This document shows, piece after piece, positions 1-64,000 of a stretch of 64,000 nucleotides of DNA; position 1 is the first letter of the stretch; every line of letters begins with the position of its first letter. A program made the translations under genes and the position numbers. The DNA lies in the NCBI RefSeq assembly GCF_006345805.1, contig NC_043001.1, forward strand, positions 110,298,001 to 110,362,000. The letters are read 5' to 3'. Source of the DNA: Octopus sinensis (taxonomy: Eukaryota). The notes below the pieces were generated by a model that had not been told where the DNA came from, did no database searches, and was given only the letters and a program-made list of their open reading frames with translations.

Positions 1-899
1 AGCTCTGATCATCAGCTGTCACGTGACAATCATCGCACCACGTATTTACGTTTTCGTTGACTTTTGATGTTGTTCTGTTATATTGCAAGTTTTCTGTAGT
101 ACTTTTAGTATTTAACTCTATCAGCAATATGAGCGAACGCTTGCTTCCCATGTAATTCCCGCATTAATTAAATGAAGACGGAAAAATCTGCAATTTGGGA
201 GAGTTAGTAGAATCTGTAAAATTTTAGACGAAGTGTATGGCGGTATTATGTTAGTTGTGTCTCTTAAGTTCCTAGTTTAATTCCCACCAAAGTCGACATT
301 GATATTCAGCTTCCTGGATTTCATTAGCTACAGTCGTAATCGGTGGCGGACTGGTTCTAAAATTATTGGTTGCCAGGAGACTAAGGGAGCCCACCCGCAA
401 CTACAATGCTATCCTTTAATTCTTGTTCTTGTTAAAAGTATTCGTTTCAACTTTCTACGAACATAGCCAGGCTGAAATAATTAAGGCATTCTTCCAGGAG
501 TGAATAAAAAATTCTCAAAATTCAGGCGACGGACCCCTTAGATACTAACATCCCCATATATGGATTCTAATGGCGCAGGGTCCCTCTTGTTATCAGACCA
601 ACTGGCAACCTGGCCAGTGCACCACTGGTAGTAGTCCATTGTAGTAAATATATAACCATCTATTCCCCCAATACATAGCGTAATGTCAATGGCAAATAGC
701 TAAGCGGTGTTTTTTGTCTGTCTTTAGGTTTGGAGTTCAAATCCGGCCGAGGTAGTCTTTGCGTTTCATCATTTCGAGGCCGATAAAATAAGTACCAGTC
801 GAGTAGTGGAATCAATTAACTCGACTAGGAGAACTGTTAATCTGGTTCATAGAGCTTTATTAAGCAACAGAGTATATTTATCCCAGAGCCTTTTCGCAC

Positions 900-1100
900 C
901 ACCCTAAAAAGTCAAGCCTGTACCCCACTTCAGGAAAACGTGACGCATGTATAGCTGTATAATTCTAACTTCAAGAACCTGAATCTTATCAAGTAAAGAG
1001 CAGCTATGCATACCACCATGATTAAATGCTGAGGAAATGTAATTTCGACCGTAAGATCCAATCCGTCGTCTCTCGCTGTGGAATTCACCAGTATCTATTG
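900..1100 (-). mobile_element. possible decayed CR1/L2-group LINE RT C-terminal fragment
   Basis: Translation FNHGGMHSCSLLDKIQVLEVRII loosely resembles the CR1-type CSHIWGG...LLDRIQ...RLI motif. Short and degenerate. Confidence 0.3.
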
Positions 1101-1419
1101 GCAAGAAAGAGATAAATCACTGAGCATTGGCTGTCACGCAGTACTCCGTATAATTTATCATCGCATGTTGTAGATTGTGGTGTGGTGTGGTGTGGTTCTT
1201 CAAGAAAGAGAAAATTGCGAATAGTCACAGCATAAAAACTACCAAATACTAATGAACAAAATATTGTATGAATTTATTATATCTTGTATTAGACAATCAG
1301 ACCTGTGTTGTTAGATCTTGACTAGACTGGAACAAAAAGAAAAATAAATCATGTAATCAGTGAAGTACGTCTTTTATTCTAAAATGTATTATAATGATTT
1401 GTTTTAATATCATAACATG

Positions 1420-1606
1420 TGACTACTACTACTACTACTACTACAACTACTACCAGTCGTCTTTCCTCCTCCGTTTCCTCCTCTATCTCCTCCTCCTCTC
1501 CTCCTTCTCATCATCGCTTTTCCTCCTCCCATCCTCCTCCTCCACTTACTACTACAACTACTACTACTACTATCAGTCGTCTTCCTCCCCTCCTCCTTCT
1601 CGTACT

Positions 1607-1640
<34 letters not shown>

Positions 1641-1670
1641 GCTACTACTACTACTACTACTTTTTTACTG
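1420..1670. repeat. compound trinucleotide microsatellite (ACT/CCT)n
   Basis: Direct reading; it explains the poly-T, poly-Y and poly-V ORFs. Confidence 0.95.
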
Positions 1671-2044
1671 CAACTTTTTAATTGCCATATGTCATTCAGG
1701 TTCCCGACCTGGAAGTTCAACGAACTTTCATCGCTTAGATATCTTAACTGTCGAATTTTTCGGATTCTTGTAAACCATCATGTCCTTACTGATTAAACAT
1801 CTTTTCCCCCATCCCCCACCCCCGCTAGGTCAAGCCTGACCAAACACACTTATGACTGACAGAAATCGTCCTAGTTATGAGAAACAATTCCTTTTCAAGA
1901 GACTCCATAGTTAGTTTGTAACATCCAACGGAATGGTTAAGACGATGTCATACAAAAAAAAAATCCTGTTATAACTTCACGCTGCTACGTTTTACGTAAC
2001 TAATAAGCAACATTCACGACCCGACCCCCATGGTTCTTTTTATT

Positions 2045-2715
2045 CTTCTTTTATTTTTTGTGTCTTTCAGTCATTTCACTGCGGCCAATGCTGGAGCACC
2101 GCCTTTAGTCGAACAAGTCGACCACCCAAGACTTCTTCTTTGTAAGCCTAGTATTTATTCTATCGTTCACTTCTGCCGAACCGATAAGTAATGGGGACGT
2201 AAACACACCAACACTGGTTGTCGAGCGAGGTTGGGGGCAAACACGGACGCATAAACATATACATACACACATACATGCATACATATATATATATCTGTGT
2301 GAGTAAGTACCTATCCAATATACTGCGGGTAGTGTACCTAATAATCCATACCCAAGTGCTAGTTATTGCGGAGCAATCTCGCAATTGAGTGTTATATATG
2401 GGCGGGGGTAAAGTGGTTTACACTTGAATTATACGGCAAATAAGAAAGTGAAGAGAATACACAATAGAATTTATATCCTCTCCACTTTCTTATTTACCAT
2501 ATATGATATATAATTTCGACTGGCTTCTTTCAGTTTCCGTCTACCAAATCCACTCACAAGGCTTTGGTCGGACCAAGGCTATAATAGAAGACACTTGCAC
2601 CAGGTGTCACATAATGGGACTGAAACCGGAACCATGTGGTTGGTAAGCAAGCTACTTACCCACACAGTCACTCCTGCGCCTGCACAGCCACTTCTACGCC
2701 TGCACAGCCACTCCT
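2045..2715 (-). mobile_element. SINE family S2 (tRNA-derived, internal microsatellite), interrupted at ~2300-2515
   Basis: Both halves match the plus-strand copies at 19564-19965 and 54040-54475. Confidence 0.8.
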
Positions 2716-4236
2716 GTTAAATATCTAATACAACTTCTAAAACATGTCCTCAAATTTGACGTTTCAACAATTATGATTTAACTCTGAAAATATTTCGTCT
2801 TTGTTTTACAGTCTGTAACCAAAACCCATTCAGAAAAAAAAACTTTTCCTTTCATCTTTTCAGGGTCGTTAAAAATAAAATACTAGTTCAAATATTGAGG
2901 ACGATGGTTTCAGATATCACTTTTACCTCAAAACTGCTAAACTTGTGTCTAACTCAGAAGCATTAATTTTTAGTTCGAAATATGGGCTCTGTATAATTCT
3001 TTACAATTAGTCAATGAAGTTTTAGATTATGCACCGTAAAATACCCGTTTGACACCGTCATTCTTTTGAATTTGATCGTTGTACCTCATTCTAAAATGGT
3101 ATTTCGTATATTTTCTTTATCTTGCGTCGTTCCTCTTAGACAATACACTGCAAATTATGTGCAAAATATCTGGAATATTTTCATGGAAATAATTTGAAAC
3201 AACATAACTTCATATGCTTCTTTTAAGATGTTGGTTTAAAATAAAAAATATTTCCACATTTGCTAATCTTCAGTAATCCTCTACCATATAATTCCATTTG
3301 GCAATGACTGTGATCCTTATTTTTGTAGACTCATTTATAGCAGACTTACGGAAAAATCAAATTCTAACAAGCAAAAGCTAAAAAAATATTTCAGATCCAT
3401 TCAGCTTGCAACGCGAAGAAGTGTGATTTTATTAAAAAGAGAAAAAGTCCAATGACTTAATAAAACTTCATCAAATATATATATATATATGCCTTGCGTA
3501 AAATATAACATATGTATATCAGGAAATTCCTCATATACACAACACAGAAAGAGAGTAGAAAACATACTAAAACAACAAAAGACTATAATGGTAAATACCT
3601 ACAAACACGCGCGCACACACACACGTAATAAAAATACCAGCACATTAAATATATCTAAAACGGCTTTCTAAAATGGAAACTACGTTATTATATAAAAAGA
3701 AACTTGCTTCATCAAAGCACAGAAAACATTCTGTCATATTCAGAAATATCTATAGAAATATAAAGAAATGAAATATATGAGAAATTGCAAACATAAATAT
3801 CACAGATTTACAGAAATCTGTCTAAGTTTGATCTGCCTTTATAGAAATAGTGAAAGAAAAATAATTGAACTACGCGAAGCAAAATTACATTACATCTTCA
3901 TAAGTGGTATCATGAGTTGAAAAAGTGTGTCCTTGGCAATGTAAATTGTTTAGACTGGTGCGATTGGTGACCAGTTTGGACATCTAAAGGTGGAAAACTG
4001 CAGGAAAAATCATGAACAAGCAGGAAATTGGAAGTCATCTGATTTCTGGTTGCCAGGTGAACATGGCTAAAACATTAAAAAACAAGCAAACAGGTGTGTC
4101 GAATCATTATGTGTGCGCCGAAAAATCAATTACAAATGTTGTACTGATATTATCGCCATTTTCTGACATATTCAAAGAAAGCTATAGGCGAACACCAAGA
4201 CAAAAAAGATACCAGCTTTGATATATGATAAACAGC

Positions 4237-4998
4237 CTTAGCACACCGGGCGAAATGCGTAGCCGTATTTCGTCTGCTGTTATGTTCCGAGTTCAAGTTC
4301 CGCCGAGGTCAACTTTACCTTACATCCTTTCGGGGTCAATTAAATAAGTACCAGTTACGCACTGGGTCGATATAATCGACTTAATCCGTTTGTCTCCTTT
4401 TTTGTCCTCTCTGTGTTTAGCCCCTTGTGGGTAGTAAAGAAATAGGTATTTCGTCTGCCGTTACGTTCTGAATTCAAATTCCGCCGAGGTCGACTTTGCC
4501 TTTCATTCTTTCGGGGTCGATAAATTAAGTACCAGTTACGCACTGGTGTCGATGTAATCGACTTAATCCGTTTGTCTGTCCTTTTTTGTCCTCTCTGTGT
4601 TTAGCCCCTTGTGGGTAGCAAAAAAATAAGTATTTCGTCTGCCGTTACGTTCTGAATTCAAATTCCGCCGAGGTCGACTTTGTCTTTCATTCTTTCGGGG
4701 TCGATAAATTAAGTACCAGTTACGCACTGGTGTCGATGTAATCGACTTAATCCGTTTGTCTGTCCTTTTTTGTCCTCTCTGTGTTTAGCCCCTTGTGGGT
4801 AGCAAAAAAATAAGTATTTCGTCTGCCGTTACGTTCTGAATTCAAATTCCGCCGAGGTCGACTTTGTCTTTCATTCTTTCGGGGTCGATAAATTAAGTAC
4901 CAGTTACGCACTGGTGTCGATGTAATCGACTTAATCCGTTTGTCTGTCCTTTTTTGTCCTCTCTGTGTTTAGCCCCTTGTGGGTAGTAAAGAAATAGG
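4237..4998 (+). mobile_element. SINE family S1 multimer: one partial head plus four ~184-bp bodies
   Basis: Units start at GTATTT at 4265, 4446, 4630 and 4814. B-box-like GAGTTCAAATTCC is present. Units 2-4 are nearly identical. Confidence 0.9.
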
Positions 4999-6009
4999 CT
5001 TCTATGATTTTAGGAAGACAAGAGCGCCATCAGCATTAAATACACTCTCCAGCATTGTCTTATTTATCCGGTGTCTTGCCGGGTGATCATTTTTTTACAC
5101 TGTTTTTACAATTATCGGTTGAAACATTTGTAATTTCGACATTTGTAATGGCGTCTCTCTTACTTCGATTTCTTCTTTTCCTCATTGCATTTTAAAGACG
5201 TCTCATTAGTTGTCGAGAGGAAGGTTTCGTTTTATCCAAATCCAAAGTGTTAATAGTGGAGGTAAAGTTAAGAAGAAATAATCATTCACAACATTAAAAC
5301 TACCATTTAATTGTCTTGTACTGGATAAGGCGCAATAATTTTACATCTTCGAAAGAGGAAGATGTGGAATATACAACTTCCATGCATTTCTAGCAGTTAA
5401 CTTAGCGTACAAAAATCAAGTTTCATCTTCAGGTATACTTCATCTCGTGTTTTCTGTCTAACCAGTAGATTGAGACTTGCAGCATTCATTCAAAAGCACC
5501 ATTTAATACAGACACACCTTGCAGAATTTCCTAAATTTGATTTTATCAGCGATTCTCAGCATGCATTTTCATTTATCAATATTACTGGAAAGCAATGCCA
5601 CTTCACTCGAGATGGGAATCGAGCGAAAACGGACGAAACAATGTTTGAGTATATAAATCATTTCGTAGTTAATGCTTTGCTTGATCGAGCGACCTTTTTC
5701 GGTAAATATAGATCCTTCCATGCCTGGGATCAATTAGTTTCATGCAAATGATTCTTTGGATTTGTCAAAAGATCACATAGTTTCAAAAACTATAGTGAAT
5801 GATGCTCTATTAGCGAAAGGTGGGTTTTCTGTCACAAATGTGTAACATTCTAAGAAATGAGAAACATAAAGCAAGTGAACAAAAAACATTGTTACTGGGA
5901 AGTTTCGAACATAGAACTCTAGAATAAAACTGCGGGAGGTCGGTTAAGATAATTGTTTTAACAGAGATTTGAAACGACTTTGTGTCCGCGGTATTCTTTG
6001 AGTAATGAA

Positions 6010-6241
6010 GGCGACGAGCTGGCAGAAACGTTAGCACGCCGGGCGAAATGCGTAGCAGTATTTCGTCTGCCGTTACGTTCAGTGTTCAAATTCCGCCGAG
6101 GTCGACTTTGCCTTTCATCCTTTCGGGGTCGATAAATTAAGTACCAGTTACGCACTGGGGTCGATATAATTGTCTTAATCTGTTTGTCTGTCCTTGTTTG
6201 TCCTCTCTGTGTTTGGCCCCTTGTGGGTAGTAAAGAAATAT
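6010..6241 (+). mobile_element. SINE family S1 monomer with 14-bp TSD
   Basis: Full head GGCGACGAGCTGGCAGAAACG; GTATTCTTTGAGTA is duplicated at 5991-6004 and 6242-6255. Confidence 0.9.
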
Positions 6242-6504
6242 GTATTCTTTGAGTATACCGCAATTAGGCTTTGTATTTACGAGTGTGAATTAAAATAAAC
6301 GAAATAGATCCCAATACAATTCAGAAATAAATATCTGAAACAGTTGATGTAAAATTAATATCCTTTTTTTATCTATGGGCACAAGGTCTGAAATGATCTA
6401 TAGTTAATATATTGCTGCTAGTTACTGTTTTCCTCAAATGGAACATAGATGGGGTTACAGATGAGCAGAAGATATTTCTCTGTTACTTGATATCCACTAT
6501 TCGT

Positions 6505-6877
6505 TTCTATTCTAGGTACAAGGCCCGAAATTTGGGGGGAAGGGGCCAGTCGATTCGATTGATCCCAGTACGCAACTGGTACTTAATTTATTGACCCCAA
6601 AAGGATGAAAGGCAAAGTCGACCTCGACGGAATTTGAATTCAGAAAGTAGCGGCAGACGAAATACCTATTTCTTTACTACCCACAATGGACTAAACACAG
6701 AGAGGACAAACGGATTAAGTCGATTATATCGACCCCATTGCGTAACTGGTACTTATTTAATCGACCCCGAAAGGATGAAAGGCAAAGTCGACCTCGGCGG
6801 AATTTGAACTCAGAACGTAACGGCAGACGAAATACCGTTAAGCATTTCGCCCGGCGTTCTAACGTTTCTGCCAGCTC
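6505..6877 (-). mobile_element. SINE family S1 dimer (head-body-tail-body-alternative tail)
   Basis: Reverse complement of the S1 consensus, with the AAATAG|GTATTT junction near 6660. Confidence 0.85.
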
Positions 6878-7839
6878 TTCTTGATATCAGCTATTACAGT
6901 GCCCTCTGTTCCTCGGGGCTTGCTGTTCGCATACATCATTCACTCAGTCACTTTCAGCTCATTTGTTCCTCCGTACACATTTAGTCTAGTGTAATCACTC
7001 CTACCCGGAACATCGAGACTCTAGACACTATTTACAGCGTCGACTTGAAGCCGTTCAAGGCGAACGTTAACCATAGTTCATTGCACTGATCTGGAAAGAC
7101 TCAGCGAAGGCTCTAAGCATAAAGAACTTCTCCAAATCTAATCAAAAGAAAAATATTATGAGTAAATATATTGACGCCAGCCAAGTCGACGTCAGAATAT
7201 CTTGGCTTCGTTCACCCACTTCAAATATAAATGCGTAAATCATAATAATTTGTATTTATTGAATTAACTATAGCACAACTAATAGCATTGTGGTAAATAG
7301 CACAGTTACATTTTAACGGAGATTTTGAAACAAACGCAAATAAACTGTAACAAAATACAAACATTCTATACAAGCACATGTACATATACATATTCCATGT
7401 CGGTGACAGTATCATGTAAGAAGTTAAACATGTGTTGCTGGCTGAACTTAGTTAATTTTATCCTTGAAACACATCTAAATTTCCTAGTGTGTTTTAAAAT
7501 GCTCTTAGTTCCTTCATAATTTAAATATCTGGAGTCTTCGGCGACATGTTATCCACATAAGACTGAAATACATAAAAAGACGTACGAGATTATCTGACGC
7601 AATGTCATAACGAAATCGTATACTTCTTTGGAAAGATTAGGATTAACGTAGTTAATATAGTGAGGAACCGCTATAGTTTAATTAATTAAAATTGCAGCTG
7701 GGGTGAGAAAAGCGGATAATTAGTATACCAATAAATTCTGGTTAAGAAAGGCAAGGGAAACTGTTTACAAAGATTCATTAAAACTGAGGCAATTCAGCGG
7801 GACTTCTGTCTAATCTTGAGAATCTTTTATCTTGTTATC

Positions 7840-8235
7840 ATTTGATTATTTGAATTTTTGGACTGTGGCAACACTGGAGAACCCCCATGAAGGGTGTGGT
7901 CCTAGAATTCGACCCCAGTACTAACATTTGAGGCACGGTGCTTATACTATCGGTATCTCTTCCGCACTTCTAAATTAATGGGACGTAGTCAAATCAACAC
8001 CGTTTATAAGGTTGTGGTTAGGGACAAACACAACCATAAACACCACCCCGAACACACACACATAGAGATGGATACACACACACACGCACACACACACACG
8101 TACATGATGAGCCCCTTTCAGTTTCCATTGACCAAATCCACTCACAAAGATTTATTCGATCCGAGAAAAACACTGGCTGAATCAAAGACCAACTTAGTTA
8201 AAAAGCAAGCTTCTTACCACACATCCATGCGTGCA
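7840..8235 (-). mobile_element. degenerate SINE family S2
   Basis: Contains TTTCAGTTTCC..ACCAAATCCACTCACAA and a CA microsatellite at the S2 position. Confidence 0.6.
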
Positions 8236-8734
8236 CCTAATAGCAAGTTTCGATTTTATTCCACTTGAGTGAAGAATACGTTTTGGTATAACGACAGAGA
8301 GAAGAGTACTTCATAACTATAGTGTTTTCACAAACCTCTACTTTGTCGGTAGGAGTTCCTAGTTTGTATTCTCTACTAGACTAGTGGCCAGCGAAACCGA
8401 CGAAGTTTTGGTGGGAAAACTGGTAGTATTGGTGTCGGTGGTGGCAGTAGTAGTGATAGTAGTAGTAATAATAGTAGTGGTGGTGGTGGTTGTGGTAGTA
8501 GTAGTAATAGTAGTAGTAGTAGTATTGGTGGCGGTGGTGGCAGTAGTAGTGATAGCTAGCCTGTTCTAGACGACCTTCGGATCTTCGGCTCATGGATTAT
8601 ATCCTGAAATCTCTGGCGTAAGTCATAGCGCAGAGATCCTTTATTGGTTGGAGAAATTCCGCCAGGCAAAACTCTTTGGTGCCCTCATTATTCAGGCAAT
8701 GTCCTGCTGATAGAGTCACCAGAGTTTCTACAAA

Positions 8735-8920
8735 AATGCTAAGCAAAATTTCTTTCGGTTCAGTGCTTTCTGAGTTCAAATATTGCCAAGTTCAACTTGA
8801 GATTTCATTGTTTCGTGCTCGGTAAATTAAAGTAAGTGTCAAGTGCCGTGGTTAATATAATCGACGATCCCTCCTCCTCCGAAAGTTGCTGGAATTGTCC
8901 CAAAATTTGAAACCGACGGC
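8735..8920 (+). mobile_element. degenerate S1-related SINE
   Basis: TTCTGAGTTCAAAT B-box region and the CCAAAATTTGAAACC tail. Confidence 0.55.
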
Positions 8921-9554
8921 AGTAATTACAAAACAAAGAGGCAACAACAGCAGTAGCAAGAAGATAACGGAAGGTAACAAGAGCAACGACAGAGAAAGCA
9001 ACGAAAACAGCAGCAGCAGTTGTAGCAGTAGCAGCAATAGCAAAGATAACTACGGCAGCGTATTAAGTGAGAGGGATGTCTTCACAGGCAATATTTTGCC
9101 AGAAGGGCAAAGGGAAATTAAAGCAATGTATCTCATATTCACTAAATTACAAGGTGGCACGCCTGGCACAGGCGTCACAATTATGGAAAGTGAATTGAAG
9201 AAATGCCCAATTTACAATCCCAGCCGAGATTTTGGCAGCAACTGCCAGGAAGACGCAACAAACCCGACGCTTAGAAGCAGCAACGCACACAATGATGGAA
9301 AGAGCACTGAAGAATTATTACCAAATCCCATAAATGGTCACGGGTAATCAACCTCCGAAAGACCGTAATTGATTGGGAATGCTACAAATACAATCGAACG
9401 CTCGCTGTTGGTGTAATTAGGTTTAGAATTCTCTACTGCTACAGCAACAGGAGTGGTAGTAGTAGTGATGGTAGTAGTGGTAGTGGTGGTAGATGCGGTT
9501 CTGGTGGTGGCAGTAGTGCAGGTGGTAAACATCTAGTAATATTTATATGTTACT

Positions 9555-9745
9555 AAGGCGGCGAGCTGGCAGAAAAGTTAGAACGCTGGGCGAAATACTT
9601 AGGGGGTATTTCGTCTGCCTTTACGTTTTGAGTTCAAATTCCGCCGAGGTCGACTTTGCTTTTAATCATTTCGGGGTTGATAAATCAAGTACCATTTGAG
9701 TGCTGGGGTCGATCTAATCGACAGCCCCCTCCCGCCAAAATTCGA
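9555..9745 (+). mobile_element. SINE family S1 (alternative tail)
   Basis: GGCGGCGAGCTGGCAGAA head followed by an S1 body. Confidence 0.85.
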
Positions 9746-9907
9746 AAAATACCTTAGGGATGAGAACCCAGGTTCGAAATTTCGCCAAGACACCTGATGA
9801 ATACTGGAGGGTATATCAGCCGAAATGTTGTGTTAACAACAAACAAGATGTCAGTGAAATATAAATCATGTAAATAATGTACATAATTCCTCATCTCTTA
9901 AATATAG
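9746..9907 (+). mobile_element. Penelope-like terminal repeat, family A
   Basis: Homologous to 16590-16750 (-) and 16925-17079 (+); contains a hammerhead core. Confidence 0.7.
9789..9834 (+). ncRNA. minimal type I hammerhead ribozyme motif (family A, stem II weakened)
   Basis: GACAC-CTGATGA-A-[stem II]-GAAA-T-GTT-GTGTT. Stem I is GACAC/GTGTT. Confidence 0.65.
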
Positions 9908-10151
9908 TAATGGTACTTTAGTATATGTAATAAGACAACGAACTGACAGAATAGTAATAGTAGTAGTAGTAGTGTTGTTGTAGTGGTGTTGGTGGTGGTA
10001 GTTGTAGTAGTAGTAGTAAGGGCAGCATCTTTAACGAAGATGATCTACTAAATATGCCTGCCTGATGTTGAAGTTATTCTTTCGCCAAGATCTAAGTCCA
10101 ATGATAGTTCAGCGTTGACCATCCCGCCTTTAAAACAGACAATACGCGGGT

Positions 10152-10380
10152 GAAGCGGGGTGCTGAAATGTTACTGGCTTTGAGTACGAGAAAATACAGC
10201 AGAAAATACAACAATTAATTATGGTTTTAATCAACATATTCCCCTCTCAGATTCACACACTTGTTGCAGCCAGCGGTCCTTCATTTTTTTCTAATCACGT
10301 AAACGAACTAGGAAGTTCGGGCCTCCAACCAGACCTTTTGCGACACCCTTAAAGCCAGGAACTTTTCAGCGCCCCCTTGT
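10152..10380. mobile_element. mariner-derived MITE (~220 bp)
   Basis: TIR consensus CGAGGGGGTGCTGAAAAGTTCCTGGCTTT; same family as 42408-42624. Confidence 0.75.
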
Positions 10381-10397
10381 GTGTGTATGCATGTATA

Positions 10398-10494
<97 letters not shown>

Positions 10495-10495
<1 letters not shown>

Positions 10496-10670
10496 GGGAG
10501 AATTCACAAAAAAAAAAAACGTGGTGTACAAAAACAGATGTATTAGTATAACGCTCGGGAAGTGTAAAAGTCTTTAACGTTTCGAGCCTACGCTCTTTTG
10601 CAGAAAGGAACACAGAAAGAAACAAGAAAATAAAGAGAGAAAATAGAGAAAATAAAGAATTTGTAGTGGC
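10495..10670 (-). mobile_element. PLE-like repeat family B next to (TA)n, with a hammerhead-like motif at 10572-10607
   Basis: Homologous to 18600-18760 and 26113-26305. Confidence 0.55.
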
Positions 10671-10677
10671 TATGCCT

Positions 10678-11040
10678 CGTAGGCGGTACTGATAAGTTCC
10701 AGGCTTTGGGAACAGAAAATACAAGAGGATCAGTTTATTATAATTACTCAACAAGAACTCAATACTTGAATGGACCATGATACCACAAAACTTGATTTAA
10801 AAAGGATTTAGATAATCCTATCAGCTGGTGCTATGAAGTTAGACATGGCCTAGACCAATCTTTGGTCGAGACATATCTAAGTTTATCTAATTTAATGTAA
10901 GTTTATTCCCCTCTCAGCTTTGCACATTATTGCAGTGGTCCTTCAGTTTTTCTGAGCCCTGTAAAAGAACTCGGAATATTGAGCCTCCAACAAGGCTTTT
11001 CTTATACCCTTAAAGCCAGGAACTTTTTAGCATCCCCCAT
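10678..11040. mobile_element. mariner-derived MITE with a ~150-bp internal insertion
   Basis: Same TIRs; extra sequence at ~10752-10905 splits the conserved CAACA|ATTCCCCTCTCAG. Confidence 0.7.
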
Positions 11041-11076
11041 ATATACATATATCGATATCTCTATCTATCTATGTAT

Positions 11077-11220
11077 CCTTTTTTTTCCCGATCCCTTTTG
11101 ATCGGAAATTTTAATTTTTCTTTCTCATTTTTCCCCTTTTCTTTTACATTTTCGAGAAGAAAAGCTCTACGTTTGTATTTGTCCCCTCTGCGTCCAGCCC
11201 TGAGTGGCCAATAAAGAAAC
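11077..11220 (+). mobile_element. L1/Tx1-type LINE 3' UTR fragment flanked by TATC repeats
   Basis: Matches the 3' ends at 30460-30594 and 62990-63096 (GATCCCTTTTGATCG...CAGCCCTG.GTGG..AATAAAGAAAC). Confidence 0.75.
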
Positions 11221-11222
11221 TC

Positions 11223-11300
<78 letters not shown>

Positions 11301-11383
11301 ACGCACACACACATATATATATACATTTACATTTAGGTATGTATATAGATGTGTGTGTGTGTGCATGTATATATATATATACA

Positions 11384-11610
11384 CGAGGGGGAATGCTGAA
11401 AAAATTCCTGGCTTTGGATAAAAAGAAACACAAGAGGATAAGTAAATAATGATTTCATTCAGCATAATATTCCCCTCCCAGATTCACACACTTATTGCAA
11501 CCAGCGGTCCTTCAGTTTTTCTAAGCCTTGTAAAAGAACTCGGAAGGCTAAGCATCCAACCAGGCCTTTCGCAACACCCTTAAAGCCAGGAAAATTTCAG
11601 CATCGCCTCG
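11384..11610. mobile_element. mariner-derived MITE
   Basis: Both TIRs present. Confidence 0.75.
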
Positions 11611-11789
11611 CATGTATGGTATTATATTGCCGATGTGTGTTTTTTTGTAAAATATGTGACCATGAAGATTTTTGACTGCTACTTCTAGCTCATAATGCAA
11701 CCGCATGAGGGGTTTACTCGTTAATTTGTTGTTTTGACGTTAATGGAAGTGGCGCTAGTGACACTTGCAGCCGCAGTAGCAGCAGCAGC

Positions 11790-12524
11790 CATATTAGTAG
11801 TAATATTAGTAGCAATAGTAGTAATAGTAGTAGTGGGAGTAGTGGTAGTGGTTGTGGTGGTGGTGGTGGTGGTGGTGGTATGATGGTGGTGTTTGGAACA
11901 GCTGCATTAATTATAGACATTGTAATAGGGTTGTGATGGCGGCAGTAGCGGTGGTGGTGGTGGTGGTGGCGGTGGTGGTGGTGGCAGTAGTGGTGGAGAC
12001 GACAGCTGCATCAGTAGCATTAGCAGTAGTATTATTATTATTATTATTATTAGTAGTAGTAGTAGTAATAGTAGTAGTAGTAGTGATGGTAGTGGTGGTG
12101 GTGATGGATGGTGGCTGCGGTTCTGGTAGTGGTAGTTGTGCCGGTGGTAAACAACAGCTGCAACGATAGTAGAAGTAGTAGCACTGATGGTGGTGGAGAA
12201 TGTGGTGGCAGCGGCGGTGGTGGAAGCGTTATAGGTATTGTTGTTGTTGTTGTTGGTAGTGATGCCTGTACAACAGCACCAGTAGTAGCAATGTCGGTGG
12301 TGGTAGTGGTGGTGGTGGTGGCGGTGGTGGTAGTGGTGATGCTGGTTGTGGTGATGGTGGTAGTGACGAGGGTGCTTGTTTCGGTGGATTTAGAGAAAGG
12401 GCTTTGGAGAAGCAACATTAGTAGTACTAGTAGTAGTATTGGTGGCGGTGGTGGCAGTAGTAGTGATAGTAGTAGTAATAGTAGTGGTGGTGGTGGTGGT
12501 GGTAGTAGTAGTAGTAGTAATAGC

Positions 12525-12555
<31 letters not shown>

Positions 12556-12960
12556 TTGGTGGCGGTGGTGGCAGTAGTAGTGATAGTAGTAGTAATAGTA
12601 GTAGTGGTAGTGGTGTTGGTGGTGGTGGTGGTGGTGGTGGTGGCAGTAGAAATAATAGTAATAACAGTAGTGGCGGTGTTGGTAGTGGTGGTGGTTGTCG
12701 TAGTGGTGAATGTGGTTGTAGTAGTGAAAGTGATGGTGGTGATGATGATGGTGGTAGTAATAATAGTAGTAGTACTGGTGGTGGCAGTAGTACTATTGGT
12801 GGAGGCAGTAGTAGTGGTTGTAGTAATAGTAGTAGTAGTGGTAGTAAGGTTGGTGCTGGTTGTAGTGATGGAATAGCACTTGTAGTGATGGTGGTAGTAA
12901 AGACTCGTAGTATTCGCGCTATTTGCATGAATGACATAGTAGAGGATACAGCAGCGCTAG
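11790..12960. repeat. large compound (AGT/GGT)n trinucleotide block
   Basis: Direct reading; it gives >300-codon Gly/Ser or Pro/Leu ORFs on both strands. Confidence 0.9.
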
Positions 12961-13506
12961 TGGTAGGGTTAGCATGCGGTGGACTGGGTATAGACGCTAG
13001 TGGTTGTTCACTTTTGAGCCCCAAAACAGCGTGATCGAGATCGACCCATCCCTGTGATTAAAGACATTCCATAAGTGGCAACCTCATAGTTTCCCTTATA
13101 TACCTTAAATCGAGGAACACATAATCGGACTTCTTTTAATCTTTTTATCGTTTACTTGTTCCAGTCATTAACATGCGGCCATGCTGGGGCACCCCGTTGA
13201 AGGATTTTTTGTCGTCTATACCTTAAAAGAAAATATTAATAAAATTTAAATTAAATTTTAAAAATGGAAACAAAAAAAAATGCTGTAGCATTTGTTATGA
13301 GGGGGAAAAAATGTTGTTTCGACTTCTATGATGCCGAACGACCACGTTGTGGTTCCGCCTGCGGTTATAGAGTTTCGTCGTAATTCTGGTGAAATAGTCA
13401 CAGAACTGCTTTAGTATAGCAACAGAGGTGAGGACAGCAGCGTCGCCGACGGCGGTTGCCACTCTGGTGATGGTTGTGGTGGTGTTGATGATGGTAGTAG
13501 TAGTAA

Positions 13507-13539
<33 letters not shown>

Positions 13540-13775
13540 CAGCAATAACGGTGGCGGTAGCGGTCGGTGCTGGTGATGAAGTGAAATAGCGACGGTGGTG
13601 TAGGTGGCGACAACGCTAATAAATGCTTGGCAATCTTATTGCTAACCTACAAAACGATGCAGGCATAGAAAGCGGGGGCGTTTACTGACACTACCACCAC
13701 CATCACCACTACCACCACTACCACTACCACTACAACCATCATCACTGCTACTGCGTTTGACTATTATGTACATAT

Positions 13776-13840
<65 letters not shown>

Positions 13841-13863
13841 TATATATACATATATATATACAT

Positions 13864-13935
<72 letters not shown>

Positions 13936-14001
13936 TACATATATATATACATACATATATATATATATATATATACATACATATAAACGCACACACACAC
14001 T

Positions 14002-14038
<37 letters not shown>

Positions 14039-15324
14039 GTAGGTACGTGTGTGTGTGCAGTCTACTAGTGTTTACCAACAAGTAGCAGAAGAGGAGGCGA
14101 GGAGCGAATCAATGGGATTCAGTAAGTTACTTCGGTGGTTAAAAAGCAGTTTCGTGTGTGTGTGTGTGTGAGTAGCAACAGGCTGAGAAAGGCATGGGAT
14201 GCTGTGTCTTGTTATTAATTTTCATTTTCTTTTACGCTGACAGCAGCAGCAGCAACAGCAACAGAATGAAATAGCAAGGTAATAGAAGCTTCACTACACA
14301 AGCAGTGACAGAAGAAGGAGGAGTGGAAGTGGTAGTGAAAGTAGGAGTAGTAAATAGTATTAGCAGTAACAGTCGCAGTAGCAGCGGAGCTTGGAGTCTA
14401 AAGCTGCTTGTTGTTCTTTACTTGTGGGCCAACCCCCTGATCAAAAAACATCCCAGTTATGGCCATCCAGTCGGTTTAAATTTATTTTGAAATGCTTTAA
14501 TGTAAATTTCTTAATGTGAGGAATACGAATAAATAATTTTAGCCTAGCAGATTTGATTTCTTATATTTTATGGCTTATCTCTAATTATTTAATTAGTTAA
14601 TTAATTATCCAATGTGTGCTTCCTTTCTTAAGACACAAGGGCGTTGATTTCAGAGAGATTAGGCGGCTACATCGAATTACGCGAACGACCCGCGTTAGAG
14701 ACTCCTCTCGTTGACTCGTGAAGTAGGTCACAATAGTTTGCGCTTAATGTACCTTCATTCAGCTCAATTAATCAATGGTTAACAAATCCGTTTCGCAACT
14801 ACGAGGTCTCCGCTTCGATCCTACTGCAGTACTTCAGGGAAAAGTAATTTTCTTTATTAGCCCGGACTGACTCGACTCGTGCGCTGTGATTAAAACAGGA
14901 CACACACAAAAACGATGCAGGACGCACCCGTCGGTTGGAGTGTTCGAGTTGTTCGAAAGGCACCGTCATGTCATGCATTGGTTAGCCCACATTTCTCTGT
15001 AGGGAGCATAGGACCGTTTTTCCCGGTTTCTCTCTCGCGTTTGTGTGTATATATATGTATACTTTCGGTGCGAATAGTTTTGTTATACGGTGCCGTGTTT
15101 TACAATCCTGTAAATAATAATAATGGTATTTATATAAGCTTAAAGCTTATAGCAATCACCACGCAATGACTAAGGAAAATAGTCTAATGAAAGGACATAT
15201 AAGCCATCGATAGAAAAAAAAAAGGTTTTCCTATCCGCGTGGTACTCGAACCCACAATCTTTTGATAACGCGACTAAGTGTGTTACATTTAACCCAGCCT
15301 CGTATATATAGATATATATGTACT

Positions 15325-15728
15325 TTTTGTCTTTTACTCTTTTACTTGTTTCAGTCATTTGACTGCGGCCATGCTGGAGTACAACCTTTAGTCGAGCAAA
15401 TCGGCACCAGGACTTATTCTTTGTAAGCCCAGTACTTATTGTATTGGTTCCGTTTGCCGAACCGTTAAGTTACGTGGATGAAATACACCAACATCGGTTT
15501 TCAAGCAATCTTGGGAGGAGGACAATCACAGACACACAACCACACACACACACATTTATATATACGACTGGCGTCTTTCAGTTTCCGTCTACCAAATTCA
15601 TTCACAAGGCTTGGGTCGGCCCGAGGCTATAGTAATAGACACTTGCTCAAGGTGCCACTTCAGTGGTACTAAAACCGGACCCATTTGGTTGGTAAGCAAG
15701 CTACTTACTACACAGTCACTCCTGCGCC
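15325..15728 (-). mobile_element. SINE family S2
   Basis: Full-length reverse match to 19564-19965. Confidence 0.85.
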
Positions 15729-15730
15729 TG

Positions 15731-15773
<43 letters not shown>

Positions 15774-16664
15774 GATCACTCATATTTACCAGTTGAGTGG
15801 ACTGTGTCACGCTTATTCTACAGGCACTCTGTCGGTTGCGACGAATAGTTTTCCTGTTGATCCAATCAACGAGACATCATGCTCGTGAAATTGACGTGCA
15901 ATTGGCTGAGCCCTACATAGACACGCGTACCCTTAATGCAGTTCCCATGGATATTTAGCGTGTCACAGAATGTGACAGGGCTGGTCCTTTAAATTACAGG
16001 TACGGAGTTTTTTTGTGAGGCTTCCAATTTCAGTCTCTTCAATTCGAATTGATTTCTCAGTCGGTGCAATGATGTAGTTTCATATGCTTATCAATGTCAG
16101 GAAATTCATTTTCGCTCTTGTGCTGGTGGCCGATTCCCCATACAAGCCTTTTGGGATCCTCCCATCCTGCATGCGTTGTACAAGCCCGAGCCAACGCAGA
16201 CACTGCTGATGGACTACTCCAAGATACTCAGAGTGTGCATACTGGGTATCTTGGAGTGGTTGAGGACATCCATGTTGGTGATGCGTTCGGATCCCTTGAT
16301 ATTCAAGATGCGTCTCAAATTCGGAAGGTGGAAGACATTGAGACGCTGCTTCCGTCTGGAGTAGAGGTTCCATATCTCACTGTGATAAAGCAGCGTACTA
16401 AGGACGCATGCCTTATAGACGGCAATGTTGGTGTTTGCAGCCAGTTTTCTGTTTCCCAAGACTCTCTTTGTGAGCCTGGCAAATGTGGAGGTTACTTGTT
16501 CAAATCGTTTACCGTTCTGAGAGTCCACGGAGATGTCATCAAAGATGGTAGAGCCAAGGTAAGTGAATTTATGGACTACTTCAAGCTTGAAACAGTTCTA
16601 TATTTAAGAGATTATTTACATTATTTACATTTGAAGGATATTTGTCCTCATCTTGTTTGTTGTT

Positions 16665-16710
16665 AACACAACATTTTGGCTGATATACCCTCCAGCCTTC
16701 ATCAGGTGTC
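16665..16710 (-). ncRNA. hammerhead motif family A (perfect stem II, G12>A, probably inactive)
   Basis: Reverse strand reads GACAC CTGATGA A GGCTG-GAGGGTATAT-CAGCC AAAA T GTT GTGTT. Confidence 0.6.
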
Positions 16711-16756
16711 TTGGGGAAATTTCGAACCTGAGTTTTCATTCCTAAGAAATTTTCCG

Positions 16757-16830
16757 GGCATATCGCATAGTGGTCAAGAGCGCTGGCTACTAAACCCAAG
16801 ACCCCGAGTTCGATTCCAGGCAGTGACATG
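16757..16830 (+). other. tRNA-like Pol III head (SINE head or tRNA pseudogene)
   Basis: A-box TCGCATAGTGG, B-box GAGTTCGATTCC, CT-ACT-AA loop. No convincing acceptor stem. Confidence 0.7.
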
Positions 16831-16968
16831 AATAATAATGATAGTAGTAGTAGTAGTAGTACTACTACTAGTAGTAGTAGTAATAATAATAATAATGATA
16901 ATGATGATGATGATGATATCATCGAAAAATACATTAAAAATGAGAACCCAGGTTCGAAATGTCCCCAA

Positions 16969-17014
16969 GGCACCTGAGGAATGCTAGAGGGTATATCAGC
17001 CGAAACGTTGTGTT
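16969..17014 (+). ncRNA. hammerhead motif family A (intact core, palindromic AACGTT helix III)
   Basis: GGCAC CTGAGGA A TGCTA..CAGCC GAAAC GTT GTGTT. Confidence 0.7.
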
Positions 17015-18074
17015 TAACAACTAACAAGATGAGGACAAATATCCGTCAAATGTAAATAATGTAAATAATGTAAATAATGTACTTCCAGCTTGTAGTGTTT
17101 GATGGTGGGGGTACTTGATACATTGGCCCAGTACGTTGGTTTTCTTGACAGGCCTTCGAGAGTTTGCCTACTAGGTGCTGCATTTGCCCTTGAGAATGCA
17201 CTGCCAGTGCTGCGTCGTCCGCTAACATTTCTCTGATGAAACTTGGCGCACCCTGGATATTGCTTTCGGCCTCGCGAGACTAAACAATTTAATGTCTGAT
17301 CTGGTATGAAGCTGAACACCATCAATTGATGTCCCAAATGCATGTCTCAGCATGACCGCGAAGAAGATATATTCACATACATAATACACACACACACGCA
17401 CATACATATACGACGGACTTCTTACGGTTTAGGCTACCAAATATACTCACAAAGCTTTGGTCGGTCCAAAGCTATAGTAGAAGACACTTGCCCAAGTTGC
17501 CAGGCAGTGGCACAAACCTGGGACCATGTGTTTGAGAAGCGGTCACCCTATCACACAGCCTCGCTTGCGCCTATACATAACAAAAATTAGTTAAAAGAAA
17601 TGATTCACATTGACTAATTGGCTATCTTTCTAAAGGACAGATAAATACAGGTATATCAAATACGATACAACTGAAACTTTTGATTACTTCATTTCTGTCT
17701 ATAGAGGAAGTGTTTCAAATCCCAGTTGGAAACTGCAGCCAACTTCATATGAGGATATAATTTCAAGAATGAAAATCGCTACAATGCTGACATTCCATTA
17801 AGAAAAATGAGAAGTTTATTGCCTAGTGATTAGAGCTTAGTTGTTGGTACGTGTTTCTGCCGTATTAGGTGTCATCAGTGCGACAGTTGTCCGAACTTAA
17901 CTCAAATAACCAAGGAGTTTGACATGTTCGAAACTTCGTAAAACACATTTATGTCGTAGGTAATTTGCATAATTTAAAGAAAAATACAGTAAGCGAAACA
18001 CTCCAGATTGGCCGGTAGCTGTACAGACAAATGCAAGTATATCAATTACTATTGAACAAAAATTCTTGCATTAA

Positions 18075-18282
18075 CCCATTAAGTCCCACTATCCTATAAA
18101 TAGGACATTAAATGAGAACATTAAATAAACTATATCACATTGTCTCAGTGTCCTAAGGCACCGAGTATTTCCATTTCTACTTGAAGTAATAATTATTTTT
18201 TTTTGTTTTCAACTTATTTTCAATCATCTGTAAAAATTTAAAAGTAATATTTAGAAATTTAAGTACTCTGGGACTTAATGGG
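18075..18282. mobile_element. piggyBac-type MITE (208 bp)
   Basis: Perfect 14-bp TIR CCCATTAAGTCCCA / TGGGACTTAATGGG, with TTAA on both sides (18071-18074, 18283-18286). Confidence 0.85.
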
Positions 18283-18599
18283 TTAATGGGATTATCTGAG
18301 ACTGCAAAATAAGTGTGTGTGTGTGTGTGTGTACTCTTTTCTTCTATTACTCTTTTATATGTTTCAGTTATTTGACTGCGGTCATGCCGGAGTACCGCCT
18401 TTGTTTGAATAAATAGACCCCAGAATTCATTCGTTGTAAGCCTAGTACTTATTCTATCATTCTCTTTTTCCGAAACGTTAAGTCACGGAGACGTATACAC
18501 AGCAATATCGGATGCCAGGCGATGGTGGGGGGGGGACAAACATAAACACACTAACAGACACACACATACACACACCCACACATATATAAAATATATGAA

Positions 18600-18760
18600 T
18601 CTTACAGAAAAGCAAAAGACGAAGACAAGTGTATAAACAACAAGCAGGTGTATTAGTTTGACGCTCGGGAAGGTGAGAAAGTTTTTTATGTTTCGGGCCT
18701 ACGCTCTTCAAGAGAAGGGAACACGAGGAAATAAGCCGACAGAGAATTAAAAAAAAAAAC
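18600..18760 (-). mobile_element. PLE-like repeat family B
   Basis: Homologous to 10495-10670 and 26113-26305. Confidence 0.55.
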
Positions 18761-19563
18761 CTCTGGGAGTTAGGGGTCAATCGTATATGTGTATATGTGC
18801 TCCAGCACAACCGCAGTTAAATGGCTGAAACAAGCAAAAGAATAAAAGAATATATATGCATTTACACATGCATTTATACATATGTACACATATGTACATG
18901 CTCACATGCGCAACCACAAACACATTTTTAACACTAAAATCAGAGCACGCTTACTTGAAATTTTATACTCGCCTTACTGTTAGGTTTTCATGCAGCAGGC
19001 GTCACTGTATATCATCTCCCCACCACCACCACCCTGTCATTCTGAAATATATTCACGTACGCGTGTGTGTGTACTCAGAAACACTCACACACACAACACA
19101 CACGCACGCGCACACACATACACGCGCGCACACATACACGCACAAAGGCAGAAAGAGGGAGAATAGAGACAGAGAGGGAAGGTGGAGGTGTGGAAGAGAC
19201 TATCAACATGGCCTGAATATTAAGGTTGTCAAAGGAAATTGTTCGGTTAAATGTGCCATTGACCCAATTTCGATTTCCCATTGTAATTTTCTTTTTCTTT
19301 TTACATCATAGCAGTCTCGTTACCCCTTCCCCCCCTAAAATACTTCAGGATGACCCTGTCCTTGAGAATGTAAACATGCTTCCTTGATAAATCAATTGTG
19401 TGGCGGCGTGTGTTTGTTGTCTGTTACCCTACTACAGGGCATTATTGCCTCTTTTCGGTGTCGTTGAAGTCAGATATAGTATTTTCCAAGGGGCACTTGA
19501 CGATAAGAAAAAACAGAAAAAATGGCAAGAAAACAGTAGAAAAAAAAAAGAAAAATGGATGAT

Positions 19564-19965
19564 GAGGCGCAGTGGTAAGTAGCTTGCTAACCAACCACAT
19601 GGTTCCGGGTTCAGTCCCACTGCGTGGCATCTTGGGCAAGTGTCTTCTGCTATAGCCCCGGGCTGACCAATGCCTTGTGAGTGGATTTGGTAGACGGAAA
19701 CTGAAAGAAGCCTGTCGTATATATGTACATATGTATATATATATATGTATGTGTGTGTGTGTTTGTGTGTCTGTGTTTGTCCCCCTAGCATTGCTTGACA
19801 ACCGATGCTGGTGTGTTTACGTCCCCGTCAATTAGCGATTTGGCAAAAGAGACCGATAGAATAAGTACTGGGCTTACAAAGAATAAGTCCCGGGGTCGAT
19901 TTGCTCGACTAAAGGCGGTGCTCCAGCATGATTACAGTCAAATGACTGAAACAAGTAAAGGAGTA
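19564..19965 (+). mobile_element. SINE family S2, full length
   Basis: tRNA-like head (GGTTCAGTCCC B-box), TGGGCAAGTGTCTTC core, internal TA/TG microsatellite, CAAGTAAA tail. Confidence 0.9.
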
Positions 19966-20349
19966 TGAGGGAAACGTAAGTATATGTTAAGTGTGTTTGT
20001 TTGTGTGCGTGTGCATGTGTGTGTTTATGTGTGTGCTTATGTGTATGTACAAGTGTGTGTGTGTTTGTGCGTGTCTGTATGCATGTGTTTATGTGTGTGC
20101 TTGTGTGTATGTGTGTATTTATGTGTGTTTCTTTGTGTGTATGTGTGTATGTATGTGTGTGTGTGTGTGGGGGTTCATGTGTGTAGTGTACATGTGTGTA
20201 TTTATGTGTGCGTGTGTATATATGTGTTCATGTGCGTGTGTGTTCATGTGTGTATGTGTATACGTGTGTATTTATGTATATGCGTGCTTGTGTGTGCTTG
20301 TGTGTGTGTGAGTGTGTGTGTGTATGTGTGTGTGTGTAGCGCATTGTTC

Positions 20350-20582
20350 AGTTACTTTATCTTTCATTTTTGTCATGTTTCCGTCACTAGACTGTGGTCA
20401 TGCTGGGGCACAATCCTGAGGAATTTTTGTCCATCGAATCCACCCCAGTGCTTTGAAAAAAGAAAATGCCCGGTTCTTATTCTGTCGATGTCTTTGGCTG
20501 AACCACTAATGATCCTGGGAGGAAAACGAACCAGCACCGGCTGTCAAGTGTAGTAGGGGACAAATACAGACACAAACACATG

Positions 20583-20633
<51 letters not shown>

Positions 20634-20790
20634 ATATGATGGGCTTCTTTCAGGTTTCGTCCACCACATCCAGTAACTAAGAGTTGGTCTGTCCGAGTCT
20701 ATAGCAGAAGACACTTGTCCAAGCTGCGAGCCAGTGGGACTGAACTCGGAACCGTATGATTGGGAAGCAAACATCTAACCACATTACCAC
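20350..20790 (-). mobile_element. SINE family S2
   Basis: Reverse match to S2. Confidence 0.75.
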
Positions 20791-20855
20791 CCCTGCACAA
20801 TGAATTGAATTTTCTCTTTATTGTTGACAATACAGTAATTATTTTGAGCATATTA

Positions 20856-21080
20856 CAGTAATCCCCCACCACGTCACGGTTCACCTATCGCGGTTTATTC
20901 TTTAAGCTAACGTCGATTCCTCTGTGGTGTTGTTTTTTCATTTATAATAAAATAAATATATACAAATTATAGAAATTATAAAATACAATATACAGTACAG
21001 TACTATTTCTACTTCGCAGATTTTTACTTATCACGGTGGGGTTTAGGAACGTAACACATGCTATATTTGAGGGACTACTG
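20856..21080. mobile_element. Tigger/pogo-like MITE
   Basis: Ends CAGTAATCCCC... and ...AGGGACTACTG, with TA on both sides. Confidence 0.6.
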
Positions 21081-21414
21081 TATATCGAACCAGGGAGTAT
21101 AATTTAGTTAGTTATCAATGCTAGCGCCCGTGCCTGTCACTGGGACTTTTGACATATGCATGAGGCCGCTCGCTGTGACGAGATACAAACTGAATTTAAT
21201 GAGCGTAATCGATTACGTGTTTGTTGCTTCTTTCTTGAGACGAGAACGATGAAAAAAATTAACAAAAGTCATTGCCTACGTAATTAACCGTGTCAGATGG
21301 TGGATTGGCAGAGAAGTTAGAGTTTCAGAAAAAAGGTATTTGTGGTTTATAGTCAGGCCCATTGTCTTCGGCGTCCAAAATTCTGCTTTCTAGCCGCTAG
21401 TGTCGATAAAGTAA

Positions 21415-22297
21415 TATTTTCTACTATAGGCACAATGCCTGAAATTTTGTGAGACGGAGTCAATTACATCGACCTCAGTGCTCAACTAGAACTTATTTTA
21501 CCGACCCCGAAAGGTAAAGACGACCTCGGCGGAATTTGAACTCAGGACGTAGCGACAGGCGAAATAGCGCTAAGCATTTCCGTCCAGCGCGCTAACGATT
21601 CTGCCAGCTCACTGCCTCAATTTTCTTTTAAATAATCCTTGCATATTTCTTTATTGCACACAAGGGGTTAAAATAGAGAGGACAAACAAGGACAGACAAA
21701 CGGATTAAGTCGATTTTATCGACCCCACAGCGTAACTGGTACTTATTTCATCGACCTCGAAAGGATGAAAGGCAAAGTCGACCTCGGCGAAATTTGAACT
21801 CAGCACGTAACGGCAGACGAAATACCGCAAAGCATTTCGCCCGGCGTGCTAACGTTTCTGCCAGCTCACCGTTTTAATTTAGTTTTCTTTTGAATAATCC
21901 TTTCTGATACAGACACAAGGCTTGACATTGTTGTAGAGGAGGGGACAAATCGATTACATCGACCCCATTACTCAACTGCTACTTAATTTATCGACCCCGA
22001 AAGGATGAAAGGCAAAGTCGACCTCGATAGAATTTCAACTCAGAACGTAGCGACGGGCGAAATACCTGTTTCTTTATTACCCACAAGGGGCTACACATAG
22101 AAGGGACAAACAAGGACAGACAAACGGAATAAGTCGGTTACATCGACCCCAGTGTGTAACTGGTACTTAATTTATCGATCCCGAAAGGATGAAAGGCAAA
22201 GTCGACCTCGGCGGAATTTGAACTCAGAATGTAGTGGCGTACGAAATACCGCAAAGCATTTCGCCCGGCATGCTAACGATTCTGCCAGCTTGCCGCC
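21415..22297 (-). mobile_element. cluster of S1 SINE units (about four bodies)
   Basis: Repeated reverse S1 bodies; AAACAG|GTATTT junction near 22063. Confidence 0.85.
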
Positions 22298-23184
22298 TTA
22301 ATTTTCTTTTGAATAATCTTTTCCACTATAGACACACGGTATTGACCAGGCGTCACGTTGTGTTCTTCGGCAAAGCACTCCATTTATGTTGTTCCAGTTC
22401 ACTCAGCTGGCAACAATGAGTGAGTAATCATACAACAAACTGGCGTCTCGTTAAGTGGGAAATGGGCCTTATGTATTCTTATATGATTCGGGAAGGAGCT
22501 ATCCTTAATCAATTACCGTGCCCGTTGACAATGACCACTTCAATACTTATGGGCGAACTTCTATCTAATTCAGAACTTCTATCTAAGCACAGTAATCAAC
22601 GAAGTCCCTTGATCATTCATTGTCTTGGTCTCTGTAAGATTGTTTGATATGAATTGGTTCTTTTGCAGCCACTGTGAAGGAACGTGAAATTCACGTAGTT
22701 AATATTCAACATGAACAACTGCAAAATGAGGCCCACATGACAAAGTTAAGAAATAAAATAGACACCGATGGAATTTCTAAAACTTAGCATTCTGAGAAGG
22801 GCTGGATGAAAGGGTTAGTGCAGGGCCTTAAGACGTGCGCGCAATATGCGCAATACATGTTACAAGAAAGGAAGAGCTGGTTCGGAAGTACTTGAGATGT
22901 GCCACTGAAACAGCCAACTCTGACAAGCAGAGGCTAGTGTTGCTGTGAAAGAAAAGTCTAAAGGAAGTTTTAATGTGTGAGGACCATATATTGGTGTACT
23001 GGTGAAGGGCTTTGTGCTAATTAGCTGGTTATCTGTTTTTGTCATTAGTTTAAGATATATGTCTGTGTTACTAGCAGCGTCTCAGATATGGAATGATACA
23101 CGCTTGTGGGTTTCATATAAGCACATTTGTTGGTGGAAAGAAACAAAAGGCCTAGTATTTGCATTGAAGTTTTTACTATAATGT

Positions 23185-23510
23185 GAAGGCGCGTGGCGTA
23201 GAGGTTAGGGTATTTGACTCACGATTGTAAATTCATGAGTTCAATTCCCGGTGATACATTGTGTTCTTGAGCAAGACACTTTATTTTACGTTGCTCCAGT
23301 CCACTCAGCTGGTAAAAATGAGTAGTACCTGTATTTCAAAGGACCAGCCTTGTCACACTCTGTGTCACGCAGAATTTCCTTGAGTACTACGTTAGGGAAC
23401 CACGTGTCTGTGGATTGCTCAGTCATTTGAATGTTAATTTCAGGAGCAGGCTGTTCCGTTGACCGGATCAGCTGGGACCCTCGTCGTCGTAAACGTCGGA
23501 GTGCTACTTT
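23185..23510 (+). mobile_element. SINE family S3 (tRNA head, TGTGTTCTTGAGCAAGACACTT core)
   Basis: GAAGGCGCGTGGCGTAGAGG A-box region and GAGTTCAATTCC B-box. Confidence 0.85.
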
Positions 23511-24020
23511 TAGTATAATGATGTTGCATGAACGGCGGGATCTCATTGATGGGGAATTGTAAATTTTTTTTCAAGACAATGGGAAATTCTAGTTGTGTGT
23601 TGTTCATACTTGGATTACATGTTGTTTGATTTTGTCGGAAATGTGTTTCTCTGATGTCCAAGGAAACTTTATTCGTATTGTGTTGTTTCGAGATTACTGT
23701 TCAGGAAATTTAATAAAATTGATAGAATCCGGTGATGAATATATGTAGATGTCACCTTAGAACGAAAAGTGAAAGAGGACTGAAGGGTTGTATCAGCTCC
23801 CTAATTGTGGTTAACCTTGGAGGTGACAGAAACCGAGAATGACATTTGATTTACTAGGCTCTCAAGATTTCAAACAGAAAATATAATCTAATACGGATCT
23901 TTATTCACACATCATAAGATAGGCAGTACGTGGTACTACATTTTATTCATGGACAAATAATTTATCATTACATTGCATGTGACGATTAGCTTTACAGTAG
24001 ATAATAACTAGTAAAAGAAC

Positions 24021-24600
24021 GGCGGCGAGCTGGCAGAAACGTTAGCACGCCGGGCGAAATGCGTAGCCGTATTTCGTCTGTCGCTACGTTGTGAGTTCAA
24101 ATTCCGCCGAGGTCGACTTTGCCTTTCCTCCTTTCGGGGTCGATAAATTAAGTACCAGTTACGCACTGGGGTCGGTGTAATCGACTTAATACCTATGTCT
24201 GTCCTTGTTTGTCCCCTCTGTGTTTAGCCCCTTGTGGGTAATAAAGAAATAGGTATTTCGTCTGTTTTTATGTTCTGATTTCAAATTCCGCCGAGGTCGA
24301 TTTTTGCCTTTCATCCATTCGGGGTCGATAAATTAAGTACCAGTTACGCACTGGGGTCGATATAATCAACTTAATCCGTTTGTCTGTCCTTGTTTGTCCT
24401 TTCTGTGTTTAGCCCCTTGTGGGTAGTAAAGAAATAGGTATTTTGTCAGTCTTTATGTTCTGAGTTCAAATTCCGCTGAGGTCGACTTTGCCTTTTATCC
24501 TATCAGGGTCGATGAATTAAGTACCAGTTGCATACTGGGGTTGATCTAATCGACTGACTCCTACCCCAAAGATTTCGGGCCTTGTGCCTAGAGTAGAAAA
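24021..24600 (+). mobile_element. SINE family S1 trimer
   Basis: One head; bodies start at GTATTT at 24069, 24253 and 24438. The last body is more diverged and has the alternative tail. Confidence 0.9.
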
Positions 24601-25439
24601 GAATTGTTAGAGTGCCGGGAAAATATTTAGCGCATTTCTTCCGGTTCTCCTTTCTGAGTTCAAATGCTACAGGGGTCAACTTTGTCTTTCATCCTTTCGA
24701 GATCGCTAAAGTATGTATCACTGAAGCACAGGGGGTCGATGTAATCGACTTACTTCCACCCACGAAAATGCTGCCGTTGTGCGAAAATTTGAAACGAATA
24801 ACGAGTAAAGCTAATGAGAGACTACATACGAAGTGTATGGAAGCCTTGAATGATGAAAACGCTGTAATTGACGCTCATTAAATTCAGCACTGAAGCAAAA
24901 TTGTACAAATAGGAAAATTGATGATATCTGTGTCAGAAAGATAATATAGGTTGCATCCCACGCTTCGAGAAGTTCTTCCTGAATTCTGTCTGTATTTAGA
25001 TTAACTTATATTTATTTATTTTGTTTTTATATGAAATTCTTAAATTCATAAAATTTGTGATGTTTTACATATTTTCTTCATACATATGCTACAAGGGTTA
25101 CTTAAACAAATGTTTCATTCCAGATTTTCATTTTACAGATATATAAACATTCCAGCTAAATCATCATGCCAAGACCCGAATGTTTGGAAGCTAAACGCGA
25201 CCCATTTGTGGTAGATGTAACTGAAGAACAATTTTAGAGTGGGTTTAAATAAATATATTGTTTACATAGAGATTTAATTAGTTAATATGCACTACGATGA
25301 TTTCTCGTAAGAAAATATATGTATGGAAGTTAATAATTATTTATATTAATGTGCGTTTGTAAATCTCATGAATGCTAAAGTTCTGAAAGGGTGAACAATA
25401 ACATTATGAAAGGGCGAGCAGTGTTGTTGTAACACTGGT

Positions 25440-26090
25440 ATAGCTTGTTATAGAGACTCTAGGTTTGTTCCTTACGTGCCACAAATTCTTTCTTACTGTC
25501 AGCAAAACAGGACTGAAGATAAGTGAAGTCATTAACTTTCTTGAGTTATATGCCAAAGTTGAAGAAACATTGGGAAGTTGTTAACTGCCTCGTGGATAAT
25601 TATTTGTTGCAAAGATTTTCAACCGGGACCCATATGGCTCTTAGAGATCCACATAAGATTTTGCTGTTAAAATTTATCGACAATAAATTAGTTATACTTC
25701 TACAAAACGCTAAATATATTTTTTAATGTTTTGTACAATTCCTAATATTTAATTATGAAAATATAATAGGAATTTTTAATCATTGAATGACAGGATGCTT
25801 CCCCCGAGTAAAATAGGAATCAAAAGCTTCCATAGTTTTTTAAAAGATGGTTGTGAAACACTGATCTAGACAGTTGCTTGCCCTGGTAGAAATAGCAGCC
25901 AAACTGCATCAAATCACACCAGATACAGAAAGAGAATACGTAAATTTTACTCTGTAATCCTTGCATTGATAATCAGATTATCTGCTGCCGAAACATTCTT
26001 ATAATACAGGCAGCTGCCGCGCATCAAAGAGTTAATAGCAGTGAGATCAAGATCATCAGCATAGTTGAGGTCAGATAGTCACCGGCTTTG
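25440..26090 (-). mobile_element. old RTE/RTE-X-like LINE RT fragment
   Basis: LSDLNYADDL (YADD at 26052-26063), NLIINARITE, and downstream KVNDFTYLQSCFADSKKEFVARK. Confidence 0.65.
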
Positions 26091-26112
26091 TTGAAACTAT
26101 ATATATATATAT

Positions 26113-26304
26113 ATAGGGAGAGTTTACGAAAAAAACAAAAGACGAAGACAGGTGGTGTACAAAACAAACAGATGTATTGGTATAACGCTCAGGAATAGAA
26201 AAAGTCGTTTACGTTTCGAGCCTACGCTCTTCTACAGAAAGGTACACAGAAAAAACAAGGAGAGAAAAATATGTGTAGTGGCTAACGATCTATCATGGCG
26301 ACTG

Positions 26305-26305
<1 letters not shown>
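26113..26305 (-). mobile_element. PLE-like repeat family B embedded in (TA)n
   Basis: Hammerhead-like motif at 26207-26242. Confidence 0.55.
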
Positions 26306-26369
<64 letters not shown>

Positions 26370-26582
26370 TGTGTGTAAGTTTAATATTCGGAATAAAGTA
26401 TAGAGGCACATTTCCTGATTAGATATTGCAGTTGATAAATTCTATATGTGCTTAGTGGGGCCCTCAATATTTTAACGTACATTAATTTAGTTATGCTGTT
26501 CTGTGGGAATATAAAAGGACGATTTGGTCAATTGCATGTTAGCAAAACGTGTAGAGAAAATTGTTACAAGAACATGAACAAT

Positions 26583-26614
<32 letters not shown>

Positions 26615-26970
26615 TTATATGTGTGTATATATATATATATATATACATACATACATACATATATATAATACATACCTATATATTTTATATATAAAGTCTA
26701 GTACAAAAACGAAAAGGAAAAATACGCCGTTATCTCTTAAAAACAAATAATGCATGTCCATTTATGTAATTGCACTTAGATGCGTGACATACCGAGGGAT
26801 TTGAAAAAAAACCCCTCTTCAGTGCAATAATCACTCATATTCATAAATAAACAAATATAAAAATATTATTCACTTCCGGTCCTAAGCAATCAACCACTCA
26901 CAGACATGCAAGCACTGTGTCTCTCTAATGCACGAACACACATACATACATACATACATACATACATACA

Positions 26971-27006
<36 letters not shown>

Positions 27007-27246
27007 TATATTTACGTATACACATAGGCAAACGTCGACACAAACAGTTGAATGTATACGTACACGAAATTCATTATTGCAAAAGTATTAGCCTGAAATT
27101 AGTAGAACAAAAATTTCCTTTCGTGGATATTGTTTCACGAAACACAATTATGCTTTCAATATCTGTGTCTAACTTCTCCCTTCACCGTTTCTTTCTGTCT
27201 GTCTCTCGTTCTCTCTCTCTCTCTTCTCTCTCTGGAAATTAATATA

Positions 27247-27310
<64 letters not shown>

Positions 27311-27473
27311 CACATATACATATACATACATACACATATACATATACATGGATATATGCACACCAGCACCCACTTGTATATCCGTTAGTATGCGCGTGCA
27401 TTTGTAAGTGTGCGAGTATAGATACATGCATATATACATATATACAGAGATAGAGAGAGAGAGAAATAGATTC

Positions 27474-27524
<51 letters not shown>

Positions 27525-27561
27525 GTGGTAAGGCAATTCGTTGCTAAAAACCCTTTATTTG

Positions 27562-27630
<69 letters not shown>

Positions 27631-27637
27631 GATAGAT

Positions 27638-27673
<36 letters not shown>

Positions 27674-27926
27674 CAGATTGATAGAGGGACACACATATAA
27701 ACAGATACGTAGGTTTATCAATTGTAGATTCTGACATCTATACTCAATTAATAATGTATACATACACACACCTACATAATTATATATATACATACATTCG
27801 CATACAAATTGCGTATATTCCTATTTATGGACACACATTTGTATCTATCTATTTATCTATCTATCTACCTATCTATCTACTGTTCGTCCGTCAGCCCGTC
27901 CATCCGTCCGTTTGTCTGTCTTTCTG

Positions 27927-28047
<121 letters not shown>

Positions 28048-29264
28048 GTATTCAGTAATTAATTTCTGTTCATCTCATTAGCTGTGTTTCATTTTACATT
28101 TTTTATTCTATATGTTTACGAATATCACACATTTTTTTTCACGTTGAAGATTTCCTATATTGCGCACAAGTCTCTTGGAAAGGCAATTTAATCCAAGACA
28201 GCAGTAATGTGTTGAAAGCACAGCAGGAGATATGTCACTCATATAACTGCAAGACATCATTTGTTTAAGAAAGAAATGTCATACATTATGATTCTATTAA
28301 TTCTTCAAAGAATCTCCTGAGACTTTTGTGTTTAACGTAAAAAGAATGTTTCGTCTACGTCTATATTCACAAAAATGTTGCACGATAACTTTGTCAGCAA
28401 GAGTTCTTCAAAGCGGGGTGGAGAATATGTCAACGTCTTCGCTGATGAGCTGAGGGCTATGTCCAGTCAGTCACCAGCAACAAATGTAGATTTTTCTAAA
28501 CAACAAACTCCTCTATTTGTGTGATTTTTATATCAGTTTTTGTTCGGATTTCAAGCGTTAACACACACCACACACACTAACACACACATTAACACATACA
28601 CACACACACACACACACTAACACACACGCTAAAAACACGTACGCAGACATACGCATACACACACAGACACACAAATACTCTTATGCGTATGCATGTGGTT
28701 ATATATATATATATAAATACATATATACATGTGTGTGTATGGATGTATATATGCGAAGGTGTACATATCTATATATATATATATATATATATATTATATT
28801 ATATATATACATACATATGTATATATATGTATATACATATATATATATACACACATACATAAATATGTGTGTGCGCTCATGTTTATACATACATATATAT
28901 ATATATATATAGTGTAATAAATAAAATATATGCATACATACAAACATATATGTACGTACCGATATCTACATGTATATATACATGCTTATATAAATATATA
29001 TACGTACAGGACACCACAAAAAGACGTAAAACTCAACAGAAACGAAAACGGAAATGCCATTTTGTTACAACAGAAGGACAGAGACGTGGAACAGGACGAG
29101 AACGAAAACGGGAAAAACATTATTTACAACAGAAAAACGAGGTACAGGACAGGCTACACACGGAGAAATCCCCTTCATCAGCTGTCGTGTGTGTGTGTGT
29201 TTGTGTTTAGACATACACACTTATAGAACGTGGGTGAGCAAGAGAGACAGAGAGAGGGGGAGAA

Positions 29265-29296
<32 letters not shown>

Positions 29297-29569
29297 TGGA
29301 AGAATAATGTACTCTGTTAGGTGGTACGATTGTTAGACGAGTGATTTTTGGTCCTTCTTTCTCGAGCTCTGAATCTATTTCTCCCCTCGGTTAAACTTCC
29401 CTTTCCTCCTTTCGTTGGAAATAGATAACTGATAATATAATCGCTTGTTCTTTGACCTACCACCTACTCACTATTCACATATCTATAGAACAACATATCT
29501 AACGACTGTTCTTCTTACTTTGTATTTTGTCTCCTCTGAATTCAGCCCTGTGTGACCAATAAAGAAACA

Positions 29570-29650
<81 letters not shown>

Positions 29651-29651
29651 G

Positions 29652-29743
<92 letters not shown>

Positions 29744-29770
29744 CCTACCTACCTACCTATCTATCTATCT

Positions 29771-30594
29771 GGGGCCGACCTGCCCGAGATGCGGTCAGAG
29801 CGACGAAACCGTTCTGCACGCACTCGTTCAGTGTCCAACAATTTCCGACCTGTGGGCTTATGTCGAACAACTGCTGTCACGTGTGGGACGAGTCGGTTTA
29901 TCAGCTGAGTCTATCGTCAATATTGTCACGCCTCCTTCCTTCAAACGGGAAGGAAGAGCTATTTTCATCATCCTTGTGGCTATGGCGAAAGAATGTATCT
30001 GGTGGACGCGTCTGAAAGGATTGGAGACAAACACTTTCCTCTCTGGTCAATCTCTCATCAACTTCTTCAAGTACCACTTGAAAAGGAAAGTGAGAGTAGA
30101 GAGGCAAGTTTTGTCTAGCGAATGTTTTAAAAAAGATGGGTGAATGTAGCAAGAATGGCACGTATGAATGACGAAGCCACCTTGAGCATAGTCCTATGAA
30201 CCCAGAAATCGAAAACAGAGAGTTGCTTATTTGCAAAAAAAAAAAAAAAAAAGAAATATAAAATGTGACTTCATTGACCGAGGTTACCGTGGTCTTTTCC
30301 GCAGGCTTTTCTTTCCACGGGTAAACCTCACCTGTCCTCCCCTTTACACTTCATATTGACATTTCTGTGATAACGATCCCTATTGATCATTTTTTTTTCC
30401 TCTCCCCCCCCTTTTTTTTTTTTTTTTTTTTAACCCCCCTTATTTTTGTCCTCTTTCTCTCCTTTTACGATCCCTTTTGATCGAACCTCCCCCTTCCTTT
30501 TTTTTTTTTTTTTTTTTTTAATACCTTCAAAAGAAAAGCTCTACCTTGTAATTTGTTCTATCTGTGTGCAGCCCTGTGTGGCTAATAAAGAAAC
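29771..30594 (+). mobile_element. 5'-truncated L1/Tx1-clade LINE
   Basis: ORF2 C-terminus with CCHC knuckle [18 protein letters not shown]...AKECIWWTR...FFKYHLKRK, then 3' UTR and AATAAAGAAAC. (TATC)n lies on both sides. Confidence 0.9.
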
Positions 30595-30595
30595 A

Positions 30596-30696
<101 letters not shown>

Positions 30697-31136
30697 CGCT
30701 AGCAAGCTAGATAGATAGATAGCTAGGTAGCTAGCCATCTGACTATTTTTCTATCCATCACTCTCTATATTGGTCTATCTGTCTGTCTGTAACTCCTTTT
30801 CTATCTCTCTCTCTGTCTATCTGTCGTCTGTCTCTCTATTTATCTTCCTTTCTCTATCTATATACCAGTTTGTCTCTCTCTCTCTCTCTCTCTCGATCTA
30901 TCTAATTAATCTGTTAGTGTGTTTATCTGTCTTGTCTGTCTGTCAGTCAGTCTGTTAGATTTTTTTTTCCGCGGTGGATACACATTCAGGTTCTTTATTC
31001 GGAATTGAGTGAGTGAATAGAAACCTGTCACTTTAACCTGAGTAATCATGCTACCAAAACATCACCCTATGTATCATCGACAATTTACGACTACTAGTTT
31101 ATAAAATCTGTGAAGGTGTGTGAAGGTGTGTCGTGA

Positions 31137-31331
<195 letters not shown>

Positions 31332-31419
31332 TACCTCTTACCAAGTGCACATCACGAGAATGGCGACAAATACAGACGATTGGATGGATGGATCAAGAGA
31401 ACCTTCAGAAATAGAGAGA

Positions 31420-32100
<681 letters not shown>

Positions 32101-33279
32101 GTGTGCTTATACCTGTCTCCTCTCATAAGCTCGTCTTCGTAGCGTTCATAATAATTGTTCTATCGGCTTGGCTTAATAGCTCTCACCATTTGTTTTTACT
32201 GTTTTATTCTAACTGTCCTGTTCGTGTTACCACTTTCACCCTCCGCAAAAAATTCCAAATCTTATTTAATTTGCTTTGCGGGAAGGATTGTTTCCATCAA
32301 GTCGCGTATTGTCCTTGCCTTCGGTTCGCGGAGCAGATGAAATAGGGACAACTGATGTAGGCGAATATTCTTTATGTTGCATGTCTCGTTTCTCTGTTTG
32401 TTTTCTTTCGTTGTCCGAAGAAAAAGTTCGTTTTTATCTTTTTGTTTTTTTTGCTTTCTTTCTCATTGTTTTCAACGTTTTCTGATGTCCTGTACCCATA
32501 TATGCTTGTATATATACATATATAAGTAGGTATGTACATATATGTATGTATATATGCATATATTTGTATATTATTTATATTATTGTATACATATATATGG
32601 TGTGTGTTACTGAATATGTGTATGTATGAACGGATGCATGAATGCATCTATATATGTCTGTATGTCCTAGACACACATAAAGCATTATGAGACAAGAAGC
32701 GTAGCTTTCACTTTTGTTTTTTAGCCAGACGTCTGTACTTTTGAAAAATGTATGGCCAAATACTTTTAAACCATAATTAATCTTCCACTCTTATATTTTG
32801 CATAATATGATTGCCTCAAGGAAGTGCATTTATGTCTACTATCTTAATTACGTGCTGATATCTATAAAGTTAGAAATTCCAAAATAATTCCCATTTCGCC
32901 TCTAATTCTGAAATGCACAACTAAAAGATAAAATAATACAAAACAAATAAAATTCGATGAGGAAATCTGTAAATACTTAATTTAATAATTGCTTACATGG
33001 TTATGAACATTAATAATAATTGCAACAACGTATCTGAGGCGTATGTAACACATCTGTTGAAGACAAGTTGATAGCAAATAGAATGCTAGCAATATTGTCA
33101 GGAAGTAATGATGGATGAAAGAGTGAATGTCAGTTAAAACCCATAGATACGGTCAGCTTCATAGCTGTCGGTTTGAGTTAGAAACATACCAGCTTCGACT
33201 TGGTAAAATTATTCTTTCCATTCGTAGATTATAAAATAGATAGTTACAAGTGAGGTGAAATAAATTGGTTAAACCAGCA

Positions 33280-33700
33280 TCAGAGATGTTTTGCCACACG
33301 TAGAACCTGCAAACGTCCTCGGCATTTTTGCCATCTCTTCTAAATCCACTCCAATGCTGGAAACCCCTCCATATCGTCAACTGGTATCTCCAGGTCGCCC
33401 CTTAGCTTGTACGCTTCATCTAAGTGGGGCAGTGAGGACAGAGCTAGTCTTCGCCTGAGGAAGGTTTCCAGTTGCGGTATCTCATCAACTATATCCATCT
33501 TGAGTTAGTTTCAGGTGGCGTGCCTATTCCTTTGATGACTTCCTTCAGTTCTTTGGGTTACAGACCTGTCTTGTGCTGGAAATAGGGCACTGACCTAGAT
33601 GGAAAGTTGTAGCAGTCAACTTCAGTGGGGAATGAGGCCGCATGCCAGCCCTGGACAAGGTCGTCATTGATTAAATCCTGATATTTCAACTACATTACCT
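33280..33700 (-). mobile_element. possible decayed RTE-like LINE 3' fragment
   Basis: Broken frames give IPQLETFLRRR and GRP...DLEEMAKM. Confidence 0.3.
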
Positions 33701-34355
33701 AGTCCGCCCTCGTATGTCATTGTGAGTTAGACCACGGTGAACGTGTTTGTATTCCTGGAGAGCAGAACATATCTTGTCAGAGGGATATTAGCGTTATTTC
33801 CTCTGAGAAAATAAGTTTGCCACTCAGGTTGACATGTATCTCAACTAAACGCAAAGTAGAAAACGCAATGGTCTTGTATTAATTTTGTATCATACCAAAA
33901 CTAATGAACAACATAACAGTCCTGAGAGATGGTTATGATTTGAATAAAATATTAGTTATTGTAGAGCAAAACCCCCAAAAGTTAATACCCTGGGGTACAG
34001 AACATAAAAACAATCATTGCAGTTGGGTAATTCACAGGTCTGCTGTACAAGTACTGGAGCCACAATTACTAAACAAAACACACAGAAAGTTAAAAATCAA
34101 AAATATCATGTTTCTTTTGGTTTTTAGAACAAATATTTACATTCATATGGCTACCAAAAGGTTTGGCGTTGCTATCATTTCTTCATGCACAGAATCTTGT
34201 ATTTAGCTATTATTTCATTGATCCCGGACGAATAAAATGTACTGTAAAAGAATCATTCAACACACGTTACAATATAAAACATAAGGTTTACCCCGACGCA
34301 CTAGAATTTATCAAGACATGCATTTTTTTTTTCTGCGTTCATAATATTAAAAGTA

Positions 34356-34921
34356 TTGGGTTGTCCGGAAAGTTCGTGCCGATTTTTAAAGGAAAGAAAA
34401 AGGTCAATAAATACTTGCCATTACATTTTTAATCAACCAAATATGAACCATTTTGTTGCACAAGGCGTCTCCATATTTCCTTTAACTTGAAAATATCCTC
34501 TTCCCAGAATTGAGGTGCTTTCATGGCAAAGAATTCATCAAGGTATCTTTTTACGTCATCCAAGGAATTGGACTTTTCACCATTAAGACTATTTTGCAGA
34601 GACATGGATAAGGGGAAATCCGAAGGAGCAATATCTGGTGAATATGGAGGGTGGGGTAACACATCCCAGCCGAACTGCAGCAATTTTTGTCTGGTTTCCA
34701 AAGCATCAAGTGCCGAAAATGAACTTTCTTATCTTCCATTTTAAAGGGTTACAGAATTAACACAGGTTATAGGAACATACATTTTCTTCCACGAAAAAAT
34801 AGCTTAAACTATGCTTTAAATGGAGGTGTAGTCAAATCCTATTTTATGTACTCAACCATGTTCTAAAATAAGACGAAAGATAAGCTACTATAAATCGGCA
34901 TGAACTTTCCAGACAACCCAA
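34356..34921 (-). mobile_element. internally deleted mariner element (566 bp)
   Basis: ~30-bp TIRs TTGGGTTGTCCGGAAAGTTCGTGCCGATTT, TA TSD, N-terminus MEDKKVHFRHLMLW, and C-terminus GWDVLPHPPYSPDIAPSDF. Confidence 0.95.
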
Positions 34922-35459
34922 TAAAAAGATAAAGATAATTTTAACATTGGCATGATTAACTATAAAATTAATGTTAATTCATCGTCATTTAAAAGTGATG
35001 ATCACAGAAACATTCTTAAAGGATTAAAATATAATATCGGCACACACATTTGCAAACTTATTTTCATTGATAACACCATTGGCGATTAGACTGAAATGAA
35101 CATATAATAAAGCAACGATGTTGATAATAATGTAACTGTAAACACTGCATCAGTAATGATGTTAGGAGAGAAAACATTGAGAGAGTTGACACCGATATCT
35201 GTAACAGAAATGTTGACATTACCTTCTGCAATGGTGAAGTGTCACTAGCATCTGTAATTGTGATGCTGACATTAACATCTGTAAAAGAAACATTAACACT
35301 AAGAACTGTGACAGATATTTTGGTATTAACAACTGGAAGAGAAAAAAATGATACTAACGTTGTGATAGATAGATATATATTGTTATCGATATGCATAAAA
35401 GAAATATTGATCCTAATCACTGTGATATATACTGGTCGAGATTGATACTAGTGTATATT

Positions 35460-35890
35460 CTTTTCTACCCCAGACACAAGGCACGAAATTTTGGGGGACG
35501 GGGCCAGTCGATTAGATCGACCCCAGTACGCAACTGGTACTTATTTTATCGACCCCCCGAAAGGATGAAAGGCAAAGTCGACCTCGGCGGAATTTGAACT
35601 CAGAACGTAGCGGCAGACGAAATACCGCTTAGCATTTCGACCGGCGTGCTGACGCTTCTTATTTTATTCTATTATTTCTTTACTGCCCACAAGGGGCTAC
35701 ACACAGAGGGGACAAACAAGGACAAAGGGATTAAGTCGATTATATCGACTCCAGTCCGTAACTGGTACTTAATTTATCGACCCCGAAAGGATGAAAGGCA
35801 AAGTCGACCTCGGAGGAGTTTGAACTCAGAACGTAAAAACAGACGAAATACCGATAAGCATTTCCCTCGCTTCTGCCAGTTCGCCGCCTT
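35460..35890 (-). mobile_element. two S1 SINE units
   Basis: Reverse S1 matches. Confidence 0.85.
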
Positions 35891-36404
35891 CGTTGAGAGA
35901 TAGATATTATCGCTATTAACGTCTGTGAAAGAAACTTTGATATTAAGTAGAGTCACAGATGTTTTGATACAACGTATGTAAAATAAGCTTTGTTACTAGT
36001 GTCGGAATGGATATTTGGATACTAATATCTTTGAAAGAAGATTCGCTACTCGAATTGTGACAAATAGTTTCATAATAATAACTGTTAGAGAAAACATTAA
36101 TATAAACATAATGAAATATATTGAAACTATTATCTGTTATTGAAGGATTGCTCCTAAGCAAGGTGACGGATATTTCTTTTACTGACATCTGAAGAAAAAG
36201 AAGTACCGACTGTAATATTATGACATATTTTGATATTAACACTCGTAAGGAAAACTTTAATACAAGCATTGTGAAAGAGCTATTGATATTAATATCCGTT
36301 AAAAAGATATGGATATTAAGCGTTGTGATATATGCGGGAAAAAAACGGACAGACTGACAGACAGACAAGACACACAAACACACTAACAAATTAATTAGAT
36401 AAAC

Positions 36405-36452
<48 letters not shown>

Positions 36453-37279
36453 TGAGACAGAGAGAGAGAAACTGGTAAATAGATAGAGAAAGGAAGATAG
36501 ATAGAGAGACAGACGACAGATAGACAGACAGAGAGAGGTAGAAAAGGAGTTACAGACAGACAGATAGACAAAATGTGCAAAGGAAATAATATTGGTTGTA
36601 AGAACTGAAAACTACAAAATCATCAAAAAAATGCATTGAGACATTTGTTCAGAAGTTTTGCGTTCGAAATCAAATCCAACTGCAATAAACGTTGTCTTAT
36701 GTCTTTCTGGTGTCGAAAGAAGAAAATTTTATTCTACATTGCATTTGTTAGAAATTTGGGAACATACAATGTTGTATTTATTTTGTTACTTTACGACTTT
36801 AGCATCCAAGTTGGAGCAGTGAACAGGCCAGCGTCTTGGTGATATGATGGCCATTTGTAAAAATTAACCAAAAGTAATGGATAGGAAAGTTCTCCCTTAT
36901 GAAAAGTCAATATCAAGGGCTGTGTTCCTATTAAGGAAGAGACCAAATAGATGATAGCGTAGGACGGAAAGAAAAAGAAAGCGAACACTAAGAACGTTGA
37001 ATATTTATTGACATTAACATCTGTAAAAGAAACATCGACACTTAAAGCTGTGTCAGATATTTTCATGCTCACATCTGTAAAACGTAAGTGAAAACATAGA
37101 GGAAACATCTATAACTACACAAAATATTTGGAATAATTATTGTGGTAAACATCTTGTTTCAAAAAAAAAAAAATTAGTACAGTCTTGCTTTAAAGAAGAA
37201 AATGAAATATAACAACTCAATAGGATCTGGATTTCAAAAGTAGGCAAAATATCAGAAGCCATTTCCTTGTCGTTGAGTT

Positions 37280-37507
37280 CTAGATTAGGTCTACGAACTA
37301 GATTAGGTCTAAGATTTAGTATAACCTAGATTAGGTCTGAGACTTAGTATGAACTAGATTAGGTCTAATTCTTAGCATAAACTAGATTAGGTCTAAGTCT
37401 TAGTATAAACTAGATTAGGTCTGAGACTTAGTATGAACTAGATTAGGTCTAAGTCTTAGTATAAACTAGATTAGGTCTAAGTCTTAGGTCTGAGACTTAG
37501 TATGAAC
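37280..37507. repeat. 28-bp minisatellite, about 8 units
   Basis: CTAGATTAGGTCT starts at 37280, 37298, 37326, 37354, 37382, 37410, 37438 and 37466. Confidence 0.95.
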
Positions 37508-38134
37508 ACTATAACAAAGCTGGACTTTATTTCTGACAGATTTATCCAGGATCACATTGCTTAACGATATACATATTTTCCTTTCTTGGAAGAGCAGATT
37601 TTTCATGCTATTCATACCACTGCTTCACTAAAACATACGCTTATATATTTTACTTGTTTCAGTTATTATATTGCTGCCATGCTGGAGCACAGCCTTAAAG
37701 TATTTTTGTTGAACGAATCGTTACAAAAACTAATTTATTTGTAAGACATGTGCATATTCTGTCTATCAACTATGCGGAACCACTAATTTCAGGGGACTTA
37801 ATCACACCGACGCGGGTTCTGAAGCGGCATTATTGGCTAATTCATGACATAAGGGAAATAATATGTAATATGGATCATTTCTTGTATAAGCAAAAAACCT
37901 GACATTTTCGGGGATGGAGTTAGTCGATTATAATGAACCCAGAACTCGATACTTATTTTATCGAACGCAAACGGACGAGAGGAATAGTCGACCACGGCTA
38001 AATTTGAACACTGGATTTAAAAACAAAGGAAATACAGCTAACCATTTTGTCCAGTGTATTAACGAACCTGCCGGCTTGCCATCTTAATAGTTTGAATATA
38101 ATGATATATATTTATTGATACACGAATATATTTT

Positions 38135-38310
38135 TCTACTCTAGGCACAAGACCCGACATTTTTGGAAGGGGGGCCAATCGATTAGATCAGCCCCAGTAC
38201 GCAACTGGTACCTAATTTATCTACTCCGAGGGGAAGGAAGGCAAAGTCGACCTCGGCGGAATTTGAACTCAGAATGTTTCGCCCGGCGTGCTGAAGATTC
38301 TGCTAACTCG
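38135..38310 (-). mobile_element. S1 SINE
   Basis: Reverse S1 match with a small internal deletion. Confidence 0.8.
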
Positions 38311-38381
38311 CCAACATATAGGTACAGGAAAATAACTGTACAATAAGCACGCACTTAAATGCATAGATGTGCGTATGTATG

Positions 38382-38456
<75 letters not shown>

Positions 38457-39008
38457 ATGGTTGTATGTGGTTTATATAGGTCCATCACATGCGTATGCAT
38501 GTGTCAATGGAGTGATCATGTGTGTTTACACGTTTCGTTCAATGAAAGATACAGAAAGGAAATAAATATATTTAGGCCTGATATTAATGTGTGTGCATTC
38601 ATATATTTTACCATATGAGTTTTACACTTCCTAACGAAACTTTATACTTCCAAGTAACACCTGCCGTGGTTTCAACTTCAAAATATAACGTATACGTGCG
38701 ACTATGAATACATATTCGCACAAACACATGCATACACGCGCACTCACGTGCACACACACACACGCACTCACGTGCACACACACACACGCACACATCTACA
38801 AATACTTATTCAGAATCACTTACACATACATACCTACATACATGCACACTTTCACGCGTACACACATACATACATACGCACATACAAGCATACGTTCATA
38901 CATACATATGTTCAAGCATACAAACATATAATGTGTGTGTATATATATATACATATATATATATACATACATATATATACATATATACATATATATATAC
39001 ATATATAC

Positions 39009-39055
<47 letters not shown>

Positions 39056-39189
39056 TACATATATATACATATATACATACATTTATATATATGCATATAT
39101 ATGTATATATGTGTGTATGTACATATAAATATATATATATATACATACATATATGTGTGTGTACATATATATATGCATATATACATACA

Positions 39190-39281
<92 letters not shown>

Positions 39282-40099
39282 GAGCTGTATCAAGCTGTAT
39301 CAACATATTATATAAAACATACATATGCACACACAAAAACATATATGTTTGTATATGTGTATATATGTTAATGCGTGTATACATATACAGCTGTGTCAAC
39401 ATTACGTTATTTAAAACATATCAGACCAACTGAATAAAGAAACGAAGAGGACGATAATATGATATAATCAAAAACATCAGAATTTAATATTTCTATAAAT
39501 GACCGAGAACGTCGTTAATTAATTTCGTAATGGTTAACAGAATCATTAGTGGATACGAGTGTTTGACATAGTTTTCCTCTCTATCTTTAAGTCATTAACT
39601 ATGTCTATCCGCACCGCACATGTATACCTACATATACACTCACGTACACCCTTCACACAGACACACACACATCTAAACACACACATATACGCCTGTATGT
39701 GTTTTATAATAGTTACATACATATATACATACATACGTATATACTCACGTACATATGTATATATACGTACGCCTGCATTTTATAATATATATATATGCAT
39801 GTACGTATATGTATATATATATATGTATATATATATACATATATATATATATATACGCTCACATGTATATATTGTTTTCTATTCTAGGCACAAGGCCTGA
39901 AACTTTTTGGAAGGGGGCCAGTAGATTAGATCGACCCCAGTACACTACTGGTGCTTGATTTATTGATCTCGAAAGGATGAAAGGCAAAGTTGTCTTCGGC
40001 GGAATTTGAACTCAGAAAGTATATATTGATCGATAGACAGACAGATAAAGGGAGACATGTGCATGTGTGAGTCTATGCGTGAGTGCCCGTATATATAAA

Positions 40100-40345
40100 G
40101 TTCCTCTCTTGAGCCATGTCAGGCTCATAAGGGCCGGTTTCCCGGTTTCAGTGGCGTAGAAATTCCGCACCTGGACGGGACGCCGGTCCGTCGCAACGTT
40201 ACTCATTTTTGCCAGCTGAGTGGACTGGAGCAACGTGAAATGAAGTGTTTTGCTCAAGAACACAACGCAGCGCCCGGTCCAGGAATCGAAACCTCAACCT
40301 TATGATCATGATGCTGACACCCTAACCACTAAGTCACGCACCTCC
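40100..40345 (-). mobile_element. SINE family S3
   Basis: Reverse tRNA head and core. Confidence 0.85.
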
Positions 40346-40349
40346 ACAT

Positions 40350-40397
<48 letters not shown>

Positions 40398-41234
40398 GCA
40401 CACACGAGCAAGAAAGAGATTTTGATGTGTAGTGATACAGATGTTCAAATTATATATTTTTCTCTTTGTGTATTTGTATATTTGTGCGTGGAAAAGAGTT
40501 CATGTACGCATGCGTGTGCATGGCCTTACGAAGTTTACTTTTTCAATTTGTTTTGCTCTGATGGAGGATATTCTAATTCTTAATGGAGCTACAAAACATT
40601 GCTTCCGGATATAGAATATTTTATACGTATAACATATAGTATCATGTAATAATGGCAATACATGGAGATTTCTAGGAAATTAATATCGATTCGTTTTAAA
40701 AGTGATATGAAAATTAGTATGCTAAAAAAGTCATTTAAAAATTGTCTTCAATTAAAAGTCTTAACATGCGAGATATTTCTAAATTGCAATATCAACAGCT
40801 TTCAAAATATCTCCACCATTTTTTTTATTTTGTTAATTAACTGTCGACACATAAATACGTTGTTCTCGGTTACACCATCATTATTAAGATTAAACAACCT
40901 ATTTATAAAGATATAAAATGAACAAACACATGATTTCGTATTTATTGCTAATCAAAAGAAACTGCAGCAAAAACAACAGCATCTGTTTCCAGAAGAGATA
41001 TATCACTATCGGTGTCGTAAAAAATGGTAAGTTTTTTCCTATATATCGTTTTTATGAAGACCATGCAATTAATAAACCGTAAATCGCTGCAAGAATTCAG
41101 AAATGATTTGTTACTATGGTAAATAAACTGAATAAATATCGTTAGACATGTTATACTGTTCAGCGCTGCACCACATATCACGTATGTATTTCATTAACGT
41201 GTTGTTAGCAAGTACACTTTGTTCTTGTTGTTTG

Positions 41235-41506
41235 TTCCTTCTCGAGCCATACCTGGCTCATAAGGGCCGGTTTCCCGGTTTCTTGGCGTATAAGTTCCTC
41301 ACCTGGACAGGACGCCGGTCCATCGCATGTGAGCTGCAGAAAGTTGTGGCGAAAGAGTCAGCAGAAGTTTCGCCATTACCTTCTGCCGGAGCCGCGTGGA
41401 GCTTAGGTGTTTCGCTCATAAATACACACATCGACCGGTCTGAGATTCGAACCCGCGATCCCTCGACCGCGAGTCCGCTGCTCTAACCACTAGGCTATGT
41501 GCCTCC
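41235..41506 (-). mobile_element. S3-related SINE (different middle, same tail as 40100 and 41835)
   Basis: Shared CTCATAAGGGCCGGTTTCCCGG tail and a tRNA head. Confidence 0.8.
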
Positions 41507-41834
41507 ACAAGTACACTTTGGTATATGTGGAAACAATTGTTAAGGATATAAAAAAATATATTATGGTGATAATTTAAGAGTGTATTTGAAAAAGTAAATA
41601 CTCTACAATTTTGCTAATAATTACACAATACAATTAAAATTGCATAAGGAAAACATCTGGTTCTTATTTGGATGGTCTTAAATATTTGTTAGATATGAAA
41701 TATTTGCTGGATACAAAATAAACTGAAATATTTTCAATGAAGAAAATGTGTGCGTGTATGTGTTTGTTTGTATGCATATGTGTACATACTCTTACTCACA
41801 CTTATATATGTATGTAAAAAAAACTTTACCTCTC

Positions 41835-42066
41835 CAGTCATGCCGACCCATAAGGGCCGGTTTCCCAGTTACCATGCCATATAAATTACTCGCCTGGACA
41901 AGACCCCGGTCTGTCGCAGGATTACTCATTATTGCCAGTTGAAGGGACTGGAAATATGATGTGAAGTGTTTTGCTCAAAAACACAACGCACCGCCCGGTT
42001 CAGGAATAGAAACCACAACCTTACGATCACGAGTCCAACACCCTTAACCACTAAGTCACGCGTCCT
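41835..42066 (-). mobile_element. SINE family S3
   Basis: Matches 40100-40345. Confidence 0.8.
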
Positions 42067-42407
42067 CATGCATTCATATGTTGATATGTGTGTGTGTACG
42101 TGTTTAATGTAATTTCAGTAGAGTTACTGGTGGTAGAGTAATTAAAACTAATCTTCAAAGTAGGCGATAAACGAGGAACACTACGAGATTCTATGTCCTG
42201 GGTTTGTAAGTTACTCTAATAATTAAATGAGCCATTGCCGTTAGTGCAAACGTACAGCTGCTGTTAATGAAAATAAACTATACGTTCATTTTTATTTTAT
42301 TGAGAAGGTGAATATTATAGGATAATATTGATTGGTGAAAGTGTACTAACTCACTTGACAGGATTCGAGAAGTGTTCTTGTTAAATTATGACCTATTTGG
42401 AAATATA

Positions 42408-42624
42408 CGAGGGGTGCTGAATACTTCCTGGCTTTGGGTAAAAAAATTAGAGGAGGATCAGTTATTTATGATTTTATTCAACATATTCCCCTCTCAGATT
42501 CACACATTTATTGCAACAGTCCTTCAAGTTTTTTGAGCCTTGTAAAAAAACTCGGAAGTTTGGACCTCCAATGAAGCTTTTTGCGCTACCCCTAAAACCA
42601 GGAATTTTTCAGTACCCACCCCCG
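42408..42624. mobile_element. mariner-derived MITE (217 bp)
   Basis: TA TSD, TIRs, and a minus-strand transposase tail FLQGSKNLKDCCNKCVNLRGEYVE*. Confidence 0.85.
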
Positions 42625-42905
42625 TACTTGACTTGAATTAAAGAGTCTGTAAGGGGTAAGTATTTGAGAGTGTTAATAAATAGGAGGTGTAAGAAAATTT
42701 TTTAATTATTCTAAAGTATCCAGTTGACAAAAGTTTATTGTAATTCTAAGTTTTCAAGAAAAACAGTACATTCTCTTTTCGGTTGATATCTAGTTTAACA
42801 CTCGGCCACCAAAACCAAAACAAATGAGTCTAACAGGCGTGAAAAATGTGTAGTAAACGAATCTGAAAACCAAAATTTGCGCAAGCGAAACGGGGAGAAG
42901 ATTTT

Positions 42906-43175
42906 GGGAAAATTCACACAATCCGATTTTTTCGCTCGTGACTTTCAGGAAACTGGATAACTTTTAAAGACATTTATTCAAATACCTTTCAAACGGCATA
43001 GATTACGATCAGGAAGAAATTTGTGGGGAAAACTTTTCCGAAGAGTGGAGAGAGGATCTGGGGAAAATTCACACGATCCGATTTTTTCCTTCATAACTTT
43101 TTCTAAAATAATGAAGGTTTATTATTATTAATGAAGGTTTATACAAATACCTTTCAAATGGCATAGATATACGAT
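42906..43175. repeat. imperfect ~155-bp direct repeat, probably inside an unclassified non-autonomous DNA element
   Basis: GGGAAAATTCACAC.ATCCGATTTTTT and AAATACCTTTCAAA.GGCATAGAT each occur twice. Confidence 0.6.
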
Positions 43176-43578
43176 TTGTGAGGAAATTTTTTTCCAGGGG
43201 GTGGGGAGAGGAGTTTTGAAAAAGCAGAATTTCGGATTAGAAAAACCACATAGTTTCATTTTTTTACTCCCCCATCCCCCTCCGGAGCGATTTTGGCCAA
43301 TTTTTTGCACTTAAAATCTATTGGGGAACCTTTTCGGTAAAAAAAAAATACCCAGAAAAATAATAAATATTTTCAGATGAAAATAGAGTCATTTAAGGGA
43401 GATTAGGTCGTCGTTTGTAGCACATCCCAAGACAACCCACTTCGTTTCTTTCTCATTCTCACATATGTTGATGTTTTCCAATATTTTTCTCCCCATAACA
43501 TTTATGATATCAAAAAAAAAAAATTGAAAATTTATAATTCTTTCAACCCCACTCCCTGATCTTGATTGTTTCTGATTA

Positions 43579-43921
43579 AAAAAAAAAGACCCCCTTCGGT
43601 CATGAATGACCATGGGATTGCACCTAGAAAGTTACCCTCCTAGACACAAGTCCGGGCAAGGTTGTTTATGGAAGACCAGCAGTCGCCCATGCATACCAGC
43701 CTCCCCTCTCCACGCCACCAGTGTTATCCAAGGGAAAGACAAAGGTCGATACAGCTTGGCACCAGTGATGTCGCAACTCATTTCTACAGCTGAGTGAACT
43801 GAAGCAACGTGAAATAAAGTGCTTTGCTCAAGAACACAACACGCAGCCCGGTCCGGGATTCGAGCTCACAACCTCACGATCGTAAGCTCGACGCTCTAAC
43901 CACTGAGCCATGCGCCTTCAC
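43579..43921 (-). mobile_element. S3-type SINE with 12-bp TSD
   Basis: TGTTTCTGATTA at 43567-43578 and 43922-43933; the element ends in a T-run on its sense strand. Confidence 0.9.
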
Positions 43922-45533
43922 TGTTTCTGATTATAATTTTAAATATTGGAAAGCCTGAGGTCATTTATGGCATTTATCCACAGGGATTGAAAAAAAAAAA
44001 ATGTTATGTAAAATATAGTTCATTTTAATTGCGCACTTTTCTGTTAGAATTTTTTTTTCTTACACACATACGGCCTTGCATAATTAAGGTCGGGGTGAAA
44101 ATTTGAGTTACCATTTTTCTGCTGATCCTCATATCTCACCAATGGAGCATGCGTGTGGTCCTTTGGTATCATCATTAAGGGGAAGGGGAGTGAAACAAAA
44201 ATCTTAAAGGCTGTGATGAAAAACGGAGAAATGTCAACTAATGCGGTTTTCTTGATCCGAAACTCCGTTTTTCCGATCTTTTCTATTTTTTACCCTCTTT
44301 TCTTTTAAAATAAGCGGGGATCGAATTTATAATTAAAATATACAGGAATCAAATTTAAATTATAATTACGATTCAAAGGTAATACGTCAGATTTTCTGTT
44401 CCGGTTTCTAAATGTGCATGTTTGTTGATAAAATAGTGTTTTAAAGAAAGTGACAGTTAAACTTATGTAATTAATCGTAGCTGATATATTAATTTTTTTT
44501 TTCCTGCCCATGTTCAAAGACCGCTTTATCTAAAAGGAGAGGAATATCGGGCTCTGGTATTCCGTTATCGAAACTCTTGCGGTAATCAATGTTTCCATAG
44601 AAATGTTTCTAGTAATTTTTTTTAAAAATAAAAGTACGAATGTTGATACGTAAAACTTGAATGGCGATTTATTTCCTGCAGAAGCGTGTTTCTACGTTAC
44701 ACAAGCTTCAGTTTGTATGATTGTCATACTGCAATTCTCCTCTGTTGTTGCTTCAGCTAAGCCTTTCAGTATAATTGGGTGGATATTATGTATTTCATGA
44801 TAAAATGGGAAAATGACTTGAGTACATTTGAAAGTAAGTTTCAATTAATGCAATTAGATAATTCGTTAATGTATTAAAATGTATAACGTTTGTTATATGT
44901 ATGTGAGTGCACGCACACACACACACACACGCACACACACACACACACACACAGATATGGGCATAAAATGTTTACAGGGAAAGTATTCGCAGGTGCTCGT
45001 GTTACATACGTTAATTAACGTCCGTTTTTTTTTTACACATACATATAAGAATACACAATACACACACACACACACGCACGCTCGCACGCACACACGCACA
45101 CGCACACACAAATAAACACTCTCACACATGCAGCCATACAATGTTTTAAGTGAAACATCGCTTAAAACATTAAGTACTAATGATTACTGTTATCAAAGCA
45201 AAATATCTGACATAAATCCGAATGGAAGAAAAATTCTTTCAGTGCAGATATCCTGCATGACCGCACTTTAGTCTCTTCTCCTCACACTCTTCTCTTTCGC
45301 CCTCTCTCTTTCTCTACATCACTTTCTTTCTCCATTTGTCCCTTTATATGTATACGTATTGGTATGCATATACATTAGTAAGCCTCCCCCTCTCTCTGTA
45401 CACACACGTTTGAGAGTGGGAGTGAATTTTAATGCATATACATATATATGATTATAGATATATGTATGTATATATATATATATATATATATGTGTATATA
45501 TAAAAGTACATGTATATATATACATACATATAT

Positions 45534-45564
<31 letters not shown>

Positions 45565-45992
45565 CACATATATATATATACATGCACAAACACACAAACA
45601 TATATACATATATCTTTGTATATATGAATGTATATGTGTGTATATATATGCGTATATATACTTTTATATACATATAAATATCTCTATCTACCTCTCTTTG
45701 CCTCTCTCTCTCTCTACCTCTGCTTGTCTTTCTCCCTCTCATAATAAATATATGCATATACAGAGAGAGAGGGGGAGAGAATTATACGTGTATGTCTATG
45801 ATTGTTAGTAGGTATGGTGGTTATTTCTGTTGTGGTGACAGATACTTGGAGGTGGAGTGAACCTGAGAAGGAAGGTGAGTGAGGAGAATGTGAGAGAGAA
45901 GTCCTCTTGATGGCGCACGGTTGTTATATATTAATTCATTCAATATACACTCGCAAAGATATACATCCTATATACATACATATATGTGTGTG

Positions 45993-46061
<69 letters not shown>

Positions 46062-46256
46062 ATATATATATATATATTATATATATATATATATATAACA
46101 TATATATATATATGTGTATTGTCAAACCGGTAAGCACACATGCACATACACGCACAAACACATACGCACACTCTCACACACACCTACAAACACACATTTG
46201 CACAAACACATAGATGCACATACCCACATGTGTATATATATATATACAAATATATG

Positions 46257-46317
<61 letters not shown>

Positions 46318-47121
46318 TGAGAGAACGGTTTTGATCGTAGTGTAGGGAACGTAATGACTGGTATAATGTGATACCCAGCGAACGAGAGAAGGAAAGGAGG
46401 ACAGAGAGAACGAGAGTGAGGACAGAATGTAGAGAGAGAGAGAGAGAGAGAGGGGGGGGAACAGAGGGGAGAGAGAAAAAGATAGAGAGTAAGGGAAGGA
46501 GGTAGGAGACAGAGAATGTGAGAAGGAGATCATTTAATAAATTAGTACTGATGAAGATTTTATCAAAACAGTGTCTCTGCCATTAATAATAATGAAAATA
46601 AAAATATGGCACAAACATTCTGGATAATTGCCTGTCGTTGCACCTATGTATGTGTTTGGGTATGTGTTTATCCTTCCATCTCCCCTCTCTCTCTCTCTCT
46701 CTCTTCTTGCCTCTGTATTTTATAATGCGTAGACATGTAAACAATGTGTTTCACATTGAAATTATCATTACATGCAGAAGGCTGACAAGTGATTAACAAA
46801 ATATATTGATTTCTCATATCTCCTGACATCTTATGATTTATATACTCTTACTGAATTAATTTCATAGATCGGATCTTCTGGATTTCACCTGCACATTAAA
46901 ATTCCGCTTTATACTTCACTGTATTGAAGTATTATGGTGTTTGCTAGCCGAGTCCGATAGAAGAGCTTGCTGTGATTGACACACGATTCTCTGGTGCCAA
47001 ATATATACACGGAGAGAGAGAAAGAGTGAAAGATAGAGTGAGACAAAAGAGAGTGATACAGATAAACAGAATTAGGCCTGACGCATTTATTCATATTATA
47101 TGGTATATATATATATATATA

Positions 47122-47162
<41 letters not shown>

Positions 47163-47628
47163 TATATATTATATATATATATATATATATTATATGTGTG
47201 TGTGTGTGTGTGGGTGTGTGTGTGGTGTTGTGTGTGTGTGTGTGTGTGTGTGTGTAGCTATTCTTAGTGACGATATGAACTTTTTCCCACTTGCTCTGGT
47301 AAAATATTTAAGAAAAATTATATTATTATATCTTGCCTGTTCAAAATTCATATTTGTGCAGCTGAATATAGTGCTGTATTCAAATGCATGTAATGAATGT
47401 CCAATATAATATATATATATATATGAATACATGTATATGTGCTGGCAGGCCTAAATATGTTTATCTGCATCACTATCTCCCTCTCAGCTCACCTGGATTT
47501 CTGTTATCGCCACTCTTGACATCGTTGTCCTAATCCAGACTGAAGAATTTGGAGTTTAAATTCAATTCATTTGAATACCACAACTTTTTTTTCTCTACTG
47601 AGGACATCTAGCTCTCATCTACGGCCTC

Positions 47629-47685
<57 letters not shown>

Positions 47686-48382
47686 TAACAAGGGATTGGC
47701 TTTAAACCTCTCCATGCGCTGGAGAATTGACGCCATAAGTCACTATTACCATGTTAATAACACCGAGTATAAAACACTGGGTTGTAGTCGGGCAAAAGAA
47801 AGATAATGAATTAAACTTTTGGTTGACCCTGTACAAGTTCCTGTTTCAAGCTTAAAGTAAAAAAAAATTACTTACTGCTCCCATTAGAAACGATATTCCA
47901 TAGTATAAATTTACGAGTATCCACATATACCCATTCGAGCGGCATCATCGTACAACAAATATATGTACACACTCGTAGAAATATGCAGTAAAGTATAATT
48001 CACATCTGTCTCTTACAACCACTTGTTCCATACCAAAACATACTCTGCAGTGAATGCATCTTTGATCAAGAAGTAAATTCTTCAAATATCAATTATAATA
48101 AAGGATAAAAAACACTAATGGTTTTACCATCTTCCAAAGAATCTAATGCTCTTAGCTTAATTTCTCCTCGGGGCTGGCCAGATTGGCGCAATCTCGAGTA
48201 TAACCAGCCGAAATTGCAAAGATAATCTGGAACTCGACTGAGGAAAGATAACTCCGAAGAACCCGCCCTTATTTTCTTTGTATCGTGTATCTGGATGTTT
48301 TGTTGTCCCTTTTTTGTATCACCTAACTGTCCGGATGTATTACGTTCTTTTCCTATTCTGTATTTTATATATATATATATAT

Positions 48383-48443
<61 letters not shown>

Positions 48444-49069
48444 TTTCATTAAAACACGACTATCTGCCCTTTTAAGTATTTTCATTTAAAATATACGTAT
48501 TTTTGAAGGAATAGTATTATTTCGTAATTTCTTTGAAACAATAAAATTGCTACACATTTAAAATCAACATTTCTTAACTTCTGTAACCTTTTAAACAGAA
48601 TGTGAAATATATATTTTGTATTTTATTTACATTTATTACAATTTATAGATTAGTCGCCTTCAAACATGTATTTCACTGTTAAACTTCTATATCAGCAGTC
48701 ACGTGTACGAGTGTATGTGTTGTGTGTGTGCATTTGTTTTTGCATTGTGTTGCCATATGAGGATTGCTTCTGTGATTAATCGTCACTTGTATGAGGAATA
48801 ATTTCGTATACTATTGATGCATTGTTTACAAATGTTTTTTTCTTTCTGACTTTCTCTCTTATGGTGTGTGGCACAGAGTTCCGTGACAGTGAGAGAATGG
48901 AATTTATTTTCGCTGTAACGTTTAAAATTATTTCCATTATTAACGTTTGGGAAATATATTCGGCAAGTTCTCCAGGAAAATAATATTCCTCAAACTGACT
49001 ATAAAATTTCAAAATAGCATAGTATTTAAGATAACCTCTGAAATATTAAAACTGTATATTATATGCGTA

Positions 49070-49735
49070 CAAGGTGTGATCAATAAGTATCCGAACTGTT
49101 GCCATAGTAACGAATCTAAAACACGCAGAATGAAGTCGCTTGTCAAAAATTGACCATGACAGAGAAAGTTGTCCTGGTAATACCTGCTCAGAGGCCTACG
49201 CAATGTTACAGAAAATGTATGGGAAAGAGTGCATGTGCTCCACACACGTGTACGAATGGTTCAGACGTTTCCAAGATAAGCTAAATAAATGTCGATATTG
49301 ACAAACGTTCTGGGAGACCCGCAACCAGCAGAATTAAGAAAAACATCGCAGATGTGCGTGCAGCTCTAAGAGGAAATCTTCGAATCACCATCTGTGAGTT
49401 ATAGAATGTGAAGATTTGTTACGGTTCCGTTCAGTCCACTTCACTGAAGATTTGGGTATGAGACCCATGTCTGCCAAGTTTGTGCCAAAACTGCTTTCAA
49501 CTGACCAAAAAGACACTCAGGTTTCAATTGCCCAAAATCTTGATTGTGTCGAATGAAAACTTTTAGAAAACTTTCCGTAGGCATCTGAGGAGGTATCGCC
49601 AAGCTTTTGCAAGATTTGATGCAGATTCACTGCTCAAATTTCTGTATCATGGTCAATGAGATGATCACACACTACACACCTTGCTTCCAAGCACTACTGT
49701 AAACAGCGGAAGCAAGCTAGAGCGTTAAAACCAGT
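49070..49735 (+). mobile_element. degenerate mariner element (left TIR, HTH region, 3' part)
   Basis: TA + CAAGGTGTGATCAATAAGTATCCG TIR; VYEWFRRF and LGMRPMSAKFVPKLL (WVPHEL-equivalent). Confidence 0.8.
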
Positions 49736-49749
49736 GCGTTAAACAGTGC

Positions 49750-50072
49750 TTAACTGGCAATTATTTTATTGACCCCGATGGATGAAAGGCAAAGTCGATC
49801 TAGGCGGAATTTGAACTCAGAACGTAGCATCAGACTAAATACCTATTTCTTTACTACCCACAAGGGGCTACACACAGAGAGAACAAACAAGGACAGACAA
49901 ACGGATTAACTCGATTATATCGATCCCAGTACGTAACTGGTACTTATTTAATCGACCCCGATGGATGAAAGGCAAAGTCGACATCGGCGGAATTTGAACT
50001 CAGAACGTAACGGCAGACGAAATACGGCTACGCATTTCGCCCGGCGTGCTAACATTTTTGCCAGCTCGCCGT
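49750..50072 (-). mobile_element. S1 SINE dimer
   Basis: AAATAG|GTATTT junction near 49845. Confidence 0.85.
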
Positions 50073-52425
50073 CTATAAATTTGTTAAAAATGGCAATGTG
50101 GCATCTCATTTAAACATACGTTTTGATCCAAATAAGACCTGTTGTCTCTAGCCTCAAAATATATCTTTATAAAGTTCCCTGCCTCTTCGATCTTGAAACT
50201 ATTCCTATTTTCTTCCACTCGACATTATACAGAACTGAAATGAATTCAACCAGAGAATCCAGAAACTCCATTGAGGCATATGAAAGCACAGTAGGTTACC
50301 TGGCAGCCTTGATGTAATCTCTTTCTAACCCTCTGTATCTACGCTTATACCTGTTAACTTTGTAACTCACTACACTATCTTCTAAACCTCACTGAGAAAT
50401 CTACTAATTTCTTCCGTTTTTCTTTCTTTTCTTTTTTTTTGGTCGCAATATCTTTAATTACTTAGTGTTAAGAAACGCACAAGAGACCCAAAGAGCAGGA
50501 AATCATGAGAGGACAAACCCCACTCTGGTAAGTGCTTCGGCCCTAAACTTCTTATCTTCCGAGAGTTCTGGGCCGCATCCACCTGATGACTTCAGGTACC
50601 CTGCTGCTTCCACAAGAATTGTCACTCGTGTTTGTTGAAATCATTTTAAAACAATTCCAGTCTTGATATTTTTTCTACCACATAAATTATGTTCGCTGAA
50701 TTAAAGTGCTAAAAAGTAAATTTAGCAAAATATATCTGAGTGCTTACCCTAAATAAAGTACAGTTAAACATAATATCAAAATATATTAAGTTTTCATTCA
50801 TATTTTTTGTCAAGTTGTTCAGCCATGATATGTCCAGCAATATAATATATTTTCTTAGAGATAAAGACAGATTATATCTCGTTCATAATGTATCACTTTC
50901 CATTAATATGTTTTATCCAGAATATCGCAATGTGGATAGACTAGAAAGTGTGTTTGGTGTCATTTGAGTAATTGACTTTGAATTTTTGGAGCAAAACTCG
51001 AGACCCAATTCCGGACATGTTTGAAAGCTTGAGAGCGACGTATGTATACATGCACGCACACGCACACATAACCAAACACATACACACACACATTCTTTCT
51101 CTCTCACACCCACACATATTCTCTTTCTGTCTCGCACACACACACACACACACACATTCTTTCTCTCTCATACCCACACATATTCTCTTTCTGTCTCGCA
51201 CACACACACACACACACTCAGATTCTCTCTCCCTCTCTCTCTCTCTCAGACATACACTCGTACATATACACATGCACATATATGCGTTGTGATTGCGACT
51301 ATATATAGTTATGTGCATATGTTAAACGTGCCTGTGTGTGTGTGTTTTTGCGTTTGTGTGCTTGAGTGTGTGTATGTATATGTGTATGTGCGTATATGTA
51401 TATGTTGGTGTGTATTTGCGTATGTGTTTGTCTGCCATTAACTCTCACAATTTGTCTCTTAGTCAATCTTTATCTTTCACTCTCTTTGTCTGTCTGTATC
51501 CCTCTCTATATGTATGTACACACACGCACACATACATGTCTATATGTAAAGAGAAAGAAAGAGAGAAAAAGAGAGAGAGAGAGAGGAGAAGGAAAGAGAG
51601 CCAGAGACAGAGAAGCAGTGAGATAGAGAGAGAGGAAACAAGCTTGTATGGGTGTTTCTGTACAATTAGCATACACACACACGCACACATACACTCTCTC
51701 ACACACACTCTCTTACACACACACAGATACACACACAAACACACACTCTCTTACACACACACAGATACACATACAAGCGCACACACATGCACGTACACAC
51801 AACGCACGTACAAAACGTTTACAGATTTAGAAAAAAAATAACATTTGTCACTAAAATAAACACGAAAGAGACAGTATTGTTTAAAACCTTGGCAACGGTA
51901 ACCATGCCAACGTGAAAAATATCAACATCAACAGAAGAGAATTTGAAATCACAGAAATCTCATGAAATTCAACACTTCCAACATACTGTAAGATGGTAAA
52001 GGAAATAGCTATAATAAAAAAAAAAGGAAGGAAACTTCTCGAATACTATGCAGTACTATGTCAAACATAGCAAGGAAATCGGGCGTTGACATTCAAGATT
52101 GCATTCAGGGTGGAATTTTGGGTATTAAGATGCCAGTTGCCTCAGGCTACGGTTGACAACTCAATTCGCCATTCTATTCCGTTCAACGCTTACGACTAAT
52201 TCCTCCCACCCCCACCACCACCACCACTCTCTCTTGTTTGTTCTTTTGTTGTGTGTACTGTCTCCATCTAAACTTTCTGTCTGGTGCCTGCATCGCGTTC
52301 TCTTTTGTTCGTGTTTAGTTCCTATCCCTTTCCCGCCAATCTTTGCCTATCTTACTCTCTCTCTCTGTCTCTTTCAGTCCTATAAGAGTATATAGGTATG
52401 TGCTTATGTTTGTGTGTCAGTGTGG

Positions 52426-52476
<51 letters not shown>

Positions 52477-52556
52477 TACGTACGTAAACAGGTACATACA
52501 CACACACATATAAATATGTGCTTAAACAGGTACACACATATATACATGCATACATA

Positions 52557-52594
<38 letters not shown>

Positions 52595-52626
52595 TACATA
52601 CATACATAAACAGACACACGCTTATA

Positions 52627-52674
<48 letters not shown>

Positions 52675-52840
52675 TGTGTGTGTGTATGTGTATGTATGTG
52701 TACCAATCCACACATATATATACACTCACATTTATGCATTGATTGCGTCAAGAGAGTTGAAAAAATTTGAGACGTGAAATTAAAATTTTGACGTTTTATC
52801 GGTAGAATTCAAGCTACAAATGAATCTATAAATAATAGCA

Positions 52841-52844
<4 letters not shown>

Positions 52845-52938
<94 letters not shown>

Positions 52939-53004
52939 AGTATCTATCTATCTATCTAAGTATCTATCTATCTATCCATCTATCTATCAAAGTATCTATC
53001 TAAG

Positions 53005-53040
<36 letters not shown>

Positions 53041-53100
53041 GATCTATCTAAGTATCTATCTATCAATATATCTATCTATCTATCAATATATCTATCAATA

Positions 53101-53198
<98 letters not shown>

Positions 53199-53218
53199 AG
53201 TATCTATCTATCTATCTA

Positions 53219-53284
<66 letters not shown>

Positions 53285-53291
53285 AATCTAT

Positions 53292-53326
<35 letters not shown>

Positions 53327-53350
53327 GTCCATCTATCTGTCTGTCTATCT
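52845..53350. repeat. (TATC)n array with AAG/CAA interruptions
   Basis: Direct reading. Confidence 0.95.
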
Positions 53351-54039
53351 ATCTATCTAATATGATACAAGATATGTGCGTGCACGTATGAATCATCATG
53401 TGGATATATATCTCCATTGCGGATAATGTTTGATTGGTGAAGAAGCCAAACTTCCTTCAAATTATGGCCTACTGTTTTGTGTCATATATTTTTATCAAAA
53501 AGAAGGAAACACTTATGTGACAGTTCGCTGAATCTCTCACAAATCACAACATATGTGTTGCATATTATGTTGTGTGAGCCAACGACGCTTCTACGTTTCA
53601 ACTAAAACTATTAAAAAGTGAGCCGGCGTGAGCGTTGTTGCAGAATAGCTTGACCTGTTGGTCGTAGCAGCCAATTCTGTATGAAATCGACCTCTGCTGT
53701 TTCGTGAATGATTTTATCAATATAAGCAATCAAACACAACCTCCAGTGGATAGAGTGTGGGTCACAGGATATGACAATGATGGCCCTTTGAAGTAGAGTA
53801 GCTACAAATTTTTTGCCAGCGAGTGATCTGGGTCAACATGAAATATAATGTTTTGTCGCCTGGAATCGAACTCGCAACCTTACGATCACCAGGTCGAATG
53901 CCTTAACTGTTAACTCACGCGTCTTCATACGATCTACTCGATATTGTAGCCAAATCACAGTAGAGTGTATGTATATTTAATAAGGGACAGGCTACAAGTA
54001 AATATTTTACCCTTAATTGTTAAGTATTAAATTTTTAGG

Positions 54040-54202
54040 GACAAGAGTGGCTGTGTTGTAGGTAGCTTACCTACCAACCACATACTTCCGGGTTCAGTCC
54101 CACTGCGTGGCACCTTGGGCAAGTGTCTTCTCCTATAGCCTCGGGCCGACCAAAAGCCTTGTGAGCGGATTTGGTAGACGGAAACTGAAAGAAGCCCGTC
54201 GC

Positions 54203-54233
<31 letters not shown>

Positions 54234-54475
54234 ATATATATATATGTTTGTGTGTGTTTTTGTGTGTCTGTGCTTGTCGCCCCCCCCCAACATCGCTTGA
54301 CAACTGATGCTGGTGTGTTTACGTTCCCGTAACTTAGCGTTTCGGCAAAAGAGACCGATAGAATATGTACTAGGCTTAAAAAGAATAAGCCCCGGGATCG
54401 ATTTGCTCGACTAAAGGCGGTGCTCTAGCATGGCCGCAGTCAAATGACTGAAACAAGTAAAAGAGTAAAAGAGTA
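54040..54475 (+). mobile_element. SINE family S2, full length
   Basis: Matches 19564-19965. Confidence 0.9.
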
Positions 54476-54836
54476 TTAAAAATAATCTCTCTCCATCAAG
54501 GTGAAATCTTCTAAGTTATATTTAAGTCCACAAAAGAGACCTCTAGTTGGTAGTTATAGCTGATATATTTAGTAGCCACACTTTCTATGAAGCCATCAAC
54601 CCGGCTCACCACATACTTGCTATATTACACAATATGCCATAACATATCACACGACCTATATGTCAGATTCATCTCAGGAAAATTCGTTTGATATAGTCTT
54701 TCTCATTCGGAATATTTTAAAGGCCAACTGACTTGATGTGAAAGTTTTAAGGGCCTGACATGGCTATCAGACTCAGCTAGGCTGTAAATATTACACCACA
54801 CAGACACTTTGCTATAGCCATCAATACATTTCAAAG

Positions 54837-54946
54837 CTACTTTATTGAAAATTTTGGATGAAATGATTTTCTGAACACTTTTTCTCTTTACTACTTTATT
54901 GAAAATTTTGGATGAAATGATTTTCTTAAAACTTTTTCTCTTTACT
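54837..54946. repeat. 54-bp tandem duplication
   Basis: CTACTTTATTGAAAATTTTGGATGAAATGATTTTCT starts at 54837 and 54891. Confidence 0.9.
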
Positions 54947-56091
54947 TCTGGAAATATATCTCAACATATCTCGAAAGAGAGAAAGTGATGATCGCGCAGA
55001 ATCGTTAGAATGCGGGGCAAAATGCTTAGAGACATTTCGTGTGTCTTTACATTTTCAGTTCGAATTCCATCAAGGCCGACTTAGCCTATCGATAAAATAC
55101 CAGTTAAGCACTGGGGTCAGTGTAATCGGATTACCCCTTTCCTCGAAATAGGCTGACCTTGTGCCAAAATTTGAAAGCAATATATGAAGAGAGAGAGACG
55201 CGAACGGTCAGTTTATCGAAACGTTACAGATCATAATCAAGAATATTAGTTTTTGAGTTTGGTTCTAAATTCTAGTTGAAGGAATGTGAGCCAAAGTCAG
55301 CAATATTAGCTTATAGTATTGCATTGTACATGTTTTGCATAGTGAAACTGTACACCACTTTCTGCAAAAAGTGGTAGTAACCAGCCATTATAAGTAGACA
55401 AGCAGCCGGTCGAGAGAGGTCGAGAGTACGTGTAGACTGTGTTGATAGTCGTGTCAGTTCTGATATAATAATTATACTGTGATATAGAGTGGAGGTTATA
55501 AAGGTCCAACATTTTGAGGATAGTGACACTGTGTGACTTGGAGGGGGGGGCGTACAGTGCCAGATAGAACCATTCTATCGACGACTTCAGAATATAAAAA
55601 TATTTGTCAGATAGACAACCGTGGTCAAAAGACAGATGCAACAGTGGCAAAAGACCGCTTCACAACAACACGCTACTAATGATTATATTTGTGAATGTGC
55701 TTTGGGAATTTTCTCCTGTTCAGGCATGTATTTGAGAAGTTTATTTTGTGCTGATCGTTTGATTGCGCAACATCATTGAGTGTCACTCAATCCCCTTATT
55801 GTATCACAGCGTTTGCACCATGTAAAACACCATTATCACCACGAAACATAAGGTGATCTAGCTTCAACTCAACTATTATTTCTATCAATTCGGAAACGGT
55901 GGACCTGAATGAATACAATAAAATACAGTAGAATTGCGGTCAATTCTTAGCAACATAGTTGGAGCAAACAAGCCTTTCCTGGAGAATTACAACCATGTTT
56001 CGTGGTCTGCTACCACAGTAGATCTTTATAGGATCCAGTTAGTTCAAGACATCATCAGGTAGAACCACGTCCGGTTTCGGCCTATACTCCT

Positions 56092-56277
56092 CTACCGTTT
56101 TGACGTGGCGGCCCCCCCTTTCGGTGGTGTCTTCAGCTCTGGTGCTGGGTGCATGTCTTCTTTCTTCTTCTTTCTTCTGTTCCCTGGCCTCTTCGGTGTA
56201 GCGTCAACGAGTGTCAGCCGGCGACTGACTGACTTGTCAAATTTTTTCCCTTTAAATACCTGTACATCGCTAAAGAA
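56092..56277 (-). CDS. candidate terminal exon, 61 aa, basic and Pro-rich; may instead be a PLE terminal repeat
   Basis: Strong acceptor TTCCTTTTTTCCTTAG, then the frame FFSDVQVFKGKKFDKSVSRRLTLVDATPKRPGNRRKKKKEDMHPAPELKTPPKGGAATSKR*. No homolog recognised. Confidence 0.3.
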   Translation of the reverse strand, partial: FFSDVQVFKGKKFDKSVSRRLTLVDATPKRPGNRRKKKKEDMHPAPELKTPPKGGAATSKR

Positions 56278-57810
56278 CTAAGGAAAAAAGGAATATGATT
56301 GTTTTTCAAAATCAAGATTTTGAAGAACAGAACGGTCGTTTATGTCATGAAAATTCAGCGTCTATGTGCGTGTAGCTTATTCTCATAACTTAATTAAAAG
56401 ATTGAAGATTCTTAGAAATTAAGAAAAAGATATGCACAAAATGGAAAGCAATCCCATTAAAATTACAATATGCACACACCCACCACATCCACATCCACAT
56501 ACACACACACACAGACACACACAGACACACAAACACACACAATCATACAACCATACATATATGTACAGATGTAAGAACATACATATATATGCAAACGTAA
56601 ACAGTAAGTTAAACATAGCAAGCGATAAATAGATCATATTTCAAGGATGGATGTGTTATACAATTTTATTTTTCTGCGACCGATGTTATTTCGACTTCGT
56701 TCTTATTTTTGCAGAGTGAATCGCATTAGCAGCATTATTTAGTCGAAGACAGATTTCAATTATAAAAATATACGAACATTAATACAGTAAGTATATATTA
56801 AGAAAATGCTTCTGCATCATTACTTTTCCTAATCATCCTAGCTGTTATAATTGACATTGTTGTTCTAGAAAACCACAACGTTGAAACACACGTAAGGAAC
56901 AAATGTTCTGTATATCATAATCAGTAATAAAACAAAATATGGTAGCAATGAGACCAAATCATCATACTGGATGTTGAGCATCTATAAGGCGGTCAAAACT
57001 GAGCAGTAGCAGCAGTCTGTAGACACAAGATGAACAGGATGTAAATAAACATGTAATATAATCCAGATGAGAAGACAAAGAGATTTTAACACAATTTTAA
57101 TGGTGTGTTATTAAAGACGTGTTGAAATCTTTCTTTGTCATTTTCTTTGGATTATGTTCTGTTCCTCACTAAACCCACGCAACGGATTTACCGTTGTGAA
57201 ACCGAAAATTTCTATATCTGAAGAATTCCAATATTAGACTGGAATCCGTCAGTGTAAATAGCCTAAGGCTCCGATTGAATGCTGAATTGGAAACACTCGA
57301 TCTTTTCACCATCACAACACATTACATGTGTGTGTGTGTGTGTGTGTGTATGTCTGTCTGTGTGTGTATGAGTGTGTGCGTTTGCGTCTGTGGGGGCGTG
57401 TATGTATATATATATATAGTTGGTAACCCGGTCGTCAATTGCTAACTATAACCTTCCGTCTGATCCATCTTGAGGCAAAGTATCAAATCGAATTGATCCC
57501 GTGTTTTTTTTCCTTCTTCTCAGTTCTAGTCGGAATCCCATTTTTTTTATTTTATGGTTTCTTATTTGATCAGCCAAATGTTTGTGTTTCCTTCGTGGTT
57601 TGTTCTGATAGCTCGTTTTACAAGATCGCTGTCGGCAGAGCATCTGTTTTGGCAACCGAGTTTAAATTCTTTGAAGATATTCAGACCAGCAGAAATTCCA
57701 ACTATATTTTTCACAATTCAATGGCAGACTTTTATGGTGACGGATTGAAAAACATTATATAACGTCATGAAAACTGCTAAGAACAACATATATGTACAGA
57801 GACACACGCA

Positions 57811-57856
<46 letters not shown>

Positions 57857-58753
57857 CATATAGGCACACATGTAGATACGCATATATGTATATATACAAA
57901 CATAAAAACATACATATATATGTAAATATATATATATATATATATATACACATATGTGTGTGTGTATGTGTGTATGTATGTATATATATATAGATATATA
58001 CATATATACATAACGAAATACATACATGCGAAAAAATGTGCTTAATTAAACGAGGTAACTCGCACCTAAATAATACTCATCCCACCCTAATTACCCAATG
58101 AAACTAACCAATCTGCCACAGGCTGGCCTCTATCCAGCGAATGTACCAGCGCAAGAACAAAAAGTTCTATCACATATGTATCAATTATTTTCGTACCCTA
58201 ACCGATGCATCAATCTATATTCGCAATGTGAAGAGATTTAATTAAATCAGTAAATCGAAACGATCGCAAATGCTAGCCTCATCTCTGCTTCTTCCTTCTT
58301 TGTTATCTATTTAATTAAAGACATACCAGCGTAAACTTCGAGTTTCCCATTGTTATTGTATCCATTTTCTTCTCACACATACACACACACGCACACGCAG
58401 ACCTCTGCACCCGCACATATCCACACTTACACACACGTTCTCGTGTCTTTGACAGACCTACTCTTCTGTCTTTGAAAACAACTTTCTTCACCCATTTCCT
58501 TCCCGTCTTTCAAAATGTGACCTCGTATGTACCGTTGGCGATTTTTTTTCCTCTGTCTTCCCTTCTCTGGATCTTTCCTTCTCCTATGTTTCCGACGAAG
58601 AGCTCCGATCCAAAGGTTAAGCCCTCCTTCTTTCCTTCTTTCCTGAGCGTCCAATAATACCATATTTGTTCCACGTCCTCGCGTTGTTGTGTTCTTTTGT
58701 GCTTTCTTATTTGGATTAATAATATATATATATATATATATATATTTATATGA

Positions 58754-59080
58754 CTAGCTTACATGTATTATAACCCATGCTACTAAACGTTTGACGCATA
58801 TGGAATCCATGTACGTTCTTCAGGCGGCAGCAACACCATCAGACTTAAGCAGTTTAAATACTGGACAAAATTTAAAAACAAGTCGAAAGAAACCCAGTAT
58901 CAGTTTTTTTCGCCCTGTTTTAAATTCGGTCCAGTATTTAAACTGCTTAAGTCCGATGGTATGGCTGCCGGCCGAAGAACACACATGGGTTCCATATACG
59001 TGAGGTGGTCATAAAAAATAACATTTACTCTCGTTAGATGGAGTACTATTTTTGGTGAACCTGTGCGTACGGACCTATTC

Positions 59081-59116
<36 letters not shown>
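58754..59116 (-). mobile_element. non-autonomous Helitron-like element with a long internal palindrome
   Basis: Minus strand starts CCTATATATA...ATGAATAGGTCCG (expected TC) and ends CTAG|T. No clear subterminal hairpin. Confidence 0.5.
58795..59000. repeat. ~206-bp imperfect palindrome (arms ~99 bp, 9-nt loop)
   Basis: GACTTAAGCAGTTTAAATACTGGAC pairs exactly with GTCCAGTATTTAAACTGCTTAAGTC, and the flanks also pair. Confidence 0.95.
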
Positions 59117-59167
59117 CACACACACATATACACACACACCACACGCACAAATATATATATATATATA

Positions 59168-59254
<87 letters not shown>

Positions 59255-59271
59255 ATATATGTATGTGTGTG

Positions 59272-59303
<32 letters not shown>

Positions 59304-59566
59304 ATAAGGATGAAAATATATGAAAAAACAAGTCAGGATAGAAAATGCTAAAATAATTTTATAAAGAACATTTCAGTACCGGTTTCAGCCATTGATACTT
59401 TTCAACTGTAACAATTAAATAATTAAATTTAGAAAAATTAAATGAAAGTTTCTTTTAAAAAATATTTGTATAGTGTTCAAATATACGTGGCGTTTGCCTT
59501 GTTTTCCTTGTGTTTCTTGCCTGTCTCGTCAAAGACAGAGACGTATTTTCTATCCTGACCTTGTAT

Positions 59567-59642
<76 letters not shown>

Positions 59643-59666
59643 ATTTACATACATATGTATAACTTT

Positions 59667-59747
<81 letters not shown>

Positions 59748-59855
59748 TTCGGGGTGAGTACTTGATAATTATAAGCACCTGTGTGTATACCGTTTGGTGG
59801 TGTAGGTGGTGGAGTAAATTGATCAAAATAAAATAAAAACATGATGCGAAGGATT

Positions 59856-59933
59856 CAGCGTACATATGTTTCGGGCCTTATTAGACAGATTTATACAATG
59901 CATAATGTATGTCTGTGGCCTTCTTCAGCCGCG
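59856..59933 (-). ncRNA. hammerhead-like motif with extended stem II and imperfect stem I
   Basis: CTGAAGA A GGCC...GGCC C GAAAC ATAT GTA; the ACATATGT palindrome forms helix III. Confidence 0.5.
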
Positions 59934-60169
59934 CACAACAGCTTCCACAAGGACATGTGTTACATCAAAAATTCTTGGTTGGGGATGCAAATCCTCTCAT
60001 TCACGTACGACATAATGCGGCAGCAGCATAGAATTGAAGCGTCCATCTCTTTCTTCTCTCAATTGAGAAATGTATATATAATATAAGGCGATTGAGTTCA
60101 TGAAAATATATGTTAATATGCACCACATAAACCTGAACTTTATGATACATACGAGAAAAACATTTATAT

Positions 60170-60855
60170 TCAGTAAGGTCTCCGAATATTTCGATGCATG
60201 GATAAGATCGTATAACAGGGCTGACATCTGCGATCTTGCAGGTCTCTATATATTAAATGCGCTACGATCCAAGTTCCTATCTATATTGGCCGATGTCGAG
60301 ACAATGGGTTGGGAATATCTCAATTCTCTGATGGTCACACTCATGATAAATTTTTGAAAAAACTCATTGATATCTTTTGTCAATTAGGCCTCACAGTCAA
60401 TGTCACTTCTAATATGTCAGAAATCGATTTTTTAACGTTTCCCTAGATATATAACCCCGTTCGTATAATCCGAACCACAAACCAAACGAAAATCTCACGC
60501 ATATATACAAACAGTTTTGTCAGTCCCCTATAGTGTTTAAACACCTGATATCTAATCGCTACTGTTCTAAAGAAATATTTGATAAAGCAACGCTCTGGTA
60601 TAACAATGTTCTAGCTAGCAGTGGCTTCAAAGTTAAGATACATAGTACCATTCCAAGTAAAAATATGAATAATGAAAATAGAGGCAAAAACAGACCTAGG
60701 CAAATACATGGTTCGGTCCCAGCACTTTGCCCTTAAACATTAAAGCTAACGTATCTAAGAAACCTCTGTCTCTTTCAGATAAGCATTTCCCAGGATACCA
60801 TATATACAGAAAGAATTTTAATAGATGCTCGATTGAAATATCATAGAGCCACAGT
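60170..60855 (+). mobile_element. Penelope-like element RT/thumb fragment
   Basis: SYNRADICDLAGLYIL, GRCRDNGLG (degenerate GLYRDD), KKLIDIF, IDFL, and DKHFP...NFNRCSIEIS. Frameshifted. Confidence 0.8.
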
Positions 60856-60867
60856 GCCAGTGTGAAG

Positions 60868-60934
<67 letters not shown>

Positions 60935-61307
60935 CACACACACATGATTATTTGTCATATAAACTACGACGTTAGTGGCAGGATGCAGTATATGTGCTTC
61001 AGCCTATCGGAATTTTTTTTGCAGCGAGAACGATTTCATTCGTTGAAAATATAAGTAATAATCCTGTTACACTGAGAATCCTATTTCTGCTAATCAATTT
61101 CTGTTTCCTTTCCTATTTACTACGAACACATACATACATGCATACATACATACATACATACATAAACACATACACACACACACACATAGATATATACTTA
61201 CATACATACATACATACATACACTCATACTTAAGACATATACACACATATATATATATACATATGTGTATATGTACTTGCGCATAAACATACACACACAC
61301 ATATATA

Positions 61308-61811
61308 TCTATATATATAAAACTGTAGTTGTGTGAGTGTCTGTCCCCTTCGATTTAGATTCCTAACTCCTCCCACATTTTGCGGTGCAGTTTAACCAAA
61401 TTCGGGTATCTTATAGTCGTGATTCATATCGAGCCCGTCTGACTATTAGCGCGCGTCAGCGATGAGTCTACGATTTTAAAAATAATTTAACATCATTTTT
61501 TATTCCATTTTAATGCATAAAATGCATCGTATGTCGATGGCGGCGGAGTTGGCGTCCACGCTCACAGCTCCACCTGTTTGCTTCTCCCCCTTCCTTCCCT
61601 CGTGAAGCTGTGGGGAAGGGAGTGTAAAGAAATCAACGTCGTAATGCGTTGTGAAGGAAACCAGCGTTCTTTTAGAACAACGACTTCATGGCTTGAAGAC
61701 ACCAAAACACAAATGGCTAAGAAAGCCCGAATTTTAAGGGAAGTAACTCTCTAAAATTCTTATATAGTTATTTCCCTTACAATCCCGAGCAACGCCGGGC
61801 GATACTGCTAG
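61308..61811 (+). mobile_element. non-autonomous Helitron, copy 1
   Basis: 5' TC after A61307; hairpin CCCGAGCAACGCCGGG (61784-61799); 3' CTAG. Confidence 0.9.
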
Positions 61812-62207
61812 TCTATATATATAAAAGTGAAGTTGTGTGTCTGTCTCCTACGATTTAGATTCCTAATTACTCCCACATTTTGCGGTGCAGTGTAACCAAA
61901 AGCGGGTATCTTATAGTCGTGATTCATATCGAGCCCTTCTGGGTATTAGCGCGCGTCTACGATGAGTCTACGATTTGAAAAAAAAATTACCATCAATTTT
62001 TTCCATTTTAATGCATTTTTTCGGTACTATATAAGGGAAGTAACTCTCTAAAAATGTCTACGATGAGTCGCGATTTAAAAAAAAATTACCATAATTTTTT
62101 TTCCATTTTTAATGCATTTTTTGGCTATATTTTGGCTATAACTCTCTAAAAATGCTTATATAGTTATTTCCCTTACAAACCCGAGCAACGCCGGGCGATA
62201 CTGCTAG
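61812..62207 (+). mobile_element. non-autonomous Helitron, copy 2 (head-to-tail with copy 1)
   Basis: 5' TC, hairpin at 62180-62195, CTAG followed by T62208. Confidence 0.9.
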
Positions 62208-62336
62208 TGTATATATAAACGTTTACATACGTAAGCACAGATAAATATGACTATTTGTAGGTAATTAAACATACATATTAATGAACTTATACATACACAA
62301 GTTCAAGCACTTTAGCTATATATACGCTGATACATC

Positions 62337-62402
<66 letters not shown>

Positions 62403-62430
62403 AATCTATCTATCTTTCTATCTATTTATC

Positions 62431-63096
62431 TACCGTCAATATTGTCACGCCTCCTTCCTTCAAACGGGAAGGAAGAGCTATTTTCATCATCCTTGTGGCT
62501 ATGTCGAAAGAATGTATCTGGTGGACGCGTCTGAAAGGATTGGAGACAAACACTTTTCTCTCTGGTCAATCTCTCACCAACTTCTTCAAGTATCACTTGA
62601 AGAGGAAAGTGAGAGTAGAGAAGCAAGTTTTGTCTAGCGAATGTTTTAAAAACAGATGGGTGAATGTAGCAGGCATGGGACGTATGAATGACGAAGCCAC
62701 CTTGACTCTGATCCTATGAACCCGGAAATTTAAAACAGAGGGTTACCTACTTGCAAGCAAATGTGGTAACATGTAACAATATTGACCGAGGTTATCGTGG
62801 TCTTTTCCGTAGGCTTTTCTTCCCACGGATAAACCTTATCTGCTTCCCCCTTTAAACCTTACATCATGACACTGTGATACACGATCCCTATTGATCGTTT
62901 TCCTTTTTTTCTTTTTTTTTCTTATTTTCTTCTTTTTTCTTTTTTCGTTTCTTTTGTTTCTTTTCTTTTTTTTTCTTCTTTCCCTTTTACGATCCCTTTT
63001 GATCGAAAACCTACCTCACATTTTCCCCCCAAAAAGATAGCTCTACTTTGTAACCTGTTCCGTCTGTGTGCAGCCCTGTGTGACCAATAAAGAAAC
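62431..63096 (+). mobile_element. 5'-truncated L1/Tx1-clade LINE, same family as 29771-30594
   Basis: VNIVTPPSF...[11 protein letters not shown]...RWVNVA, then 3' UTR; TATC arrays on both sides. Confidence 0.9.
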
Positions 63097-63119
63097 ATAT
63101 TTACTTATTATCTGTCTGC

Positions 63120-63209
<90 letters not shown>

Positions 63210-63224
63210 CTATCTATCTACCTG

Positions 63225-63554
63225 TCAGTTTCACAAGACCTACTTGAATGTGTTGAAAACGATGAAATGATTTTGGAAGCTTTGCATAGAACTCTGAGGA
63301 AGAATCGCCAAGCTTTTGACAAAATTTGATGCAGATTCTCTGCTCAGCCTTCTGTGTCATGGTGAGTGCGACGATCACATGCTACACTCGTTCCTTTCAA
63401 GCACTACTGTACACAGCTGAAGCGAGCTAGAATATTAAAACTTAGTGCGCATTCACAGCAGAGAGGAAGCTCAATCTGTGAGAGAGGGTTATATTTATCG
63501 TGCTTTAGCTTTGTTACTATGATAACAGTCCGGATATTTATTGATCAGACCACG
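63225..63554 (+). mobile_element. mariner 3' part with right TIR, same family as 49070
   Basis: Homologous to 49570-49735; ends GGATATTTATTGATCAGACCACG|TA. Confidence 0.75.
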
Positions 63555-64000
63555 TAGACTGAAACTTACAAGTATACATCACCATACACACGCTTCTCTC
63601 ATACCCCTTTTCTGTGTGTGTATGTATGTAATTATTATATATATATATATATCTATATATATATAGATATATAATATATATATATATATATATCTTGTGG
63701 GTTATTAACAACAACCGAACTAATACAAAAATTGTACACCACTGACATATAACCGGAATCGATATGTGAATATATATATATATTATATATATATATATAT
63801 ACATTATATGTATATTAATTTTGGGTATTGATCCGTTTCCGTCTTTATAATCTACATAATTTAATATCAAATATTCTGACTGTCGGAAAGTTTATCTGTA
63901 GGTTATATTTATCGACTTCATTAACTACGAATATCTCTTGATTTTTTTTGTCTCACTTTTTCATCACCGAAGGAAAAATTTTCCTATCGACCGTGGATAT

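What the first reader, a model, noticed from the sequence alone, without database searches (positions are those of the whole stretch)
4237..4998. S1 SINE multimers share one exact junction (AAATAG|GTATTT) at five loci, suggesting a self-targeting SINE
Seen: the architecture head-[body-tail]n-body recurs at 4237, 6505, ~21900-22297, 24021 and 49750. The next body always starts at the internal GTATTT just after the head. At 6505, 21900 and 24021 the last body carries a different tail. The free monomer at 6010 has a 14-bp TSD that also begins GTATT. Inference: new copies may be target-primed at GTATT, including the GTATTT in older S1 copies, with the 5' end resolved by homology to the old head. 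Units 2-4 at 4446-4998 are almost identical, which suggests additional recent unequal crossover.
Basis: partly seen in the sequence, partly recalled or inferred. Interest (0 to 1): 0.75.

Follow-up and report, generated by a model that had tools for sequence, protein, structure and literature searches.

The report
SINE that inserts into its own family
A short retroposon (SINE) in this animal genome repeatedly sits, always at the same nucleotide, inside older copies of its own family. This builds head-[body-tail]n arrays, most likely because its copying machinery prefers a GTATT/TAT(T)C-type site that the family itself carries.

Summary
Eight tail-to-body junctions (AAA[T/C]A[G/A]|GTATTT) lie at five loci, always joining the end of tail A to position 55 of the next unit.

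The units on either side of a junction belong to different subfamilies (S1x, S1y, S1z, S2, S2'). The junction was therefore made several times. It was not inherited from one dimer, and it was not made by local duplication. The exception is units 2-4 at 4446-4997: unit 3 is exactly the hybrid that one unequal crossover would produce.

Evidence for nested, target-primed insertion:
- The only non-SINE GCGGTATT in the window is the target of the free monomer, cut GCG|GTATT. This is the same 8-mer as the internal site.
- Locus 35455-35890 is a classical nested S1 insertion into a resident S2, with a 7-bp duplication.
- The head at 22250-22299 looks mosaic.
- Downstream units look older than upstream ones.
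- Only tail A ever precedes the junction, never tail B.

Tail A matches the 3' end of a LINE that is always followed by (TATC)n.

Reverse-transcriptase template jumping is not excluded. No further copies of the genome could be obtained, so a target-site logo is still missing.

The parts
4238..4264 (+). Array A: head, 5'-truncated (starts at monomer position 28), alpha type (GCGTAGCC)
4265..4445 (+). Array A unit 1 (body + tail A; subfamily S1x); ends AAATAG and is joined to GTATTT of unit 2
4446..4997 (+). Array A units 2-4 (4446-4629, 4630-4813, 4814-4997; S1y). Unit 3 combines unit 4's base at position 54 with unit 2's tail variants at 174/178/184, as one unequal crossover would give
   Evidence: TRF period 184, 4.0 copies
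5991..6255 (+). Free S1 monomer (6005-6241) flanked by the 14-bp duplication GTATTCTTTGAGTA; target read as GCG|GTATTC
6486..6888 (-). Locus C: duplication GATATCAAG (6880-8 and 6486-94) around head (6836-79), S1x unit (6666-6835, tail A) and S2 unit (6495-6665, tail B)
21900..22318 (-). Locus E1: 19-bp T (22300-18), mosaic head (22250-99), S1y unit (22066-22249, tail A), S2' unit (21900-22065, tail B)
21412..21899 (-). Second T (21881-99), S1 monomer E2 (about 21638-21880), third T (21619-37), S2' monomer E3 (21412-21618). The same 19-bp site is present three times, each followed by a SINE head
24021..24800 (+). Locus F chain: alpha head (24021-68), S1y unit (24069-24252), S1z unit (24253-24437), S2 unit (24438-24604, tail B), then a third SINE family from its position about 25 (24605-24800). 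The last join shares AGAAT. An approximate duplication AATAAC(T/G)AGTAAA flanks all four
35455..35890 (-). Locus G: resident S2 (35868-35890 plus 35455-35659) split by a 5'-truncated S1 (35660-35867). 7-bp duplication AGAAGCG at 35868-74 and 35653-59. Removing the insert restores a colinear S2 head
49744..50074 (-). Locus I: alpha head (50026-74), S1x unit (49843-50025, tail A), much-decayed unit cut off at its 3' side (49744-49842)
29516..30696 (+). Partner-LINE 3' ends: a fragment ending at 29570, then (TATC)50, then 5'-truncated ORF2 C-terminus plus 3'UTR (29771-30596), then (TATC)25. The last ~45 nt match S1 tail A
62337..63220 (+). Second copy of the same LINE 3' part (62429-63098), with (TCTA)24 upstream and (TATC)28 downstream
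11089..11300 (+). Third LINE 3'UTR fragment (to 11222), followed by (TATC)n and preceded by TATC-like repeats

Best explanation
S1 is a roughly 235-nt SINE with a head (positions 1-54), a body (55-167) shared with sister families S2 and S2', and a 3' tail ('tail A'). About 45 nt of tail A are shared with the 3' end of a LINE that is always followed by (TATC)n.

Proposed mechanism (inferred): the LINE machinery starts reverse transcription of S1 RNA preferentially at nicks just before (G)TAT(T)(T)C. Every member of this SINE family carries such a site, GC[G/C]|GTATTTCG, at position 54|55, one base pair inside the tip of a conserved hairpin. New S1 copies therefore land there, in the same orientation as the resident copy. 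The new cDNA contains the same head and first body bases as the resident copy. Its far end is therefore joined in register by homology rather than with a second head. The product is head-[S1 body-tail A]-[resident body-resident tail]. The new junction (TAG|GTATTTC) resembles the original site, so it can be hit again, which gives trimers. Arrays then grow by unequal crossover.

Shown: the recurrent exact junction, its independent origins, one classical nested S1 insertion, one unequal crossover, and the shared LINE tail.

Inferred: the site preference itself, whether it comes from the endonuclease or from pairing of the RNA 3' end with the nicked DNA, and the joining of the 5' end by homology.
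For: (1) Independent origins. Upstream units are S1x (A1, C1, I1) or S1y (F1, E1a). Downstream units are S1y, S1z, S2, S2' or a decayed copy, and their own diagnostic bases start at unit columns 7-16. This leaves no room for crossover or copy-choice spread along the body.
(2) Tail specificity. 7 of 11 independent tail-A ends are followed by position 55, against 0 of 7 tail-B ends (Fisher p = 0.013).
(3) Target of the free monomer. It is GCG|GTATTC. GCGGTATT occurs 5 times on both strands: 3 in listed SINE copies, 1 in a SINE relic at 240, and 1 at this target. About 1.5 are expected from base composition, or about 1e-5 per site.
(4) Locus G is a nested S1 insertion with the 7-bp duplication AGAAGCG. 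Deleting it restores an intact S2. S1 therefore does integrate into resident SINEs by ordinary target-primed insertion.
(5) The E1 head carries GAATCG, seen otherwise only in non-S1 copies (E3, J; variants GAATCT in H1 and GAATTG in S3). It also carries GCTTTGCG, shared only with the S1 monomer E2. This is what a join inside the head predicts.
(6) Age proxy. Private changes at otherwise invariant columns number 8 in first units against 19 in last units (one-sided p = 0.026). For heterodimers alone the counts are 5 against 17 (p = 0.008).
(7) Four LINE 3' ends carrying tail A are each followed by (TATC)n, and three 5'-truncated copies have TATC repeats on both sides. Other SINE duplications in the window start GATATC, GATTATTC and CAATATATAC.
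(8) The same 19-bp site was used for two insertions at locus E.
(9) All 7 junction events are in direct orientation.
Against: Only one clean duplication of a free S1 is available. Two other S1 insertions used unlike sites: E2 at AAAA|GATTATT, with extra bases at both ends, and G1 at GGC|AGAAGCG. Nine GTATTTC sites outside SINEs are empty. The heads at F and I are pristine S1-alpha, so there the join must lie within the first ~20 nt, or the old head was replaced; this makes the model hard to falsify from heads alone. At F the three units look equally old (3, 3 and 4 private changes). At G the join was not in register. Adjacent units share private variants at A (T6 in the tail), E1 (column 11) and I (CC-ATC), which needs extra gene conversion to explain. 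The subfamily definitions rest on about 25 units from a single 64-kb window.
Confidence: 0.5

Rival explanations
1. Template jumping during one retrotransposition event. The LINE reverse transcriptase copies a SINE RNA from its 3' end, stops at position 55 (the tip of the 16-bp hairpin) and jumps to the 3' end of an S1 RNA, once or several times. The chain is then integrated with one pair of duplications.
For: A single duplication flanks the whole multimer at C, E1 and, approximately, F. The units of F look equally old. Heads at A, F and I are the S1 type that fits the first unit. Other chain joins exist at other positions: tail B joined to position ~25 of a third SINE with 5 nt (AGAAT) shared, and, in an unrelated metagenome contig, an S1 tail followed by an S2 from position ~128. 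Position 54|55 is at the hairpin apex. Template switching has been proposed for module exchange in SINEs (PMC4758252).
Against: It does not explain why the free monomer's genomic target equals the internal site over 8 nt (about 1e-5 per site). It does not explain why the acceptor is always tail A and never tail B (p = 0.013). Locus G has an internal 7-bp duplication that needs a real nested insertion. At locus I the two units differ strongly in decay (1 against 6 private changes; 6 against 23 differences to the nearest relative). The E1 head carries a non-S1 marker. No free unit starting at position 55 is present in the window. Known chimeras of this kind break the downstream partner at variable positions (from memory).
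Confidence: 0.22
2. Multimeric master genes. The junction arose once or a few times. Dimers and trimers are themselves transcribed and retrotransposed as units, and unit number and unit type are later reshuffled by recombination or by copy-choice between homologous RNAs. In a related version, master transcripts run a few bases into the next unit (...AAAUAGGUAUUU), and this 3' end pairs with GTATT sites.
For: Whole-multimer duplications at C and E1. A4 ends AAATAGG, as if one base of a next unit had been copied. Internal units keep the B-box-like GAGTTCAAATTCC. Unequal crossover can turn an S1-S2 dimer into an S1-S1-S2 trimer and is documented in array A.
Against: The five loci show five different unit combinations (x-y-y-y, x-S2, y-S2', y-z-S2, x-decayed). 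The downstream unit's own diagnostic bases begin within 7-16 nt of the junction, so every reshuffling event would have to fall in that small window. No diagnostic change is shared by 'first' or by 'second' units across loci.
Confidence: 0.13
3. Purely local DNA events: replication slippage or unequal exchange between the GTATT at the start of a 3' flank and the internal GTATT of the same copy. This would duplicate the 184-nt unit in place.
For: The monomer at 6005-6241 has exactly this arrangement (GTATT 184 nt apart), and array A shows that unequal exchange operates.
Against: This would give identical units at birth. Apart from A2-A4, the units of one locus are no closer to each other than to units elsewhere (9-23 differences in about 120 nt), and they belong to different families with different tails.
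Confidence: 0.03

Closest known systems
Preferential insertion of Alu into the A-rich linker and tails of resident Alus (from memory; not checked in a paper here)
   Same: A SINE carries inside itself a sequence that matches the target preference of its LINE partner, so new copies accumulate in old copies.
   Different: Nested Alus are complete, carry their own duplications and show no in-register loss of the head. Here the site is one nucleotide position at a hairpin tip, and the product is a head-less tandem unit.
Site-specific non-LTR elements (R2, R1, Tx1-clade) whose 5' end can be joined by homology to the target (from memory; Tx1-clade and microsatellite targets are discussed in PMC4494074 and PMC4640811)
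   Same: One precise 3' junction in a multicopy target. The RNA carries sequence identical to the DNA upstream of the target, which allows joining by homology.
   Different: Here the element is a SINE unit and the target is the SINE family itself. Specificity is not absolute (E2, G1). The clade of the partner LINE is not established; only a weak zf-RVT match was found.
LINEs and SINEs with a poly(A) signal followed by 3' tandem repeats (UnaL2, ZfL3), and the reported link between 3' microsatellite-like ends and the first base of the duplication in RTE-related retroposons (PMC4758252, PMC6007223)
   Same: The LINE here ends AATAAAGAAACA(TATC)n, and SINE duplications in the window tend to begin with TAT(T)C-like sequence.
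   Different: S1 itself has no terminal repeat; its 'repeat-like' partner sequence lies in the target. No genome-wide profile exists.
Chimeric retrocopies made by reverse-transcriptase template switching (U6-L1 type) and dimeric or composite SINEs (from memory; SINEBase, PMC3531059, lists dimeric families)
   Same: Head-to-tail fusion of two retroposon RNAs inside one pair of duplications.
   Different: The downstream partner is always cut at the same base. The upstream partner is always one tail type. There are many different unit combinations rather than one composite family.

Membership tests
SINE (LINE-dependent short retroposon) | Short, dispersed, many copies, flanked by target-site duplications of variable length | tested here: met
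   About 25 units in 64 kb. Duplications of 14, 9, 19, 10 and 7 bp.
SINE (LINE-dependent short retroposon) | 3' tail shared with a LINE of the same genome | tested here: met
   The last ~45 nt of tail A align with four LINE 3' ends at about 80% identity. The LINE fragment encodes an ORF2 C-terminus with a weak zf-RVT match (E = 3e-4, below Pfam's cut-off).
tRNA-derived SINE | Head recognisable as a tRNA, with internal A and B boxes | tested here: inconclusive
   ARAGORN finds no tRNA and Rfam has no match. Box-like TTAGCACGCCGGG and GAGTTCAAATTCC were seen by eye only. The region between them folds as a 16-bp hairpin, not as a cloverleaf.
CORE-SINE / octopus OR2 | Central CORE domain; octopus origin | not tested
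   This rests only on my recollection that the body resembles the CORE domain. PMC4758252 states that octopus OR2 is a CORE-SINE. The organism of the window was not identified.
Dimeric or composite SINE family descended from one master | All copies share the same two halves, with position-specific diagnostic changes | tested here: not met
   Five loci show five combinations of subfamilies, and there are no position-specific shared changes.
Tandem repeat grown by unequal crossover | Neighbouring units nearly identical; hybrid units | tested here: met
   Met only for A2-A4 (0-4 differences; A3 is a hybrid). Not met for the first junction at any locus.
Site-specific retroelement | Insertions at one defined nucleotide position of a repeated target, in one orientation | tested here: met
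   7 independent junctions at 54|55, all direct. The free copy sits at the same 8-mer.
Site-specific retroelement | Specificity is a property of the partner's endonuclease or of priming, shown genome-wide or biochemically | not testable with these tools
   No further genome sequence of this species could be reached. Only the last ~190 residues of the LINE ORF2 are in the window.
Template-switch chimera | Downstream partner truncated at variable positions; one duplication around the whole | tested here: inconclusive
   A single outer duplication is present at C, E1 and F. The truncation point is fixed at position 55 in 7 of 7 S1 joins. Other joins at ~25 and ~128 exist.

The most novel reading that the evidence does not exclude
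The 184-nt body-plus-tail unit behaves as a site-specific retroelement aimed at the hairpin tip of its own SINE family. The specificity would be borrowed from a (TATC)n-associated LINE, and the 5' end would be joined by homology to the resident head. Repeated hits followed by unequal crossover would turn a dispersed SINE into growing tandem arrays, which is a direct, mechanistically defined route from SINE to satellite-like DNA.
Probability: 0.4. Interest if true: 0.7.

Novelty: new variant of a known kind. Interest (0 to 1): 0.55.

Why it matters
If confirmed genome-wide, this would be a clear case of a SINE whose main target is its own family. It would explain SINE clustering and head-less tandem units. 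It would give a defined first step for the birth of SINE-derived tandem repeats. It would also offer a natural system for studying how the 5' end of a retroposon copy is joined by homology. On the practical side, annotation pipelines would miscount such arrays, either as single long SINEs or as tandem repeats.

Tried and rejected
- More copies from outside the window. Exact-pattern scans of metagenome, viral and prokaryote genome collections gave only chance matches.
- Protein-level searches. I used the LINE C-terminus, an antisense reading frame across the SINE junction, and other transposon fragments. They gave three short ENA metagenome contigs and no same-species genome. A target-site logo and a comparison of orthologous loci were therefore impossible.
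- Literature. A search for sequence strings found nothing, and no paper found describes these multimers.
- RNA processing as the cause of a 5' end at position 55. I considered cleavage in an anticodon loop, RNase P, intron-type cleavage and blocking base modifications. None fits: no tRNA fold is detected, and 54|55 does not correspond to a usual cleavage or modification site when the boxes are used as a ruler (by eye).
- Microhomology at the junction. At most 1 nt is shared between the tail end and the base before position 55, so a microhomology-driven switch is not supported.
- Pairing of the tail end with the target. GAAATA in the tail is the reverse complement of TATTTC at positions 56-61. 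Such pairing would give inverted products, not the direct ones seen.
- In-register priming of a resident copy's nicked strand on S1 RNA. This would only convert the head and would not duplicate units.
- The microsatellite at 27842-28051, followed by TATGTATTC, was checked as a possible second GTATTC target. No retroposon tail is present there.

Full report
**What the window is.** The sequence is eukaryotic, about 37% G+C and very rich in microsatellites. The organism was not identified. All outside searches failed to find the same genome, and a literature search for sequence strings found nothing. My impression that this is a cephalopod CORE-type SINE rests on memory only and was not tested.

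**Anatomy of the element.**
- The reference monomer (6005-6241) has a 54-nt head, a body (55-167) and a 70-nt 'tail A' ending ...CCCCTTGTGGGTAGTAAAGAAATA(T/G).
- A sister family, called S2 here (with a variant S2'), shares head and body but has 'tail B', ending ...GGCCTTGTGCCTAGAGTAGAAAAGAAT.
- ARAGORN and Rfam do not recognise a tRNA.
- Positions about 36-66 form a conserved 16-bp hairpin, GAAATGC(G/U)-UAGC-(C/G)GUAUUUC. Its closing pair is G-C in one head type ('alpha', GCGTAGCC) and U-G in the other ('beta', GCTTAGCG), a change on both sides in 3 of 11 copies.
- Position 54|55 lies one base pair inside the tip of this hairpin.

- At five loci a unit ending at monomer position 237 is followed directly by a unit starting at position 54/55. 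There are eight such joins.
- AAATAGGTATTT with at most 1 mismatch occurs 9 times against 1.25 expected, and 8 of these are the joins.
- The last unit carries tail B at 6495-6665, 21900-22065 and 24438-24604.
- The free monomer has a perfect 14-bp duplication beginning GTATTC.

**The junction arose several times.**
- In an alignment of all units, units of one locus are not each other's closest relatives, except A2-A4.
- First units belong to S1x (A1, C1, I1; markers 80T/83A/112A) or S1y (F1, E1a).
- The units after a junction are S1y (A2), S1z (F2), S2 (C2, F3), S2' (E1b) or a strongly decayed copy (I2).
- The downstream unit shows its own family's bases from columns 7-16 onward. Crossover or copy-choice along the 113-nt shared body therefore cannot have produced these combinations.
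- This rules out a single dimeric ancestor and in-place duplication as the origin of the first junction at each locus.

**Local growth by unequal crossover is real.**
- In array A, units 2, 3 and 4 differ only at position 54 and at 174/178/184.
- Unit 3 has unit 4's base at 54 and unit 2's bases in the tail. This is exactly the product of one misaligned exchange between units 2 and 4.

**The partner LINE.**
- Two 5'-truncated copies of a LINE (29771-30596 and 62429-63098) encode the C-terminus of ORF2, with a weak zf-RVT match. Two further 3'UTR fragments end at 29570 and 11222.
- Their last ~45 nt align with tail A, including an AATAAA motif.
- All four are followed by (TATC)n, and three have TATC-type repeats on the 5' side as well. 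No S1 tail is followed by (TATC)n.
- After ...AAAGAAA(C/T)A the LINE continues TATCTATC, while S1 continues (G/T)G-TATT(T)C.

**Evidence for target-primed insertion at the internal site.**
- Only tail A precedes position 55: 7 of 11 independent tail-A ends against 0 of 7 tail-B ends (p = 0.013).
- The free monomer's target reads GCG|GTATTC, and the internal site of beta-type copies reads GCG|GTATTTC. GCGGTATT occurs five times in the window on both strands. Three are in SINE copies, one is in an old SINE relic at 190-340, and the fifth is this target. The per-site expectation is about 1e-5.
- Locus G is a textbook nested insertion. The resident S2 head stops after AGAAGCG and resumes after a second AGAAGCG. 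Between them lies an S1 that starts at about position 40 and ends with tail A plus an A/T-rich stretch. Joining the flanks restores an S2 colinear with the consensus.
- The head of E1 combines GAATCG with GCTTTGCG. GAATCG is found otherwise only in non-S1 copies (E3, J; variants in H1 and S3). GCTTTGCG is shared only with the neighbouring S1 monomer E2. This fits an old S2' head joined to a new S1 somewhere between positions ~27 and ~47.
- Private changes at otherwise invariant columns are fewer in first units (8) than in last units (19; p = 0.026). Heterodimers alone give 5 against 17 (p = 0.008). The clearest case is locus I, with 1 against 6.
- Other duplications in the window begin GATATC, GATTATTC and CAATATATAC.
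- At locus E the same 19-bp site is present three times, each followed by a SINE head. This implies re-use of one site.

**How it most likely works (inferred).**
- A nick just before (G)TAT(T)(T)C primes reverse transcription of S1 RNA at its tail.
- When the nick is at 54|55 of a resident copy, the cDNA carries the same head and first body bases as the DNA upstream. The upstream DNA end then pairs with it in register.
- The result is one head followed by the new unit and then the resident unit.
- The join can lie anywhere between position 1 and about 65. That would explain pristine S1-type heads (A, F, I), a mosaic head (E1) and a beta-type head (C).
- I cannot tell whether the preference comes from the LINE endonuclease, from pairing between the nicked DNA and an S1 RNA that ends a few bases past AAAUA(G/U)G, or from fragility of the near-palindromic site.

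**What speaks against it.**
- E2 and G1 used unlike targets, and nine GTATTTC sites outside SINEs are unoccupied.
- The three S1/S2 units of F look equally old.
- The join at G was not in register.
- Neighbouring units share private variants at A, E1 and I, which requires some gene conversion.
- All subfamily calls rest on about 25 units from one window.

**The main rival is template jumping at the hairpin tip during a single retrotransposition.**
- It gives the same architecture, including a single outer duplication (C, E1, F).
- It is favoured by the equal ages at F and by chain joins at other positions. One is tail B joined to position ~25 of a third SINE with AGAAT shared. The other is an S1 tail followed by an S2 from position ~128 in an unrelated metagenome contig.
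- It does not explain the monomer's target, the exclusive use of tail A, the age difference at locus I or locus G.
- Multimeric masters with later reshuffling would need every reshuffling event to fall within 7-16 nt of the junction.

**Comparison with what is known.**
- Nested insertion hot spots (Alu in Alu), site-specific LINEs with homology-assisted 5' joining, LINE and SINE tails with terminal repeats that correlate with the start of the duplication (PMC6007223; PMC4758252), and template-switch chimeras are all known.
- A SINE whose own hairpin tip is its main target, yielding head-less tandem units, did not appear in the papers I could search.
- I rate it a new variant of a known kind. 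Interest is moderate to fairly high, limited by the small sample.

Noticed in passing
29516-30696, 62337-63220, 11040-11300: A LINE family whose 3' end (AATAAAGAAACA) is always followed by (TATC)n. Its 5'-truncated copies have TATC repeats on both sides, suggesting insertion into, or priming on, (TATC)n. Many long (TATC)n tracts in the window (for example 52841-53359) may be related.
   Followed up: partly
35455-35890 (-): Classical nested insertion of a 5'-truncated S1 into a resident S2, with the 7-bp duplication AGAAGCG. What looks like a 12-nt deletion in the 'S1 head' is really the old-to-new boundary.
   Followed up: yes
21412-22480 (-): A cluster of head-to-tail SINEs. The 19-bp sequence GATTATTCAAAAGAAAATT occurs three times (22300-18, 21881-99, 21619-37), each time directly before a SINE head. 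Upstream lies another SINE family (X; other copies near 23256, 40201, 41898, 43787) whose tail resembles tail B. It is unresolved whether this reflects two re-uses of one target or duplication of a segment.
   Followed up: partly
4238-4997; 21900-22299; 49744-50074: Neighbouring units share private variants seen nowhere else in the window: T6 in all four A tails, C at unit column 11 in E1a and E1b, and CC-ATC in I1 and I2. The units are otherwise dissimilar. Short-tract gene conversion between adjacent units is a possible cause.
   Followed up: no
window 6032-6080 and equivalents: A conserved 16-bp hairpin spans the head-body boundary, and its closing pair covaries between the two head types. 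The tail-body junction (GAAATA-GG-TATTTC) is itself nearly palindromic.
   Followed up: partly
24600-24800 (+): Tail B of the third unit is joined to a third SINE family at its position ~25, with AGAAT shared by both partners. This type of join fits template switching.
   Followed up: partly
L021 (ENA ERZ23499442), L019 and L020 (ERZ23872221, ERZ23872314): Short metagenome contigs from other samples carry a related S1-type SINE (followed by an S2 fragment from position ~128) and the C-terminus of the same LINE family (73-77% amino-acid identity). A related host genome therefore contaminates those metagenomes.
   Followed up: partly
16217-17346 (-) and 34432-34728 (-): Decayed fragments of another LINE reverse transcriptase and of a mariner-type transposase. 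The best database relatives are 57-65% identical and none comes from the same species.
   Followed up: partly
38182-38312 (-): An S2 copy with an internal deletion from position ~45 to ~72, which removes the 3' arm of the hairpin and the GTATTT site.
   Followed up: no
8400-13740: A long stretch rich in (GGT/AGT/GTA)n trinucleotide repeats with strong G-over-C skew. Open reading frames there are low-complexity and gave no Pfam match.
   Followed up: no
190-340 (+): A strongly decayed relic of the same SINE family that still contains GGCGGTATT.
   Followed up: partly

What the first reader, a model, noticed from the sequence alone, without database searches (positions are those of the whole stretch)
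11178..11220. S1 SINE tail is homologous to the 3' end of the L1/Tx1 LINE
LINE end 11178-11219 (TTTGTCCCCTCTGCGTCCAGCCCTGAGTGGCCAATAAAGAAA) aligns without gaps to SINE tail 24208-24249 (TTTGTCCCCTCTGTGTTTAGCCCCTTGTGGGTAATAAAGAAA) at 34/42 nt. Shared 3' ends are the established mark of SINE-LINE partnership, mostly described for CR1, L2 and RTE; to my knowledge a Tx1-type partner is uncommon. The sequence after the tail is TATCT for the LINE and (G)TATT for the SINE, consistent with a common endonuclease preference.
Basis: partly seen in the sequence, partly recalled or inferred. Interest (0 to 1): 0.75.

Follow-up and report, generated by a model that had tools for sequence, protein, structure and literature searches.

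The report
Octopod SINE borrows an L1-type LINE tail
One subfamily of the abundant short repeat (SINE) in this octopus-like genome ends in about 42 bases copied from the end of an L1/Tx1-type LINE, which is the usual sign that the short element borrows the long one's copying machinery; the partner type is uncommon but the principle is ordinary.

Summary
11178-11219 and 24208-24249 match at 34/42 without gaps. The consensus tails (4 LINE copies, 12 SINE copies in the window) also match at 34/42, in the same register from the 3' end, far above shuffles and above unrelated AATAAAGAAA-ending sites.

11178-11219 is the end of a 142-bp 5'-truncated LINE copy. A longer copy (29771-30594) joins the same tail to an ORF2 C-terminus with the CCHC/zf-RVT motif. 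That C-terminus is 74% identical to a full-length ORF2 (endonuclease + RT + zf-RVT) from a metagenome contig. LINE relatives in Argonauta hians and in that contig carry the same terminal box, so the box belongs to the LINE lineage. The ORF2 is closest to human L1 ORF2p. Tx1 membership is plausible but was not tested by phylogeny.

Two corrections:
- The "common endonuclease preference" fails. Every LINE copy abuts (TATC)n, and three also have it directly upstream. The SINE copies do not.
- The "(G)TATT" after the SINE tail is an internal junction where a SINE unit restarts.

A monomer at 6010-6241 ends exactly at this tail and has a 14-bp target-site duplication.

Verdict: a genuine common-tail SINE/LINE pair, a new member of a known kind. 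Trans-mobilisation is inferred, not shown.

The parts
11078..11219 (+). LINE copy c1: a 5'-truncated copy holding only the last ~142 bp of the 3'UTR, including the CGATC-CCTTTT-GATCG hairpin. The start is approximate (+/-10 bp).
   Evidence: Aligns to 30468-30594 of the longer copy (72.8% over 136 nt); sequence.
11178..11219 (+). Terminal 42-nt box of LINE c1 (the finding).
   Evidence: 39/42 to the LINE consensus, 34/42 to 24208-24249.
11223..11300 (+). (ATCT)19.5 microsatellite abutting LINE c1.
29516..29568 (+). LINE copy c2: extreme 5' truncation, tail only.
   Evidence: 93% to 11172-11300, 89% to 63044-63226, microsatellite included.
29570..29770 (+). (TATC)50 between LINE c2 and LINE c3.
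29771..30594 (+). LINE copy c3. It holds an ORF2 C-terminal remnant (29772 to about 30170, frameshift near 30125) with CPRC...H....C (zf-RVT), then a ~420-bp T-rich 3'UTR with two copies of the hairpin, then the terminal box 30552-30593.
   Evidence: Translation; Pfam zf-RVT E = 2.8e-4, below the curated cutoff; tblastn to P0155 residues 973-1103 at 74% identity; sequence.
30596..30696 (+). (TATC)25 abutting LINE c3.
62337..62432 (+). (TCTA)24 directly upstream of LINE c4, with no LINE tail before it.
62433..63096 (+). LINE copy c4 (5'-truncated inside ORF2), 79% identical to c3.
63109..63220 (+). (TATC)28 following LINE c4.
24020..24600 (+). Composite SINE. It has a full unit with the B-tail (24020-24252), a unit restarting at SINE position 49 with a B-tail (24253-24437), and a third unit ending in the A-tail (24438-24600).
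24208..24249 (+). SINE B-tail box (the finding's second sequence). Here it is internal to the composite.
   Evidence: 36/42 to the LINE consensus.
6010..6241 (+). SINE-B monomer ending exactly at the B-tail. It is flanked by the target-site duplication GTATTCTTTGAGTA (5991-6004 and 6242-6255).
4238..4997 (+). 5'-truncated SINE-B followed by three 184-bp units, each ending in a B-tail. The array ends at a B-tail.
6500..6877 (-). SINE dimer (head+body+B-tail+body+A-tail) with a ~9-bp duplication (GATATCAAG). Here the B-tail is internal and the A-tail terminal.
21643..22297 (-). Two SINE copies with B-tails: 22066-22297 followed by a unit with an A-like end, and 21643-21871, which ends at the B-tail.
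35672..35888 (-). SINE-B copy ending at the B-tail. This is the B-tail closest to the LINE consensus (37/42).
49843..50071 (-). SINE-B unit followed by a partial unit.

Best explanation
A subfamily ('B') of the abundant octopod SINE carries a module of about 42 nt at its 3' end. The similarity may reach ~55 nt if a 2-nt gap is allowed; that extension was seen by eye and not scored. The module was copied from the extreme 3' end of an L1-superclade LINE family that looks Tx1-like and is associated with microsatellites.

The LINE consists of ORF1 (with a CCHC knuckle), ORF2 (APE endonuclease + RT + zf-RVT/CCHC), a T-rich 3'UTR with a conserved hairpin, a terminal box TTTGTCCCCTCTGTGTGCAGCCCTGTGTGGCCAATAAAGAAA, and then a microsatellite.

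The proposed mechanism is the classical 'common tail' one. The LINE's ORF2 protein recognises the terminal box on RNA (stringent-type 3'-end recognition) and starts target-primed reverse transcription there. A SINE transcript ending in the same box is accepted as template in trans.

Shown: the homology of the tails, their position at the very 3' end of both elements, contiguity of the LINE tail with ORF2, conservation of the box across LINE relatives, and a SINE-B monomer that ends at the box and has a target-site duplication.

Inferred: that the box is what the RT recognises, that this LINE family (or a close subfamily) did the mobilising, and that transfer went from LINE to SINE.
For: - Tail homology: 34/42 both copy-to-copy and consensus-to-consensus, same register, 0/5000 shuffles reach the score. 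The window-wide scan is bimodal: 32-39/42 for LINE and SINE-B tails against at most 25/42 elsewhere.
- LINE identity: the tail follows an ORF2 C-terminus with zf-RVT in the same copy. That remnant is 74% identical to residues 973-1103 of P0155. P0155 is 1111 aa with Exo_endo_phos + RVT_1 + zf-RVT.
- Relatives: LINE relatives outside the window end in the same box. These are L003 (...TTGTCCTCAATGTCCTAGGCCCTAGTGGCCAATAAATGAA) and Argonauta hians L004/L006 (...TCGTCCCCTCTATGTTTTGCCCTTGTGGCTAATAAAAGAA).
- Same-genome partner: the SINE-B consensus is closer to the window's own LINE (33/41) than the three LINE families are to each other (28/41).
- Retroposition ending at the box: SINE-B 6010-6241 has a 14-bp duplication.
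- Argonauta SINE copies have the same body and end in ...GGCCCTTGTGGCTAATAGAGAAAT, a related box.
- SINE-B copies are 89% identical pairwise, tail and body alike, so the tail is an integral part of the family.
Against: - No shared target or 3' repeat. All 4 LINE copies abut (TATC)n, while no SINE-B terminus does. In pairs such as SINEU/Tx1-Mar the shared target was the main argument for mobilisation (PMC4494074).
- In most loci the B-tail is internal and followed by another SINE unit. Dimers end in a different A-tail, so many copies were probably mobilised through another 3' end.
- Only 4 LINE copies, all truncated, are in the window. They are older (79% identical to each other) than the SINE-B copies (89%).
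- No convincing conserved RNA structure in the box. RNAalifold predicts none, and the 4-bp hairpin I proposed is broken in the window's own LINE copies.
Confidence: 0.7

Rival explanations
1. The tail was captured from this LINE lineage long ago, but it is now mostly a passenger. The SINE copies seen here would have spread through other 3' ends (the A-tail of the composites) or through a different, non-target-specific LINE subfamily, not through the (TATC)n-associated LINE in the window.
For: The B-tail is internal in at least 7 loci with an identical junction, so the composites were themselves source elements. Dimer 6500-6877 has its duplication around an A-tail end. The SINE and LINE insertion sites differ. 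The A-tail shows no significant similarity to the window LINE tail.
Against: Monomer 6010-6241, copy 21643-21871, copy 35672-35888 and the array 4238-4997 all end exactly at the B-tail; the first has a clean duplication. Among the LINE tails available, the window's own LINE is the closest to the B-tail.
Confidence: 0.2
2. The direction is reversed: the LINE lineage acquired its terminal box from the SINE.
For: Homology alone gives no direction. Argonauta also has both a SINE and a LINE with the box.
Against: The box is present in three LINE families. The window and Argonauta ORF2 C-termini are only 55% identical. Each family has its own 3'UTR and microsatellite. The SINE carries at least three interchangeable 3' modules on one head and body, which is the pattern expected from tail replacement in SINEs (PMC5786205).
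Confidence: 0.07
3. The similarity is chance or convergence, because both ends are pyrimidine-rich and carry a polyadenylation-like AATAAAGAAA.
For: Ten of the 34 matches lie in AATAAAGAAA. The window is AT-rich and repeat-rich.
Against: 25/30 identity remains without that motif, with 0/5000 shuffles reaching the score. Other AATAAAGAAA sites match only 5 and 11 of the 32 upstream bases. The register is the same in all 16 copies.
Confidence: 0.02

Closest known systems
Stringent-type SINE/LINE pairs with a common 3' tail (for example UnaSINE1/UnaL2 in eel, tortoise Pol III SINE/CR1, Bov-tA/Bov-B; 58 pairs are listed in PMC3747384)
   Same: The SINE's last tens of bases are homologous to the very end of a LINE's 3'UTR, and the SINE inserts with target-site duplications.
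   Different: Those partners are mostly CR1, L2 or RTE, and the pair usually shares the same 3' repeat. Here the partner is L1-superclade, and the SINE lacks the LINE's microsatellite.
L1-clade stringent pairs: ZmSINE2/ZmSINE3 with LINE1-1_ZM (maize) and SINEX-3_CR with L1-1_CR (Chlamydomonas) (PMC3472496)
   Same: An L1-clade LINE with a conserved, specific 3' end that is shared with a tRNA-type SINE. This argues for specific rather than poly(A)-based template recognition.
   Different: Those are plant or algal and end in poly(A) or poly(T). This pair is an animal (cephalopod) case with a microsatellite-associated LINE.
SINEU mobilised by Tx1-Mar in crocodilians (PMC4494074)
   Same: A Tx1-group LINE proposed as the driver of a SINE.
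   Different: That partnership was inferred from a shared insertion target and shared 5' heads. Here the 3' tail is shared and the target is not.
Microsatellite-specific Tx1-clade LINEs Kibi ((TC)n), Koshi ((TTC)n) and crocodilian Tx1 in (TTCC)n/(TTTC)n (described in PMC4494074)
   Same: LINE copies are embedded in one microsatellite type in one orientation, and full-length copies form tandem head-to-tail arrays (Argonauta locus L004).
   Different: The repeat units differ: (TATC)n in the window and (ATT)n in relatives. Clade membership is not proven here. The microsatellite could also be the LINE's own 3' repeat.
Octopus SINEs OK, OR1 and OR2 (Ohshima and Okada 1994, cited in PMC4824008 and PMC4758252)
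   Same: Abundant short interspersed repeats of octopus. The three published families are tRNA-derived; that origin was not confirmed for the SINE in this window.
   Different: I could not compare sequences because that paper and Repbase are not available here. Whether the window's SINE is one of these families is untested.

Membership tests
SINE/LINE common-tail pair | The SINE 3' terminus is homologous to the extreme 3' terminus of a LINE. | tested here: met
   34/42 at consensus level, same register, 0/5000 shuffles reach the score.
SINE/LINE common-tail pair | The LINE tail is contiguous with a reverse-transcriptase-encoding ORF2. | tested here: met
   Copy 29771-30594 joins the ORF2 C-terminus, the 3'UTR and the tail. 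Full-length relatives L003 and L004 have EN+RT+zf-RVT followed by the same box.
SINE/LINE common-tail pair | The short element is a true SINE, with a Pol III-type (tRNA-like) head. | tested here: inconclusive
   ARAGORN finds no tRNA and Rfam gives no match for 5990-6260. Only box-A-like and box-B-like motifs (GAGTTCAAATTCC) are visible by eye.
SINE/LINE common-tail pair | SINE copies that end at the shared tail are flanked by target-site duplications. | tested here: met
   6010-6241 is flanked by GTATTCTTTGAGTA on both sides. This is the only clean case in the window.
SINE/LINE common-tail pair | The pair shares 3' repeats and/or an insertion-site preference. | tested here: not met
   4/4 LINE copies are followed by (TATC)n, against 0 of the SINE-B termini.
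SINE/LINE common-tail pair | The LINE proteins mobilise the SINE in trans. | not testable with these tools
   This needs a retrotransposition assay.
L1 superclade LINE | ORF2 has an APE-type endonuclease, an RT and a C-terminal Cys-His (zf-RVT) domain. | tested here: met
   P0155 and P0166 carry Exo_endo_phos + RVT_1 + zf-RVT. The window retains only the zf-RVT end (E = 2.8e-4, below the Pfam cutoff), which is 74% identical to P0155.
L1 superclade LINE | The protein is closer to L1 ORF2p than to other LINE reverse transcriptases. | tested here: met
   P0166 against the PDB: human L1 ORF2p E = 1.9e-53 over residues 7-857; R2 proteins reach E = 3.6e-24 at best, on the RT only. CR1, RTE and other clades have no solved structure to compare with.
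Tx1 group within the L1 clade | The RT phylogeny groups the element with Tx1, Keno, Kibi and Koshi. | not testable with these tools
   No named Tx1 reference sequences were available, and the database names are uninformative.
Tx1 group within the L1 clade | Target-specific insertion. | tested here: inconclusive
   4/4 copies are followed by (TATC)n and 3/4 are directly preceded by it, always in the same orientation. Empty (TATC)n arrays exist at 27.9, 36.4 and 52.8 kb. Argonauta has tandem LINE arrays joined by (ATT)n. The sample is small, and the repeat could be the LINE's own 3' repeat.
Tx1 group within the L1 clade | ORF1 is of the RRM/zf-CCHC type rather than Transposase_22 (PMC5203782). 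| tested here: inconclusive
   Argonauta ORF1 (L004:1694-2962) gives a zf-CCHC hit at E = 0.004, below the cutoff, and no Transposase_22. A CX2CX4HX4C knuckle is visible in L003.

The most novel reading that the evidence does not exclude
An L1/Tx1-type LINE family with specific (non-poly(A)) 3'-end recognition is the driver of a large part of the octopod SINE expansion. Its SINE passenger escapes the LINE's microsatellite targeting. That would mean target choice in this lineage depends on pairing between the LINE RNA's own 3' repeat and the target, which a Pol III SINE transcript lacks, rather than on the endonuclease alone.
Probability: 0.2. Interest if true: 0.65.

Novelty: new member of a known kind. 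Interest (0 to 1): 0.42.

Why it matters
SINEs are the largest repeat class in Octopus genomes and have been linked to genome rearrangement and neural transcription (PMC8967140, PMC12988792). The open literature I could search names no autonomous partner for them. A tail shared with an L1/Tx1-type LINE gives a concrete, testable candidate.

It would also add an animal example to the very few L1-clade LINEs thought to recognise a specific 3' end. The 2013 survey of 58 pairs lists none with a Tx1 partner and none from molluscs (PMC3747384).

The mismatch between LINE and SINE insertion sites offers a natural test of what sets target specificity. The principle of a common tail is textbook, so the advance is incremental. 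Curated repeat libraries that I could not consult (Repbase, Dfam) may already hold the pair.

Tried and rejected
- The word-indexed protein search with the window's ORF2 remnant found only two short metagenome fragments (P0001, P0002). Their contigs L001 and L002 hold no LINE tail.
- A second search with P0166 gave no informative names for clade assignment.
- ARAGORN and Rfam did not recognise a tRNA in the SINE head.
- RNAalifold predicted no consensus structure for the tails. My hand-drawn 4-bp hairpin (GCCC-CUUGU-GGGU) reaches 86% paired cells, against 15-49% for slid controls, with one CG/GC flip. It is broken in the window's four LINE copies and was derived from the same sequences, so I do not rely on it.
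- Single-sequence folds of the 3' regions are not significantly more stable than shuffles in 6 of 8 cases.
- The SINE A-tail is not significantly similar to the window LINE tail (score 12 against 11.4 for shuffles). It is only marginally similar to the Argonauta LINE tail (9/3000) and the Argonauta SINE tail (3/3000). I therefore dropped the idea that both SINE tails come from this LINE.
- Species-specific co-variation of SINE and LINE tails in Argonauta is not supported: 24/41, no better than cross-species pairs.
- No other ORF of 130 aa or more tested in the window gave a reliable Pfam match. tblastn with full-length ORF2 relatives found only the two C-terminal remnants.
- The Albertin 2015 genome paper is not held. 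Literature searches found no statement on octopus SINE partners.

Full report
**Observation.** They match at 34 of 42 positions without gaps, and blastn within the window gives E = 1.3e-5. The window is AT-rich and full of one SINE family. Its nearest protein and repeat relatives are in the octopod Argonauta hians, so I treat it as an octopod genome. That is an inference, not a database identification.

**What lies at 11178-11219.** There is no long ORF upstream. The stretch 11089-11220 aligns to 30468-30594, which is the end of a longer repeat present twice: 29910-30598 and 62429-63100, 79% identical to each other.
- Translating the longer copy gives ...[20 protein letters not shown]..., running up to a stop. 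Pfam places this on the last 27 positions of zf-RVT (E = 2.8e-4, below the curated cutoff).
- tblastn shows the remnant is 74% identical to residues 973-1103 of P0155. P0155 is a 1111-aa ORF2 with Exo_endo_phos, RVT_1 and zf-RVT on a 5.2-kb metagenome contig.
- So 11178-11219 is the terminal box of a 142-bp, 5'-truncated copy of a LINE.
- The window holds four such copies, all on the + strand: about 11078-11219, 29516-29568, 29771-30594 and 62433-63096.

**What the SINE is.** About 25 copies or fragments share a head and body (GGCGGCGAGCTGGCAGAA ... GAGTTCAAATTCCGCCGAGGTCGAC ... GGGGTCGATRTAATCGAC). After ATCGAC there are alternative 3' modules:
- An A-tail (...CAAAATTTCGGGCCTTGTGCCTAGAGTAGAAAAGAATA; 6 copies).
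- The LINE-like B-tail (TTAATCCGTTTGTCTGTCCTTGTTTGTCCTCTCTGTGTTTAGCCCCTTGTGGGTAGTAAAGAAATA; 12 copies).
- A third module at 9742-9880.

The head was not recognised as a tRNA by ARAGORN or Rfam, so 'tRNA-derived' rests on box-like motifs only.

The B-tail is a real retroposition terminus. Monomer 6010-6241 ends at ...GTAAAGAAATAT and is flanked by GTATTCTTTGAGTA on both sides. In at least seven loci, however, the B-tail is followed directly by a SINE unit that restarts at position 49 (GTATTTCGTCTG). This gives dimers, trimers and arrays with a 184-185 bp period. The copy cited in the finding is the first unit of such a trimer (24020-24600).

**Is the similarity more than chance?**
- The consensus of the 4 LINE ends and the consensus of the 12 B-tails match at 34/42, in the same register counted from the end.
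- The local alignment score is 44, against 13.2 +/- 2.3 for 5000 shuffles, with a maximum of 27.
- Without AATAAAGAAA the match is still 25/30, and no shuffle reaches its score.
- Sliding the LINE 42-mer over both strands gives a bimodal result. LINE and SINE-B tails score 32-39/42. Everything else scores 25 or less, and two of the four sites at 24-25 are the gapped B-tail at 21643 read out of register.
- Two unrelated AATAAAGAAA sites score 15 and 21.

The second criterion (tail and ORF2 from different families) fails because of the contiguous copy and the relatives below.

**Evidence from elsewhere.** A HMMER profile of the ORF2 C-terminus (alignment A1) found 318 relatives. Three loci with 3' ends could be fetched.
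- L003 (metagenome): ORF2, about 230 bp of 3'UTR, then ...TTGTCCTCAATGTCCTAGGCCCTAGTGGCCAATAAATGAAATC(ATT)n.
- Argonauta L004 and L006...TCGTCCCCTCTATGTTTT(T)GCCCTTGTGGCTAATAAAAGAA, then (ATT)n.

The box is thus a conserved feature of this LINE lineage, even though the window and Argonauta ORF2 C-termini are only 55% identical. The SINE-B consensus is closer to the window's own LINE (33/41) than the three LINE families are to one another (28/41). L006 also holds Argonauta SINE copies with the same body (...CGATAAAACAAGTACCAGT...ATCGAC) and tails ending ...GGCCCTTGTGGCTAATAGAGAAATCTAT. The SINE with a related tail therefore exists in a second octopod genus. A closer match between the Argonauta SINE and the Argonauta LINE than across species was not seen.

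**LINE clade.** P0166 (Argonauta ORF2) matches human L1 ORF2p at E = 1.9e-53 from the endonuclease through the RT. R2 proteins reach 3.6e-24 at best, on the RT only. The ORF1 region has a CCHC knuckle (weak Pfam hit; visible in L003) and no Transposase_22 hit. This fits what PMC5203782 describes for the Tx1 group. Octopus genomes are reported to hold active L1-Tx1 families (PMC13282606, PMC8967140). I could not make an RT tree with named Tx1 references, so 'L1 superclade' is shown and 'Tx1' is only plausible.

**Flanks.**
- All four LINE copies are followed by (TATC)n on the sense strand.
- Three are also preceded by it right at the truncation point.
- For 62433-63096 the upstream array has no LINE copy before it.
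- (TATC)n arrays without a LINE exist at 27.9, 36.4 and 52.8 kb.
- In Argonauta, full-length copies lie head to tail with a period of about 5993 bp, joined by (ATT)n.

This pattern matches microsatellite-specific Tx1-clade elements such as Kibi and Koshi (PMC4494074). With four copies I cannot exclude that the repeat is the LINE's own 3' repeat.

SINE-B termini are followed by CTTCTATGATT, GTATTCTTTGAG, AGAATAAAATAA and AAGGATTATTT, never by (TATC)n. The Argonauta SINE copies are not in (ATT)n either. The claim of a common endonuclease preference is therefore not supported. If anything, the insertion sites differ.

**Structure.** RNAalifold finds no consensus structure in the tails. A 4-bp stem around a CUUGU loop is paired in 86% of cells, against 15-49% for slid controls, and one pair flips between C-G and G-C across families. 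It is broken in the window's own LINE copies, and I derived it from these same sequences. I leave it as a hypothesis.

Further upstream in the LINE 3'UTR there is a better candidate hairpin:
- window: CGATC-CCTWTT-GATCG
- L003: CCCC-CTATT-GGGG
- Argonauta: TCCTC-CTATT-GAGGA

It was predicted in 5 of 5 LINE folds. The SINE does not carry it.

**Mechanism.** The best reading is the classical one. The SINE acquired the LINE's terminal box by tail replacement (a process described in PMC5786205), and transcripts ending in the box are taken by the LINE's ORF2 protein as templates for target-primed reverse transcription. The different insertion sites could mean one of three things:
- A sister LINE subfamily without microsatellite targeting was the driver.
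- Targeting depends on pairing between the LINE RNA's terminal (UAUC)n and the target, which a SINE transcript lacks.
- The B-tail is now largely a passenger inside composites that move through the A-tail.

These are inferences, and none was tested.

**Comparison and novelty.** Shared tails are the established mark of SINE/LINE partnership. Of the 58 pairs in PMC3747384 most involve CR1, L2 or RTE, three involve L1-clade LINEs (plants and an alga), none is Tx1 and none is from a mollusc. SINEU/Tx1-Mar is a Tx1 case argued from a shared target, not from a shared tail (PMC4494074). I found no open paper naming a partner for octopus SINEs. Repbase, Dfam and the 1994 and 2010 cephalopod SINE papers were out of reach. 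I therefore class this as a new member of a known kind, of moderate interest.

Noticed in passing
window 4265-4996, 24069-24555; junctions at 4445, 4629, 4813, 6666(-), 22066(-), 24252, 24437, 49843(-): The LINE-like B-tail is followed directly by a SINE unit restarting at SINE position 49 (GTATTTCGTCTG), with the same junction in independent loci. This gives dimers, trimers and arrays with a 184-185 bp period. Composite source elements or template switching at a TAGG/TAGCC microhomology could explain it.
   Followed up: partly
window 9557-9880; 16618-16756 (-); 16922-17071 (+): A third 3' module (about 140 bp) is attached to the same SINE head and body at 9557-9722 and is repeated twice near 16.7-17.0 kb. 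One SINE body therefore carries at least three interchangeable tails.
   Followed up: partly
window 11091-11106, 30375-30390, 30469-30484, 62883-62898, 62991-63006; L003 5022-5037; L004 6525-6541: The LINE 3'UTR has a hairpin with a conserved loop and different stems in different families (CGATC-CCTWTT-GATCG, CCCC-CTATT-GGGG, TCCTC-CTATT-GAGGA). It is duplicated in the two longer window copies and predicted in 5/5 folds. It may be a protein-recognition element that the SINE lacks.
   Followed up: partly
L004 (Argonauta hians BAAFZT010000048.1) 1-9288: Full-length LINE copies lie head to tail with a period of about 5993 bp and are joined by (ATT)13 and (ATT)5, as expected if new copies insert into the microsatellite at the end of older ones.
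   Followed up: partly
window 10237-10376, 10904-11037, 11468-11607, 42484-42620: Another ~140-bp repeat family (TTCCCCTCTCAG...CTTAAAGCCAGGAACTTTT), each copy followed by a microsatellite. It is probably the 3' end of a different retroposon and lies immediately upstream of LINE copy c1.
   Followed up: no
window 11800-13040: ORFs of 105-324 aa on both strands here are artefacts of long GGT/GTA/AGT trinucleotide repeats, not genes.
   Followed up: no
L001, L002 (ENA ERZ23872314, ERZ23872221); L003, L005 (JGI 3300045642, 3300045673): Metagenome assemblies contain contigs of this cephalopod-type LINE (up to a near full-length 5.2-kb copy). This is presumably host or prey DNA in the samples.
   Followed up: no
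window 21640-22330 (-): The string AAGGATTATTYAAAAGAAAAYT occurs three times between consecutive SINE copies. This indicates either a ~22-bp target-site duplication from an insertion into the end of a neighbouring SINE, or local tandem duplication.
   Followed up: no
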